Of a DNA stretch of 64,000 bases, positions 1 to 64,000 are shown in pieces. The stretch spans positions 1,732 to 65,731 of the forward strand of contig CAVSQR010000043.1 of the NCBI GenBank assembly GCA_963729825.1. The letters run 5' to 3'. The position numbers and the translations under genes were made by a program. Origin of the DNA: an uncultured delta proteobacterium. Its GTDB lineage: Bacteria; Desulfobacterota; Desulfobulbia; Desulfobulbales; SURF-16. The notes beneath the pieces were generated by a model, which was given only the letters and a program-made list of their open reading frames with translations, ran no database searches and had not been told where the DNA came from. Position 1 is the first letter of the stretch. Every line of letters starts with the position of its first letter.

Positions 1-713
1 TCTCGATGCCGCGCATCCGGGTGACCATTTCCTGGAGCGCGTAAAACTTGTCCGGGGCCTGGCTGGCGTGGGCGTAGCAGGCCGAGCGCTTTCGTGGCTT
101 CGGTGGCGGTGATATCGACGTAGTGGGTCGGGGCGAACTGAACGGTGTCCTCGCCGTTGGAAACCTCGTAGTAGTAGAGGGCGAACTTCTTGCCCATCTG
201 CAGCCAGGCGTCATAGACCAGCAGCGAAATGGCGCGGTGGTCGGCGTGGTTGTCGATCGGCCAGTGGGTGAAGACCACATTGGGCTGCTCCGCCTCCAGG
301 AGGCGATGGAACTTCTCGTAATGGGCAGCGATCAACGATCGCGGCGCCGTTGATTTGCCCGGCGTAGGCGGGGCGGGCCTTGAGAATCTCGCAGGCTTTC
401 CTGGCCTCGGCTATCCGCACCGATTTGGCGTCTTCCAGCTGCGGGTTTTCGGGCCACTCGCCCCGGTTGAGGTAGAGCAGGACGACCTCGTGGCCCAGGT
501 CGGTGTAGCGGGCGATGGTGCCCGCCGCAGCCGTATTCCGGGTCGCCGGGATGACCGCCGGTGACGACCACCTTGAGCTTGGGCTTTCGCTGGCGGTGCG
601 CTCCGCTAGGCGACGGCTCGGCGGCGGTTGCCGCCAGCGGCAGACCAACGGCGACGGTGGTTCCGAGCCAAGCTGGCCCTGGTCAGCATGTCTCGGCGTG
701 AAATCGGTTTCAT
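1..713 (-). CDS. PIG-L/LmbE family deacetylase with twin-arginine signal; frameshifted and running off the left edge
   Basis: ATG at 713 gives MKPISRRDML (Tat-like). Other frames give VVTGGHPGDPEYGCGG, TIARYTDLGHEVVLLYLNRGE and a downstream PNVVFTHWPIDNHADHRA segment, which are PIG-L motifs. Confidence 0.75.
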
Positions 714-715
714 AT

Positions 716-1195
716 TCAGTCTTCCCCGTCGTAGTAGTCCAGAGCCTCGGAGCGGATCATCCTTTGCTGTGGTGAAGTCACGCCCCACTTCTTGCTGTCG
801 GGATAATAGCATGATTCACCGATCGGGTTATCCGCCACCACGTACAGAATCAGGTCCTGCTGGCCGTCGTTGGTGATCTGGTGCGGTTCGCCGGGCTTGA
901 AGATGAAGGCGTCCCCCTGTTCAATCTCCGTGTTTCCTTCCTGGTGCCGGACAACCCCGTGCCCGGAGAGCACATGATAAAACTCCCATTGCGCGCTGTG
1001 CGAGTGATATGGGTTGGGGGTCTTACCGGGAGGGATGCGGCAGATTTCCACGTCAAACGGATGCCTTTCGTGCAAGTCCGTGGACTGCGGCTTGCGCCCC
1101 AATTCCTCCGAAACCTCTTTGCCATAGCCGACGAACTTGCCTTTGGGAGAAGACCACGCCAGTTCTGTAATGTGGTTCGTATTGACCTTGCGCAT
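716..1195 (-). CDS. Cupin domain protein
   Basis: PYHSHSAQWEFYHVLSGHG and GDAFIFKPGEPHQITN cupin motifs; C-terminal YYPDSKK...LDYYDGED. Start taken at MRKVNTN. Confidence 0.85.
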   Translation of the reverse strand: MRKVNTNHITELAWSSPKGKFVGYGKEVSEELGRKPQSTDLHERHPFDVEICRIPPGKTPNPYHSHSAQWEFYHVLSGHGVVRHQEGNTEIEQGDAFIFKPGEPHQITNDGQQDLILYVVADNPIGESCYYPDSKKWGVTSPQQRMIRSEALDYYDGED

Positions 1196-1553
1196 ATCTG
1201 TTTTGGCGACCCGAAGCACTGTATCCCTTCCACTTTCGGGGGCAAGCGCTTGGCTCGATGGCTTCGTCGCTTACGGCAGAACGCCCAACTCGTCCAGGTA
1301 ATTGTGGAAATCGGCAGCGTCACGGAAGACCCGCAACGCGCCCGCTCGGACTCAGTTCGTCCTCGCCGTAGCCGCCGCTCTGGTGGAGCGTGCTAACGGG
1401 TGTTGAACCTATCGTGCTACCGATCGCTGGATGGGCGCGACGCGGTCCACACCAGCGCCACGCGCTAGAAGCTACTTGGGGATGGGGCAGGGGAGGGAAC
1501 ACCATTCTGCTGCTCCTGTTGACGAGTAGGGAGCGACCGTCAACAATCCCCCA

Positions 1554-1793
1554 ATGGAACCCGGCTATACCTCGACACAGGGTCAATACTTGGCTTCCAT
1601 CTACTACTACACTAAAATCCACCGCGTCCCGCCCGCTGAAGCCGACATGCAGCGCTACTTCAGGGTGTCGCCGCCCGCGATACGCAACATGATCGTGACC
1701 CTGGAGAGGCGTGGGTTCATCAGGCGCACTCCCGGAGCGGGGCGGTCGGTACACCTCCTGGTGAGCCGCGACAAATTGCCTGACCTTGTCTAA
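1554..1793 (+). CDS. Small winged-HTH DNA-binding protein (LexA N-terminal/MarR-like)
   Basis: 79 aa: TSTQGQYLASI...PPAEADMQRYFRVSPPAIRNMIVTLERRGFIRRTPGAGRS resembles the LexA DNA-binding domain, with no protease domain. Confidence 0.7.
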   Translation: MEPGYTSTQGQYLASIYYYTKIHRVPPAEADMQRYFRVSPPAIRNMIVTLERRGFIRRTPGAGRSVHLLVSRDKLPDLV

Positions 1794-2025
1794 ACGTCGC
1801 AGTCAATTCGGTCGTGCAGCCGTGAAGCCGCACTCATCGCTTTTGTTCCGAGCACGACTCCAGGTTTGGATGCGATTGCATGGATCGATTTATGATTCTG
1901 TATGACTCTCGGGCTTCGCGAATAGTCGTGTTACTTCGTGCTGGACAAAAAGCAAACCGTCTGTTATCCACTGATATATGCAAGTTTACGCCAGTTTCTA
2001 TGGTAACTGGCTGGTGAACCCGAGC

Positions 2026-2051
2026 GGGTTCGATTCCCTTCACCCGCTCCA
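2026..2051 (+). mobile_element. 3' fragment of a tRNA-Gly-like gene, a probable attachment-site remnant
   Basis: GGGTTCGATTCCCTTCACCCGCTCCA gives a T-arm, acceptor 3' strand and CCA. No matching 5' half (GCGGGTG...) lies upstream. It is followed by the tandem direct repeat GTGCAGTAAA at 2078-2087 and 2089-2098. Confidence 0.65.
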
Positions 2052-2537
2052 TTGATTCTATTGGGTTTCTTGAGGGTGTGCAGTAAAAGTGCAGTAAACC
2101 ACAGCGCACTAAAACGGTGTGGACTTTCTCTCTCTTCTGCGACCTCCGAAGGGAATTGAACCCGCCTCTTAACCGGACTCAGCAACAATCCGTGCGGCCT
2201 GCGGAGGCAGATCCATTGCGGAGCAGCCCCCACTTCGCGCCGGAATCTCAACGGCTCGCCGCGCGGCCAGTCTTCGGCCTCCGTAATTCATACTTCATAC
2301 TTCAGCCTTCATCCTTCTCCCAGCGGGGGCCGGGACAAGTGGTGCCCTCTGAGACTACTCCCACGGGCCGCCCCATTGGTAGGTGCCGCCGGCACCCGCG
2401 CTTTTTGGTGAAAGGGCGAAGAGCCCGAAACAAATAACAAACGAAACACGACACAAATATGAATACCAACAACATCGCAGCTCCCTCCGTCACCATCGCT
2501 CCCCGCAATCCAGCAAAGGGCATCCCCCTCTTCGTGG

Positions 2538-2861
2538 TTAAGTGCCCACTTCGAGATAAGGCTGGTGTTGGCGGTAGAGCCGGGCGTCAGCACGGCGCAG
2601 CAGACACCCGCCTGGACCCTGAAGATCGCCTGCTTCCACACGGATGCCTTCCATTGGTTCCTCTGAGCGGAGGAGTATCTGGAAGCTCACCCTCTCGTTG
2701 CGGGCGGCACCGAGTTTGGCGGTCGTGCCGCTTCCGGGTGGATCGTTACGCGGGACGTGCCTGGTTTCGGTCAGAGTCCACACGTGCCACTTCGCGCGTG
2801 TCACATCGGCGAAGACGACGCAGAGCGGGGCGCCAAGAAACAATGAGGGATTAGGTTTCAT
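2538..2861 (-). pseudogene. Truncated N-terminal fragment resembling DUF4091/GH123-type secreted glycoside hydrolases
   Basis: LGAARNERVSFQILL...VEAGDLQGPGG resembles the N-terminal beta domain of these proteins. The ORF stops at 107 aa with no catalytic domain. Confidence 0.45.
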
Positions 2862-3150
2862 AACGGAGAGCTAAGTTAAGTCATATTATCGAGATTGCTG
2901 CGTCAGCCTCAGAATATAGGTTTCGCCGGCCGGAGCGCAGTCGGAAAAGTGGAGGTGTCGTATGGCTTTGCGAAGGCGACGAGGCGATGTCTTGGGACGC
3001 TTCGGCCCCGCCGCCTGTTCCTGCGCGGGCAGCGCTATGCCTGCGGCCTGCGCCTTTGGGGTTTGCGGGATTCCAAGGCTGGCCGCGGTTTATAATGGCC
3101 CCGTGGTACGCAGTGCATTAAGGTCGCTTGAAGCGTTAACCACCAAGACT

Positions 3151-3330
3151 ATGAATGCCAAACTGACCTATACCGAAGCTAAAGAGGATGAATGGCCGAT
3201 CTGCCCCTCGTGCAAGAAAGAACTGCGGGAACTCAAATTCAAGCGGCGAGGCTGGCTGACGAGCATCACCGCCTTCTGGTGCCCGTATTGCCGATGTTTG
3301 TTGAGCACGTCCACCACGTTTAACGGGTGA
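3151..3330 (+). CDS. Small zinc-ribbon protein
   Basis: 59 aa with two CxxC pairs (CPSC, CPYC). Confidence 0.6.
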   Translation: MNAKLTYTEAKEDEWPICPSCKKELRELKFKRRGWLTSITAFWCPYCRCLLSTSTTFNG

Positions 3331-3343
3331 GAAAGGCAAGGAT

Positions 3344-3565
3344 ATGAGGCCGCTGATTCTGCTGGTTGGGTGGTGTCTCCTGTTCGTGCTTTGCTGGCCG
3401 GTTGCGCTGCTCGCGCTGGTTCTCTTTCCCATTGTCTGGCTCCTTTCTTTGCCGCTTCGTCTTATCGGTATCACGATAGAAGCGATATTCGCGCTAGTTC
3501 GGGCGGTGCTGTTTCTCCCCGCCCGTCTGCTCGGTTGGAGACGAGGCGGGTGTCACGCCGGATGA
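3344..3565 (+). CDS. Small hydrophobic membrane protein
   Basis: 73 aa, almost entirely hydrophobic; AAGGA RBS upstream. Confidence 0.65.
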   Translation: MRPLILLVGWCLLFVLCWPVALLALVLFPIVWLLSLPLRLIGITIEAIFALVRAVLFLPARLLGWRRGGCHAG

Positions 3566-3648
3566 ACGCGCCGGGCACGCGCTGCCGTCCGCTGTCGGCG
3601 GTGGTCGTTAACCTCTGGCTGTCGTTAGCCGTTTCCGGGCGTGGCCGT

Positions 3649-4084
3649 ATGCTGAAAGCCCTGTCCATCGTTGGCTTCCTCGGAATGGCCGCTGGGGTCA
3701 TCGCCCAGTTCGCCACGGGAAATCTCTTTTCATCTTCCCCGTGGGTGATTGCGGTGCAGGTTGGGGCGGTTCTGCTTCTCCTTTGGGCGCGGCTGACGTT
3801 TGGTCGGCGCAGCTTTCATCGTGGCGGCCAATCCGACGGAGGGCGGCTTGGTGACCAGCGGGCCGTATCGGTATATCCGGCATCCGATCTATACGGCGAT
3901 CAGTGTGTTCAGCGGGGCTGGGGTGGTCGCGCACTGGTCTTGGGCGAGCGGGTTGCTGGGCGGGTTGGTGGTGGGCTGCGCGTTGCTGCGAATCTTCTGT
4001 GAGGAAGTCATGGTCACAGCGCGTTACCCGGAGTATCGGCAGTACGCCGCCACGACTTGGCGGATGATCCCCTACGTCTTTTGA
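3649..4084 (+). CDS. Isoprenylcysteine carboxylmethyltransferase (ICMT/Ste14) family membrane protein, frameshift near 3820
   Basis: LVTSGPYRYIRHPIY and EE...YPEYRQY...RMIPYVF motifs; the N-terminal TM helices are in another frame. Confidence 0.8.
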
Positions 4085-4190
4085 TTGAGAGCGAATGAGC
4101 GAGGGGGCAATTCCCGTTATCGCTTGCATCAATGCGCGTCGAAATTCTTTCGATTAACACGCCCGGGCGGCAGAGGGCCAAGGTGGGGGC

Positions 4191-4391
4191 ATGAAAACAT
4201 ACCGCTCAGCACACAGGATCGTGAGAATCCGGGGCTTCGCACTTTGTCTGGCCCTTGTCGGGATGGTCGGAGGTGCGTTCTGCTTGGGCAAATCTCTGGC
4301 AGCGCGAGTTGGCCAGACCACCGTCCCACAAACCGAAGGGCCGCAAGTTCCGAGTGCGAGCCTTGCTGACTTGATCGCAACCGCCCAGTAG
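4191..4391 (+). CDS. Short hypothetical protein with a signal-peptide-like segment, possibly a fragment
   Basis: 66 aa ORF with a basic N-terminus and a hydrophobic stretch. Confidence 0.3.
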   Translation: MKTYRSAHRIVRIRGFALCLALVGMVGGAFCLGKSLAARVGQTTVPQTEGPQVPSASLADLIATAQ

Positions 4392-4907
4392 TGTGGTCTG
4401 GAAAGCGCCGCTCTGGTAAGACGGTCTGCGGTCGCCGCCGTCAACCGCTCAGCGGCCCGATTTCAGCGCTTGCGCATGGCAACCCATAGAAGGCAAAGGC
4501 CACCCGCGACGCAGTCAATCGCGGAACCGCCCACAAACACCGTCAGCGGAACCGCCCTAAGGTCTTGGTGGAGAAAGAGCACCCTGACGGGGCGAAAACC
4601 ACGCCCATTCCGATTAGGAAACAGGCTATCATGTAAGTGCCCGGAACCGAGTTATTCCGGCGACTGGCAATGAAATTCTCTATCCGCTAACTCGCCGCGG
4701 CGCACGCCGATAAACATACGGATCTCTCGCTGGCCGAGGTTTTAGCACGGGAAAAGCAAATCGCTCGACCGCAGTGAACACACACGCCAACCAGCTCGGA
4801 ATCTTTACCCGCCTCTCTCGTAGCTGCCACACTCAGAGGCCAGACCTCAGGTTGATGGGGTTTTGCTTGCCCAGGTTGGTCAGGGTATCTGCGGCCCGAT
4901 TCCACGG

Positions 4908-4975
4908 GAACCGGCCATGAAGGCGGTGGAAACTACCAGCCCTATGGCAAGCAGTAAGTATAGTCTCTTTTTCAT
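4908..4975 (-). CDS. 5' end (signal peptide) of a gene truncated at a fragment junction
   Basis: GAGGAG RBS, then MKKRLYLLLAIGLVVSTAFMAG, then unrelated sequence. Confidence 0.5.
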
Positions 4976-4992
4976 ATTTATATTCTCCTCTG

Positions 4993-5570
4993 TTAGAATT
5001 TAAACACGGCCGATAGTTTCCAGTTGGTCAGGTCGGTCAACTGGGCAAAGCCCATGAAATCCAATTGCAGGTTCTCGGTAACCTTCCAGCCGGCGCCATA
5101 GGTATAATTGGTGTAGCTTACTTTGCCCTGGTTGGTCTGGGAGGTCCCGGTCTCTTGCTCGTCCAGCGGGTTGGGGGTGTAGGTGATGGCCCTGGTTCCG
5201 TCGCCGTACACGGTCTCGGTGCTGACGACAGCGCTGCCGCCGGTAAGGATCTCGGTGTCGGTGCCGTCATAGCTGCCGATGTTATGGGTGGCGCCCAGGC
5301 GGAAGCAGATGTTCTTGGTCAGGTTGATCTACCGCCCCACCGGGAAGAAAAGGAGGTAATCGGCCGCGGTGTACTTGTAATCCCAGGTCTCGCCCCAGGT
5401 GGCTGTCTGGACATAGCTGGTGGGCAGGGTGCTGATGTTGTCGTCGCGTAATTCGTACCTGTCCACGCTGGCCCGGTCGTGGGTCTCGGTCAGCTCAAAG
5501 CTGTTGGTCTTGAATCCCAGTCCTATGGCGAAGACCGCTTTGTCCAGCTTGGCAGTATTCGACCACCCGG
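4993..5570 (-). CDS. C-terminal part of an outer-membrane beta-barrel protein (5' end missing, one frameshift near 5335)
   Basis: Amphipathic strands (YTYGAGWKVTENLQLDFMGF, WKLSAVFKF) end in a terminal Phe, a BAM-type signal. The upstream frame reads KAVFAIGLGFKTNSFEL. Confidence 0.65.
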
Positions 5571-5571
5571 A

Positions 5572-5995
5572 TCAGGGTCGTGCGGTTGAACCCGAACCGG
5601 GCTTCGATCACGAACGTGGAGTACAAGGAGAACGGAAGCCGAACGACGGAGAACACCAGCGAGACCGCGGCCACCAGGAGCAGGCCCTGGAACCAGGGGT
5701 GGACCGGCACGGATCGCGCCAGCCCGTCCAGGTACCCAAGGAACCCGCTGAGGACGACGGCGAGCACCGCCGCGGCGGAGACCGCGCCGGAGAGCAGCCC
5801 GAATCTCCCGTGCGTGAGGGTGTAGCTCACCGAGCGCGCGTGCGTCTGGGGGTCCACGACCCCCGCGAACGCCGCGGGCACGGCCGCCGCGTTCTTCTTC
5901 ACGTGAGACAGGTTCAGCAGGGCGAGCGCGGCGTCCCACCCGAGATCGAGGAAAAAGAAAACCAGGTACAGGATGAGAATCCCCTGGGCGCCCAT
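5572..5995 (-). CDS. M48/Ste24 (CAAX protease-like) peptidase, N-terminal part, truncated at junction
   Basis: RSVSYT...LPFSLYSTFVIEARFGFNRTTL is the characteristic Peptidase_M48_N signature. Sequence after about 5572 is unrelated. Confidence 0.8.
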
Positions 5996-6084
5996 TTGTC
6001 TTCCTTTTTGGGATAAGCTACTGGGCGCGCGGGGGAAAATCAAACCGGGGCTGCATCATTCGCATGAAGCAGCGACGCGAAACG

Positions 6085-6657
6085 TCAGTTACCCATCTTG
6101 GGGTCGCCCGGAGGCCACTTGTTCACCGTAAGAACGAACGTGGGAGTATCGGTGTACTTCATGGGGGCCGAAAGCTCAACGTTGAAGCCTCCCCTGTTTA
6201 TGGCCTGGGACTCATTCGAGGGAGTAATGATGAGAGGATCCGTACCCTGGTCGGGTGCGAGGACTATCACTTTGGGCATTGTCCTGAAATGAAGCGTAAA
6301 TACAATCGCCGCGTGGATCTGCGAGAAATCGGAGATCTCGATCAGCTTCTCTTTCGTGGCGCTTGGCCTGAAAGCCTGGAAGCCCGTGAAGCCGCTCACG
6401 GTGGCACCTCTTGTTTTCAAGAGGGACATCAGCTTCTGTTCCTGGTCTGATGGCACCTTCTTTACAAGGAGCAGAAGCCCCGGCGCGCCGCCATCCACGT
6501 CAACCGTCATCCATCCCGTCCCGAAATCGTACATCCACGGCATAGTTGAGGGGGGGGTCACCATTGCCGTCCAGTCCGCGAATGAAGGAACGCCAGACAG
6601 CGCCAAGGCGAACAAGATCGACAAGATCCAGATTCTCACTCTCCACCGCACCAGCAT
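6085..6657 (-). CDS. Hypothetical secreted protein (~190 aa)
   Basis: AGGAGG RBS, then MLVRWRVRIWILSILFALALSGVPSFA (signal peptide). No family recognised. Confidence 0.6.
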   Translation of the reverse strand: MLVRWRVRIWILSILFALALSGVPSFADWTAMVTPPSTMPWMYDFGTGWMTVDVDGGAPGLLLLVKKVPSDQEQKLMSLLKTRGATVSGFTGFQAFRPSATKEKLIEISDFSQIHAAIVFTLHFRTMPKVIVLAPDQGTDPLIITPSNESQAINRGGFNVELSAPMKYTDTPTFVLTVNKWPPGDPKMGN

Positions 6658-6710
6658 AGCCACCTCCTGGATATTCCATTTCTCGAAATGAGCTCCACGG
6701 CCAACGGCCG

Positions 6711-9617
6711 TCACACATGGGTTGTTGCGTCTGCAGACTGCGCCAACTTCTCCAACGAACGGGCAAGGCCACGGGCCGCTCTCTGCTTGTCCTCCTGGTC
6801 GTCCAGTTCGATGTATTTTTCCAGGAGCGGTATGCCCCTCGAAAAGCAATCCTTCGCCTTTCTCCAATCACCGTTCGCGAGATATGCCTCCCCGGCTGCA
6901 CGAAGACTGACGGCCAGTTCCACGCTTTCTCCGACCTCGCTCGAGACTTGCAGGGCTTCGGTCGCGGCCGTCAAGGCGGCCGGCCGATTTCCCAGGGCGA
7001 GGGAGGCGTCGGCAATTCCGGCAAGCGCGAGCGCGAGCCACCGGCGGGTTCCCATTCGGAGAGACAGCACCTGCAGCGATCGGTAGCATTCCAACGCACG
7101 CTCATGTTCTCCCAGAGCGGCAAAGAAGAAGCCCATGTTGTTCCAGCTGACTGCGTAGGACCGCTCGTCTCGCACCTTTCGACTCAGTTCGAGCGCCTCG
7201 CTTGACAGTTGCACTGCTTGGCGGTAGTCGCCTCTGCTGTGAGCAAGGTTGGCAAGGTCGCTCACCGCGTGCGCAAGGAGACGGTCATCGCCGATCTTGC
7301 GGAATACGTCCCGGCTTCTTTCGAAATGCACCTCCGCGTCGTCGAGCCTCCCGGACTGCTCCGCAAGGAGGCCGAGGCCTTTCTCGGCGAGCGCGCGAAT
7401 GACATCGTCGCCGGGCGGGCTCCCCTCGTAGGCGGCCGTGAACTGGATCTTCGCTTCAGGCCTGTCGCCCTGCCGGTACAGGGTCATGCCCAGTTCGTAG
7501 TGGGCTGCAGCGAGCCCACTCGCGTCGGCGCCAAGGCGATAGAGCTTGGCCGCCGACGCGAGATAACGGACCGAGAGCGAGTACTCTCCATGTTCCCGCG
7601 CCAGGGCACCCGACTGCAGGAGGACACCACCGCGTGCCGAGGCAGACCCGCCTTCCCTTGACAAGGCTCGCGCGCACGACTCCCTGCCTTCGGTAAGGTA
7701 TCCGCGCACTTGCCAGTACAAACCCAACGCATTGCACAGCCGGAGCCCGGAATCGACGTCGCCCTTCCGGCTCAGCCATGCGAGGGCGGCGCGAAAGTTG
7801 TCGTGTTCATGCTCCAGCGCGTCGAGCTCGAACCGCTGACGGGGACCGACAAGCGCAGGTGCAACGGATTCCGCTATATCCAGATAATACTCCCCATGAG
7901 CCCTGCAGGCCTCGTCGCGGGCCCGGCTCGCGTCCAGTAGCTCGAGGCCGTACTCGCGCAGGGATTCGAACATCACGAAGCGCTTGCCGGTGGCATGCTC
8001 GTCCACGCTGAGCAGGCTCTTGTCCACGAGGGAGGCAAGCGTATCCATGACGTCGATCCCGTCCGACCCCCCGCAACCGCAGACGGCTTCCATTGCCTCC
8101 AGCGTGCATCCGCCGGAGAAAACCGCCGCTTCACGAAAGAGCTGCTGTTCGGCCGGGGTGAGCAAGCGGTAGCTCCAGTCAATGGTCGCCCGCAAGGTCC
8201 GCTGCCGGAACGGCAGGTCCGCGGCCCCGCCGCTCAGGAGCTTCAGCGTGCTGCCCAGCCGCTCCAGGATTGCCGCGGGGGAGAGGACGTTCACGCGCGC
8301 CGCCGCCAGCTCGATTGCCAGCGGCAGGCCGTCGAGGCGCGCGCAGATCTCGGCAACCGCCGGCGCATTGTCGTTGGTTACGGAGAACTCCGGCGCGACG
8401 GCGGTCGCGCGATCCACGAAGAGTGACACCGCCTCGTATTGGGAGATACGGGACGGAAGCATTTCGCGGGCTTCGCGCCGCTTCGGCGCAGTGAGGGGCG
8501 GCACTCGGAAGACCCGTTCCGCCCGGATGTGAAGCGCTTCCCGGCTGGTCACGAGGACCTTCAGAGAAGGGCAGGCGCCGAGCAGGTCCACCACGTGGGG
8601 GACGCCCTTCATGACCTGCTCGAAGTTGTCGAGGATCAGCAGCATCCGCTTGTCGCGCAGGGCGTCCTGCAGGAGCGCCGCGAGCGGCCGGGCGCCGGTC
8701 TCGCGCACCTCGAGGGTGCGGGCGATCATCGGAATCACGTGGGCGGCCGAGTCGATCGCCGAGAGGTCGACGAAGAAGACACCGTCCGGGAAGTGCTCGA
8801 TGAGGTTGGCCGCCGCCTGCAGGCTGAGGCGCGTCTTCCCCGTTCCCCCGACGCCCGTCAGGGTCAGGGCCCGGACCTGCTCGCTCGTCAGGAGGGACTG
8901 GACGGCCTGCAGCTCCTTCTCCCGGCCGACGAACGGGTTGGGCTGCAGGGGCAGGTTGTTCGGGTGATTGTCGAGCGACTTCAGCGCAGGGAAGTCGGAG
9001 CGCAGCCCCCGGTGGACGAGCTGGAACACGCTCTCGGGCCGCAGGAGATCCTTCAACCGGTGCGCCCCGAGGTCCTGCAGGGAGACGTCGTCCGGCAGGA
9101 GGTCGCGCAGCAGCTCGGCGGTGACGAGGGAGACGAGGGTTTGCCCGCCGTATCCAATGGAGAGAAGCCGCGCGACGCGGTTCAACGTCTGGCCGAAGTA
9201 GTCCCCGTCACGCTCCTCCGCGGTGCCGGTGTGCAGCGCCATGCGCACGCGGATGCCGCCGGGAACTTCCCAGGGGGCGGAAACGAGAGCTGCCTGGCAA
9301 TCGAGGGCCGCGCTCATGGCATCCGATGCCGTCTCGAAGGCGGCGCAGAACGCATCCCCGACAGTCTTGAAGACGTACCCGCGGGCAGCCTCGATGCACC
9401 GCCGCAGAAGCTCGTCGTGCCGCGCGAGCGCCGCCTTCATGGGCGCCGTGTGATGCTCCCAGAGCTTCGTGCTTCCTTCGATATCAGTGAAGAGGAACGT
9501 GATGGTTCCGCTGGGAGGGCTGGCCAGTCGGTGACCTCCTGCAGGGCCATGGGCTGCGCGGCTGCTCCTTGAATTGTATGCAGCCGGCCATGCCAACGCA
9601 AGGACGTTGGTCGACAT
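6711..9617 (-). CDS. Class III adenylate/guanylate cyclase - STAND (NB-ARC-like) ATPase - winged helix - TPR protein
   Basis: Cyclase motifs TFLFTDIEGST, KTVGDAF and DYFGQTLNRVARL; Walker A GVGGTGKT; Walker B LLILDNFE; GLPLAIELAA; C-terminal TPRs. The real start is probably near 9527. Confidence 0.92.
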   Translation of the reverse strand: MSTNVLALAWPAAYNSRSSRAAHGPAGGHRLASPPSGTITFLFTDIEGSTKLWEHHTAPMKAALARHDELLRRCIEAARGYVFKTVGDAFCAAFETASDAMSAALDCQAALVSAPWEVPGGIRVRMALHTGTAEERDGDYFGQTLNRVARLLSIGYGGQTLVSLVTAELLRDLLPDDVSLQDLGAHRLKDLLRPESVFQLVHRGLRSDFPALKSLDNHPNNLPLQPNPFVGREKELQAVQSLLTSEQVRALTLTGVGGTGKTRLSLQAAANLIEHFPDGVFFVDLSAIDSAAHVIPMIARTLEVRETGARPLAALLQDALRDKRMLLILDNFEQVMKGVPHVVDLLGACPSLKVLVTSREALHIRAERVFRVPPLTAPKRREAREMLPSRISQYEAVSLFVDRATAVAPEFSVTNDNAPAVAEICARLDGLPLAIELAAARVNVLSPAAILERLGSTLKLLSGGAADLPFRQRTLRATIDWSYRLLTPAEQQLFREAAVFSGGCTLEAMEAVCGCGGSDGIDVMDTLASLVDKSLLSVDEHATGKRFVMFESLREYGLELLDASRARDEACRAHGEYYLDIAESVAPALVGPRQRFELDALEHEHDNFRAALAWLSRKGDVDSGLRLCNALGLYWQVRGYLTEGRESCARALSREGGSASARGGVLLQSGALAREHGEYSLSVRYLASAAKLYRLGADASGLAAAHYELGMTLYRQGDRPEAKIQFTAAYEGSPPGDDVIRALAEKGLGLLAEQSGRLDDAEVHFERSRDVFRKIGDDRLLAHAVSDLANLAHSRGDYRQAVQLSSEALELSRKVRDERSYAVSWNNMGFFFAALGEHERALECYRSLQVLSLRMGTRRWLALALAGIADASLALGNRPAALTAATEALQVSSEVGESVELAVSLRAAGEAYLANGDWRKAKDCFSRGIPLLEKYIELDDQEDKQRAARGLARSLEKLAQSADATTHV

Positions 9618-9693
9618 TTATTCACTTATTGTGGAAAAAATCCTTTGCAATCCCGCCGAACACCCTGTACTATCACCCCCAGAGGAGGAAAAC

Positions 9694-10279
9694 ATGAAGC
9701 TGACGATCACACATCAGGAAAAGTACTCTCGCGGCCAGCTGATCCTGCGGACCCTGTTCGGGGTGATCTACATCGGCATCCCGCACTTCTTCCTCATCGG
9801 CATCATTCAGATCTGGTCGGCCATTCTCTCGTTCATCACGTTCTGGATCGTGCTGTTCACCGCCAAGTTCCCCGAGAGCATCTTCAATTTCCAGATCGGC
9901 TTCCAGAACTGGGCCCTCCGGGTTGAGGCGGTGCTCGGAAACCTCGTCGACGGCTACCCCGCCTTCTTCCCCGGGCGGAACGAGCGACACGGTGAAGCTC
10001 GAGGTGCCCCGGCCGGACACGGTCAGCCGCGGCCTGGTGATCCTGCGCCTTCTGTTCGGCGCCATCTACGTCGGCATTCCTCACGGCTTCTGCCTGATCT
10101 TCCGCCAGATCGCCACGGGCGTCCTCGGCTTCCTGGCCTGGTTTGCCATCCTCTTCGCCGGCAAGTATCCCGCGCGCTGGCACGCGTTCAACGTCGGCAC
10201 CTATCGCTGGATCACCCGCGTCAGCCTGTACCTCGGCTATTTCACGGACGAGTATCCGAAGTTCTCCGGCAAGGAGTGA
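9694..10279 (+). CDS. DUF4389 membrane protein (two internal repeats), frameshift near 9975
   Basis: Repeated SRG..ILR.LFG.IY.GIPH...W...LF..K.P......YP.F unit across the ORFs at 9574 and 9923; GAGGA RBS. Confidence 0.75.
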
Positions 10280-10403
10280 TTCCCGGGTTCGTCACGATCG
10301 ACTGATTTCGCGACTGATCCCGACCGACTGACCCGCGGGGGCTCACCCGAGCCCTTGCGGGTTTCTTGTCCCGCCGCTATCCTCAGCCACGAGGAGTGAA
10401 CCC

Positions 10404-10925
10404 ATGAGCTCAGATGTCGTCTCCCCGACGGTGCGCGCTGCCCCAGCCGAGCGAGATTCCCGAGCGGGAGAAAGAGGACGCCATGGGCGCGTACCTCATG
10501 ATGTTCGCCTCTCTGGCCATCGGGCTTCCCATCCCTCTCCTGAACCTCGTCGCCTCGGTGATCTACTTCTTCGTGAACCGCAAGAACGGCCCGTTCGTCG
10601 CCTTCCATGCCCTGCAGGCGCTGCTCACCCACGTGCCCGGTGGTGCTGCTGAACGCCGGGGTGGTCGGGTGGCTCATCGGGATCCTCGTCACGCCTCCGC
10701 ATGACGTCTTCACCCCCGCCTTCTTCTGGTACCTGTTCTTCACCGTCCTGGTGAACCTGGCCTACATCATCTGGTCCATCGTGGCGCTCGTGCACGCGCG
10801 CAAGGGACAGTTCTTCTACATGCCGCTGATCGGGCGGCTGTGCTTCGCACGCTACTACGGGCCGAAGGCCGGGCGCGCGCAGGCCGCGCAGACGCTGGGA
10901 GAACCAGCCCCCGGAGGGCTTTTGA
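10404..10925 (+). CDS. DUF4870 (Tic20-like) membrane protein, frameshifted
   Basis: EREKEDAMGAYLMMFA...FVAFHALQAL...ALVHARKGQFFYMPLIG, ending WENQPPEGF*. Confidence 0.7.
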
Positions 10926-11775
10926 GCCGGAGCATCCGCCACGGCCCGCGAGCCCGGGCGTCGTTGCCGTCGGCCGCGGTCCTGCCGCTGCGTGCTTCGC
11001 GCGGCCGGCATTCGCCGCCGCAGCGTCCTCGCTTCGTCGCCCTCGGCGCAGCGGCTGCTCGTGCCGAAGGCTCCGCGGTGACCTCGCGGCGAAGCTGGAC
11101 AGCGGCCTGGGCTCGCTCATGCAGGAGCAGATCCGGGCCACGCGGAAGGTGGTCGACGATCCCGCCGCGTCACGACGGCCTTGCCCTCATCGTCAAGCGG
11201 CTCCGCGCCGCGCTGCCCGAGCCGCAGGCCCGAGCTTCGAGGTGATGATCGTGCAGTCCCCCGAGATCAACGCCTTCACGCTGCCCGGGGACACCATCTG
11301 CGTGGACACGGGGCTGATCCGCGCCCTGCACTCCGCGGAGGAGATGGCCGGCGTGCTCGGCCACGAGCTGTCGCACGCGGTGAACCGCGATCCGCTGACG
11401 ATGCTCGCGCGCAACCTCGGGATGGCGGCGCTGCTCAACGTGATCTCGGGCGGCCAGGGCGGCGCGGTGCTCGCGAACATGGCCCAGACCCTGGTGAACG
11501 TGCACTACGGCCGGGAGGCGGAGGACCGGGCGGACGCCTTCTCCGTGCGACCTGCTCGCCCGCGCGGGAATCCCCCCGAGGCCTTCGCGGAGGCGCTGGC
11601 GCGCATCAGGGACACGGCGCGCGAAGGAGCCCGGGCTGCTGAAGTACCTCGATCCGCATTCTCCCATCGACCAGCGGATCGCGCGGGCCCGGGAGCAGGC
11701 GCGCAAGCAGACGGTCTCCCCGCGGCCGCTCGGGTCGACTGGGCAGCGCTGGTCAAGGCACTGCCCGGGAAATGA
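10922..11775 (+). CDS. M48 family metallopeptidase, frameshifted
   Basis: INAFTLPG, EMAGVLGHELSH (HExxH) and YGREAEDRAD motifs. Confidence 0.8.
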
Positions 11776-14700
11776 CGGCAGGCCGCCCGCGACCGCGACC
11801 GGCAGCCGGCCCGACGGCGCCCTTGCGCTCTTCCACCCCCTCATCCGCGCGTGGTTTCTCTCGTCCGTGGGCACGCCCACCGAGGTGCAGGCAGCGCGCG
11901 TGGCCGGTGATCGCGCGCGGCGCGCACGTGCTGGTCTCCGCGCCCACGGGCACCGGGCAAGACGCTCGCCGCGTTCCTCTGGGGCATCAACCAGCTTGCC
12001 ACCGGGCGCCCTGGCCGCCGGGCAAGGTGCGCATCCTCTACGTCTCGCCCGCTGAAGGCGCTGAACAACGACATCCAGCGCAACCTCCTCGCGCCCCTGG
12101 CAGCAGCTGGCCGACGGTCTTCCGCGAGGCGGGGCAGGCGCTGCCCCGCGATCCGCGTGCTCACGCGCAGCGGCGACACCCCGTCCGCGCGAGCGGCAGC
12201 GGATGCTGCGCCACCCGCCCGAGATCCTCATCACCACGCCGGAGAGCCTCAACCTCATCCTCTCCTCGCCGAACAGCCGCCTGATGCTGGACGGGGTGGC
12301 CGCCGTGATCCTCGACGAGATCCACGCCGTGGCCGGCCACCAAGCGCGGCACGCACCTGGTGACCGCGGTGGACCGGCTGGTGCGGCTGGCCGGGGAGTT
12401 CCAGCGCATCGCGCTCTCGGCCACGGTGAAGCCGCTCTCCGTCGATGGCGGACCTCGTGGGCGGCTTCACGATGGAGACCGCGTCGCGCGGCGGGCGGGC
12501 GAGCCGGTGTACCGCAAGCGGCCGCGTGCAGATCGTGCACTGCCCCATGACCAAGGACTACGAGCTCCGCGATCGAGTTTCCCGGCGGCGGAGGGCGCCG
12601 TCGGCAGCCCGGCGCGGTCGCGGCCGCGGCGCCGCCCCGGCGACGAGCCGGTGTTCGACGCCCTGGCCCGGGAATGCCGGCGAGATCATCGCGGAGAACC
12701 GCTCGACGCTCTTCTTCGTGAACTCCCGCCGCCACGCGGAGAAGCTCGCCCGGTTCATCAACGAGGGCCAGCCGGAGCCGCTGGCCTGGTCGCACCACGG
12801 CTCGCTCTCCCGGGAGCTGCGCCTGGTGGTGGAGCAGCGGCTGAAGCGCGGGGAGCTGAAGGCCATCGTGGCCACCAGCTCCCTGGAGCTGGGCATCGAC
12901 ATCGGCGCGCTGGACCAGGTCATCCTCGTGCAGACGCCCTTCACCGTGGCCTCCGCCGTCCAGCGCCTCGGCCGGGCCGGCCACCGGGTGGGCGAGCCCA
13001 GCCGCGGGCGTGCTCTTCCCGCTGCACGGCAAGGACATCGTGGACGCGGCGGTCACGGCGCGCTGCGTGCGGGAGCAGGACATCGACGAGATCGCGCCCG
13101 TGATCTGCCCGCTGGACGTGCTGGCGCAGGTCATCGTCTCCATGACGTCCGTGGAGACGTGGAAGGCGGACGAGCTGTACGACTTCATCCGCGCCGGCTT
13201 CCCCTTCCACGACGCTGCCCCGCCGGCAGTTCGACCTCGTGCTGGACATGCTCGCCGGCCGCTACGAGGAGACGCGGCTGCGCGACCTCGCGCCCATGAT
13301 CTCCTACGACCGGCTGGACTCCACGGTGCGCGCGAAGGAGGGCGCGCGGCTGCGCCTGGCCACGAGCGGCGGGCACCATCCCCGACCGCGGCTACTTCAG
13401 CCTGCGCACCGCGGACTCCAAGGCGCTCATCGGCGAGCTGGACGAGGAGTTCGTCTGGGAGCGCTCCCTGGGGGACACGTTCGTGTTCGGCACCCAGGGC
13501 TGGCGGATCCAGAAGATCGACCACCAGAACGTGGAGGTCGTGCCCGTGGCAGCCGCGGATCGGCATGTCCCCGTTCTGGAAGGCGGAGGAGCGCAACCGG
13601 GACTTCCACCTCTCGGACCGGATCGCCCGCGCGCTGGAGGAATGGAACGGCAGGCTGGCGGAGCCGGGCTTCCCGGCCGCGCTGGCAGAGTCGCTACGGG
13701 CTGGAGCCCGCCGCGGCCGCGGCGCGATGATCGGGTTCCTGGCCCGGCAGCGCGAGGCCACCGGCGCCGATCTTCCCCATCGCCACCACCTCCTGGTGGA
13801 GCACACCCGGGATCCCGACGGCAAGGCGGAAGGGCGCGAACGTCGTCCTCCACACCCTGTGGGGCGGCGCGGGTGAACCGGCCCTTCGGCCTCGCGCTCT
13901 CCGCCGCGTGGGAGGAGCGCTACGGGTACCGGCCCGAGATGTTCCAGACCAACGACGCCGATCCTGCTCTTCCTTCCCGAGGACGCGTCGCGCCGCGGAG
14001 ATCCTGTCCCTCGTGGACGCCGGCGAGCCTGGAGCGGCTCCTGCGCGCGCAGCCTGGAAGGCAGCGGGTTCTTCGGCGCGCGGTTCCGCGAGAGCGCGGG
14101 CCGGGCGCTCCTGCTCCCGCGCGCCTCGGCGCGAAGAGCGCACGCCGCTGTGGCTCACGCGGCAGCGCGCCAAGTCCCTGTTCGCCGCGGTGTCGCGGTT
14201 ACGACGACTTCCCGCTGCTCCTGGAGGCGTGGCGCACCTGCCTGCGGGACGAGTTCGACCTCGCCCACCTCGCGCATGCTCCTGGACGAGCTGCGGCGCG
14301 GGGCCATCCGCGTGGGCGAGGTCTCCACGCCCGCCCCTTCCCCGTTCTGCGGGGAGCTGGTGTGGAAGCAGACGAACACCCTGATGTACGCGGACGACAC
14401 TCCGCCGGGCCGCACGCGGGACCAGCCTGCGCGCCGACCTCGTGCGGGAGCTCGCGCTCTCCGCCGACGCTGCGGCCCGCGCATCGACCGCCGGCGCTGG
14501 CCGCGGAGCTTCCAGGCGAAGCTCCAGCGGACCGCGGAGGGCTACGCGCCGCGCGACTCGCGCGAGCTGCTGGACTGGGTGAAGGAGAGGGTGCTCCTGC
14601 CCGCGGCGGAGTGGGAAGCGCTGCTGGATGCCTGCGCGCGTGACTCCGGGCTGGGCCGGGAGGAGCTGCTGGCGCCGCTCGCCGGCAAGATCGTGGAGCT

Positions 14701-15134
14701 CACGCTGGGTGAAAGCCGCGGCATGGCGGCCGCCGAGTCGCTGCCGCGGTGCTACGCCGGGGGACCGAGGGCGGGGACGAGGAAACGCTGGAGGGCTGCT
14801 CACCGAGTGGCTGCGCTTCTACGGACCGATCGAGCCGGCGTTCGTGCCCGCGCACGTTCGGGCTCGCCCCGGATCTCCTGGACGCGATTCTGGAGGACCT
14901 GGCCGAGGAGGAGCAGGTGGTGATGGACCGGCTCGCGGCAGACACGGACACGCTCCTGGTCTGCGACCGGGAGAACCTCGAGATCCTGCTTCGGATTTCC
15001 CGGGCCCGATCGCGCCCGACGGTCCGCACGCAGCCCGTCGCGCGGCTGCCGCTGCATGTCGCGCGGCGGCAGGGGCTCCTCCGCCGCGGCTCGTCGGCGG
15101 AGGACATGAAGACGGTCTGGGAGAACCTCTTCGG
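11772..15134 (+). CDS. lhr: Lhr-like SF2 DEAD/DEAH helicase, heavily frameshifted and 3'-truncated at junction
   Basis: APTGTGK, ILITTPESL, VILDEIHA, IALSAT, HHGSLSRE.R..VE..LKRGEL, ATSSLELGIDIG, QRLGRAGH, PLDVLAQ and IGELDEEFV motifs spread over several frames. Confidence 0.85.
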
Positions 15135-15788
15135 TAGGCGGAGATGTGGTCTATGGTCGGCTTCTGGGTGCAACCGCCGGGAAATATTCCGGTTGCGTGG
15201 GGAAATTTGCCGCCAAAGATCGCTGATGCCCGATTAGCCTTTTTCTGCATCTCCATGGCCTCGATATAGTGCTTGAGCGCTCCTATATTGAGGTCATCGT
15301 CCTTTATGTATTGACCTTCAAGACGGGGTAGAAACGGGGCGCCTGGAAAGGCCTTTTTCGAGGCCAATTCCGCCTTTACCCACTCCCTCACCTGGACGAG
15401 TTCAGGGTCCGATCCTTTGTAGTTGGCAATGGCGGTAATATCGACGAAGTCGAGGGCTGAGAGCTGATAGAAATGCAGCAGGTAGTCGAAGAGATGGTTG
15501 GCCCCCTGAATCAGGTTGTGCAGGATGCGGCCATTGGCGGGGGCAGTGATGCCGTAGGCGATTTCCTGGGCATAGGAGGAGGCGATGGCATGGGCATAGG
15601 GGCAAACTCCGCAGATTCTTTGGGTGATCTGCTGGGCATCGAGGGGATCACGGCCTCTCAGGATCACCTCAAATCCCCTAAACATCTCTCCGACGCATTG
15701 GGCATCCACAACGATATTGTCGGTGACGGTCGTTTTGACATTGAGGTGACCTTCAATGCGGGACAAGGGGCCAAGTTCAATTTTCATG
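15135..15788 (-). CDS. [NiFe] or [NiFeSe] hydrogenase large subunit, N-terminal ~215 aa (truncated at junction)
   Basis: MKIELGPLSRIEGH, MFRGFEVILRGRDP, L1 motif QRICGVCPYAH, LHFYQLSALDFV and IFGGKFPH. Confidence 0.9.
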
Positions 15789-15938
15789 ATACAGCCTGTT
15801 CTGGATGGTTTAATGAGCCGGGGGTAAGAATGCAAAAAAAAGGCTAGACAAAAATAGCAGTAAGCCGTTGTAAAAAAATAACATGGCCAGAGAAATGCGC
15901 GGAACGGCACTCTTTTCAGTACCCCCTTGAGGGGTATA

Positions 15939-15990
15939 AGGAGCCGTAACGAAATTGAAAAAATGGCCAAGTTATTTCGTAACGGCTCCT
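15939..15990. repeat. Palindromic REP-like element (family shared with 28306-28354)
   Basis: AGGAGCCGTAACGAAAT...ATTTCGTAACGGCTCCT is an inverted repeat with one mismatch. Confidence 0.7.
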
Positions 15991-16234
15991 AATTCCAGAG
16001 CTCCTGATGGGGAAGTTGCGAAACTCATGAGGCTTGCTGAAGAGGCCGCTAATACGGAAATTACTGACGGAATGAGGTTGCTCTGTTACGAAAAACAACC
16101 GTTCACCTCCAACAGATTCCTTGAATAGGCTATAATTTTTTATATGGGGATGTCAAACCATTTTATGGCAAGTATTCAGCAAAGTAGCCGGCCCACGCCC
16201 AGACAGAGGTATTCACCAGGTGCTGGCGGAAAGT

Positions 16235-18385
16235 TCAGGAACGCACGATAGCGCCGTCCTGCAACTTGAAGAGAGAAGGCCCCATATCCCGGGGCGCTGT
16301 GAATTGCTGCCCGCCGATGTGAATCTCGCTGCCCTGGAAAACCCCCTGCGTCACCTCAATACGGGCATTCTGTAAAGCAAGGTCAATGCGGCTGCGTAAC
16401 TGGTCGATTGTCTCGGCAAGAGTTTTTCTGTGCTTGATCAGCTTGTTCAGATCGGTCAACAGCAGGATAACGTTTTCCCTTTTGGCGGCGGGGATGCGGG
16501 CCAGGGTCGCCTTTATCTGCGCGGCATCGAACGAATCAAAGGGCAGGCTGCGGGAGATCTTGGTGATATTACGGGTGCAGGCCTGGAGCTGTTCTTCCAG
16601 TTTTTTCAAGCCGGCCGTGACCTCCGGATCAGTGCGCACGGCGACAATCGTCCCCGGGTTGCCGGGGCTGCCGATGGTGCTCAACCTGATCCCTTTCCCT
16701 GAACAGATGACGCCGCCCGCCGCCCTGCCGCTTTTTTGGCCCTGCTCCCTGAGGACGGTGATGCTGCCGCTGGCGATGAGCATGCAGTTAAAGAGGTAGC
16801 TGCCGATGGTCACATCCCCCTTGACGATCACCTCCGCGTCCTGGATATAGCCCGCCCGGAGATTGCCGCGGCTGACTACTTTGCAGTTAGCGCCGATGAT
16901 TCCTTTATCCACGGTCAGGTTTCCCATGGCAATGACGGTGGCCCCGTTCTCGACGGCGCCCAGGATGGCGATGTCCCCTTCGGATTTGACGGTAAAGCCG
17001 TTGAGGACCGATCCTTTAAGCAACAAGTCGGTTTTTACGTTTATATTTCCAGTAGAATAGTCAATATCGCCGGCCATTTCGAATATGTCCTGAACGGCAA
17101 GAATGTTTCTGCTGAATTTGACGTTGCCGTTTTTTTCGGCAAAATAGAGGATGGCATCATTTTTCTCTTCAACCCTGACCCCTTGGCCGATGTTGATTTT
17201 TTTGTCAACCCCCGGGGTAGCTTTGATGGTCTTGCCGAAAAGCGTGCAGCCCTCGACCCCTTTGGTGGCCAGATTCTTTTCCGCAATGAGGGTGCCGGCG
17301 GAAACGCTGACCACGGCGTTTCGCTCCCGCAGGTCCAGGGAACCGTTACTGCGCAGCGCGCCCGCTTTTTTTGCCGCATCAAAGGAAAGAGAAAAGGTTG
17401 CGGACTGCCCATGCCGGGGCTGCACTGTTTCGGCCAGTTTGACCGTGCGGGGAAGAGTGAGGCCCGCGGCCATCTGTGCCACCATGTTTTCAATGGCGGC
17501 ATTATCGATACATTTTTCATGGATACCCGCCTGCAGCAGCATCTCTCTTACCACGATGGTGGTGGGGTATCTGCAGGGAGCAAGCTGGGGCAGAAAGATA
17601 TAATAGGCGGTGGTCCGGTCGGGGGTTATCCACAGAGGAGGGAGAACGGACAGGGTGTCCTGGGCAACGAGAAAGTAGCCATATGCCGTTGCCTCGTAGC
17701 TCCAGCCTTTTACATTAAATACTACATTGTCACCGACTTTAGGCAAGGGATCGGCGATACATTCGATTTCCCGGCCGAAAACGTCCCGGCCGGGTTGGGC
17801 ATTGGGGTTTTCCTTTACTTCCAGCAGCACCTCTCCGGCATTCACCGCCTTGACCATCACAGCGGCGGCATGAACGGAGATCAGGTCGGCTGCGGAAAAC
17901 AGGTTCTGCAGCCCGGCGCAGCCGAGTTCTGCCGCAGCCTGGTGTATGGAATGCCGTGCTCCAGGTCTGTCTTTTAAAAAGGGGAAGGTGATCCTGCTTC
18001 TTATCTGCGGCGGAGTCCCGGCGGCAAGGAGAAATTTTCCCGTCTTTTCCGGTAAGCGGGAGATCTCTTCCACTTTCTGCAGGGCGCCGGGACTGATGCC
18101 GTGTATGATGCCGGACTGCTCCAGGACCAGCTTGATCTGCGGCGTCGTAATCGGCTCGCCGCCGGTCAGCACCAGGGTAACCGACATATTGTCCGGGGAG
18201 ACGAGAAGTTCCTTGCCCTGCCAGGCCTTTATCGTCTGCAGGGAGTTGGCCAGCGAGCCTTTGAGATTCTGCTGCTCCGGGACAGAGGATGTGGTTTGTT
18301 CTTCCTCGGATTTCTCGTCAAGGTCAAGAGCCTTCAGGTAGGCATCTTCAAGGGATTCGAAGGAATTTTTTTTGGCAGGGCTCAC
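16235..18385 (-). CDS. FapA (DUF342) family protein
   Basis: DLRERNAVVSV, GVEGCTLFGK and GDIDYSTGNI motifs, a beta-helix region and a C-terminal coiled coil. The N-terminal module appears duplicated. Confidence 0.85.
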   Translation of the reverse strand: MSPAKKNSFESLEDAYLKALDLDEKSEEEQTTSSVPEQQNLKGSLANSLQTIKAWQGKELLVSPDNMSVTLVLTGGEPITTPQIKLVLEQSGIIHGISPGALQKVEEISRLPEKTGKFLLAAGTPPQIRSRITFPFLKDRPGARHSIHQAAAELGCAGLQNLFSAADLISVHAAAVMVKAVNAGEVLLEVKENPNAQPGRDVFGREIECIADPLPKVGDNVVFNVKGWSYEATAYGYFLVAQDTLSVLPPLWITPDRTTAYYIFLPQLAPCRYPTTIVVREMLLQAGIHEKCIDNAAIENMVAQMAAGLTLPRTVKLAETVQPRHGQSATFSLSFDAAKKAGALRSNGSLDLRERNAVVSVSAGTLIAEKNLATKGVEGCTLFGKTIKATPGVDKKINIGQGVRVEEKNDAILYFAEKNGNVKFSRNILAVQDIFEMAGDIDYSTGNINVKTDLLLKGSVLNGFTVKSEGDIAILGAVENGATVIAMGNLTVDKGIIGANCKVVSRGNLRAGYIQDAEVIVKGDVTIGSYLFNCMLIASGSITVLREQGQKSGRAAGGVICSGKGIRLSTIGSPGNPGTIVAVRTDPEVTAGLKKLEEQLQACTRNITKISRSLPFDSFDAAQIKATLARIPAAKRENVILLLTDLNKLIKHRKTLAETIDQLRSRIDLALQNARIEVTQGVFQGSEIHIGGQQFTAPRDMGPSLFKLQDGAIVRS

Positions 18386-18439
18386 GCTGGGCTCCGGTAA
18401 TTCTGTGCAACGGATACTCTTTTCAGCCGCCCTTTGTCC

Positions 18440-19441
18440 TTATATGGCCGACAGAACATCATCAAGTGAGGCCTCGATATCATCAAAGTTTTCCTGAAAC
18501 CTGCAGTCATGAATACCGATGGCCGCCTGGTTGGCAAAACTGATGATGGTCCGGAGTTTATTTTCGTGAAAGGGTGCCTCGCCATCCTTTTTAGCGACCA
18601 GTGCCCCGAATTTTTTGCTGCCTTTACGGACCGGCACGGTAACATAGCTGTATTGCCCGATCAGGGTGGCCGGATTCCCCGGCGCGTCCATGGTCATGGC
18701 CTGCTGCACCGCCTCGGCCAGGGCCCGATGATTGTCCCCGTCCAGCCTTTCCTCAAAATTGACGGCCGCCGCAGGCGCTGGCTCCAGGCGCTCATCATCG
18801 GCTTTCAGAAAGAACGCACAGCCGGTGATATTGATAACCTCATGCACCACGGCGAGAATGGTCTGCAGCAGCTCGTCCAGGGGATGGACCTCCATCAGAT
18901 ATTGCTGTATGCGGTCCCTGCCTTCCAGTTCCCGGATAATCTGCCGCAAGGCCCTGGTCCTTTCCGCCACCTTCTGTTCAAGGGAGGCATTGAGATCAAC
19001 CAGGGCAAGGTTATTTTTCTCCAGTTCCCTGGTCAATTTTTTGTTCTGATTAATCAGGTCAAACATCAAAACCGCGTCTTTGACGGCAAGCCTTAGCTCC
19101 TCGTCGTTCCATGGTTTCAGGATATAGCGGTAGATTCCGCCCTGGTTGATCGATTCCATGGCGGCGTTGATGTCGGCATAACCGGTGAGCACCATGCGGA
19201 TGCTGTCCGGTAGAATTGTTCTGGCCCTGGTCAGAAACTCAGCCCCGCCCATGCCGGGCATGCGCTGATCAGAGATGATCACCGTCGGTTTCTCTCCGGT
19301 ATGGAGCAGATCAAGGGCCTCCTGCCCGCTGCCGGCGGTAAGGATATGGTAATTCTCATCCAGGAAAATGCGGCGTAAGGCCTTCAATATACTTTTTTCA
19401 TCATCGACAAAAAGTATGGTGTGCGTCGTGCTCTCGTTCAT
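18440..19441 (-). CDS. Response regulator: receiver, coiled coil and GAF domain
   Basis: ILFVDDE, IISDQRMPGM and YILKPW receiver motifs; C-terminal GAF (VPVRKGSKKFGALV...FANQAAIGI). Confidence 0.85.
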   Translation of the reverse strand: MNESTTHTILFVDDEKSILKALRRIFLDENYHILTAGSGQEALDLLHTGEKPTVIISDQRMPGMGGAEFLTRARTILPDSIRMVLTGYADINAAMESINQGGIYRYILKPWNDEELRLAVKDAVLMFDLINQNKKLTRELEKNNLALVDLNASLEQKVAERTRALRQIIRELEGRDRIQQYLMEVHPLDELLQTILAVVHEVINITGCAFFLKADDERLEPAPAAAVNFEERLDGDNHRALAEAVQQAMTMDAPGNPATLIGQYSYVTVPVRKGSKKFGALVAKKDGEAPFHENKLRTIISFANQAAIGIHDCRFQENFDDIEASLDDVLSAI

Positions 19442-19504
19442 GGTGAGACTCCGAAGGTATCCGAAAAGTTTTGGTTCTTGCGGTTGCTGTATGGGCGGAA
19501 TCCG

Positions 19505-20321
19505 TCAGACCGGGACCAGAAACAGGATTTTGCCCTGCTGGGAATCCGAGTCATTCATCGCCACCCCGTTGACCAGGTACGTCAGGCTGTTGATCTCCAG
19601 GCGGGTGGACATGATTTCATTGCCAACAATGGACCTGATGAAGGAACTGATGTCGTCCGGCAGGGCATCGTCCAGTCTGCAGGCCTGTCAGGGAAGCCCC
19701 TTTTGCCGCAAAAATCTGATTTGACATTCTGTTGCTCTGCACGATAAGGCCGTCCGGGTCAATGCCCAGCACGGCGGCAGGCAGGCAGTGCAGGATATTC
19801 TGGGAGAACTGCAGGACCTTGTTCTGGAACAGGATGTCGTTGGTCCGTTCCCTGACGATCTCCTCCAGATTCTGGTTGATTATGCCGAGTTCTTCGTTTG
19901 TCTCCTGCAGTTCCCTGGTCAGCCTTTGATTCTGCTCATTGAGGAAAAAGACTTCCAGCGCCTTGGCGATGGTTACCTTTAATTCATTGTCGTCCCATGG
20001 TTTGGCGATGAATTTGTATATCTGTCCCTCATTGATGGCGGCAACGATGGAGGCCGTATCCGCATAGCCGGAGAGCACGATGCGGATCGTGTCCGGCCAT
20101 TTCTCGCAGACCCTTCTGAGAAACTCCACCCCGTCCATGGCCGGCATCCGGTAATCGGAGAGGATCAGCTGCACGGGATATTCCTCTTCCAGCTTTGCCA
20201 GCCCTTCCTCTCCCGAGGCGGCGGTGATGATCTCATACTCCTCGTCAATGAAAAGCCTTCTGAGGGCGCGGAGCACATTGGGTTCATCGTCCACGCAGAG
20301 GATTTTGACCTGTTCAGTCAT
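19505..20321 (-). CDS. Response regulator: receiver, coiled coil and PAS-like domain, frameshift near 19700
   Basis: ILCVDDE, LSDYRMPAM and FIAKPW; ILHCLPAAVLGIDPDG (PAS start); the second frame ends QQGKILFLVPV*. Confidence 0.8.
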
Positions 20322-21189
20322 GGTCTTTGCCCTCCATATCCCATGCCTCAAGCAGCAGGGCGTAGCTGCTTTTTATGTTGCCGGCAATGTCATTGATCTG
20401 GCTGCGTTTGATGTTTAAGGACTGCCACACCAGCTTGGGAATTTCCTCCCTGACCGGGTTGGTGCTCTGGCCCAGACGAAGCGCCTTGGCCAGCTGGTTG
20501 CCGAGAAAAAGGGCGCGGATGAGGTCTTTTGCCTGAGGATCGAGCTTTGCCGTCTTTAACTGCGGTTCATGATGGTATTTCACCGCCTGGACAATATTGT
20601 CGGGAAATTTCCAGTTCTCAATCAGCTGGGAACCCAGGCGCTGGTGGGTGAACCCCAGCACCTCCGTTTCGGCATCAGCCTGGGGCATCTGTTTATCCCG
20701 GACCAGGACCAGGACCTTTTCGTATTCCTGCGGCATGGCATTAATGAAGGCAATTTTGCCGATATCATGCAGGATACCGAATAAAAAAACCTCCTCGCCC
20801 AGTTTTTTGTAGATGTTTTCCGTGATGATTTTAGTGGCCACGGCACTGCCGAGACTATGCAGCCAGAGCCCTTTGACATCAATGGGCGAGCCGGGGCGTT
20901 CCTTGAAAAGAGAATGGATTGATACGCTCAAAGCCAGGTTCTTGACGGTGTTGAACCCGAGAATCATTACGGCCTTGTTCAAGGTGGTCACCTGTTTCTG
21001 CAGACCATAAAAGGCGGAGTTGGCCAGACGCAAAACCTTTGCCGCCAGAGACGTGTCATCGGCGATAATCTCGCTGAGCAGTTTGGCGTTCATCCCCTCG
21101 CTCTGCATTTCCCTGTTGATTCTGCTGGCAACATCCGGCAGGGTGGGAAGATCGCCAATCTGGCTGATTAACTCCTGTATATCGTTCAT
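20314..21189 (-). CDS. HDOD domain protein
   Basis: LPTLPDV, LAAKVLRLANSAFYG, GILHDIGK, GFTHQRLG and HHEP motifs. Confidence 0.92.
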   Translation of the reverse strand: MNDIQELISQIGDLPTLPDVASRINREMQSEGMNAKLLSEIIADDTSLAAKVLRLANSAFYGLQKQVTTLNKAVMILGFNTVKNLALSVSIHSLFKERPGSPIDVKGLWLHSLGSAVATKIITENIYKKLGEEVFLFGILHDIGKIAFINAMPQEYEKVLVLVRDKQMPQADAETEVLGFTHQRLGSQLIENWKFPDNIVQAVKYHHEPQLKTAKLDPQAKDLIRALFLGNQLAKALRLGQSTNPVREEIPKLVWQSLNIKRSQINDIAGNIKSSYALLLEAWDMEGKDHD

Positions 21190-21239
21190 TATTTCTCTTA
21201 GGTCTTTATTGTTCCGTCAGCACACCAAGGCTAGGACAA

Positions 21240-22914
21240 TTACCTGACGTCTTCGCCCCACTCGGCGGCCTGTTCGGCAACCGGCAGCGACACGGTAAAG
21301 GTCGTGCCTCTGCCCACCTCGCTTGCCACGGAGATTGCGCCGTTATGTTTTTTTATGATGTCGTAGGTGATGCTCATCCCCAGGCCTGTTCCCTTGCCCA
21401 CCTCCTTGGTGGTGAAAAAGGGATCAAAGATTCTGGTCAGGTTCTGTTGGGCAATGCCGCACCCCGTATCGCTGATCGCCACCCGGACACTGTTTTTTTC
21501 ACGCCAGGTTTTTATGGTTATTTTCCCCTTGTTCTCTATGGCCTGGGCCGCATTGACCAGGATATTCATGAAAACCTGATTCAACTGCTGGGGGGAAGCC
21601 TTTACCCTGGGCAGGCCCTCGCCGTATTCCCGGCTGATCTCCGCCTTGTACTTCAGCTCATTGCGGATGATGTTCAGGGTGGTCTCCAGGCAGTCGTTGA
21701 TGCTGGTCAGACAGATCTCATTGTTGTCCACCCGGGAAAAATTCTTCAGATTCTGGACAATGACCCTGACCCGTTCCGCGCCGTCGCGGGATTCGGCGAT
21801 CAGGGCGGGAATGTCTTTGAGCAGATAATCAATTTTCAGTTTTTTGCGTTCATCCTGCAGTTCGCGCCAGGCCTTTTCATCCTGCAAAGCGGTAAGGAGC
21901 GTATCCTGCGAGGTAAGAAACCGGGTCAGTTTTTCCAGATAATTGTCAAGCGAGGCGAGATTGCTGGAGATAAAGCCCATGGGATTGTTTATCTCATGGG
22001 CCACCCCGGCGGCGAGCTGGCCGATGGAGGCCATTTTCTCCTGCTGGACGATCTGGGACTGGGTCTGTTTCAGTTCATTGTATGCCTGCTCAAGCTGGAT
22101 GTTGGTTTTTTCCAGCAGCCGCCTCTCCGCCTGCAGAGAGATTTCCAGCTCCTTTTTGCCGGTGATATCCCGGGACACATGGATGACCTGAACCACCTGG
22201 CCGGCGCCGTCCTTGACGGGGGAGACGGATATTTCCACGTAGAATCGCTTCCCCTGGGCATCATAATGGACATGCTCGGCCACGGCATGGCGGCCGGTGG
22301 CAAGGACCTCCCGGATGGGGCAGGCATGTTCGGGGCCTGCGCAGGGAGCGGCCAGCTGGTGGGTCACGGCATAACAGGGTCTGCCGATCACCTCATCCTC
22401 CGGCAGGCCGGTTTCCCGGATAAATACCTTATTGGCGGTGACAATGGCAAAATCCCTGACGTTGATAATGGCTATGGACTCATTGATGCCGTCGAGGATA
22501 ATCCTGGGCAGTTCGTTGAGGTGCCGGATCTCCTCCTGCAGCCGTTTTTTTTCCAGCAATGCCTCAATTCTGGGGAGAACGATCTCCAGATTGAGAGGTT
22601 TGGTGAAATAGCCGTCCGCACCCTGGTGCAGGGCATCGATCACCGTGTCCGTCGATGCGTCGCCAGTGATAATGATGCAGAGCAGTCGGGGGTGAATTTT
22701 TTTTAAAATCTCTTACCAGTTCGGTGCCCCAGGTGTCCGGCAGCATCATGTCGACCAAACGCATATCCGGCTGGTTGCGGCTGACCAGCTGCAGGGCCTC
22801 GGCACCGGTGCCGGCAACGGACACGACATATCCATGCCATTCGAAAATGCTCTGCAGGGTGTTTCTGACGGAAGGATCGTCATCAATTATCAAAAGATGT
22901 GTTTGGTCGGGCAT
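21240..22914 (-). CDS. Receiver-PAS-histidine kinase (HisKA/HATPase), frameshift near 22690
   Basis: N-terminal receiver (LLIIDDD) in ORF 22564-22914; PAS; GVAHEINNP, QVFMNILVNA, DTGCG, PFFTTK and GTGLG. The break lies near a T9 homopolymer. Confidence 0.88.
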
Positions 22915-23321
22915 GGGCTTTGGGTAATATTTTTTCGGTAGCCGGAAGAAAGAAGGAGGACATGATCGGCTATGCTGTTATGATGTCTGCTCTCATACTG
23001 GCATGGATTCGCGGTGAAGATCAAGTAAATAAATGTGTTTCTGCGTACGGGTAATGATCTGCCCGGCGAGGTAACGGAGAAACCGTTTGACATCAACCGG
23101 CATGAACATGATACATAATATACATGTTATGTTCAGTGACCTCCCCCTTGAATCAGCAAACGGCAGGTGCAGGAAGGACAGAGGAAAAAAGCCTCTCCCC
23201 TGCGCGGAGACGCCGCAGAATCAGCAACGGCGGTTTTGCCCCCATGGCTCCGGAATACGGGACAGGAAAGGCGCAGACGATGACCAGGGGCGGGCCGGGA
23301 CCGGCAAACAGCACGGAGGGT

Positions 23322-26147
23322 ATGGAAAGAAACGCCCCCAGGTCTTTCCCCTGGTGGCTGCTGGTGATGTTTATTGTCGGGCTGGTGATTCTGCTTACGG
23401 GCGGCGTCTGGTTTTACCGCAGCCAGGAACGGCACCTGCGGGCCGGGGCTGAGGAGGACCTCGCCGCCGTCGCCCGGCTGAAGGTGGAGCAGATTGCCCA
23501 ATGGCGGGCCGAGCGGCTGGGGGATGCCGCCGTGGTCAGTGAAAGCCCCTTTGTCGCCGATGTGCTGAGACAATGGCTGGCGGACCCGCGGCCCGAACTG
23601 AGCGGCAGCATTCTGGTCCATTTCCGGTCCCTGCAGGAACATTATCATTACCGCAATGTTCTGCTGGTGGGTGCTGACGGCCGGGTGCATTTGACTCTCA
23701 CCGGCGGGACTGGTCAGCTCCATGAGGATGCGTTACGGTGTCTGGCCGAGGCCTTTTCCCGGCGGCGGCCCGTGCTGAGCGACCTGCACAGCGGCCCCGG
23801 CGACCTGTCGCCCCACCTGGACGTCATCGCCCCGCTTTTTGCCGGTGCGGCCGGGGCAGGCGCGCCGGCGGGCGCGGTTATCCTGCAGAGCGAGGCCCGC
23901 CAGTTCCTCTATCCCATGATCGAAAGCTGGCCGGGCCGGAGCCCCAGCGCCGAGACTCTGCTCGTCCGCCGTGATGCGGACTCGGTGCTCTTTCTCAATG
24001 AGCTGCGCCACCGCAGGGACACGGCGTTTAAACTGCGCATACCGCTCAGCCGGACCGATGTGCCGGCGGTCATGGGGGTGCTGGGCGGAGAAGGGGTCTT
24101 GCAGGGTGTGGACTATCGCGGGGTGGAGGTGTTGTCCGCCGTGCGCGCCGTGCCGGATTCTCCCTGGTATGTGGTGGCCAAGATCGATGCGGCGGAGGTT
24201 TTTTATACCTGGCGCTCGATCTCCTTGCTCATCATGCTGCTGATCCTGGCGGTCCTGGCCGCCTCGGTGGCCGGCGTGGCCATCGTCTGGCAGCGCCGGG
24301 CCAAGGTCCATTATCGTGAGCTTTTTCAGGCAAAGGCAAAGCAGCTGGAGAACCAGGAAAAACTCCAGGCCGCCATGCGGGAGGTCGCCGCCAGAAACGA
24401 CATCGCCCAGGTCTTTCTCACGGTTGCCGATGACGGGATGTACCAGCGGGTTCTCTCCGTCATCCTTGACGCCATGGGCAGCCGCCTGGGGGTGTTCGGC
24501 TACCTGGACGCGGAGGGGAACTTCGTCGCGCCGACGATGACAGGCACTGGTTGGGACAAGTGCCTGATGCCGGACAAGACAGGCTTCTTTGCCCGCGAGA
24601 CCTGGCTCGGGAGCGACGGCAGCTGGCCGCGGGCCATACGCGAGAAGCGCACGATCTGTATCAATGAGCCCTGCGACCCACATTCCGGCCGGCCACCTGC
24701 CGATAACCAGGCATATTTCCATGCCGCTCATCCATCAGGACCGGGTGGTGGGCCTCATCCAGGTGGCAAACAGGGAAACGGACTACACGGCCGGGGATGT
24801 GGTGCTCCTTGAGACACTTGGCCAGTCCATCGCGCCGGTGCTCGACGCCAGGCTCAGGGTCGAGTGGACCGAGACGGCCCGCCGGCTGGCCGAGGATCTT
24901 ATCCGCATCCGGCTGACGGATGGTGGAGTTTGCCGCATCCCATCGTCTTGATGAGCTGCTCGAGAAGATTCTGGACGAAGTGGAGGCCTTGACCGGCAGT
25001 TGCATCAGCTTTTATCACTTTGTGGAGAGTGACCAGAAAACCCTTACTCTGCAGGCCTGGTCGACCCGGACGAGCAGGGAATTCTGCAAGGCGGAAGGAC
25101 AAAGGCCTGCACTACCTATCGACCAGGCGGGGGTCTGGGTGGACTGCGTTCAGCAACGGCAGCCGGTGATCCATAATGACTATGCCTCGCTGCCGCATCG
25201 CAGGGGAATGCCGCCTGGTCACGCAGAGGTCGTGCGGGAGCTGGTGGTGCCGATTATGCGGGCCAGACCGGGTGGTGGCCATCCTCGGCATCGGCAACAA
25301 GTCCGTTGATTACACGCAGAAAGATGTGGAAATCGTCTCCTACCTGGCGGATGTCGCCTGGGAAATCACCGAGCGGAAGATGGCGGAGGAAGAAGTCCGC
25401 AGACTCAACGGCGAACTGGAACAGCGCGTGACCGAGCGCACCCGTGAGCTGCGGGAGGCCCAGGAAAAACTCATCCGGCAGGAACGGCTGGCCGCGGTGG
25501 GCCAGCTGGCGGGCGGCCTCGGCCATGAGCTGCGTAAACCTCTGACCGTCATGGCCAATGCCGTCTATTACCTGCGCCTGATCCAGCCCGACGCGGAAGG
25601 AAAGGTGAAGGAATACCTGGGTATTCTGGATAAACGAGGTGTTCGCCGCCGAAAAAATCATCAGCGATCTGCTGGATTTTTCCCGGATCAAATCCGTGGA
25701 CCGCACGGCGGTCAGCCCCGCCGAACTGGTGGCAAACACCCTGCAACGCTTTCCGGCGCCCGGACAATATCAGCGTGCGGCTGGATGTTCCCGCCGACCT
25801 GCCGCCCGTCCATGTCGACCCGTATCAGCTGATCCAGGTGCTGGGCAACCTGGTGGTGAATGCCTGCCAGGCCATGGCCGATGGCGGCGCGCTGACCGTT
25901 GCAGTCTGCCGGGAAGAGGAGATGGTTGCCTTGGCCGTAACGGATACGGGACCGGGCATCGCAGCTGAGAATATGGCCAGACTCTTTGAACCGCTGTTTA
26001 CCACCAAGGTGCGCGGCATCGGGCTGGGACTTGCCGTGAGCCGGAAGCTGGTGGAGAACAACGGAGGCTGGATCGGGGTCCGGAAGAATACCGGACCGGG
26101 GCGCGACTTTCACCGTTCATCTGCCGGTCCGGCAGGAAGGGATGTGA
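23322..26147 (+). CDS. Membrane sensor histidine kinase (Cache-like periplasmic domain, two GAFs, HisKA, HATPase), multiple frameshifts
   Basis: Two TM helices flank DYRGVEVL...WYVVAKID; GAF segments; GLGHELRKP, NLVVNACQAM, DTGPG, PLFTTK and GIGLGL. Confidence 0.8.
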
Positions 26148-26195
26148 ACCGATGCGCAATGAAGATAGCACCATTTTCCAAATAAAGAGGTTATT

Positions 26196-28138
26196 ATGAA
26201 TGAACCGCTCCATGTCCTTATCGTGGATGATGAACCCATGTTGCGCCAAACCTTGGCGGATATTCTGCAAAAGAGAGGGTTTGCCCCGGCGGCCGCGGCA
26301 ACCGGGCAACAGGCCCTGGAGGAGCTGGCCAGGCAGGAGTTCCCCGTTGTCCTGCTCGACCTGCGGCTGGAAGACATGACCGGCATGGAGGTGCTGCGCC
26401 GGATCAGGGAGCGTTGGCCCGATACCCAGTGTATCCTGCTCACCGGCCATGCCTCCCAGGATTCCGCTATCGAGGCGATCAACCTGGGGGCCTATTCCTA
26501 CGTCATGAAACCCTGTGACATGGAACAGCTGCTGCTGACCATTCGCCGGGCCGGGGAAAAATGGCAGATGGCGGACTCGCTGCGCAGCAGTGAGGCCAGG
26601 TACCGGCGGCTGCATGACAGCATGACGGACGCCTTTGTCGTGGTTGACATGAATGGCCGTCTCCTGGAATGGAACAAGGTCTACCGGAGCATGCTGGGTT
26701 ACACGGACGAGGAATTGCGCCAACTGTCCTATATGGACCTGACCCCGGTTGCATGGCGGGAGATGGAAAGGAAGATCGTGGAGGAGCAGATCATTCCCCT
26801 ACGGCTACTCGGAGGTGTATGAGAAGGAGTACCGCCGCAAGGACGGCAGCATCTTGCCGGTGGAGCTGCGGACCTATCTGCTGCGGGATGCCAACGGCCG
26901 GCCCTCTGGCATGTGGGCCATTGTGCGGGACATCAGCCAGCGCAAGAAGGATGAGGGAGAAAAAAGCCGGCTGGAGGAGCAGCTCCGGCAGTCCCAGAAA
27001 CTGGAGGCCGTAGGCCGCCTGGCCGGCGGCGTGGCCCACGACTTCAACAACCTGCTGACCGTTATCCTGGGTTATGGGGAATTAGTGCTGCAGGATATGC
27101 ATAAGGAGCATCCCTCCTATGAACCGCTGCAGCAGATTTATCAGGCCGGATCTGCGCGCCAGGGATCTTACCCGGCAGCTGCTGGCCTTCAGCCGCAAAC
27201 AGGTGCTGGAAATGCAGGTGGTGGATCTCAACGCGGTGGTGAGAGGGTTTGAGAAGCTGCTGCGCCGGGTGATCGGCGAGGATATTGAATTGCGGCTGGT
27301 GCTGACCGCCCAGCCGCTTGCCGGTCAAGGCGGACACCTCCCAATTGGAGCAGGTGCTGATGAACCTGGCGGTCAACGCCCGGGACGCCATGCCGGAAGG
27401 CGGAACCCTGACCATCGAGACGACCGTGGTCAGCCTTGATGGACGATTATGCGGCGCAGAAGTCCGGCGTCATCCCCGGGTACGTATGCCATGATCGCGG
27501 TCAGCGACACCGGCTGCGGCATGGACCGCGACACCATGGCGCTCATTTTCGAGCCGTTCTTCACCACCAAGCCAAGGGACAAGGGCACCGGCCTGGGGCT
27601 GGCCACCTCATACGGCATCGTCAAGCAGCACGGCGGCAATATCTGGGTGTACAGCGAGCCGGGCCGGGGCACAACCTTCAAGATCTATCTGCCCCTGGCC
27701 GGAGAACCGGCCGGCACGGAAAACGGCCTTGCCGCGGAACCCACGAACCTGCGCGGCCACGAGACGATCCTGCTGGTGGAGGACGACGAACAGTTGCGAA
27801 ATCTTACGCTTCATCATTCTCAGGCGGCAGGGCTACACGGTCCTGGTGGCGGAAAACGGCCAGGCGGCCTTGACCATGCTGGACGACTTCGCAGGGGCCG
27901 GTGCATCTGCTGCTGACCGATGTGGTCATGCCCGGCATGAGCGGCAGAGACCTGGGGGACCGGATAGCCGCGCGGATTCCCGATATGAAGGTGCTCTTAC
28001 ATGTCCGGCTACACCGGCAATGTCATCGCCCACCGGGGGGTGCTTGACCAGGGGGTGAACTTCATCCAGAAACCTTTTTCGGCCCAGGCCCTGGCGGTCA
28101 AGATACGCAAAGTCCTGGAAGAGGATACGTCATCATAG
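26196..28138 (+). CDS. Hybrid histidine kinase (REC-PAS-HisKA-HATPase-REC), multiple frameshifts
   Basis: [44 protein letters not shown], and a C-terminal receiver ([15 protein letters not shown]). Confidence 0.85.
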
Positions 28139-28199
28139 TCAGGAGCCGGCAACTGGTGTCAGCTCCTGAGGAACTTGGAAATTTCACATTTAGCGTTAG

Positions 28200-28274
28200 C
28201 GTCATGCCCGAAGGTTTTATCGGGCATCCAGCAAAGATCCTGGATTCCCGCTCAACAGCATTGCGGGAATGACG
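28200..28274. repeat. Composite palindromic repeat of the GTCAT...GGAATGAC type
   Basis: CGTCATGCCCGA-n-TCGGGCATCCAG...CTGGATTCCCGC-n-GCGGGAATGACG forms two hairpins, between convergent genes. Confidence 0.75.
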
Positions 28275-28305
28275 GCGCTTTGAGACTCGACAACCGGTAT
28301 ATTTA

Positions 28306-28354
28306 GAGCCGTTACGAAATAACCTCGGCTTTCTGAACCATTTCGTTACGGCTC
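28306..28354. repeat. Palindromic REP-like element, inverted copy of the 15939-15990 family
   Basis: GAGCCGTTACGAAATAAC...ATTTCGTTACGGCTC. Confidence 0.7.
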
Positions 28355-28498
28355 CTTATGCCGTTTTACAAGCCAGATGAGGACATTATTTTGTTACAAC
28401 GGCTTAGAATTGCCGAGCTCCTTACTTCCTCATTCCGGCTCCTGACTTCTGACTCCTGAATTCTTGCCCCCGCATCCGGCAAGTCAGCAGATGTTGAG

Positions 28499-28906
28499 CT
28501 AAAACGGCACATCATCTCCCATGCGTGGTTCGGGGGGAGGCGGCTCCTCGGCGTAATTACCTGCCGCCGAGGAAGAGGCGCCCTTGGGATCAAGCATCTT
28601 CATCTCCCTGGCAACGATCTCCGTGGTGTAGCGCTTGTTGCCGTCCTTGTCATTCCATGAGCGGGTCTGGATGCGTCCCTCCACGTAAACCTTTGAGCCT
28701 TTGGAAAGATATTCCCCGCAGATTTCCGCCAGACGGGCAAAGGCCACAATCCGGTGCCATTCCGTCTGTTCCTGCATCTGGCCGTCCTGGCCCTTCCATT
28801 TTTCCGTGGTGGCCACATTGAAATTTGCCACAGCCGTACCGCTCTGGGTGTAGCGTACCTCCGGGTCTGAGCCCAGGTTGCCGATGATGATGGCTTTATT
28901 GATCAT
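28499..28906 (-). CDS. ssb: Single-stranded DNA-binding protein
   Basis: [23 protein letters not shown] and KVYVEGR; acidic tail DDVPF. Confidence 0.97.
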
Positions 28907-29086
28907 GATAGAACTCCTTAAAAGACGGCGATGTGAGAAATGGTGTATATGAATAGGTCAACAAAATTAAACAGTATAAATTACATCGGCCGGCAGTGCA
29001 ATCAGTCAATCAATGTTCCGCGTTCCGGCCGCAGAAAAGAATTATAGGCAAAGCAGCAAAGACGCAAGTAATTAATGCAGCTTTTT

Positions 29087-30223
29087 TTAACCCGAAAAAG
29101 CGGCAGCCGCATCAAGGTCTTCGGGTAAACGCCTGGCCTGACCCGGGGCAAAACCGCATTCCTGCCATATTTCCTCGCTTTCCATGCAGAAATAGAGGCA
29201 GGTGGCCGGATGGGCCCGTTGCCGGAGGTGATGGAGCAGGTGCTGGTAGAGTTCCACCCGCAGCGAGCGGAAATAACGGCATTTGCCGTCCAGGCCCATG
29301 ATGAACTCCTCATGGAAGAATTGCGAGTTCGGAAAACGGGTGAGGGCAGTGGGGCGCAGGGCCGGCAGGAAGCGTAATGCCCCCAGGCTGATCCAGGCGA
29401 TTTTCTCTGCCGGCACGGTGTCAAAAAGTTTGTGGATGGTTGCCGCGTATCCTTCCCGCCAGCCCGGGTGATAGATGATCGGGTCGAAATGAAAGGCCAG
29501 CCGGTAGCCCCACTTGGCGCACTGCACAGCCGCTGCGAGCCTTTCCTCAAGGCTTGCGGTTTTGAGCTCCTCGTTCTTCATGATGGCGGGGCTGTTCAGC
29601 GACCAGGCGACAATGGTCCGGCCGCCGTGGTCGAGATTTTCCAGATGGGCGATGGAGACGCTTTTGGTTTTGAGTTCGAGCACGGCCGAGCGCTTGTCCC
29701 GCATGTACTCCACCAGGATTCGGCTCAGGCCGGTCAAAGAGTCCAGGGCCAGGCTGTCGGTAAACTCGCCGGTGCCGATCCGCCAGAACTGGTTTGTATG
29801 GGTAAAGGCCAGGTCGAGTTCCGCCAGCAGATCATCGATATTGACAAAAAAGGAAATCCACGGGTTATTGAGGTAGGCCTGGAGAATGCAGTAAACGCAG
29901 TCCATGGGGCAGTTCATGCCGATATTCAACACCTGGTAATCGCAGCAGCAGTATTCTCTGGTGCCTGGGCAGGGTTTAAAAAAACTGCCCCGGTTGCGGC
30001 ACAGGAGAAGATGCTGTTTGCCTTTTGCCAGGCTGCGCGGGTATGGCCCCGCATCGATCCGGGGAATGGCGCGGTCGGCAATGATTTCCACGGCAATATG
30101 TGGTGCGCGGGCGAGGATTTCCCTGGTATAGGAGAGATCCCGGCAGCTTTCCTCGATGAAAATTTTACGGATATGTCTTGCTGGATCGGATTTTTGATGA
30201 TTATAGTAACTTTTTTCTGACAT
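29087..30223 (-). CDS. Spore photoproduct lyase (SplB)-like radical SAM protein
   Basis: CPMDCVYCILQ (CxxxCxxC), GTGEFTDSL, ELKTK, AWSLN, FHFDPI and YFCMES. Confidence 0.88.
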   Translation of the reverse strand: MSEKSYYNHQKSDPARHIRKIFIEESCRDLSYTREILARAPHIAVEIIADRAIPRIDAGPYPRSLAKGKQHLLLCRNRGSFFKPCPGTREYCCCDYQVLNIGMNCPMDCVYCILQAYLNNPWISFFVNIDDLLAELDLAFTHTNQFWRIGTGEFTDSLALDSLTGLSRILVEYMRDKRSAVLELKTKSVSIAHLENLDHGGRTIVAWSLNSPAIMKNEELKTASLEERLAAAVQCAKWGYRLAFHFDPIIYHPGWREGYAATIHKLFDTVPAEKIAWISLGALRFLPALRPTALTRFPNSQFFHEEFIMGLDGKCRYFRSLRVELYQHLLHHLRQRAHPATCLYFCMESEEIWQECGFAPGQARRLPEDLDAAAAFSG

Positions 30224-30318
30224 GCATCACACCATACCTGAGGCTGACATGGGCGACAAACGAAAAAACATTCTTTTTTGCTGAGCAGTGGCGAGGCCGA
30301 TCAGTGTCTTTTTATAAA

Positions 30319-32214
30319 ATGCATTTTTATCTCAGCTTCATCTTTCTGCTGTTTGCCGTGCAATCGGCGTCGGCTCATACCCGGAATTTTCATCTCCCGC
30401 CCCATGATATCCTGGTCCTGCATTCCTTACACAGCGGCCTCGACAGAGTGGAAAGTATCAATAAGGGCATTGAGGAGGTTCTGCTGGCCAAGGACCGGCA
30501 GGACATCGAATTGTACATTGAATACATGGACGGTCTGCGCCAGCCCGGAGAAGAAAATTTCCAGCGTATCTACCGCTTTCTCACTGAAAAGTACGGGTCC
30601 CGCAAATTTTCTGCCGTGATCGGGGTGGACACCGCCGCCGTCGCCTTTCTCCAGCAGTACCATGCCGTGCTTTTTCCCATGACCCCTGTCCTTTATTGCG
30701 GCGTGAGCTGCCGGCCGAATGACCCGGATGCCCCCACCGGAGGTTTTGTCGGGGTTTGCGAAGACGTTGATATCATGGCCACCATTAAAGCAGGACTCCA
30801 GTTATATCCCAAGACAAAGGACATTTTCATCATTAATGACCGCACTGTTGACGGTCTGATCTATGATGCCAAAATCAAGGAAAGCATGATCGCCTTTGCC
30901 GGGCGTCTCACCTTCCATCTGTGGGATGATATCAGCATGGAGGAATTGCTGGAAAAGGTGCGGCAGGTGCAGGAAGGCGGCCTGGTGCTGCTGGTTAATT
31001 TTACCCGTGACAGCAATGGGGTAACTTTTTCATACGGCAGGAGCGTCGGGCTTATTTCCGCAAAATGCAAGGTTCCCATTCTGTCCATGTGGCAGTTTTA
31101 TCTGGGCAGCGGCGTTTTGGGGGGAATGATGGTTGACGGGAGATCCCAGGGCATGGCGGCGGCCAAGATGGTCGTTGATATTCTCATGGGCGACCCTGTT
31201 GAAAATTTTATCGCCCGGCAGTCCACCGCCAATCACCTGATTTTTGACTATAACCGGATGAAAAGATTTGCCATCCCATACAAGGTCCTGCCTGAAGGCA
31301 GCATGGTCACGGATGAGCCGCAGTCCATTCTCTGGAAATACAAAAAGACCGGTCTGACCGTGCTGGGCATCGCCCTGGCCCTGGAAGCCACGGTCATTAT
31401 TCTTTCCGTTGTCACCTATAAAAGTAAGAAGGCCGAGCAGATGCTGGAGGAACTGGTCGATAAGCGCACCCATGAACTGACCAGCGCCAATGAAAAACTG
31501 AAAGCGGAAATCCATGTGCGGAAAAAAATTGAGGAGGCCCTGCGCGAATCAGAGGAAACCCTGCATCAGCTCTCCATCAATCTGTTGACGGTTCAGGAAA
31601 ATGAGCGCCGCCGCATTTCGGTGGAACTGCATGATGAGCTGGGGCAGTCCCTGGCCGCCCTGAAACTCCAGGTCGGTGCCCTGGAGAAGCAGCTCGGGTA
31701 TGATCTGCCCTACAGGCTCCAGGAGGAGTGTGACGAGCTGCGTCAGAGCATCAATCTCATTATCGAGAATGTGCGCCGTCTTTCCCGCGATCTCAGCCCG
31801 GTTGCCCTGGATGATCTGGGTATTGATGCGGCACTTGAGTATCTGATCACCAATTTCGCCAAGCTGCACGAGATTGAGGTTTCTCTTGATCTGATCGAGA
31901 TCAATCATCTCTTCAGCCAGGCGGCCCAGCGGCTGGTTTACCGGATCGTCCAGGAGTCGCTCAACAATATCGGCAAGCACGCCAACGCCACCCATGCCAG
32001 CATCAAAATTGAAAAAGTAAAAAATCGCATCTTTCTCATTGTGAAAGATAACGGAACTGGTTTTAATACGAGGGAATTTCAGAACCGGAAGAAATCGGAA
32101 AGCGGCATGGGCCTTGCTGCCATGGCGGAGCGGGTGCGGATTCTGGAAGGGGTCATGGATATCAACAGTGAAGAGGGCGAAGGCACCACGATCACGGTAA
32201 GTCTGCCGGTTTAG
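30319..32214 (+). CDS. Sensor histidine kinase (periplasmic ABC-substrate-binding-like domain, HisKA_3, HATPase)
   Basis: Signal peptide; LYIEYMD; TM helix; QENERRRISVELHDELGQSL, QESLNNIGKHA, DNGTGF and GMGL. Confidence 0.9.
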   Translation: MHFYLSFIFLLFAVQSASAHTRNFHLPPHDILVLHSLHSGLDRVESINKGIEEVLLAKDRQDIELYIEYMDGLRQPGEENFQRIYRFLTEKYGSRKFSAVIGVDTAAVAFLQQYHAVLFPMTPVLYCGVSCRPNDPDAPTGGFVGVCEDVDIMATIKAGLQLYPKTKDIFIINDRTVDGLIYDAKIKESMIAFAGRLTFHLWDDISMEELLEKVRQVQEGGLVLLVNFTRDSNGVTFSYGRSVGLISAKCKVPILSMWQFYLGSGVLGGMMVDGRSQGMAAAKMVVDILMGDPVENFIARQSTANHLIFDYNRMKRFAIPYKVLPEGSMVTDEPQSILWKYKKTGLTVLGIALALEATVIILSVVTYKSKKAEQMLEELVDKRTHELTSANEKLKAEIHVRKKIEEALRESEETLHQLSINLLTVQENERRRISVELHDELGQSLAALKLQVGALEKQLGYDLPYRLQEECDELRQSINLIIENVRRLSRDLSPVALDDLGIDAALEYLITNFAKLHEIEVSLDLIEINHLFSQAAQRLVYRIVQESLNNIGKHANATHASIKIEKVKNRIFLIVKDNGTGFNTREFQNRKKSESGMGLAAMAERVRILEGVMDINSEEGEGTTITVSLPV

Positions 32215-32344
32215 CCGGATACTCTGATGGCAACCAGGCACCATGCTGCCGGGCGCTGTCATTGCTGTTTTCGTCGGGCCCATACTCTTTCTTCACAGTG
32301 GGCATATGTTAATTACCGTCTTTTCGGATGGATAGGGAATCGCT

Positions 32345-33001
32345 ATGAAAGTGTATCAGGTTTTACTTGCTGACGATCATGTGTTAATTCGTCATGGCAT
32401 TAAGAAGATCATTGAATCAGAGCCGTCGCTCGAAGTTATCGGCCAGGTCGGGGATGGTCTGGAACTGCTGAACATGATGAAGGAGGTGACCCCTGATATT
32501 GTCCTGCTCGACATATCCATGCCCAATCTGCGGGGCATCGAGGCCATCGGTGAGGCCAAGAAGATCTGCCCGGATGTCAAGATTCTGATTCTCACCATGC
32601 ATAAAAGTAAACAGTATCTCTGCCATGCCATGTCGGCCGGGGCGGACGGCTATGTTTTAAAAGAGGACTCTGACACGGAGCTGCTGACCGCCATTAATCA
32701 GGTACTGAAGGGCAATGTCTTCATCTCTCCCGTTCTGTCAAAGGAGTTCTCCAGTTCCGACGTCGATCTCTGTATCAAGACAAAGAATTTCCCTGCCGAA
32801 TCCTTGACGCCAAGGGAGAGGCAGGTTTTGAAGATGGTCGCCGAGGGCAGAACGAGCAGGGATATCGCCGAACTGCTGTCGATCAGCACCAGAACGGTGG
32901 AGCACCATCGGGCCAATCTGCTGAAAAAACTTAATATCAGTAATACCGCTGATTTGATTAAATATGCCATTCAGAAGGGCTATATCCTGCCCAGTACTTG
33001 A
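32345..33001 (+). CDS. NarL/LuxR family response regulator
   Basis: LADDH and LLDISMP receiver motifs; LTPRERQVL...TVEHHRANL LuxR-type HTH. Confidence 0.95.
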   Translation: MKVYQVLLADDHVLIRHGIKKIIESEPSLEVIGQVGDGLELLNMMKEVTPDIVLLDISMPNLRGIEAIGEAKKICPDVKILILTMHKSKQYLCHAMSAGADGYVLKEDSDTELLTAINQVLKGNVFISPVLSKEFSSSDVDLCIKTKNFPAESLTPRERQVLKMVAEGRTSRDIAELLSISTRTVEHHRANLLKKLNISNTADLIKYAIQKGYILPST

Positions 33002-33044
33002 TGAATTCGTATTTATGCCCCTTGCGGGTAAAAAGTCTGTTTTC

Positions 33045-33125
33045 ACCACGGAGCACACAGAGATCACAAAGAAAAAATTTTTAATTACAATTAGTTATCT
33101 CTGTGATCTCTGTGCTCTCTGTGGT
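33045..33125. repeat. Inverted repeat built from 9-nt units (ACCACGGAGCACACAGAGATCAC...GTGATCTCTGTGCTCTCTGTGGT)
   Basis: Imperfect hairpin with ~28-nt arms and an AT-rich loop, downstream of the NarL-type gene. Confidence 0.7.
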
Positions 33126-33392
33126 TAATTTTCAGTTTTTACGAGTCCTTCAGTACTTAGCAGGTTGTTACGGCATAACCATTTCGTTACCGTTTATGCC
33201 GTTCATCGTATTGCGCTATCGCAGTTGTTTTTTTCCAACGGCTCAGCCGGCTGATGCGGCTGGTCTCCGGCGTTCTTTTTTGCTGATTTTTTCCCCCGGA
33301 AAAAATCTTTTCACCTATCTTGTTGATTTAAGATTGTTTTAAAAAAAAGTCCTGAACAGGGCTTTTTTTTGTGAAACGAAAAGCTTTGACTT

Positions 33393-33440
33393 TCGCCTTA
33401 TCTTGTGCTTTCATCTTTTCCAACACACAACATTTTGTGT
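33393..33440 (+). promoter_or_regulatory. Tandem NrdR boxes upstream of nrdJ
   Basis: ACACAACATTTTGTGT (33425-33440) matches 14 of 16 positions of the consensus acaCwAtATaTwGtgt. A weaker box, TCGCCTTATCTTGTGC, lies 32 bp upstream, beside a TTGACT -35-like hexamer. Confidence 0.75.
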
Positions 33441-33548
33441 GTTTTGTCTTTTTTGCCTGCGGGCGCTCTTTTTAAAATAAATGGCAAGGTTCAACCGCTT
33501 TGGACCAGTGATAAGCTGATGAACAGGAGAATAGGAATGGGGAGAAAA

Positions 33549-35795
33549 ATGGAATTAGGCGATATGAAAATTCCGGACGGAGTTATGCAACCGAAATTTG
33601 CCGATAACGCCCTGTCAGTTCTGGAAAGACGTTATCTGATGAAGGATGTGGAGGGCAATGTCACGGAAACCCCGGCAGAGATGCTCTGGCGGGTGGCAAG
33701 CTCCATTGCCGTGGCTGACAGGATGTATGACCAGGACGCCGATGTGCAGGCCCTGGCCCTGTCATTTTATGAGATGATGGCCAACCGGGATTTCATGCCG
33801 AATTCGCCTACCCTGATGAACGCCGGACGCGACCTGGGCCAGCTTTCCGCCTGTTTCGTGCTGCCGGTCGAAGACACCATGGAAAGCATTTTTGAGGCGG
33901 TCAAGCAGACGGCTCTCATCCATAAGAGCGGCGGCGGCACCGGCTTTTCCTTTTCCCGCATCAGGCCCCATCATGACGTGGTTCATTCAACCCGCGGGGT
34001 GTCAAGCGGTCCCCTTTCGTTCATGTCCGTTTTTGACTGCGCCACGGAAACCATCAAGCAGGGCGGCACCCGCCGGGGCGCCAACATGGCCATCCTCCGG
34101 GTCGATCATCCCGATATCATGGATTTCATCAAGGTCAAATCAGATCTCACGGTGCTCAATAATTTCAATATCTCCGTAGCCATTACCGATGCCTTCATGG
34201 AGGCGGTGGAAAATGATGAAGAGTACGAGCTGATCAACCCCCGCAATAATGAAGCGGTCAAAAAACAGAGTGCGGTCAAGGTGTTCAGGCAGATCGTCAA
34301 ACAGGCATGGTATTCCGGGGAGCCGGGCATCGTTTTTATTGACCGCATGAATGAGGGCAACCCCACCCCTGAGGTCGGGCTGTTTGAAAGCACCAACCCC
34401 TGCGGCGAGCAGCCGCTGCTTCCCCATGAGTCCTGTAATCTCGGCTCAATCAATCTTGCCAATATGGTGGCGGGCGGACAGATCGATTATCAGAAGCTCG
34501 GGGCAACGGTTATCAAATGTGTGCACTTTCTTGACAATGTGGTTGATGTCAACCGTTATCCCCTGCCCGAGATCGAGGAGAAAACCAAACAGAACCGCAA
34601 GATCGGCCTTGGGGTCATGGGTTTTTCGGACATGCTGCTCAGGCTCGGCGTTCCCTATTCATCTCCCGAGGCCCTGGAGCTTGCCGAGAAGGTAATGAAA
34701 TATATCGATACCTCCGCCTATCAGGCATCCGTGAACATTGCCGAGAAGCGCGGCTCATTCCCCAACTTTTCCAGAAGCATCTATGGCCAGAAGAACCCCG
34801 ATGTGCCGGTAAGAAACGCCACCCGGACCACTATTGCCCCCACCGGCACAATCAGCATCATTGCCGGCTGCTCCAGCGGCGTTGAACCGCTGTTTGCCGT
34901 TTCCTATGTCCGGCGTGTCATGGACAATGATGAGTTTTTTGAGGTGAATCCGGTGTTTGAAGAGATTGCCCGGGCCAATGGCTTCTACACACCCGAGCTG
35001 ATCAAGAAGGTTTCCTTCAGCGGCAGCGTGCAGGGTATTGAGGAGATTCCCCTGAAATACCGGCGTATTTTTGAGACCGCCCATGATATCAGCCCCAGAA
35101 ACCATATCGATATCCAGGCCGCTTTCCAGAAGAGCACCAACAACGCGGTGAGCAAAACCATCAATTTCAGCAATTCCGCCACCGTGGAGGATGTAAAGGA
35201 AACCTTCATGCTCGCCTACAAGCTGCGTTGCAAAGGGGTGACCATTTACCGTGACGGCTGCCGGGAAAATCAGGTGCTGAGTATCGGCAAGACCGACAAG
35301 AAGAAAGGGACCCAGGCTGAAGTGAGCCGGCCGGTGAAAAAAGACAGGCCGCGCCGGCTGAATGGCTCAACCTACCAGATGACCACCGGTTGCGGTCCGA
35401 TGTACGTGACCATTAATGAGGACAGCCAGCAGCAGTTTTTTGAGCTGTTCAACACGGTGGGCAAGGCCGGCGGCTGTGCCGCCAGCCAGTGCGAGGCCAT
35501 CGGCCGTCTGGTATCCCTGGCCTGGCGCAGCGGCCTGCCGCCTGAGCCCATCGTCAAGCAGCTTATCGGCATCAGCTGCCATAAACCGGCCGGTTTCGGC
35601 AAGAACAAGGTCGTCTCCTGCGCCGATGCCATCGCCCAGGCGGTCCGGCAGCACCTGGAGCGCAATAACGGCTGCAAGGATGAGACACTGGCCGAAAAGA
35701 CCATGTTCGGCGCCTGTCCGGAGTGCGGCGGGGTGATAGAACATGAGGGGGGCTGCTGCGTCTGTCATGCCTGCGGCTATTCCGAATGTGCCTGA
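33549..35795 (+). CDS. nrdJ: Class II (adenosylcobalamin-dependent) ribonucleotide reductase with C-terminal TSCPD-like domain and Zn ribbon
   Basis: PNSPTLMNAG, LSACFV, GGGTG, RRGANM, TNPCGEQPL, TIAPTGT, KGVTIYRDG, SCADAIA and CPECG...CHACG; no nrdB nearby. Confidence 0.93.
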   Translation: MELGDMKIPDGVMQPKFADNALSVLERRYLMKDVEGNVTETPAEMLWRVASSIAVADRMYDQDADVQALALSFYEMMANRDFMPNSPTLMNAGRDLGQLSACFVLPVEDTMESIFEAVKQTALIHKSGGGTGFSFSRIRPHHDVVHSTRGVSSGPLSFMSVFDCATETIKQGGTRRGANMAILRVDHPDIMDFIKVKSDLTVLNNFNISVAITDAFMEAVENDEEYELINPRNNEAVKKQSAVKVFRQIVKQAWYSGEPGIVFIDRMNEGNPTPEVGLFESTNPCGEQPLLPHESCNLGSINLANMVAGGQIDYQKLGATVIKCVHFLDNVVDVNRYPLPEIEEKTKQNRKIGLGVMGFSDMLLRLGVPYSSPEALELAEKVMKYIDTSAYQASVNIAEKRGSFPNFSRSIYGQKNPDVPVRNATRTTIAPTGTISIIAGCSSGVEPLFAVSYVRRVMDNDEFFEVNPVFEEIARANGFYTPELIKKVSFSGSVQGIEEIPLKYRRIFETAHDISPRNHIDIQAAFQKSTNNAVSKTINFSNSATVEDVKETFMLAYKLRCKGVTIYRDGCRENQVLSIGKTDKKKGTQAEVSRPVKKDRPRRLNGSTYQMTTGCGPMYVTINEDSQQQFFELFNTVGKAGGCAASQCEAIGRLVSLAWRSGLPPEPIVKQLIGISCHKPAGFGKNKVVSCADAIAQAVRQHLERNNGCKDETLAEKTMFGACPECGGVIEHEGGCCVCHACGYSECA

Positions 35796-35902
35796 CATGG
35801 TTGCCAATAAATTGATTCCTCCTGGAAATGAGATGTGCTAGAATAGTAATGACGAGGAACGGACTATTAGAGGTAAACAACTATAACCTGCACATCGACT
35901 GG

Positions 35903-36811
35903 ATGAAATTCACCAATAACCATACTGTAAAAATTCTTGTTGTGGATGATGATCCGCTTGTGCTTGAGGCCTTGGGGCTGCTGGTGGAATCGTTCGGCTA
36001 TCAGTGTTTTACGGCCGCCAACGGACTTGAGGCCATTGAAAAACTCAAGGAAGATGCCATTGATATTGTTGTAACCGATGTGGTGATGCCGGAAATGGGT
36101 GGCCTGCAACTCCTGGCCTATATCAAGGAAAACTACCCGGATACTGATGTCATCGTGGCCACCGGTTATACGGAAAAGGCAGGGTATGCCGAGGTGATAA
36201 GATCCGGGGCCATAGATTTCATCAAGAAACCCTTTGAACGTGATGAGCTGGAGGCGAAGCTGAACCGGGCCGAGCGGGAACGGAGTATGATCAGGAAGCT
36301 CGAAAAGCTCTCCCTGTGCGATTCCCTTACCGGCCTGTATAACCGGCGTTCCTTTGACATTAAACTGGCAGAGGAGGTGCAGCGCGCCCACCGCCAGGAT
36401 TTTCAGGTTTATCTGGCCCTGCTCGATGTGGATAATTTCAAGGGATACAATGATACCTATGGCCACCCTGCCGGAGATAAGGTGCTGAGTGCCGTGGGCA
36501 TGATTTTAAATGACTGCACCCGGCACAACGTGGATTTCACCTTCCGGTACGGCGGCGATGAGTTTGCGGCGATTCTCACCCAGACCAGTGAAGCGCAGGC
36601 GGTGAAAATCATGAAAAGGGTGTTGCAGAGTTTCCAGCAGGCCGGTTTTTCCGGGACAACGCTCAGTGTCGGACTTGTCTGCTGCCGGCGTGATGAAAAA
36701 CTGACCTGGCCGGAAAACGCGGCCTGCATGATAGACCGGGCGGACAAGGCCCTTTACCGGGCCAAGAGCGAGGGCAAAAACAGGGTCATGCTTGATGTCG
36801 AGGGGTGTTGA
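35903..36811 (+). CDS. Receiver-GGDEF diguanylate cyclase
   Basis: ILVVDDD, DSLTGLYNRR, DVDNFKGYNDTYGH and RYGGDEF. Confidence 0.92.
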   Translation: MKFTNNHTVKILVVDDDPLVLEALGLLVESFGYQCFTAANGLEAIEKLKEDAIDIVVTDVVMPEMGGLQLLAYIKENYPDTDVIVATGYTEKAGYAEVIRSGAIDFIKKPFERDELEAKLNRAERERSMIRKLEKLSLCDSLTGLYNRRSFDIKLAEEVQRAHRQDFQVYLALLDVDNFKGYNDTYGHPAGDKVLSAVGMILNDCTRHNVDFTFRYGGDEFAAILTQTSEAQAVKIMKRVLQSFQQAGFSGTTLSVGLVCCRRDEKLTWPENAACMIDRADKALYRAKSEGKNRVMLDVEGC

Positions 36812-36847
36812 CGAGCAAACGATCGAGTGCTTAAACGTTTGCACGTT

Positions 36848-38251
36848 TCAGCGCTCGAACGCTTCCTGCCCCGGCAGTTTGACGGTGATCGTGTTCCAGC
36901 CGTCCTCTCTGCTGGTAAAGCAGATCTCTCCCCCATGCAGTTCAACAATCCGTTTGGCAATGGCAAGGCCGAGCCCTGAGCCGCCGAACTGGGTTGATCG
37001 TGATTTCTCCACCCGGTAGAACTGTTCGAAAATCCGGCTGATATCCTCCTGAGCAACATTCGGCCCCGTATTGGACACCATCAGACACACGGCGTGCAAT
37101 TCTTTGTGTCCTTCGATGCGCAGTCGTCCCCCGGTTTTTTGGTTGTAGCGAATGGCGTTATCAACCAGGTTGATCAGCAGGCGGCGCAGTTTTTCCTGAT
37201 CCCCCTGAACATGAAGTTCCGCCTCAAAGTCGGTTTCCAGCGAAATCAGTGAGGCAGCCAGTACCTCCCGATAATCCTCCAGCACCTGTTCCGCCAGTTC
37301 TGACAAGTTGACTTGCTCCCGGGCTAAGGCCGTCTGCTGCTCCAGGCGTGACAGGTCCAGCAGGTTGCGGATCAGCCTGGTCATGCGCTGCAGACTGTTA
37401 TGCTGGCTTGCCAGGTCATCCCGCACATGGTCGGGCAGGTCGGGCGACTGCAGCATTTCTTCCTGGGAAAGCAGCAGCAGGGCGATGGGGCTTTTCAGTT
37501 CGTGGGACGCGCTGGCAATAAAGTCTTTCTGTCTGGCAAATGAGTTCTGCAGACGGTCAAACATCTGGTTTAAGGAGACGGACAGGGTGTAGAGCTCGTC
37601 TTTGCTTTTACCCAGCGGAATACGCTTATCCAGTGATTTTTCATTGATCTCCCTGACAAGCAGATTGATGGTGACGATCGGCTGCAGGATCCGGCCGGCA
37701 AGGGTGTAGCTGAACAGCACGCCGAGAATGAAACAGGTGATCAGAATGGCGCCCAGTTCATGCAGCAGCTCGACCATTTCCTCCTCAAGTTCTTCAATGG
37801 GCCTGGCAATCAGCAGGGTGTAGCCGACGCCGTTGATAGCCGCTCTGACCACCCGAACCCGGAAGGCCACTTCGTCATGGGCATCCTGGCCGAGCTGAAT
37901 CTGTTCCCTGGGGATCACATTTTCCACATTATAGGCTTTTTTTGCCGGTAAAAGCGGAATGTCGGTGTAGCGGGTCATGGCAGAGGCGAACAGGGTCGCT
38001 CCGTTTGGGTCAAGAAGTCTGATCCAGTACTTGGCCGTAGGGTTGGGCAGGAATTTTTCATCAACTGTCAGCGGTTGACCGGAATTGGGCCGGAATTGCC
38101 CGAGCAGGGCCTCCGCCATATGTTTCAGTTCCGAGTCAATGAGATAATAGGGCTGCTCGATCATTTCCAGAAAGACAAAGGATGAGAAGGATACAGCGGC
38201 GATGAGGGTCGTGGCGGAAATCCACAGGGTGATCTTCTGGCGGATTTTCAT
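36848..38251 (-). CDS. HAMP sensor histidine kinase (OmpR-family partner)
   Basis: Two TM helices, HAMP, ASHELKSP, NLVDNAIRY, FYRVEKSR and GSGLGL. Confidence 0.93.
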   Translation of the reverse strand: MKIRQKITLWISATTLIAAVSFSSFVFLEMIEQPYYLIDSELKHMAEALLGQFRPNSGQPLTVDEKFLPNPTAKYWIRLLDPNGATLFASAMTRYTDIPLLPAKKAYNVENVIPREQIQLGQDAHDEVAFRVRVVRAAINGVGYTLLIARPIEELEEEMVELLHELGAILITCFILGVLFSYTLAGRILQPIVTINLLVREINEKSLDKRIPLGKSKDELYTLSVSLNQMFDRLQNSFARQKDFIASASHELKSPIALLLLSQEEMLQSPDLPDHVRDDLASQHNSLQRMTRLIRNLLDLSRLEQQTALAREQVNLSELAEQVLEDYREVLAASLISLETDFEAELHVQGDQEKLRRLLINLVDNAIRYNQKTGGRLRIEGHKELHAVCLMVSNTGPNVAQEDISRIFEQFYRVEKSRSTQFGGSGLGLAIAKRIVELHGGEICFTSREDGWNTITVKLPGQEAFER

Positions 38252-38928
38252 GGAACGTCGTCAATAATATAGCCGGCGCCGCGGACGGTGCGGATAACAG
38301 TATCCCGGTCGCCTTTTTTGATTTTCTGGCGAAGATTTTTCATGTGGACATCGATAAAATTGGACATGGTAAAGGGATCAAAATTGTCACCCCAGACATG
38401 CTCGGCCAGACTGAACCTGGAAACGACCCGGCCTTTATTGTAAAGCAGGAATTCCAGCATGGCGAATTCCTTGACCGTGAGGGTGACCGGCATATCGTCC
38501 AGGGTCACGGACCGGTTAACCGTATTGAGACTGACAGAGCCGCAGGTGAGCAGCGGATTTTTCCCCCGGCCCCGTCTCAGCATGGCGCGGATCCGGGCAA
38601 GCAGTTCGGACATGGAAAAGGGCTTGGCCAGATAATCGTCAGCACCCTGGTCCAACCCACGCACCCGATTATCAAGATCACTTAAGGCGGTCAGCATGAG
38701 CACCGGAGTGTTGATGCGCTCCTGCCGTAATTCTTTCAAGACGCTCAGACCGTCCCGTCCCGGCATCATGATGTCGAGGATGATCAGATCAAAGCTGTCA
38801 CCATCTTCGATTTTATCCAGGGCCTCTTCCCCGTTTTTCGCCGTATCCACCATATATTGCTCATGGCTCAGGGCTTGGCACAGCCTTTGCCGCAGTTCTT
38901 CCTCATCATCAACTATGAGGATTTTCAT
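38248..38928 (-). CDS. OmpR/PhoB family response regulator
   Basis: LDIMMP, GADDYLAKPF, IDVHMKNLRQK and RTVRGAGY; 4-nt overlap with the kinase gene. Confidence 0.95.
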   Translation of the reverse strand: MKILIVDDEEELRQRLCQALSHEQYMVDTAKNGEEALDKIEDGDSFDLIILDIMMPGRDGLSVLKELRQERINTPVLMLTALSDLDNRVRGLDQGADDYLAKPFSMSELLARIRAMLRRGRGKNPLLTCGSVSLNTVNRSVTLDDMPVTLTVKEFAMLEFLLYNKGRVVSRFSLAEHVWGDNFDPFTMSNFIDVHMKNLRQKIKKGDRDTVIRTVRGAGYIIDDVP

Positions 38929-38956
38929 GGTAGCCTCCTTGGGGTTTTGCAGGCGG

Positions 38957-39328
38957 TTAAGCGGTACGGGTAATCAACCAGACTCCCAGGCAGATCACCA
39001 CAATACCGGACCAGCGGGTAAGCCCGATGCTTTCATTGAAAAAGAATTGACCGGCCAGGGCGGTAACAATGTAACCGACTGAAAGCAGCGGGTATGCATA
39101 ACTGACCTCGACCCGGGAGAGAACCAGCAGCCAGATCAGCACGCTGACCACGTAACAGGTGAGACCAGCGAGGACAAAGGGGCTGGAGGCAACGGCCAGG
39201 ATAACCTGGGGCGCGTTTTCCAGGCGAAAGGCAAAGTGACCGATGGTGCGCATGCCCTGCTTGAGGGCCAGCTGGGCAAGGGCATTGAGCAGAACGCCGG
39301 CAAGGATAAGTGGCAGATATTTGTTCAT
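38957..39328 (-). CDS. SMR/EamA-type flippase subunit (ArnE/ArnF-like)
   Basis: Four TM helices, AQLALKQG and LSRVEVSYAYPLLS; sits at the end of the arn operon. Confidence 0.8.
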   Translation of the reverse strand: MNKYLPLILAGVLLNALAQLALKQGMRTIGHFAFRLENAPQVILAVASSPFVLAGLTCYVVSVLIWLLVLSRVEVSYAYPLLSVGYIVTALAGQFFFNESIGLTRWSGIVVICLGVWLITRTA

Positions 39329-39456
39329 TGCTGTCTGTTAGAAGTGAATAATTTCATTTTTACGGGAGCCGGTTGAGGCAGACTGCCCTTTGGGAGTGAG
39401 AATAATGAATATCTGACATGATAAAAAATATCAGGAAAGATAGCCGGTATATTGCG

Positions 39457-41147
39457 TCAATATTTGACAAAAACATACCCCTTTGCGCCGCTGTTGTCCA
39501 GCAGGCTGGGGGCAGGAAGAAATTTTTCCCAGTTCTCGTAATGTTTCACACTGGCAATCAGCACACACCTGCCGGGGTGTTCGGCAATCAGCCGGCTTAC
39601 CTCTTGCACCTTGAGAAGCCGTGTCGCGGATTGATCATGTGCTAAACCATAGTCCAACTCACCGGCGGATTCCACCATGGTAATATCGTTTCTCTTATAA
39701 TACCAGCAGGCTGCCTGCACGGTTTTTTCATCGGAGAAAATAATTGACTCCGTTGTCACGTTTTTTTCGTGGCGTTTGAGCAGCAGCACCGGGGCCTTTG
39801 ATTCAAGGGTCAGGTCTGGCATGATAAAATTGGCGAGAAAAAGAATGAGCACCGGCGCCAGGCCGAAGAGCAGAATTTTACGGCTGGCCACGTCGGCTGC
39901 GGAAAGCCCCGATGAAAAACAGGACCATTACGAAAAGGCCGTTGGCTGCCATGAGCCATTTCCAGATCCTGTTTTCCGGCAGAGCGATGTCAAAGCCGAA
40001 AAAGCGGGTGGCGGACAAAAAGGCAATGATGGCGGCCAGCAGTGCTCCGTAGAACAGAGCTGCGCCGGCAGTGCCCAGCTGAAAGCTGCGGAAGCGCCCA
40101 CGGTTAAGCACCCTGTGCAGGCCAATGGCTCATGAGAATGGCAAAGGGCGGAAAACAGGGCAGGATATAGGTCAGCAGTTTACCGTTTGATGCGGAGAAA
40201 AAAAGGAACGGAAAAACAAACCAGCAGATGCAGAAAGTAATGAGGGGTGAAATTGGATTTTGTTTGGTCCGTGCTGCGGCTGTTGTGCTGAAAAAACCTG
40301 TAACAGCTGCCGGAACAAGAAAGATCCAGGGCAGAAACATGGGCGGCGCACTGAGGAAAAAATACCAGAAAGGTTTTTTGTGCTGGGCATTATCTGCCAG
40401 AAAACGGTGGACATGTTCGTTCCAGAAAAAGTAATGCCAGAACTGCGGTTCACGCAGATGAATAAGTACACTCCAGGGCAGCGCCACCAGCAGGGCGGTC
40501 AGCAGTGGCAGCCATGTCATGCGGAAAATATCGGCAAAGCGGCGCTGGCTCAATAGAAAGGGAACAATGGCCAGAACCGGCACGGCAAAGGCGAGAAATC
40601 CCTTGGTCAAAAAAGCCAGACCGCAGAAGATGCCGGAAAACATCAGGTATTTTTTTTCCTGCCGGGAACCGGGCTCGGCTGCGCTGGCCCGATAGAAACT
40701 GACCATGGTGCCGGTGAGAAAAAAGCAGAGAAGATTGTCCAGCACGCAGAAGGTGCCCACCGCATAGACCTCCAGTGAGGTGAGAAAGATGAGCGCGGCA
40801 AGCGGCGCAATGGTCTCATCATTTTTTGCTCCGCCAGCGGCAATGCCGAGGATGAAAAGGGCGGTGAGGGCAACGGACAGGGCCGAGGGCAGGCGGATGG
40901 CGAAATTGTTTTCACCGAAGACCATGATCGAGCCGGCAATGGCCCAATAGCCGAGAACCGGTTTTTCAAAGTAGCGCAGGCCGTTGAGATGGGGGGAAAC
41001 CCAGTCGCCGCTTGCTATCATCTCCCGCGGCACCTCTGCATAGCGTGATTCGTCGGGCACGAACATGGGGCGGGCGCCGAGGGGGACAATGTAGAGGGCG
41101 GCAATGAGCAGCAGCACCAGCAGGCCGTATCTTCTTGTGGATGACAT
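39457..41147 (-). CDS. arnT: ArnT-like lipid-carrier-dependent glycosyltransferase (GT83), frameshifts near 40115 and 39885
   Basis: PDESRYAEVPREM, YFEKP, FLTKG, H...PFWY and KLLTYILP; C-terminal GELDYGL motif. Confidence 0.88.
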
Positions 41148-41150
41148 TGC

Positions 41151-42889
41151 TTAATCCCCGCTGCCCAAGGCAGGTGCGCCGTTCAGCTGCTGACCTGGCT
41201 GGATGTCCTGTTTCTGTTCCCCGATCAGCCAGGAGGTGATGTTTTTCCGGTGCATAAGGCCCTGGGTGATTTCCTGCATGGATTTGCGGTGAGCATACAT
41301 TGCCACTTCATTTTCCATCTTGGCGAAGGCTACCAGCACAAAGGGCAGGGGGTGGCCGCCAAGCTCTGCGGGGGTATGGGCAAAGGAAAGATCCTCTGAG
41401 GGTCTATTGCTGTACAGGGCATATTTGATGCCGTCGCCGTCCGGGTTGATTTTATAGAGCACCACCGGGATGGTTGGCGCAATGTCCGCCTCGGTTTGCC
41501 GGACAAAGTCACGGCCCGACTCCCGCTGCGAGATCCAGGGCTCAATCAGCATGGCCTCGGCGGCCATGGCGCAGCCGACACAGAGCAGGGCAAGGCTGAC
41601 AGCGCGCAGGTTCTGCCCTGTTTTATTGGCCAGCAGAAGGTAGATGAGGCTGGAGCAGATCAACCATGACCAGCCAGAAAAAAACCGGTGGCCGATAGGA
41701 CATGGGCGCTGCCGCATACATCACCGTCACTGCCGTGATAAGCAGAAAAAAAAGATACCTTGAAGAGTGTTGCACAGCCCTGTTGGCGCAGCAGGCTGCT
41801 GTGTTCGGCAAAAAGCTCGATGCCGCGGCCGATGAGTAGAAAAAGGGCGGGGAAGAGTGGCAGCAGGTAGCGGCTGTGCCGTGTGGAGGCTGCCGTAAAC
41901 AGGGCAAGCACAAAGAAAGAGCCAGCAGGCGGCCAGCCGCATGGTTTCATGGGAAAAAAAGTTGGCCAGGAAGGTTCTGCCAGTAAAGCTCCTGCGTTAT
42001 CCTGCCGGCCGGCCAGGAAAAAACCGAAACAGGCCGGGATCCACCAGGGGGCGGCGCCGGACAGCAGATAGAGGAGATAATAATAGAGGGGTTCATTGGC
42101 CTCATCTCCCACCCGGCCGGCCAGCTGCGCCTCAAATACTTTCTGGACCAGTTCGCTGCCGCCGGATTGCCAGAGCAGCAGCAGATCAATACCGATGCAC
42201 GCTGCTGCCAGCAGCATCGATTTCATGGCAAAAATGAGCAGAGCGCGCCATTTTCTTTCACAGATGAGAAAGGTGCCCCAGATGCCCACAGGCAGCACCA
42301 GGCCAACTGGTCCCTTGGTGAAAAAGGCCAGCAGCATCATGACAAAGGCCGCAGCCTCCGCCACTCCACCGGCACCTGCAGCCGGCCGGCGATAACGGAG
42401 ATACAGCAGAAAGACGGCAGAACTCACCCAGATGGCCAGCAGCATGTCAATGGTTGCCCGCCCGGCCTTCAGCCAGTAGTCAGGGCAGGTGGCCAGAGCC
42501 AGGGCGGCAATGAGCGCCGTCTGCACACTGATTTTTTGGGCCAGCATGAAGGTGACAGCGACCATGGCCGCGGCGGCCATGGCGCTGGGCAGCACAGCGG
42601 AAACCGTCGTCACCTGGCCCGCCGGCAGGGAAAAAAGCCAGGAAAGCCAGAAGTACAGGGGCGGATAATCCGCATAGCTTGTGCCCATGACCGTCGGGAT
42701 GAGGCTCGGTCCGTTGCTGACCATGATTTTGGTAAACAGGCCGTTTCTCGCCTCCAGACCGAAAAGATCCCGCAGGGGCGTTGCCCAGATATAGGCAAGA
42801 AAAGTCCCGAGGAAAAGGTACAGGGGAAAAAGAGGACTGCCCGCAAGGCTCTGTTGCTGAGTAGTTGACATTCTGTTGCAGTTATTCAT
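41151..42889 (-). CDS. Second, divergent ArnT/PMT-like glycosyltransferase, frameshifts near 41950 and 41720
   Basis: GLEARNG, YADYPPLYFW, IDM, FTKGPVG, EPLYYY and RHSRYLLPLFP. Confidence 0.75.
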
Positions 42890-42915
42890 TCATGAATGGA
42901 TGTTTTGCTTGCGAT

Positions 42916-42958
42916 GTAGGGGCGGTTCGTGAACCGCCCGTTTCGCGAACCGCCCTGC
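42916..42958. repeat. GTAG-type REP element
   Basis: GTAGGGGCGGTTCGTGAACCGCCC followed by a partial second copy (CGCGAACCGCCCTGC). Confidence 0.75.
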
Positions 42959-42985
42959 GGGCCTGGCAACCGCTGTTTGTTATAC

Positions 42986-43894
42986 TCAATGCAATTCGTT
43001 TTCCTGGCAGGAGATCCAGCCCTCACGCCCCTCCAGGCGGGAGGCAATAATTTTCGCTGCAGCAATCTCCGGGCAGCTGGCCAGCAGATCCCCTAACGGC
43101 TGAAAATCGATTTTTTTGGTCTGCGCCTTGTCAAGAAAATCGCTAAACATGGCGCGGCACGCCCCCCCCTCCGCCTCGGCGTGAATGGTGAGCACATTGA
43201 GCTTTTCGGGTTTGAACAGGCTGAGCAGGTGATCATTGTAATTGTGGGCATCAATGCCGTTTCTGCCGATCAGCTCGTCATAGGTGGGCAGGGTGGCCGG
43301 TATCTGCGGCTGGCTGAGAAGACCCTCGTCAAGCCGCGGATAAAAAATGGAAGAACCCCGGCAGTCCGAGTTGTAACGGCCGGGGAATTTTTCCCGGGCC
43401 TTCAGCGCAGCAGGGGTGATGCGCCAGGCCGGCGCCGCGCTGCAGTCCACGGGACGTTCAATGATTTCCGCCAGCAGATGCATGCCGCGGCTCAGATCCC
43501 GCAGCACCTCCTGGTGGGGAAGGTCGGCTATCTTCGTCTGCCAGCGATGATGGTCCCAGGCGTGCAGGCCGATTTCATGGCCTGCCGCCGCGGCCTGGCG
43601 GATCTCGGCCGCCGCCTTTCTGCCGATCAGCGGGCCGGGCCACAGGGTGCCCTTGAACAGGATATCCCAGCCATAAAGACTTGCCGCCCTGCTGCGCAGC
43701 ATCTTGAACAGAAAGGCGGGCCGCAGGAGCCGCCACAGGTGACGGCCCATGTTGTCCGGTCCCACGGAGAAGAAAAAGGTGGCCTTGATGCCGTGGCGCT
43801 TCAGTTCGGCCAGCAGTCCCGGTACGCCGATTCTGGTGCCGCGCAGGGTATCCACATCGATGCGAAGCCCTGCGTGGGTGTTTTTTGCAATCAC
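42986..43894 (-). CDS. arnD: 4-deoxy-4-formamido-L-arabinose-phosphoundecaprenol deformylase
   Basis: [39 protein letters not shown] and TIHAEAEG. Confidence 0.93.
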
Positions 43895-45879
43895 AGGCCA
43901 CTCTGTCCGGTTTCGTGACTGAGAAAATAATCCAGGGTTTCTTCAATGGATTGTTCCAGAGGCACAGTCGGCTGCCAGCCCAGCAGGCGGTTTGCCTGAC
44001 GGATTGACGGACGCCGGTGCTGCACATCCTCATAACCTGACCCGTAGAAGGCCCGCGCCTCGATGGAACGGATGCCGGCAAAGGGCGGGAACTTGGCGCG
44101 GAGAGGATGTTTCTCGAATTTCTCCACCAGGATATCGGCCAGCTCGCTGATGCTGGCCTCGTTGGTCGGGTTGCCGATATTGAAGATCTTGCGAGTCGCA
44201 GCAGTTATCCTTGTTCTCGATGATGCGGAACAGACATTCGACGCCGTCCTTGACGTCGGTGAAACAGCGGTTCTGGCTGCCGCCGTCCACCAGTCGGATG
44301 GGCGTGCCTTCCACCAGGTTCAGAATCAGCTGGGTAATGACCCGGGAGCTGCCGATGCGGGCGGACATCAGGCTGTCCAGCCGGGGCCCCACCCAGTTGA
44401 AGGGCCGAAACAGGGTGAACTGCAGGCCCTTGGTGGCGCCGTAGGCCCAGATGACCCGGTCCAGCATCTGCTTGCTGCAGGAGTAAATCCAGCGCTGCTT
44501 GTGAATGGGGCCAAGCACGAAGTTGGACTGGTCTCCTCATTGAACTCCGGGTCCTGGCACATGCCGTAGACCTCCGAGGTGGAGGGGAAGAGGATGCGTT
44601 TGCCGTATTTGTCGCAGTAGCGGACGATGCGCAGGTTCTCCTCGAAATCCAGCTCAAAGACCCGCAGGGGGTTGCGGACATATTCGGCCGGCGTGGCAAT
44701 GGCCACCAGGGGCAGGACGATGTCGCACTTGCGCACATGGTACTCGATCCACTCCCGATGAATGGAGATATCGCCTTCACTGAAGTGGAAACCGGGGCGG
44801 CTGAGCAGGCGCTGGATGGAAGATGAACCGAGATCCATGCCGTGCACCTCGTATTTGCCGCTGTCCAGCAGATGTTCACTCAGGTGGTTGCCGATGAAGC
44901 CGTCAACGCCGAGGATGAGCACGGTTTTTTTGCGTTTGAGCTCGATCTCGCTGGCGATTTGTCTGCTGAAACGCAGACCCGGAACCAGGTTCAGCTCGGC
45001 GGCCAGCTGGGCGCCGCTGACAAACACGCCACCCTCGCTCTGGCCGGCCTGCACCTGGATCGCCCCCTCACCGCAGCGGATCACCAGGGGATCACTGGAG
45101 ATGACCGTGCCGGGAATGACATCATCATGGTTTTCCACCGGCAGCACCGACCAGAAGAAGCATTTGCGGTTGCGCAGATAGCTGAAGGCGCCGGGATAGG
45201 GCAGGGTGACGGCCCGCACCAGGTTATGAACCGCCGTGGCCTCTTTGTCCCAGTCGATCTCGCCGTCATCCGGCTTGCGGCCGCCGAAGTAGCTGGCCAG
45301 CCGGTGCTCCTGGGGGATGCGCGGGGCATTGCCTTCCCTGACGGCGGGCAGCACCTCGGCCAGCAGCGCGGTTGCGGCAATCGTCATTTTGCTGTGCAGG
45401 GTGAGCGCGGTGTCCTCCAGGGTGATGTCGACCTTTTTCTGGCCGACAATATCACCGTTATCAGGCTTGGGCGTCATGTAATGCAGGGTGACGCCGGTCT
45501 CTTTTTCACCATGAATGAGCGCCCAGTTGACCGGGCAGCGGCCACGGTAGCGGGGCAGCAGGGAGCCGTGCAGATTCAGACAGCCCGCCGGGGGGATGGA
45601 CAGGATGGCCGGGCCGACCATGTTGCGGTAATAAAAAGAGAAAATGATGTCCGGCTGGAATTCCTTGATCCGTTCCACCCACAGGGGATGATTGAGATTT
45701 TCCGGGGCAAAGACCGTCAGATTTTTTTCAGCGGCAAGCACGGCCACCGATTCAAACCACTGATTTTCTTTGGGATCGTCAGGGTGGGTGAAGACGGCCT
45801 GGATGTCATAACCATTGGCCAGCAGCGACCTGATACCGGCGCAGCCTATATTGTGATAGGCGAGAACGATTGCTTTCAT
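43891..45879 (-). CDS. arnA: Bifunctional UDP-L-Ara4N formyltransferase / UDP-glucuronate decarboxylase, frameshifts near 44525 and 44190
   Basis: [13 protein letters not shown] formyltransferase motif; [23 protein letters not shown] and [15 protein letters not shown] motifs. Confidence 0.95.
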
Positions 45880-45985
45880 GATGAAACTCCGATGGATAAA
45901 TTTGCAGTTAATGGAAGAGGGAAAAGCGGTTCTGTTTTTTACCGTAGTTATGGGGGCTCAGTGCCAAAATATGGCTGGGTCCCGG

Positions 45986-46978
45986 TTAGGGGTGATTGCT
46001 GATTGACCCGGCATGAATCATGTTTTCGGCGTGCTCCAGATTGCTGCCGCCCCGCACCTCCTGGATAAAATAGCGGGGTCTGCTGCGCACGTCATGGTAG
46101 ATGCGGCCGATGTACTCACCCATCAGGCCCAGGGCGAGATAGAGGGCGCCGATCAGGACGAAGAGGGCGGCAAAAAGGGTGAACACACCTTCGGCGGCCC
46201 AGGTGGCGCCGTAAGAGATACGCATGATCATGAGAAAGATGCCGAAACCCACCCCGCAGGCGGCAATGACGGTGCCCAGCAGGGAGAGCAGGCGCAAGGG
46301 AAAGGTGGACATGGAGGTGAGCAGGTCGTACTGCAGGGAGATGAGTTTGAACAGGCTGTATTTGGACTCACCCTTGGTCCGTTCCGCGTGGCCGACCTCT
46401 ATCTCGGTGGTTCTCCGGGCAAAGCTGTTGGCCAGAATGGGGATAAAGGTGGAATGCTCCCGGCACTGCAGCATGGCATTGACAATGTGGCGGCGATAGG
46501 CCCGCAGCATGCAGCCGTAATCGGACATCATCACCCCGGTGGCCTGGCGCACCGCCTTGTTGACCACGGCAGAGGCCGCCTTGCGAAACAGGCTGTCCTG
46601 GCGGTTGACCCGCACCGTGCCCACCACATCATAGCCCTTGTTCATCGTCTGCAGCAGCCTGGGGATCTCCTCCGGCGGGTTCTGCAGATCGGCATCCAGG
46701 GTGATAATCACCTGACCCAGGCTCTGCCGGAAACCGGCAAAGACCGCGGCATGCTGCCCGTAATTGCGGTTAAGCAGCACGCCGACCACTTCGGCATGCT
46801 GGTCCGCGGCCCGGCCGATCATCTCGGTGGAGCCGTCCCGGCTGCCGTCGTCAACCAGGATCAGTTCAAAGGACTCCCCGGTGCTGCGGCAGGACGCCAG
46901 GCAGCGATTGATCAGCTCATCGAGACAGGCTGATTCATTATAGACGGGAATAACCACGGAAAAAGCCGGGTTGCTCAT
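45986..46978 (-). CDS. arnC: Undecaprenyl-phosphate 4-deoxy-4-formamido-L-arabinose transferase
   Basis: [29 protein letters not shown] and DYGCMLRAY; two C-terminal TM helices. Confidence 0.93.
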
Positions 46979-48127
46979 TTCTTCAGTACCTCCTTCACGG
47001 CCTGCACCACATCATCCACATCCTCCTCGGTCATGGCCGGGAAAAGCGGCAGGGAGCATATCCTGGCGGAGTTCCACTCCGTGTCGGGCAGGGTGCCCAG
47101 CAGCTCCGGGCGGGACTCGCGGTAATATTTCTGGGTATGGGCGGCCAGGAAATGGATGCCGCTGCCGATGTTTTTCTTTTTCAGCTCTTCCATAAAGGCA
47201 TTGCGGCTCATGCCTGCCCGCTCGGTATCCAGGCGGACGATAAAGAGGTGCCAGGCGTGGCGCATGTCATATTCCGGCACGGCCAGGGGCAGGATTTCAT
47301 CCACCCCGGCCAGCAGCTGGTGATAACGGGCGGCAAGTGCGGCCCGTCTGGCAATGAAATCATCCAGCCGCTTGAGTTGCCCGAGCCCGAGAACCGAGGC
47401 GATATCGGTGAGGTTGTACTTGTAGCCCGGCTCCAGGACCTCGGCCTGGGGGCTGCGGCCCTGGCTCTTGCGGTCATAGGCGTCAACGCCCAGCCCGTGA
47501 AATTTCAGGCGGCGGATGGCATCAAGCAGGCCGGCATCATCGGAACAGAACATGCCGCCTTCACCGGTGGTGATGTTCTTGATGGGATGAAAGGAAAAGA
47601 TGGTCGTGCCCGCTGGCGCCGATTTTTTGCTGTTTATACTCGGTGCCGGCGGCATGGGCCGCATCTTCCGCCAGGGCGATTGATTTATCAGCGCAGAGGC
47701 GGCGGATGGGGTCCATATCCGCGGCTGCCCCGGCAAAATGAACCGGCACGATAAGCCGGGTGCGCTCGGTGATGCAGGGTTCGATATGCGCAGCCGTGAC
47801 CATCAGGTTGTGGCGGTCGATGTCGGCAAAGACCGGCGTGGCGCCGCAGAGGACGATCATATTGACGGTGGATACCCAGGTCATGGACGGGGTGATCACC
47901 TCATCCCCGGGGCCGATGTTCAGGGCTTTCAGGAGCAGGTGCATGCCGGCCGTGGCCGAGCAGAGGGCCACCCCGGCCCCGGCCCCGCAGTAACGGGCAA
48001 ACGATTCCTCGAATTCGGAGGTTTTCGGGCCGGTGGTAATCCAGCCGGAGCGCAGCACCTGGGCCACGTCCTCGATTTCCTCTTCGCTGATGGAGGGTTT
48101 TGAAAAGGGGAGAAAGCTTTCTCGCAT
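46975..48127 (-). CDS. arnB: UDP-4-amino-4-deoxy-L-arabinose aminotransferase, frameshift near 47610
   Basis: [29 protein letters not shown] and GYKYNLTD. Confidence 0.92.
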
Positions 48128-48212
48128 GACTATTTCCCTGGAAAAATTGAACATTAAATCAGATCCACGGTTTTATACATTATTTTCATGAAGAAAAGGT
48201 GAATTTTTTTTA

Positions 48213-48253
48213 TTGCACATTTTTTTTTCCGCACTAATATGACCACCTGGTCA
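48213..48253 (+). promoter_or_regulatory. Sigma70-like promoter with an overlapping palindromic operator upstream of the TetR gene
   Basis: TTGCAC-16nt-TAATAT (48213-48240), overlapped by the perfect inverted repeat TGACCA-CC-TGGTCA (48240-48253), 4 nt before the ATG. Confidence 0.6.
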
Positions 48254-48257
48254 CATC

Positions 48258-49041
48258 ATGGAAAACCTACAGCAATCAGCACGAACGACATTCAGCAACC
48301 TGCCGCCGGAAAAGCAGGAGAAAATCGTTGACGCAGCGGTGAGGGAATTCGCCCGGCATGGCTATAAAAAAGCCAGCATCAACACCATTGTCAGGGATGC
48401 GGGCATTGCCAAGGGATCGCTCTATCAGTACTTTCATAATAAGGAAGAACTTTTTGTCTTTATTTTTGAGCGCTTTACCCTGCTGGTAAAAAAAGCGGTC
48501 GCCGAGCAGGGACGCTCAAATGTCGCGCGAGCCAGGGAAGGCGAAAGCACGGCCGCCGAGCAGGGACGCTCAAGTGTCGCGCGAGCCAGGGATGGCGAAA
48601 GCACGGGAGTCGGCTCGGAGCATGATTTCTTCAGCCAGGTCGGCAGGGTGCTGCTGGCCGGCATTGAATTTATTGACCGCCATCCTGAATATTTCCAGAT
48701 CTATCTCCGGGTGCTGTTTGAACAGGATGTGCCCATGCGGGAGAAACTGCTGGCCCAGGTCCGGCTTTTTTCCCGGGAGTATTTCGGGCCGACTGTGCCA
48801 GGCAGGTCAGAAGAGCGGCGCCATCCGCCGGGATGTACCGCTGGCGGTGGTGATTTTTATTTTGGACGCCACACTTGATCGTTTTCTGCAGGGTTATGCC
48901 CAGGGCGCCCTTGACCGTGATCTGGATCTGGTGCAGCGCAACAGAGAGGAGCTGCTGGCCCGGATAAAGATGATTCTGCAGGTGTTGCGGGAAGGACTGG
49001 CGGATGGCGGGACGGGGCAACAGGCGACAGGCAGAAGGTAG
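48258..49041 (+). CDS. TetR/AcrR family regulator with an in-frame 2x54-bp insertion, frameshift near 48792
   Basis: EFARHGYKKASINTIVRDAGIAKGSLYQYFHNKEEL HTH; the C-terminus lies in ORF 48520-49041. Confidence 0.88.
48501..48605 (+). repeat. Tandem 54-bp duplication inside the TetR coding sequence
   Basis: GCCGAGCAGGGACGCTCAA(A/G)TGTCGCGCGAGCCAGGGA(A/T)GGCGAAAGCACG at 48501 and 48555. Confidence 0.9.
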
Positions 49042-49102
49042 AAGGCAGAAGACAGAAGGCAACTGGCAAAAAGAGACTTTCAGACCAAGAGGGTGAGATT
49101 TC

Positions 49103-50200
49103 ATGGACGCATATGTGGAAAAGGCAGGGCTCAATGATATCCTGCAGAAAATAAAAAATAACGAGAGGATCAGCCGGGAAGACGGCATCAGGCTCTATCA
49201 GTCTCCCCATCTGCTGGCAGTGGGCTATCTGGCCAATATCGTGCGGGAACGCTTAAACGGCGGCAATGCCTACTTCATCTACAACCAGCATATCAACTAT
49301 TCCAATATCTGCACCAATCTCTGTAAATTCTGCGCCTTCGGCAAGGACAAGGATTCCGACAAGGCCTACGAGATGACCCGGCAGGAGGTGGCGGCCAAGG
49401 TGCGGGAACGCCTGGATGAGCCCATCACCGAGATCCACATGGTGGGCGGAATCCATCCGGATCTTCCCTTCAGCTACTACACTGGATCTGCTTCAGGAAA
49501 TCAAATTGGTCCGGCCCGAGGTCCACATCCAGGCCTTCACCTGTGTGGAGATCGATCATCTGGCCAAACTTGCCGGCAAGCCGGTGGACCGTACCCTGGA
49601 GGATCTCATGGCCGCCGGGCTTGATTCCATCCCCGGCGGCGGCGCCGAGGTGTTCAGCCCGCGCATCAGGAAGCTGACCTGCGAAAAGAAGCTGTCCGGC
49701 GAAGGGTGGCTGGAGGTGGCCAAGACCGCCCATCGGCTCGGGTTGAAGACCAATGCCACCATGCTCTACGGCCATATCGAGACCGTTGAGGAGCGGATCG
49801 ACCATCTCGACGCCCTGCGCCAGGCCCAGGATGAGACCGGCGGCTTTCTCGCCTTTATTCCCCTGGCCTTTCATCCGAAGAACACCGAGATGGCCGATCT
49901 GTCACGCACCTCCGGTATTGATGATCTGAAAAGCATGGCCGTGGCCCGCTGTTTTCTCGATAATTTCCCCCATATCAAGGCCTACTGGGTGATGATCGGG
50001 CCGAAGATGGCCCAGGTCGCCCTGTCCTTTGGCGCCGATGATGTGGACGGCACGGTCAAGGAGGAGATCATCACCCACATGGCCGGGGCCGAGACCGAGC
50101 AGGCCATGTCCGATGCGATGAGCTGGTCCGGCTGATCAAGGAGGCGGGCCGCACGCCGGTGCAGCGGGCACGCTGTACGATGTGATTAAGATGTATCATT
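49103..50200 (+). CDS. mqnE: Aminofutalosine synthase (radical SAM), frameshifted; end approximate
   Basis: HINYSNICTNLCKFCAF, EIHMVGG, PGGGAEVF, NATMLYGHIE, HIKAYW and GTVKEE. Confidence 0.88.
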
Positions 50201-50266
50201 CGATGGTTGACTGGTCATCACGCACATGGCGGCATGGACAGCAGGCATCGACGGACAGGACGCGAG

Positions 50267-51330
50267 ATGAGCGAAAGACATCATCGGAAAGTGGAGGCCG
50301 GGCAGCGCATCAGCGCGGACGAGGGTTTGCAGCTGCTGCGGGACGGGGATCTCTATCAGCTCGGCGTTCTGGCGGACACCATCCGCAAAAGGCTGCATCC
50401 CGAACCGCTGGTCACCTATGTGATCGACCGCAATATCAATTACACGGATATCTGCATCTCCGCCTGTAAGTTCTGCGCCTTTTACAAGGCCCCGGAGGAC
50501 GCGGCGCGGTTCGGTGCTTTCCTTTGAGCGAACTGGGCAAAAAGATTGAGGAGACCAAAGAGCTTGGCGGCACCCAGATTCTGCTGCAGGGCGGGCTGCA
50601 TCCGGACAAGCCCCTGGAGTTTTACGAGGAGATGCTGCGCTTCATCAAGGGGTACGGCATCCATATCCACGGTTTTTCCCCGCCGGAGGTCTGCCATTTT
50701 GCCAATCTGTCGGGACTGTCAGTGTCAACGAGGTGCTGATCCGGCTGCGCCAGGCCGGGCTTGATTCCATTCCCGGCGGCGGGGCGGAGATCCTGTCCGA
50801 CCGGGTGCGGCAGGAAACCGCGCCGCGCAAGTGCTCGGCCGATGACTGGATCGAGGTGATGGAGGAGGCCCATAATCTGGGCATGCGCACCACCGCGACC
50901 ATGATGTTCGGCCATATCGAGACCCTGGCCGAGCGGCTGGAGCATCTGGAGCGGGTCCGCGCGCCTGCAGGATCGAACCGGCGGCTTCACCGCCTTTATC
51001 CCCTGGCCCTTTCAGCCCGACAATACGGTCTATGCCCATCTGCCCAAGACCACGGCCTTTGCTTACTTAAAGATGCTGGCCCTCTCCCGCATCTTTCTCG
51101 ACAATATCGACAATATCCAGGCCTCCTGGGTGACCCAGGGACCGAAGATCGCCCAGCTTTCCCTGTTTTTCGGGGCCAATGATTTCGGCAGCACCATGAT
51201 CGAGGAAAACGTGGTGGCCGCGGCCGGGGTCAGTTTCAGGCTGTCCGAGGAGGAGATCCGCCGCATTGTCCGCCAGGCCGGGTTTGCCCCCAGGCAGCGC
51301 ACCATGGATTATACCCTGGTGGGGGAGTGA
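50267..51330 (+). CDS. mqnC: Cyclic dehypoxanthinyl futalosine synthase (radical SAM), frameshifted
   Basis: VTYVIDRNINYTDICISACKFCAF, QILLQGG, TATMMFGH, QASWVTQG and DFGSTMIEENVV. Confidence 0.9.
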
Positions 51331-52527
51331 GCAGGGCCATGCTGCTTGTGCACCGGGCCCCGGTGGTGCTGCCGATCAGCGCCCCGCCCATCAGCGATGG
51401 GGCCATACTCACCGAAGGCGGGGTTATTGTCGAGGTAGGGCCCTTTGCCCGGCTGCGGGGCAGGGGGCAGGTGCGGGACCACGAAGGGGCAATCCTGCTG
51501 CCGGCCCTGATCAACTGCCATGCCCATCTGGAGCTTTCCCACCTGGCCGTGCTCGGCCAGCGGCAGCTCCGCGAGGGTGATATGACCGGCTGGATCGGTG
51601 AACTGCTGGCCGCCCGGCAGCATTCGGCTGATGACGGCTCAGCCGCGGGGCGTCTTGCCCTGGACGCCCTGCATGAGCAGGGGGTGGGCCGGGTTGCCGA
51701 TATCGGCAATCTGCCCGGGAGCGCCAAAATCGGCGAGGGGCACCCGGTTGCGGTCCATTTTTTTCTGGAGATGCTCGGTTTCTCCCAGCATTCGGCGGCC
51801 AATGCCCTGGCCAGGATGCAGGAGAGCCAGGGTGACTGCACCAGCCATGCCCCCTATTCCAACCATGCCCGGCTGCTGGTTGCGGCAAAACAGCGGGCAA
51901 ACAGCAGAAACCAGATATTTCCCATTCATGTGGCGGAATCACGCGCCGAAATCGATCTGCTGCTGGATGGTTCCGGGCCGCTGCGCTGCTTTATCGAGGA
52001 ACGGGGCTTCTGGGACGGCTCCTTTGTGCCGCCCGGCTGCGGGGCGGTCACCTATCTGGACCGGTTGGGCATCATCGATGACAAAACCCTCTGCGTGCAT
52101 TGCGTGCACGTCACGGACGAAGAAATTGCCCTGCTTGCCGCAAGACAGGCCAGGGTGTGTCTGTGTCCGGGCAGCAACAGGCAGCTGGGGGTGGGCAGGG
52201 CGCCGGTGGAAAAAATGGTGCAGGCAGGCATGGTGCTGGGGCTGGGCACGGACAGTCTGGCCAGCAATCCGCAGCTCTCCATCTGGGAAGAGATGCGTCT
52301 GCTGCGCGAGGACCATCCCCAGCTTGCCCCGGCCACGGTGCTGGCCATGGCCACCCGGGGCGGGGCGCAATGTCTGGTCCGCAGGTGATAGCGGAGAGCT
52401 GGCCCCGGGCCGGCGGGCGGACATTATCGCCGCTCACGCCCAGGGGATAAGCGCCGGCAATGCGGATGATTTTCTGACCAGTGCGGGGAAAAACCTGCGG
52501 GTCCGCTGGGTCGAGGAGGCAAGCTGA
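51327..52527 (+). CDS. Amidohydrolase, probably aminodeoxyfutalosine deaminase; frameshift near 52378
   Basis: LINCHAHLELS, HAPYS, HVAES, CPGSN and GTDSLASN motifs; position between mqnC and mqnA. Confidence 0.8.
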
Positions 52528-52528
52528 G

Positions 52529-53346
52529 ATGAAAGCGCGTATCGGTATGGTTAACTTTATCAACACGGCGCCGCTCTATGTGACCTGGCAGCAGCGGGCC
52601 GCCAGGCCTGACTGGCTGGTGACCGAGGGGGCGCCGACCACCTTGAACAGGATGCTCTGCGCAAATGAGCTTGACCTGGGTTTTGTCTCCTCCCATGAAT
52701 ATGCGGCCCATCCCCATCTGTACCGCATCCTGGAGGATATTTCCATCAGCTCCTCCGGGCCGGTGGGCAGTGTCTTTCTCTTTTCCCGGCTTGCCCCGGA
52801 AGAACTGGCGGGCAGAAAGGTGCGGCTCAGCACCCAGTCGCAGACCTCGGTGGCCCTGGTGAAGATCATCCTGGAGGAGTTTTACCGGGTGCAACCCCTT
52901 TACCACACCGGCAACAATATGGAAGGCGACGAGGTGAGCGGGGTGCTGGCCATCGGCGATGAGGCCCTGCGGCTGAAAACCAACGGGGATTATCCCTTCT
53001 GTCTTGATCTGGGGGAGACCTGGCAGCAGCACACCGGGCTGCCCTTTGTCTTTGCCGTCTGGGCGGTGCGCGAGGATTTTCTGGCCCGGCAGCCCGGCTG
53101 CGTCAGTGAAATCCGGCGCTGAGCTGCTGTCCTGCATCCGCGAAGGCAAGGAAAAACTGCAGGCGGTCTGCACGCCAGGTGGCGCCGAGAATTCCCATGA
53201 CCGTTGATTCATGTTATAAGTATCTCCTCGGTATTGAATATGATCTCACCCCGCAGAAGATGCAGGCGCTGACGCTTTTCTTTGATTTTCTGATCAAACG
53301 CGGCGAGGCGCCGGCCGCAGCCCTGCCGGTAAAGGTGTGTAGGTAG
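52529..53346 (+). CDS. mqnA: Chorismate dehydratase, frameshifted near the 3' end
   Basis: VNFINTAPL, GPVGSVFL, SQTS, IGDEAL and DLGETW..TGLPFVFAVW. Confidence 0.88.
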
Positions 53347-53590
53347 TCTGGCTGGTCTGACTGGTCTCACTGGTCTTGACTGGTCCGAACGGCATGAGCT
53401 AAAAGACGAATGAGATCAATGGCTTTTCTTCGCTACGGCGAAATCTTAGGGCATAGGAGCGGGCCTTGCCCGCGACTAATTCGGATGCCAAAGAGTACGC
53501 GGGCAAGGCCCGCTTCTACAGCCCGGAGGATAAGCGAACATAACGGCAGGGACCTAAGACCAATAAGACCAGTAAGACCAATAGGACTAA
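53344..53590. repeat. Nested intergenic repeat: inverted 9-mer arrays enclosing an inverted REP pair
   Basis: Units like CTGGTCTGA (53344-53386) face units like AAGACCAAT (53550-53590). Inside are TAGGAGCGGGCCTTGCCCGCGA and CGCGGGCAAGGCCCGCTTCTACA (53454-53520). Confidence 0.8.
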
Positions 53591-53595
53591 AAACA

Positions 53596-54303
53596 ATGCA
53601 AACTCCGGATGAAAAGAAAACATTCGTCAAAGAGAAGTTTTCTTCCATCAGTCATAAATATGATTTTCTGAATTCACTGCTCAGCTTCCAGATCGACCGT
53701 TACTGGCGCTGGGTCACCACCCGGGAGCTGAAGATGTTTCCCGACGGGGCGGTGCTCGATCTCTGCGCCGGCACCCTGCCCCTTTCCCTGGAGCTGACCC
53801 GGCAGGCCCCCGCCCGGCAGGTGGTGGCCATTGATTTCTGCGAGGACATGCTGCGGGCAGGTATCAAGACCCTGCCCGCGGACAGCCGGCGGCAGCGCAT
53901 TTTTCCGGTCTGCGGGGACGGGGAAAAGATCCCGGCCCGGGATAAGAGCTTCTGGGGGATAACCGTGGCCTTCGGCGTCCGCAATCTCGGCCGCACCCAG
54001 GATGGCTTAAACGAGATGCACCGGGTGCTGAAACCCGGCGGCAAGCTGCTTATCCTGGAGTTTTCCAGGCCCCGGAATGTCATCGTCAAACCGGTCTACA
54101 GCTTTTATCTGAACACGGTGCTGCCCAAAGTCGCCGGTATTGTCTCCGGCGACAAGGAGGCCTATGAGTATCTGGCCAGCTCCATTGCCGCCTTTTATGA
54201 ACCGGAGGAACTGCTGGGCATGATGAAAAAGGCCGGTTTTGCCGAGGTATCCCGCAGGCCCTTGACCTTTGGCATTGTTTCCGTGTACATAGGCGTCAAA
54301 TGA
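53596..54303 (+). CDS. menG: Demethylmenaquinone methyltransferase (UbiE/MenG)
   Basis: YDFLNSLLSF, VLDLCAGT, AFGVRN, RVLKPGG..ILEFS and AYEYLASSI. Confidence 0.9.
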   Translation: MQTPDEKKTFVKEKFSSISHKYDFLNSLLSFQIDRYWRWVTTRELKMFPDGAVLDLCAGTLPLSLELTRQAPARQVVAIDFCEDMLRAGIKTLPADSRRQRIFPVCGDGEKIPARDKSFWGITVAFGVRNLGRTQDGLNEMHRVLKPGGKLLILEFSRPRNVIVKPVYSFYLNTVLPKVAGIVSGDKEAYEYLASSIAAFYEPEELLGMMKKAGFAEVSRRPLTFGIVSVYIGVK

Positions 54304-54864
54304 AAAAGATTATCCTGGCAATAACCGGAGCCAGCGGCTCTCTCTACGCCGTGGAGTTTCTGCGGCTGGTGAGTGAACTTGATGTGGAGGTGCACGGCTA
54401 TCATCTCCGGGGCCGGCGAGAAGGTGCTCGGACTCGAGGAGAAACTCGCCCCCCGGGACCTGACCACGGTGCGGCAATGGTATGCGGTTGACAATCTGGC
54501 CGCGCCCATGGCCAGCGGCTCGGCCCGCTATGATGCCATGGTGGTGCTGCCCTGCACCATGGGGACGCTGGCGGCCATAGCAAACGGCCTGTCGCTCAAT
54601 CTGATCCACCGGGCCGCGGATGTGATGCTGAAAGAGAGAAAACCCCTGGTGCTCGCCGTGCGCGAGACGCCGTTTAACCGGACTCATCTGCAGAATATGC
54701 TGGCCGCCTCGGATGCCGGGGCCATCATCTGTCCTGCCATGCCGGCCTTTTACCACCTGCCGGAAAATCTGCGGGACATGGCCCGTCATTTCGCCGGCCG
54801 GGTGGCTGCCCAGATCGGTCTGCAGGTTCCGGGACTGAAAGCGTGGAGTGGTATTGATGTTTAA
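54300..54864 (+). CDS. ubiX: Flavin prenyltransferase, frameshift near 54395
   Basis: AITGASGSLY, ASGS, PCTMGTL, RAADVMLKE, RETP and PAFY. Confidence 0.92.
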
Positions 54865-55710
54865 GAAGATTGCCATACTGCTGGAAATGATTAAATTCGA
54901 GCATACGGTCTTTGCTCTGCCCTTTGCCCTGATGGGGGCCTTTCTGGCCCAGGGCGGGGTGCCCCGGGGAATTGTCTTTTTCTGGGTGGTGATGGCCATG
55001 GTGGGGGCGCGGACCTGCGCCATGGGTTTTAACCGCATTGCCGATGCCCGTTTTGACCGGGACAATCCCCGTACCGCGGACCGGGCCATCCCGGCCGGCT
55101 CGGTGCAGATGTGGGAGGCCTGGACCATGGTGATCTTGGCGGGGCTGCTCTTTTTTTCGCCTGCTTTCAGCTCAATCCGCTCACCTTCAAGCTTTCGCCG
55201 CTGGCCTTAAGCCTCACCCTTTTTTATTCCGTGACCAAGCGTTTCACCTGGCTCTGCCATGTGGTGCTGGGCATTGCCCTGGCCTTTTCGCCCCTGGGCG
55301 GCTTTGTGGCGGTAAAGGGCTCACTGGCCGGCTTCCCCTGGGCGCTTTCCCTGGGAGTGCTCTTCTGGGTCACCGGCTTTGATACGGTCTATGCCTGTAT
55401 GGATGCCGATTTTGACCGGCAGGCGGGGCTTTTTTCCCTGCCGGCCCGGTTCGGGCGGGAAAGGGCCTTTCGCATGGCGGTCCTTTTTCATGTGGTGGCC
55501 TTTGCCCTGTTTGTGGCGACAGGGATAACCTGCCGGCTCAATTATTTTTATTATATCGGCATCGTGTTGACTGCCGGCGCCCTTTTTTACCAGCATCTCA
55601 TTGTCAATCCCAAAAATCTTTCCCGCATCAACATGTCCTTTTTCACCATGAACGGGCTGATCAGCCTGACCCTGTTTGCCGTTACCTGGCTGTCTCTGGT
55701 AACAGGTTGA
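54857..55710 (+). CDS. UbiA-family prenyltransferase (MqnP-like), frameshift near 55155
   Basis: MIKFEHTVFALPFA, ARTCAMGFNRIADARFDRDNPRT, GFDTVYA..D..FD and FFTMNG. Confidence 0.88.
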
Positions 55711-55756
55711 CAAAATTTTCAAGAAAGTCATAAATATAAGTATCACTCGATACATC

Positions 55757-55883
55757 GCGGCAGCTTGACTACTGAAGCTGCCCATGATTTTGTCGATCTG
55801 CCTGCTGAGGTTGGCTTTCGCAATTCCATCAAAAGGACTTTGCCGGAAGCTGACCTGATCATCCAGATCCCCATTGTTGCCGC
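55757..55883 (+). ncRNA. Candidate structured RNA (5' leader or sRNA); family not recognised
   Basis: Nested stems pair 55757-55764 with 55876-55883, 55795-55800 with 55864-55869, and 55808-55818 with 55846-55856. An alternative hairpin pairs 55759-55766 with 55775-55782. TTGACA lies at 55707. Confidence 0.4.
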
Positions 55884-55906
55884 AAAACACCAGCAGGGAA
55901 AGAACA

Positions 55907-56935
55907 ATGCCGAAGATAAAAATTTTCACTGCAAAAAATGTCCAGCAGTATGGTTTTACCGACAGGGAAATCGAGGCGCTGAACGCTGAATGGGAGCTGA
56001 AGGCGTCAGAGCTTGGCCTGGAAGAGCATCTTCCTGAATATTGGCAGGAAGCAAAGCGCCACATGAACGAAAAGCTGGCTGGCCGGGTCGCCGAAAGTGA
56101 TGAGCAAAGCGGACCCGGGCAACCGGATGCGGAACCAATCGAGCTGCCTTCCCTTGATGTCAGTCTTGATGATTTTGATATGGGCGAAGAGGAGGAAATA
56201 ACGGCTGTTGATCTGCCTGATGAGGAATTTGAGGTTGAATTCCTGTCCGATGAACTCTCCGAACTGGAACCGATTGCCGGTGATGAGCTGGAGCTGGAAA
56301 TAATCCCTGAAGAGCAGACGGTTGCTCTTGCGGAGATGGCTGAGGAGTCCGCCGCGTTAGAAGGGTTGGAATGGGAGGAGGAAGAGGCTGCTGCAGAACT
56401 GACGATTACAGTTGAAGAGCTGATTCAGGAAGAAGAACCGGCCGAAGAGCCTGCCGTAGACGAGGAACCGGAACCGCAAGTTGAAGAAGCAGCTCCGGAG
56501 CAGGGGATTGCTGTTGAAGAGATGGCTGAGGAGGAAGAACCTGTCCTAGAGCAGCCGGCAACAGCCGCAGAAACGGAATTAGAGCTGGAAGAAGTCGTTT
56601 ATGAACAGACGGTTGCTGTAGAAGAAAAACCTGCTGAAGAGGCTGCAACAGCCGCAGAACCGGAACTGCAGGAAGAAGCCGCTCCGGAGCAGGTGGTTGC
56701 TGTTGAAGAAATGGTTGAGGAGATAGCCGCAGAGGAAAAGATCGTTTCGGCGGCAGAGCCTGGAGTTCGCGCCGGCGGATACAGTCGGGATGCCGGAAAC
56801 TGCTGTGGAAGAGTTCAGCTCAAGAGGAAGTTGCCGAGGAAGAGCCGGCCCCGGTTGCTGAGCAGAAAAAGGAATCGTTTCTCGGAAAAATTATGGCCCG
56901 CCTGAAAAAAATATTCCAAGGGTAAAAAAAAATAG
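55907..56935 (+). CDS. Highly acidic Glu/Ala-rich low-complexity repeat protein, frameshifted near the 3' end
   Basis: ~55-aa ordinary N-terminus followed by repeats such as EEAAPEQxxAVEEM and ATAAExEL; the 3' end appears to read ...KYSKGKKK*. Confidence 0.65.
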
Positions 56936-57108
56936 CACGCATTTCCCTTCGGTTGACAAAGTCCTGGCAAAAGAAGTAAACCCATTTCATGGGGTTGCCT
57001 CGATTTGCATGAACCCATCGGAAATATTTGTAAAATGGTAGTCCGCCATCCCGCTCTCAATGCCGGAATCGGATGGCATTACTTTTCTCGGTTAAGGAGG
57101 TAGGTAAT

Positions 57109-57426
57109 ATGAAAAGGTTATTGATTTTAACGCTTCTTGCCATGTCTCTGCTGACAGCCTGTGTTGTGATGCCAAGGCGCGGAGTTGCCGTACCCTTTCT
57201 GCCGCCGGTCGTGGTGCTGGATGCCGAACCGTACTATTATTACGATGGCTTTCATTATCATTATAATAACGACAGATGGTTCTACTCAAGGTCAAGGAAC
57301 GGGCCTTGGGATGACTTGCCGCGAGACCACTACCCCAAAGAGCTCAGGTATAAAGGAAAACATTGGGGGCACAGAGACGGTGACCGCGATGAGCACCGTT
57401 ACGATGATCGGGACCGACGATATTGA
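57109..57426 (+). CDS. Small lipoprotein with a Tyr/His-rich core and an Arg/Asp-rich tail
   Basis: AAGGAGG RBS; signal peptide ending in the lipobox LTAC; PYYYYDGFHYHY...WFYSRSRNGPW. Confidence 0.75.
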   Translation: MKRLLILTLLAMSLLTACVVMPRRGVAVPFLPPVVVLDAEPYYYYDGFHYHYNNDRWFYSRSRNGPWDDLPRDHYPKELRYKGKHWGHRDGDRDEHRYDDRDRRY

Positions 57427-57531
57427 TCTGCGACACTTGCGGAGATACTCAAGAAAGTGCAGGACCTGTCCTTGCCTTGTGAGAGATCGCAACACGGCAG
57501 CCAGTGTTGTGAAAGCATTTTAGCCTGCCCC

Positions 57532-57564
57532 TGCCGGTACCATGACATTGCCATGGTACCGGCA
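57532..57564. terminator. Perfect 13-bp stem-loop between convergent genes
   Basis: TGCCGGTACCATG-7nt-CATGGTACCGGCA. There is no clear U-tract, so a terminator role is uncertain. Confidence 0.4.
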
Positions 57565-57859
57565 AGGTTCATCCTCGCCTATCGGTTCCGCCCAGGGGCA
57601 AAGTATCCCAATATATGCTCACCGGTAGACCAGTTTTCGTTTGCCAGTCACGAGTAGTTCGTTTTCACCCATCTTGAGTTGAGGGACCAGTAGGAAGGTC
57701 AACAAGAAGTGTTGATAGAATATTCGGACCTTCGAGATGGAAATATTAACACGAAAAACAATAGATTAGCTGATGCATTTTCTGGTTGGAATTAAATATC
57801 GTGTCCCCGGTATACCGGCGAAGTAATTCCGGGCAGTATGCAGTTCGTGACAAATAGCT

Positions 57860-60800
57860 CTATTTAGACCTGGACACATCCAGAACAAACACATCAATTA
57901 GCCCTGTGAGTTCTGGTGGTAGCGTCGCTTCTATGCTGCTTTTTAGTTCCTGGGAATTCCTGATATCGTGTTTTTTACGTCCAGCAACCTTTTCGTCTGC
58001 GCCAAACCAGATTGCGAGGAAAATGCCCTGTTGCTCTGCGTCTGGGTGAATGGAGTAACGTTCATGCAGTTGAGTGGAAGCGGCGCTGTATAGCTCGTCA
58101 TGCCATTGCCCTTTGACCTCAGTAACAAGCAATCGCCTTCTGCCGCCAATCATTTTGGTCGCTGTGAAATCACTCCGCTTTGCACCCTTTAGCTGATGCT
58201 CCGGCGTCACAGAGATGCCTTGCGGTTCAAGCCTCAAATTGAGGCGCTCAGCAATAATCTCAGTAGATCGTACTTCGTCTAGTCGTTCGCCTTTCTCATA
58301 AAAGCGATCTGCCGAGTTGAACTCTCCGCCATCAATAGTTTTCTGGAAGTCTTGAAGCTCTTGGATTACGAGTTGACGCAGACCTTCCACAGTAACTACT
58401 AGGTCGCGGTCCAGTCGATTTACGATTTCCTGTGGTGTTGGCGGTTCGAAATCCCTCAGTGCTTTCCTTCGCACTTGACCGGCATGCATGCTCTTCAGAA
58501 TATTGTGCATGTCGGCGAAACGCGGATCGGCAAGAAGCCGATTGAGGACGGGGATGGCATCATCAGGATCATCTGTATCAATTGACCAAATCACCTCGGT
58601 CAAAAATCGGTATGCTTTCTCTTCTTTGGGGCTATCCGATCCGTAGCTGCTTGGCAGATGCACTTTAGGCCATTTATCGACGAAGGCATCTAAAATGGCT
58701 TCTACCTTGCTCGATGTGAGCTCTGGCCAATAGGAATGATTTCTATAATTCATTCGGCCAGACAGCCCGGAAAGTATAAACACAGTGTCTTTATCTGCTT
58801 TGAGGCAGTCCCAGTACGTTACAGGTGCATCGTCGATAAAGTACCATGCACGCACTAACCAGAAAGTACGCAGTTGTTCGATATCATTATTTTCAGTCCG
58901 CTTGGGCCAGTCGGACATCAGCTCAGAGCAACGCTCTGCGATTATTTCTTTCAAGTCATCTTTGTTGCCATACTGAGCAGCAATTTCAAAAAGTGTATCC
59001 AATGGGCTTAAGGCCAACTCGCGAAAGCGCCTAAGCCACTCAATCGACAGGTTGGCGCGTAAAGGAGAGAAGACCTCATCGCCACGCAAAAACCAAACTT
59101 CAGGATGAGCGCAATTCGGCCGTGCCAGTTGTGGTTCGAGGTACTCACGGAGGTAACGTTCGGGACTTGCGCTATCAGTAAAAATGAGGCGGTCAACTTC
59201 CTTTAATAGTGCTTCAAGTTCTTCTCTAGAGACTGAATCGTAGCCCCCATGAATGTCAGTTCGCAGTGCTCTGAGTAGGCGAAGATCAACTCCTTCCAGA
59301 CTGCCTTTTGCACGCATGATCTCCAAGCAAGCCGCACAAAGGATCCTTATAGAAAGGTAAGCCTTCGATTCACACTGTAATTCAGCCAATTTGGGCAGAT
59401 CGGGGACTTGCGGGGCTATAAAATCGAGGCTGTTTTTAAGCGCATTCCGAAGAAGCTTCTCATCGCCAACTTCGTGCTCAATTTTGTCCGGTTCAAATAG
59501 CACCAATTCGGCAAAGTGGAGTAAGAGACTCCAATGGCGACCACCTTCAACAAGTTCCCGGTTGTCTTGAATATACTTGAATCTTTGCAACGCGGTTGTC
59601 TTCTTGCTGCCTGTCGGAGCCGCTTCATACGGGTTTCGGCCGAAACCCCATTCTCGATGGTTTCTCGTTTGAATTGCTTGGCTCTTGCCCTGTTAATATT
59701 AGCCCACTCTCGCATAAATAATGGCTTTTCCTGTGCTTGTTCACGCATGTGACGTCGCAAAGTGTCAACGCCTCGGTCCTCCTTATTTCGATAGAACTGG
59801 TGTGTTGCCATGAAACTTTCCCACAAGATTGGGTTGTTAGTCTCAAAAGCCAGATCAACTACGTATTTGTAGTCATTTGTACGAAAATTAAGGCCGGAAT
59901 GGGCGTGTGAATCGAACTTATTGATTCGGGTGTCGAAAATCTCGTCTCGGTCAGTCAGTTTCCCGAAGACATGAGCGATAATCCCTTGGCGAAGATCATC
60001 ATCTTTTTGAAGCACTTGAACAGCCTTGCTTTGCTCTTGGCTTTTGGGCCCATGGAAGTTCAGATTTCTGAGCCATTGCCAAACCCGTATTGGATCAAAC
60101 GGAGGGTTGGCTAGATCGAAGTACCGATCCAGCATTGACCCCACGATCTTGCTTATTCCGTTTCGGCAGTCACATTCATAAGGCTTCTTGCCGCACACAC
60201 AGACTAGGTCTTTGGTTAATTCATCCAAAAGCCACTCAATAGACTCAAAATCAAGACCTTTGATGAATTTCTTCAGGAAGTAGAGCTCACCAATTGTGCG
60301 CCCATATCGTTCTTTGTGGCCAGGATAAAGTTTTGCGCAGACCCGAAGGAATTCTGCAAGATAAACCCGCTCGAACGTTTCTGGGCCAAGCGTTGCGATA
60401 GTCTCAGCCGCAAGAATGAGTGAAGAAATACTGGCATCAGAAATAAGAACGTCTAAGTTAGAGCGATGGTCATAACCGGCGATATCAAGCAGATAGTTAT
60501 TCGCCAACCTACGACTGTGCTTGTTTCCATCCGGTGTTAAAACGAGTTTGCGCAACTCATCTCTAAGTTGTTCGATTGCTGGTGATCCTGCCAGGAGCTC
60601 AAGAATCAGATCGCGCAAGTGCCCGTCACTTCCAACCACAAGAAGTGGTTTGATTTCTTCTAGCACCTCTGGAGTGAAGAAACCTGCAACACTAAATCGG
60701 CGCTCCCAATCTCCTCTTCGAAAGTATGGGTCCACCCCTTCAATATCTTTCAGTCGATTTATAAGCAGGCGTTTTGACGAATGTTCAAGTTGGGAAGGAT

Positions 60801-61890
60801 CGCCGTTCGCTAGTACTGCATAAGCGTCAAGTTTGATAGCGGCTTCTTCGATAGATCTGACGCCTAATGCTGCCATCCAGCCCAACAGTCCCCGTAGTTC
60901 ATCTCGCACTGTGGAGTTTGGAGCGATAATAGGTAGGCACTTGGGTAGAGTCAGAGGGTCTGCCGGGTCTGCTATACGCTTGGTGAGATAGTTCGCTGCG
61001 CAGTACTCAGCGACAATCTTATGAACCCAGCGATGCTGGTCGGCACTGTCTCCCGGCTTGAATAGACGGGTTGTGAGTATACCTTCAGCCGCAATGTCGC
61101 CGTCAAATAGTGCCGCCAACAATGGATACATCCGATTTTCGCTGGCTTCGCTTATGGAGATTCCTTCTGCACCGGACAACAAGAGCTTGGCGAAAACTTC
61201 CGACGCCATGTCAACTTTTTGAGTGATTGAAAGTCCCGGATTGCTTCTCGCTACATTGGGGTTTGCTTCCTTCGCTAGACGTTCGACCGCTTGAACAAAG
61301 ATTGATCGTTTGTCGGTGAAGTGTCTTCCGCTCTCGATATAAGCATCAGCAAACAGTTTTAGAAATTGTGGGTTTGGGAGAAGCGTTTCCAAATCAAATC
61401 GAGCAACCTCGGTCTGGAACGCTACAAAGTCCTCTCCTTGCAGATGGTGTTCAAAGATCGCCCGCTGTTCCGCTTCATCAAACTCGCATAGCCGAACCAC
61501 AAAAGGTTTGTGTCCGAAAAAGTCTTTGAAGGCGTTTGATGCAGCGCTGTCCCACTCGCTGGATCGGCTCGACAAGAAAACATGGGTCGGCTTGGCAGCT
61601 TCAGCTTTACCAAAAAGCTTGTAAATGCCGGATGAGTCCACTTTTGCCAACTCATCAAATGCGTCAATCACCAGCGGAATATTGTTCGCCGTTGATCCAA
61701 CATATACAAATTTACTAGCTGTAACGACCGATGTGCCCATCTGTTGGGCAAGACTCCCCATAAGTTCAGTTTTTCCACCGCCGGGTTCGGCCAATACAAC
61801 GACATACTTAGAAGCGGCGAGCAACTCCGTTTCAGTGTAAGTCTTGTCATTGCCAGAGAGACTACGTGGAAGGTAGAAAGTTGAATTCAT
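57860..61890 (-). CDS. Large NACHT/STAND-like NTPase with a C-terminal PD-(D/E)xK-like nuclease domain (~1340 aa; split near 59600-59660)
   Basis: Walker A LAEPGGGKT, Walker B LVIDAFDE, LSSR, NPQFL and HKIVAEYCAA; long helical middle; C-terminal PEH...KRSDFT...LVTEVKGQW...TQLHERY. Confidence 0.75.
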
Positions 61891-62299
61891 ATGTGAATGA
61901 TATTTATCAGCATCCATTTGGTGAATTCCGGGTACACCATAATCAACTGCCGGTCTAGATATTTCCAAATTATGGGTACTATTCTATTCGGTGCAATAAT
62001 GTGCAAGGAAAATATCATGTGAGTGTAAGTTTGGATTTGCGGACTGTAGGCTTGAGATGCGACTTGGAAAGGTTAATGTCTGGCAGACTTCCCGGACCTG
62101 AAGACTATTCCTGAGTATACGTAACAAAACCTGTTTTTTCTTTTTAGATTAATTAGTTACATATGTATGATTTTTGTCGTTTTCTTATTGAAAGTCAAGG
62201 TTATTCTCCGCACCAGCGGAGGGGAAAGCCAATTGTGAGAATGGGCTCTAAAAATTGCTCGTCGGAACAATTGGCTTTTGCCGTAGCGGCTTTCTCCCT

Positions 62300-63199
62300 C
62301 TAATTTGTAACCCCTGTGGTTTTCGTTACTGTTTTCTTCAGCACTTTGTCCATGGCAGTGTAATAGTCACGCTGTGCCTTAACGTTAGAAAGCCTGCTAT
62401 AGCGTTGGGTTGTCTCAATACAGTTGTGCCCCAGGATATCCTGAATTGTAACGAGATCGGCATCAGCGTTGAGCAACTGAGTGGCCATAGTATGGCGAAG
62501 TCTATGGCAGGACACAGCTATGCCGCTTTTCTTTGAGTAATACTCTATCCGTTTCTGGATACCACGCACTGATATGGGCTGGCCTCTGCAGCATCCTTTC
62601 TCTACAAGAAAAACTTTCTGCTCTTTCGTGACTGGTCTTTTTTGGAGATAAACAGCCAAAGCTTCCGCAGCATCATTGCTGATATATACAACCCGGTCTT
62701 TGGCACCTTTGCCACTTCTGACCATGATTTGGTTACGCTGGTAATCAATGGCGCCAAGAGTTAAATGTGCCACCTCTTCAACACGCATTCCACAGCGCAG
62801 CATCAGCATAAAAATAGCCATATCCCTGTTCTTCTTGATACTGTGGAGGAATATTTCAACATCGCTGTCTCGTAAGTGTTTTGGGAGAGGGCTGGGGAGT
62901 CGGAGTGCCAGCTTTTTGATAACCGGGTTAACCACTTGCAACTCTTCCTCGTCTCTCAGGTAACTATAAAATCTGCGTATCGCTATCAGATGTGCATTGA
63001 TAGTTTGGGCAGACAATCTTTTTTCGAGAAGCACATCGATATAATCCTTCACATCCTGCTTTACGACTGCTTCAACAGGAACGGCAGCCCATACCATGAA
63101 CTGTTTTAATCTGTGCAGGTAATTTTTAACCGTGTGAGAGGCCAAGTTTCTTCTCTTCAAATACCGCCTGTAACGGAGAATTGACTCGGTGAGATTCAT
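62300..63199 (-). CDS. Tyrosine recombinase/integrase (XerC/D fold)
   Basis: N-terminal SAM-like domain; CGMRVEE, GKGAKDR, HRLRHTMAT, LGH and TTQRY give a full catalytic set. Confidence 0.93.
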   Translation of the reverse strand: MNLTESILRYRRYLKRRNLASHTVKNYLHRLKQFMVWAAVPVEAVVKQDVKDYIDVLLEKRLSAQTINAHLIAIRRFYSYLRDEEELQVVNPVIKKLALRLPSPLPKHLRDSDVEIFLHSIKKNRDMAIFMLMLRCGMRVEEVAHLTLGAIDYQRNQIMVRSGKGAKDRVVYISNDAAEALAVYLQKRPVTKEQKVFLVEKGCCRGQPISVRGIQKRIEYYSKKSGIAVSCHRLRHTMATQLLNADADLVTIQDILGHNCIETTQRYSRLSNVKAQRDYYTAMDKVLKKTVTKTTGVTN

Positions 63200-64000
63200 A
63201 ATATCCTCCCTTTTCTATGATTTCCATTGCCCTAAAATATTCTGTCTCTCTTGTTATGTCGGACATCCTGGCATAGCGTCTGGTAATCTCGATGGATCGG
63301 TGGCCCAATAACTTTGCTAATACCTCCAGGCGTAAGCCGGCATTGAGCATATCCGTTGCAAATGTATGACGAAGGCAATGAAGGCTATAGCCTTTATGGG
63401 CTAACCCGGCTGCTTCCAGGTGTTTTCTCATGATATTCCAGGCTGCCACATAGCAGATTGTTGCGCGGCGTGGACTGTAAAAAAGAAATCCCCTATTCTT
63501 TTCTCTTATCTGAAGCCACTGTTTTAATGCCCGATCAGCATCATCACTGAAATAGACAGCTCTTCCCTGGTAATTCTTTTCTCCCAGGTAGATCAAAATC
63601 TTCTGTTCCGGGAGAATGATGTCAGACATTTTCACATTGAGCAATTCACCAATTCGCATACCGGTTCGCAGTAACAACAGGATCATGGCTCTGTCCCGAA
63701 TGTTATTTATCGCCGCAAGCAGTTTCTGGATGTCGTCCAGCGCAATGGCCTTAGCAAGTATCTCAGGCGGTTTGATTCGGATCTTTTTGAACAAAATTTC
63801 TGAGGGAAGGACTTCTTGTTCCACCAGAAAACCAATAAAAGTATATAGGGCTCTCAGATTTGTTCTGACAGTCCCCACCGATATACCCCGATCCTGCTCA
63901 TTTTCCACATATGCTTCAATGTCCTGTCTGACCAGGTTGAGAATGTCTCTGGTTCTCTCATTCAAAAAGGCGAGGAAAGACAAAACAACAGCGCAGGATT
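63126..64000 (-). CDS. Tyrosine recombinase/integrase, 5' end beyond the window
   Basis: TGMRIGE, HCLRHTFAT, LGH and TRRY; its 3' end overlaps the next integrase by 74 nt. Confidence 0.92.
   Translation of the reverse strand, partial: SCAVVLSFLAFLNERTRDILNLVRQDIEAYVENEQDRGISVGTVRTNLRALYTFIGFLVEQEVLPSEILFKKIRIKPPEILAKAIALDDIQKLLAAINNIRDRAMILLLLRTGMRIGELLNVKMSDIILPEQKILIYLGEKNYQGRAVYFSDDADRALKQWLQIREKNRGFLFYSPRRATICYVAAWNIMRKHLEAAGLAHKGYSLHCLRHTFATDMLNAGLRLEVLAKLLGHRSIEITRRYARMSDITRETEYFRAMEIIEKGGYYESHRVNSPLQAVFEEKKLGLSHG

Follow-up and report, generated by a model that had tools for sequence, protein, structure and literature searches.

The window, the stretch of 64,000 nucleotides of DNA analysed here, contains one gene of the EruA/Avs10 family with ~1,340 codons on the minus strand. 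The gene adjoins a 2.3-kb module in which two Xer-like recombinases lie within perfect 16-nt inverted repeats (Table 1). ORF calling divides the gene into two minus-strand ORFs at 59416-61968 and 57860-59590, with an overlap of 175 nt. The Met at 61890, from which residues are numbered, is the point where the homologue alignments begin, and tblastn with homologues of ~1,342 aa gave 78% identity across both ORF pieces.

The GC content is 0.44-0.50 over 57000-64400 compared with 0.58-0.65 on both sides, and both neighbours are Phage_integrase-family genes (E of the order of 1e-35 and 1e-36), in agreement with a previous reading of the sequence alone that had described AT-richer DNA next to two integrases. 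Recombinase 2 extends beyond the window end and is encoded on the contig (L012 1358-2545) with a length of 395 aa, and recombinase 1 scored below the cut-offs of the NCBIfam Xer models. The right arm of the inverted repeat is located ~385 nt past the window end (L013 10117-10132); two matches were found where 0.05 are expected, and 0 of 200 shuffles reached two. In the left flank, conservation within the genus extends to ~56916, and in the right flank it resumes at 64463; a search for an empty site found no relative with both flanks adjacent. Promoter and terminator scans stayed at chance level, Rfam gave no match and there is no tRNA near the island.

Table 1. Position of the gene, its parts and its neighbours in the window
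Feature	Position	Strand	Basis or remark
Whole EruA/Avs10-family gene	57860..61890	-	~1,341 codons with two extra bases discounted; NF058535 match and tblastn
First reading-frame piece, residues 1-758: NTPase module and first part of helical sensor	59617..61890	-	AlphaFold2 model
Walker A, P36-G-G-G-K40-T41 (numbered from Met at 61890)	61768..61785	-	Alignments A2, A3
Walker B, L73-V-I-D76-A-F-D79-E80	61651..61674	-	Alignments A2, A3
Cys4 cluster CVCGKKPYECDC, residues 564-575	60166..60201	-	Loop between two sensor helices
Break region	59579..59619	-	One extra base at ~59613-59619 and one at ~59579-59585
Last reading-frame piece: second part of sensor and C-terminal domain	57860..59578	-	Stop codon 57860-57862
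C-terminal nuclease-like domain (Pfam DUF8371)	57863..58450	-	Model, Foldseek, motif conservation
C-terminal motif residues	D 58169-58171; E-V-K 58112-58120; Q-L-H-E-R-Y 58055-58072	-	Alignment
Xer-like tyrosine recombinase 1 (neighbour)	62300..63199	-	Pfam Phage_integrase 1.3e-35
Xer-like tyrosine recombinase 2 (neighbour)	63126..64000	-	Pfam Phage_integrase 9.6e-36
Perfect 16-nt inverted repeat, left arm	62114..62129	+	Brackets both recombinase genes

The break in the gene and the quality of the assembly

Frameshift-aware alignment located the two sites of the break with every homologue compared (7 of 7, 10 of 10 and, for the whole gene, 2 of 2), and the 11 codons between the extra bases (59580-59612) lie in the third frame and translate as RQQEDNRVAKI. 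These are the only two frame changes in the gene, each caused by one extra base, and no other stop or frame change is found in the ~1,340 codons. The two long overlapping ORFs might be taken as a natural split into two working genes, one for an NTPase-sensor protein and one for a sensor-nuclease protein, but this is extremely improbable because the path requires three frames within 41 nt and the 11 third-frame codons still match homologues. There is also no start for the second ORF at the homology boundary, the fragment ends of short homologues are scattered between residues 182 and 1219 without clustering at the linker, and in 63 of 80 loci the gene is one ORF of 1280-1420 aa. A recurrent break at the basic linker was rejected in view of the even spread of these fragment ends.

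Contig X3, which comes from another metagenome (depth 8.4) and from a different strain than the window's source, is ~94% identical over 57968-61888 and has exactly one base fewer at 59614 and one at 59581. Contig X2 (depth 2.8) shows 0 substitutions over 59595-59862 and has one base fewer at 59615. Runs X1 and X4 rendered short pieces only, none bridging the break, and no sequencing run contains more than 0.20 of the searched words. The 5.9 kb of flanking DNA holds 11 window-private indels of 1-2 nt, 10 of which are extra bases; the count covers 5,871 positions for which at least three same-genus genomes are available, none of them sharing the indel. Flanking housekeeping genes are broken as a result, UbiA in two and the SpoU/TrmH methylase in three.

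The split is most likely an assembly error consisting of two spurious single-base insertions, because X3 lacks both bases and the flanking housekeeping genes carry private indels, and the real EruA gene is probably intact. If the frameshifts were real, the gene would be a recently inactivated pseudogene in the source strain; the assembly as given does have two uncompensated extra bases, and broken copies occur, with 12 of 80 public loci split or truncated. We find this quite unlikely, since private insertions that also break adjoining housekeeping genes at 11 sites are not believable as biology, the extra bases are missing from near-identical contigs elsewhere and the rest of the frame is open. 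The earlier suggestion of a sequencing indel near 59600-59660 was thus probably right about the indel, with the location at the low edge of that range. With about two indel errors per kb, most of them spurious insertions, the assembly is error-prone, and other "broken genes" in the source genome are best regarded as artefacts unless reads show otherwise.

Membership of the EruA family

The NCBIfam equivalog NF058535, "NACHT domain-containing antiphage protein EruA", has a profile length of 1,318 positions and is covered end to end by the two pieces together. The first piece covers profile positions 10-752 (E 1.6e-245, 818.3 bits) and the second 748-1318 (E 3.4e-186, 621.8 bits), and a six-frame genome search gave the same coverage by both pieces. 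Neither ORF piece reaches the 1000-bit cut-off when scored separately, and 7 of 7 intact homologues, 35-78% identical to window residues 1-758, exceed it with 1128-1481 bits. There are more than 1,000 homologues, mostly of ~1,341 aa, and 1,588 representatives of 50%-identity clusters at E<=1e-3; the best 120 database members have 67-79% identity over the first ORF piece.

The gene is an ordinary member of the already named EruA (Erebus) family and not a new system. Erebus is said to have been named in a paper by van den Berg from 2024. The sequence-only reading had proposed a candidate new system and had set beforehand that a match to a named one would speak against this; the end-to-end EruA match is such a match and the claim of novelty is refuted. 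PADLOC v2.0.0 (2023) gave nothing but IetA P-loop noise for the first piece (E 0.02-0.03) and no match for the second, which had been expected to support novelty but instead reflects the age of the library, as NCBIfam 20.0 names the family. Since both PADLOC v2 and Pfam-A miss the named EruA family, the lack of a match in older defence catalogues should not count as novelty.

The window copy resembles EruA/Erebus in the end-to-end HMM match, the length of ~1,341 aa, the single-gene system with a patchy occurrence across phyla, and the arrangement of a bare N-terminal P-loop NTPase, a helical sensor and a C-terminal D...ExK domain. There is no difference of kind; the window copy has the two probably spurious extra bases and belongs to a Cys4-bearing subfamily, whereas more distant members lack Cys4. 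The sister family HyoA/Hypnos (NCBIfam NF058534) shares NACHT and a C-terminal nuclease, judging by NCBIfam names and the Avs10 grouping. It matches the middle region weakly but significantly (E 6e-18; E 1e-15 to 1e-34 for intact homologues), with 64-118 bits against the HyoA cut-off of 1200 and a model that is ~110 positions longer. Two EruA-like genes from the same genus or order (G008 and G053) are single ORFs of 1,362 and 1,359 aa and match the whole EruA profile with 861 and 793 bits. They are not orthologues of the window copy, to which they have 22-29% identity, and they score below 1000 bits and are without the Cys4 cluster.

Distribution, transfer and gene neighbourhoods

In the phylogenetic tree the window is found within a clade of 31 rows (support 99) where four phyla are mixed, and nucleotide similarity to 11 other loci ends at the gene ends, within ~16 nt upstream and ~90 nt downstream of the ORF. 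The low GC content, the four-phylum clade and the similarity ending at the gene ends together speak for horizontal acquisition of a single gene at this locus. The eight sampled same-genus relatives are without the window's EruA form.

A search for a conserved partner gene found no neighbour shared by more than 4 of 80 loci, and a DUF4143 partner was not observed in the loci of the window's subfamily. The integrases were rejected as a system partner because a tyrosine-recombinase match (24-29% identity) occurs in the flanks of only 6 of the 80 homologous loci. Up to 4 kb from 53 loci, 140 of 301 ORFs match 85 PADLOC families at 1e-10, including DRT UG5, Shedu SduA, GajB, DrmD and PD-Lambda-2, and at a distance of 5.5-10 kb, 140 of 265 ORFs match 73 PADLOC families, mostly restriction-modification methylases. 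These near and far counts show no clear difference and have no genome-wide background for comparison. It is very doubtful that small recombinase modules capture or move EruA as a gene-sized cassette; if true, single-gene defence systems would have a route of spread that has not been described before.

Domain layout and proposed mode of action

The Walker motifs were compared in alignments of 24 (A2) and 76 (A3) sequences. P36, G37, G39 and K40 of Walker A are invariant in both and T41 in A2, and GGGKT is found in 100 of 106 homologues. In Walker B, D79 and E80 are invariant in A2 and A3, D76 is invariant in A2 and nearly so in A3, and DAFDE occurs in 106 of 106 homologues. Both STAND/NACHT patterns, GxxxxGK[TS] for Walker A and hhhhD[AG]xDE for Walker B, are thus present. 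Pfam NACHT (PF05729) scored 16.5-19 bits, below the gathering cut-off of 26.7, with 10 of 24 family members matching at E<=0.01 (best 1.6e-4), and nSTAND3 scored 18.9-20.1 bits, below its cut-off of 27.2. Only 35 residues precede the P-loop, which leaves no room for an N-terminal effector, as the sequence-only reading had pointed out.

As modelled by AlphaFold2 (pLDDT 91.1, pTM 0.80), residues 1-758 start with an alpha/beta NTPase core, followed by a helical block and by three short strands (243-288); from there to residue 757 the only regular elements are helices. By secondary structure this predicted order fits an NBD, a helical domain, a winged helix and a long helical region, and at that level it bears out the helical and winged-helix motifs previously read from the sequence. 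The cysteine cluster recognised in the same reading is placed by the model in a coil between helices 548-559 and 577-593. Of 106 close full-length homologues, 105 have the motif CxCx(6-8)CxC, and two distant family members are without it.

The C-terminal segment reads RSDF...TEVKG...QLHERY, and relatives at 24-26% identity still have D, E-V-K and Q-L....Y without variation, which upholds the E..D..EVK..QLxxxY segment described earlier. The model of this domain (pLDDT 83.8) has the order alpha-beta-beta-beta-alpha-beta. D94 begins strand 95-101 and E111-V-K113 is within strand 104-114 (numbering of the 196-aa domain), so that D...(D/E)xK falls on the second and third core strands as in PD-(D/E)xK enzymes. 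The predicted strand order is restriction-endonuclease-like with a canonical PD-(D/E)xK core, and the fold matches are weak. Foldseek comparisons with PDB gave mostly PD-(D/E)xK enzymes as best matches (EcoO109I, BbvCI, BamHI, FokI, Mus81 and PaqCI), with E 3e-3 to 0.1, TM 0.22-0.44 and none at E<=0.001. Pfam searches with the C-terminal 196 aa and 136 aa gave no match at E up to 10, and sequence searches of PDB with two family profiles rendered P-loop noise and one alphaRep repeat match only, with no solved family structure found. The Pfam label for the C-terminal domain is a DUF (DUF8371).

The data support a layout, from N- to C-terminus, of a bare P-loop NTPase, a long helical sensor and a nuclease-like domain. 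They also support the view of the gene product as a single-protein NLR-like antiphage receptor; in this respect the EruA match and the predominance of single ORFs agree with the sequence-only reading. The "reversed" NLR layout, considered unusual in that reading, is standard in EruA/Avs10, a named and experimentally tested antiphage family, and the gene therefore has little weight as a discovery and adds an EruA copy in an environmental genome. Avs1-4 (AVAST) and Avs7, as presented in a Nature 2026 paper (PMC13581612), are similar in having a STAND NTPase, a large helical sensor for a conserved phage protein and a nuclease effector activated through oligomerisation. However, their effector is N-terminal to the NTPase, the layout of AVAST/Avs1-5, whereas the nuclease-like domain of the window gene is C-terminal.

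According to the same paper (Nature 2026, PMC13581612), Avs10 groups Erebus, Hypnos and bNACHT64, and antiphage activity and capsid-protein-triggered cell death are reported for members of the family. This paper and its preprint state that Avs10 senses the phage major capsid protein and triggers cell death, and that the sensor is modelled on the A-domain of the capsid protein. By analogy with Avs10 and other Avs proteins, we infer that the helical sensor of the window copy would bind newly made monomers of the phage major capsid protein, after which the NTPase module would oligomerise and bring the C-terminal nuclease domains together. DNA would then be degraded and the infected cell would die ahead of phage maturation. 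The catalytic motifs of the window copy are intact (Walker A, Walker B, D, ExK and Q....Y). We consider it highly probable that the locus is one horizontally acquired EruA/Avs10-family antiphage gene that would act by an Avs10-like mechanism, with the split as an artefact and the gene probably intact.

A family member that departs from the Avs10 model, either by responding to a trigger other than the major capsid protein or because DUF8371 is not a DNase (for example RNA-acting, or for assembly only), is unlikely. The fold evidence for a nuclease is weak, the Cys4 cluster is specific to the window's subfamily, and other, noncanonical activators are not excluded by the authors of the Nature paper (PMC13581612). 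On the other hand, members that are 23-78% identical over the N-terminal 758 residues show no or almost no variation in D, ExK and Q....Y, the predicted order of secondary structure is that of the canonical PD-(D/E)xK core, and intact homologues pass the equivalog model built for the tested protein. Avs10 homologues are furthermore reported to respond to capsid proteins (PMC13581612). As for the cysteines, the subfamily-specific Cys4 knuckle of the sensor might be a metal site required for trigger recognition, which we regard as a lesser possibility.

An EruA-type gene apparently split between two open reading frames

The gene is carried on the minus strand by two overlapping open reading frames. 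By homology its start is the Met codon at 61890; homologues of ~1,342 amino acids match one frame up to about residue 758 and continue in another from about residue 771 to the C-terminus, with 78% identity in the first and second parts alike. Only 35 residues precede the P-loop and there is therefore no N-terminal effector, as the sequence-only reading had noted; the cysteine cluster and the terminal D/E-V-K/Q-L....Y segment that it described were also found. The key Walker A and Walker B residues are likewise invariant across an alignment of 76 sequences, and the D, E-V-K and Q-L....Y of the C-terminal domain down to relatives of 24-26% identity. Of 106 close full-length homologues, 105 have the CxCx(6-8)CxC motif, which is absent from two distant family members.

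Positions of the features of the gene and of the adjoining recombinase module
Feature	Position	Strand	Remarks
ORF 1	59416-61968	minus	850 aa; overlaps ORF 2
ORF 2	57860-59590	minus	576 aa; overlaps ORF 1
Walker A loop PGGGKT	residues 36-41	minus	invariant in 24-sequence alignment
Walker B LVIDAFDE	residues 73-80	minus	invariant in 24-sequence alignment
Cysteine cluster CVCGKKPYECDC	60166-60201	minus	Cys4, sensor region
11 codons RQQEDNRVAKI, bridging to the third frame	59580-59612	minus	translation compared with homologues
C-terminal motifs RSDF, TEVKG, QLHERY	last ~140 residues	minus	from sequence
DUF8371 (Pfam 38.1)	C-terminal domain	minus	Pfam's name for the domain
Xer-like tyrosine recombinase gene 1	62300-63199		overlaps recombinase gene 2
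Xer-like tyrosine recombinase gene 2	63126 to about 313 nt past window end		overlaps recombinase gene 1
2.29-kb recombinase module	62114-64000, on to about 64400 (L013, a contig stretch reaching past the window end, 7846-10132)		two overlapping genes and 16-nt inverted repeats

Pfam searches of both pieces gave nSTAND3 and NACHT matches below threshold only. The absence of any meaningful PADLOC match (v2.0.0, both pieces) stands as a result but does not indicate novelty, since in NCBIfam 20.0 both pieces match NF058535, "NACHT domain-containing antiphage protein EruA" (first piece E 1.6e-245, profile 10-752; second piece E 3.4e-186, profile 748-1318 of 1318). Taken separately, at 818 and 622 bits, they stay under the 1000-bit cut-off; all seven intact homologues scored, with 35-78% identity to the first 758 residues of the gene, exceed it (1128-1481 bits). 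This is a system that others have named and tested, and an ordinary finding: the match over both pieces contradicts the proposal of a new system, and the "reversed" layout, taken as unusual, is the normal layout of the EruA/Avs10 family. The observation itself was correct, and the functional guess of an NLR-like antiphage protein essentially right.

In the model of residues 1-758, built with 75 diverse relatives (pLDDT 91.1), an NTPase core of alpha/beta type is followed by a block of helices, three short strands (243-288) and, from there on, nothing but helices; the Cys4 cluster lies within a loop. A sequence search for a solved structure of the EruA family found none. For the C-terminal 196 residues, a model built with 23 homologues (pLDDT 83.8, pTM 0.81) predicts, in this order, a helix, three strands, a helix and a strand; D94 opens the second strand and E111-x-K113 lies within the third. 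Top Foldseek matches in the PDB are mostly restriction endonucleases (EcoO109I, BbvCI, BamHI, FokI, OkrAI and PaqCI), together with Mus81. Motif and topology thus support the predicted nuclease fold without proving it, the E-values being weak (3e-3 to 0.1, none reaching 1e-3).

NucS and SfsA are PD-(D/E)xK nucleases. A review describes the NACHT proteins of van den Berg in connection with both (PMC13276650), which agrees with a C-terminal nuclease. In a cell-death screen reported by a Nature 2026 paper (PMC13581612) and its preprint, "Avs10 (Erebus/Hypnos/bNACHT64)" detected major capsid proteins; its sensor is modelled there on the capsid A-domain, and the systems are credited to Kibby 2023 and van den Berg 2024.

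Origin of the break

Compared with homologues, the translation runs to "...RMKRLR" in the first frame, passes through the 11 bridging codons in a second and resumes as "KYIQDNRELVEGG..." in the third. Frameshift-aware alignment puts one surplus base at 59613-59619 and a second at 59579-59585 (recovered in 7/7 and 10/10 homologues) and, across the whole gene, no further frame change with either of two homologues. Under a lenient penalty, six of ten homologues additionally favoured leaving the frame at about 59660 and returning to it at about 59638.

Two contigs from other public metagenomes were compared with the gene. Relative to the window, X3 (6,531 nt at depth 8.4; 232 letters differ over 57968-61888) is one base short at both 59614 and 59581; the same contig is also short by one base at 59633 and by two at 59660. 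X2 (264 nt at depth 2.8, free of substitutions over 59595-59862) is missing a base at 59615 together with three other letters. In the flanks, 5,871 positions compared with five same-genus loci contain 11 sites with 1-2-nt indels private to the window against all covering relatives, ten of them extra bases; UbiA lies in two pieces (54848-55210 and 55111-55710) and a SpoU/TrmH methylase in three. The main rival explanation is a real recent pseudogene. The two single extra bases, the contigs lacking one or both of them and the indel pattern in the flanks make it very probable that the break is instead an assembly artefact, in line with the sequencing indel suspected earlier.

The indel-prone assembly thus shows in the conserved core genes of the flanks, at 48000-55800 and at 2622-3625 of L012, another stretch reaching past the window end; several other genes there match just part of their Pfam profile.

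Distribution of the family and surroundings of the gene

Among 80 homologous loci from named genomes, 63 have a single 1280-1420-aa ORF; the gene is split or truncated in 12 and runs off the contig end in 5. A quick tree with 81 rows places the gene of the window within a well-supported clade (99) of 31 rows, mixed between Pseudomonadota (19), Cyanobacteriota (5), Thermodesulfobacteriota (4) and Verrucomicrobiota (1), and its nearest row is a Desulfocapsa MAG (82% identity). Full-length members were found in just two of 60 relatives of the host and are distant (22-29% identity): L003 1486-5574 (same genus) and L004 1414-5493 (same order) match NF058535 over its full length at 793-861 bits, under the cut-off, and unlike the window gene lack the Cys4 cluster.

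In comparison with 11 loci, similarity at the nucleotide level goes no further than the borders of the gene. DNA common across phyla (65-82% identity, 57772-61906 against L027-L104) reaches beyond the ORF by no more than 16 nt on the upstream side and about 90 nt on the downstream side, and judged from this similarity the transferred unit looks gene-sized. Defence genes are present near homologues, with no clear difference between near and far positions.

The AT-richer DNA beside two integrases, part of the sequence-only reading, is borne out: the GC fraction stays at 0.44-0.50 between about 57000 and about 64400, with 0.58-0.65 outside, and two Xer-like recombinase genes adjoin, enclosed by the arms of a perfect 16-nt inverted repeat. 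The module is single-copy within the host genome. It is not a feature of the EruA family: only 6 of the 80 loci have any recombinase match, and no neighbour gene recurs in more than four. The module sits directly after the stop of a SpoU/TrmH-type methylase gene and marks where the low-GC stretch ends on the right.

The right flank occurs a second time in the genome bin of the host (contig C46:1-3546 against L012 2884-6522, 93-95% identity); this copy begins at the first base of C46, near the island border. This suggests that two strains are mixed in the bin and that one of them may lack the island.

Elsewhere in the window, a palindromic REP-like element of ~66 nt (53454-53519, within 53346-53600) has tandem heptamers (CTGGTCT-like) on both sides; it matches 25 times within the host genome and many times in every one of the eight same-genus genomes. 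At 55874-56905 a very acidic 343-aa protein is built of 84-105-nt glutamate-rich repeats; a family search with it gave no match, and it is kept in two same-genus genomes with varying repeats.
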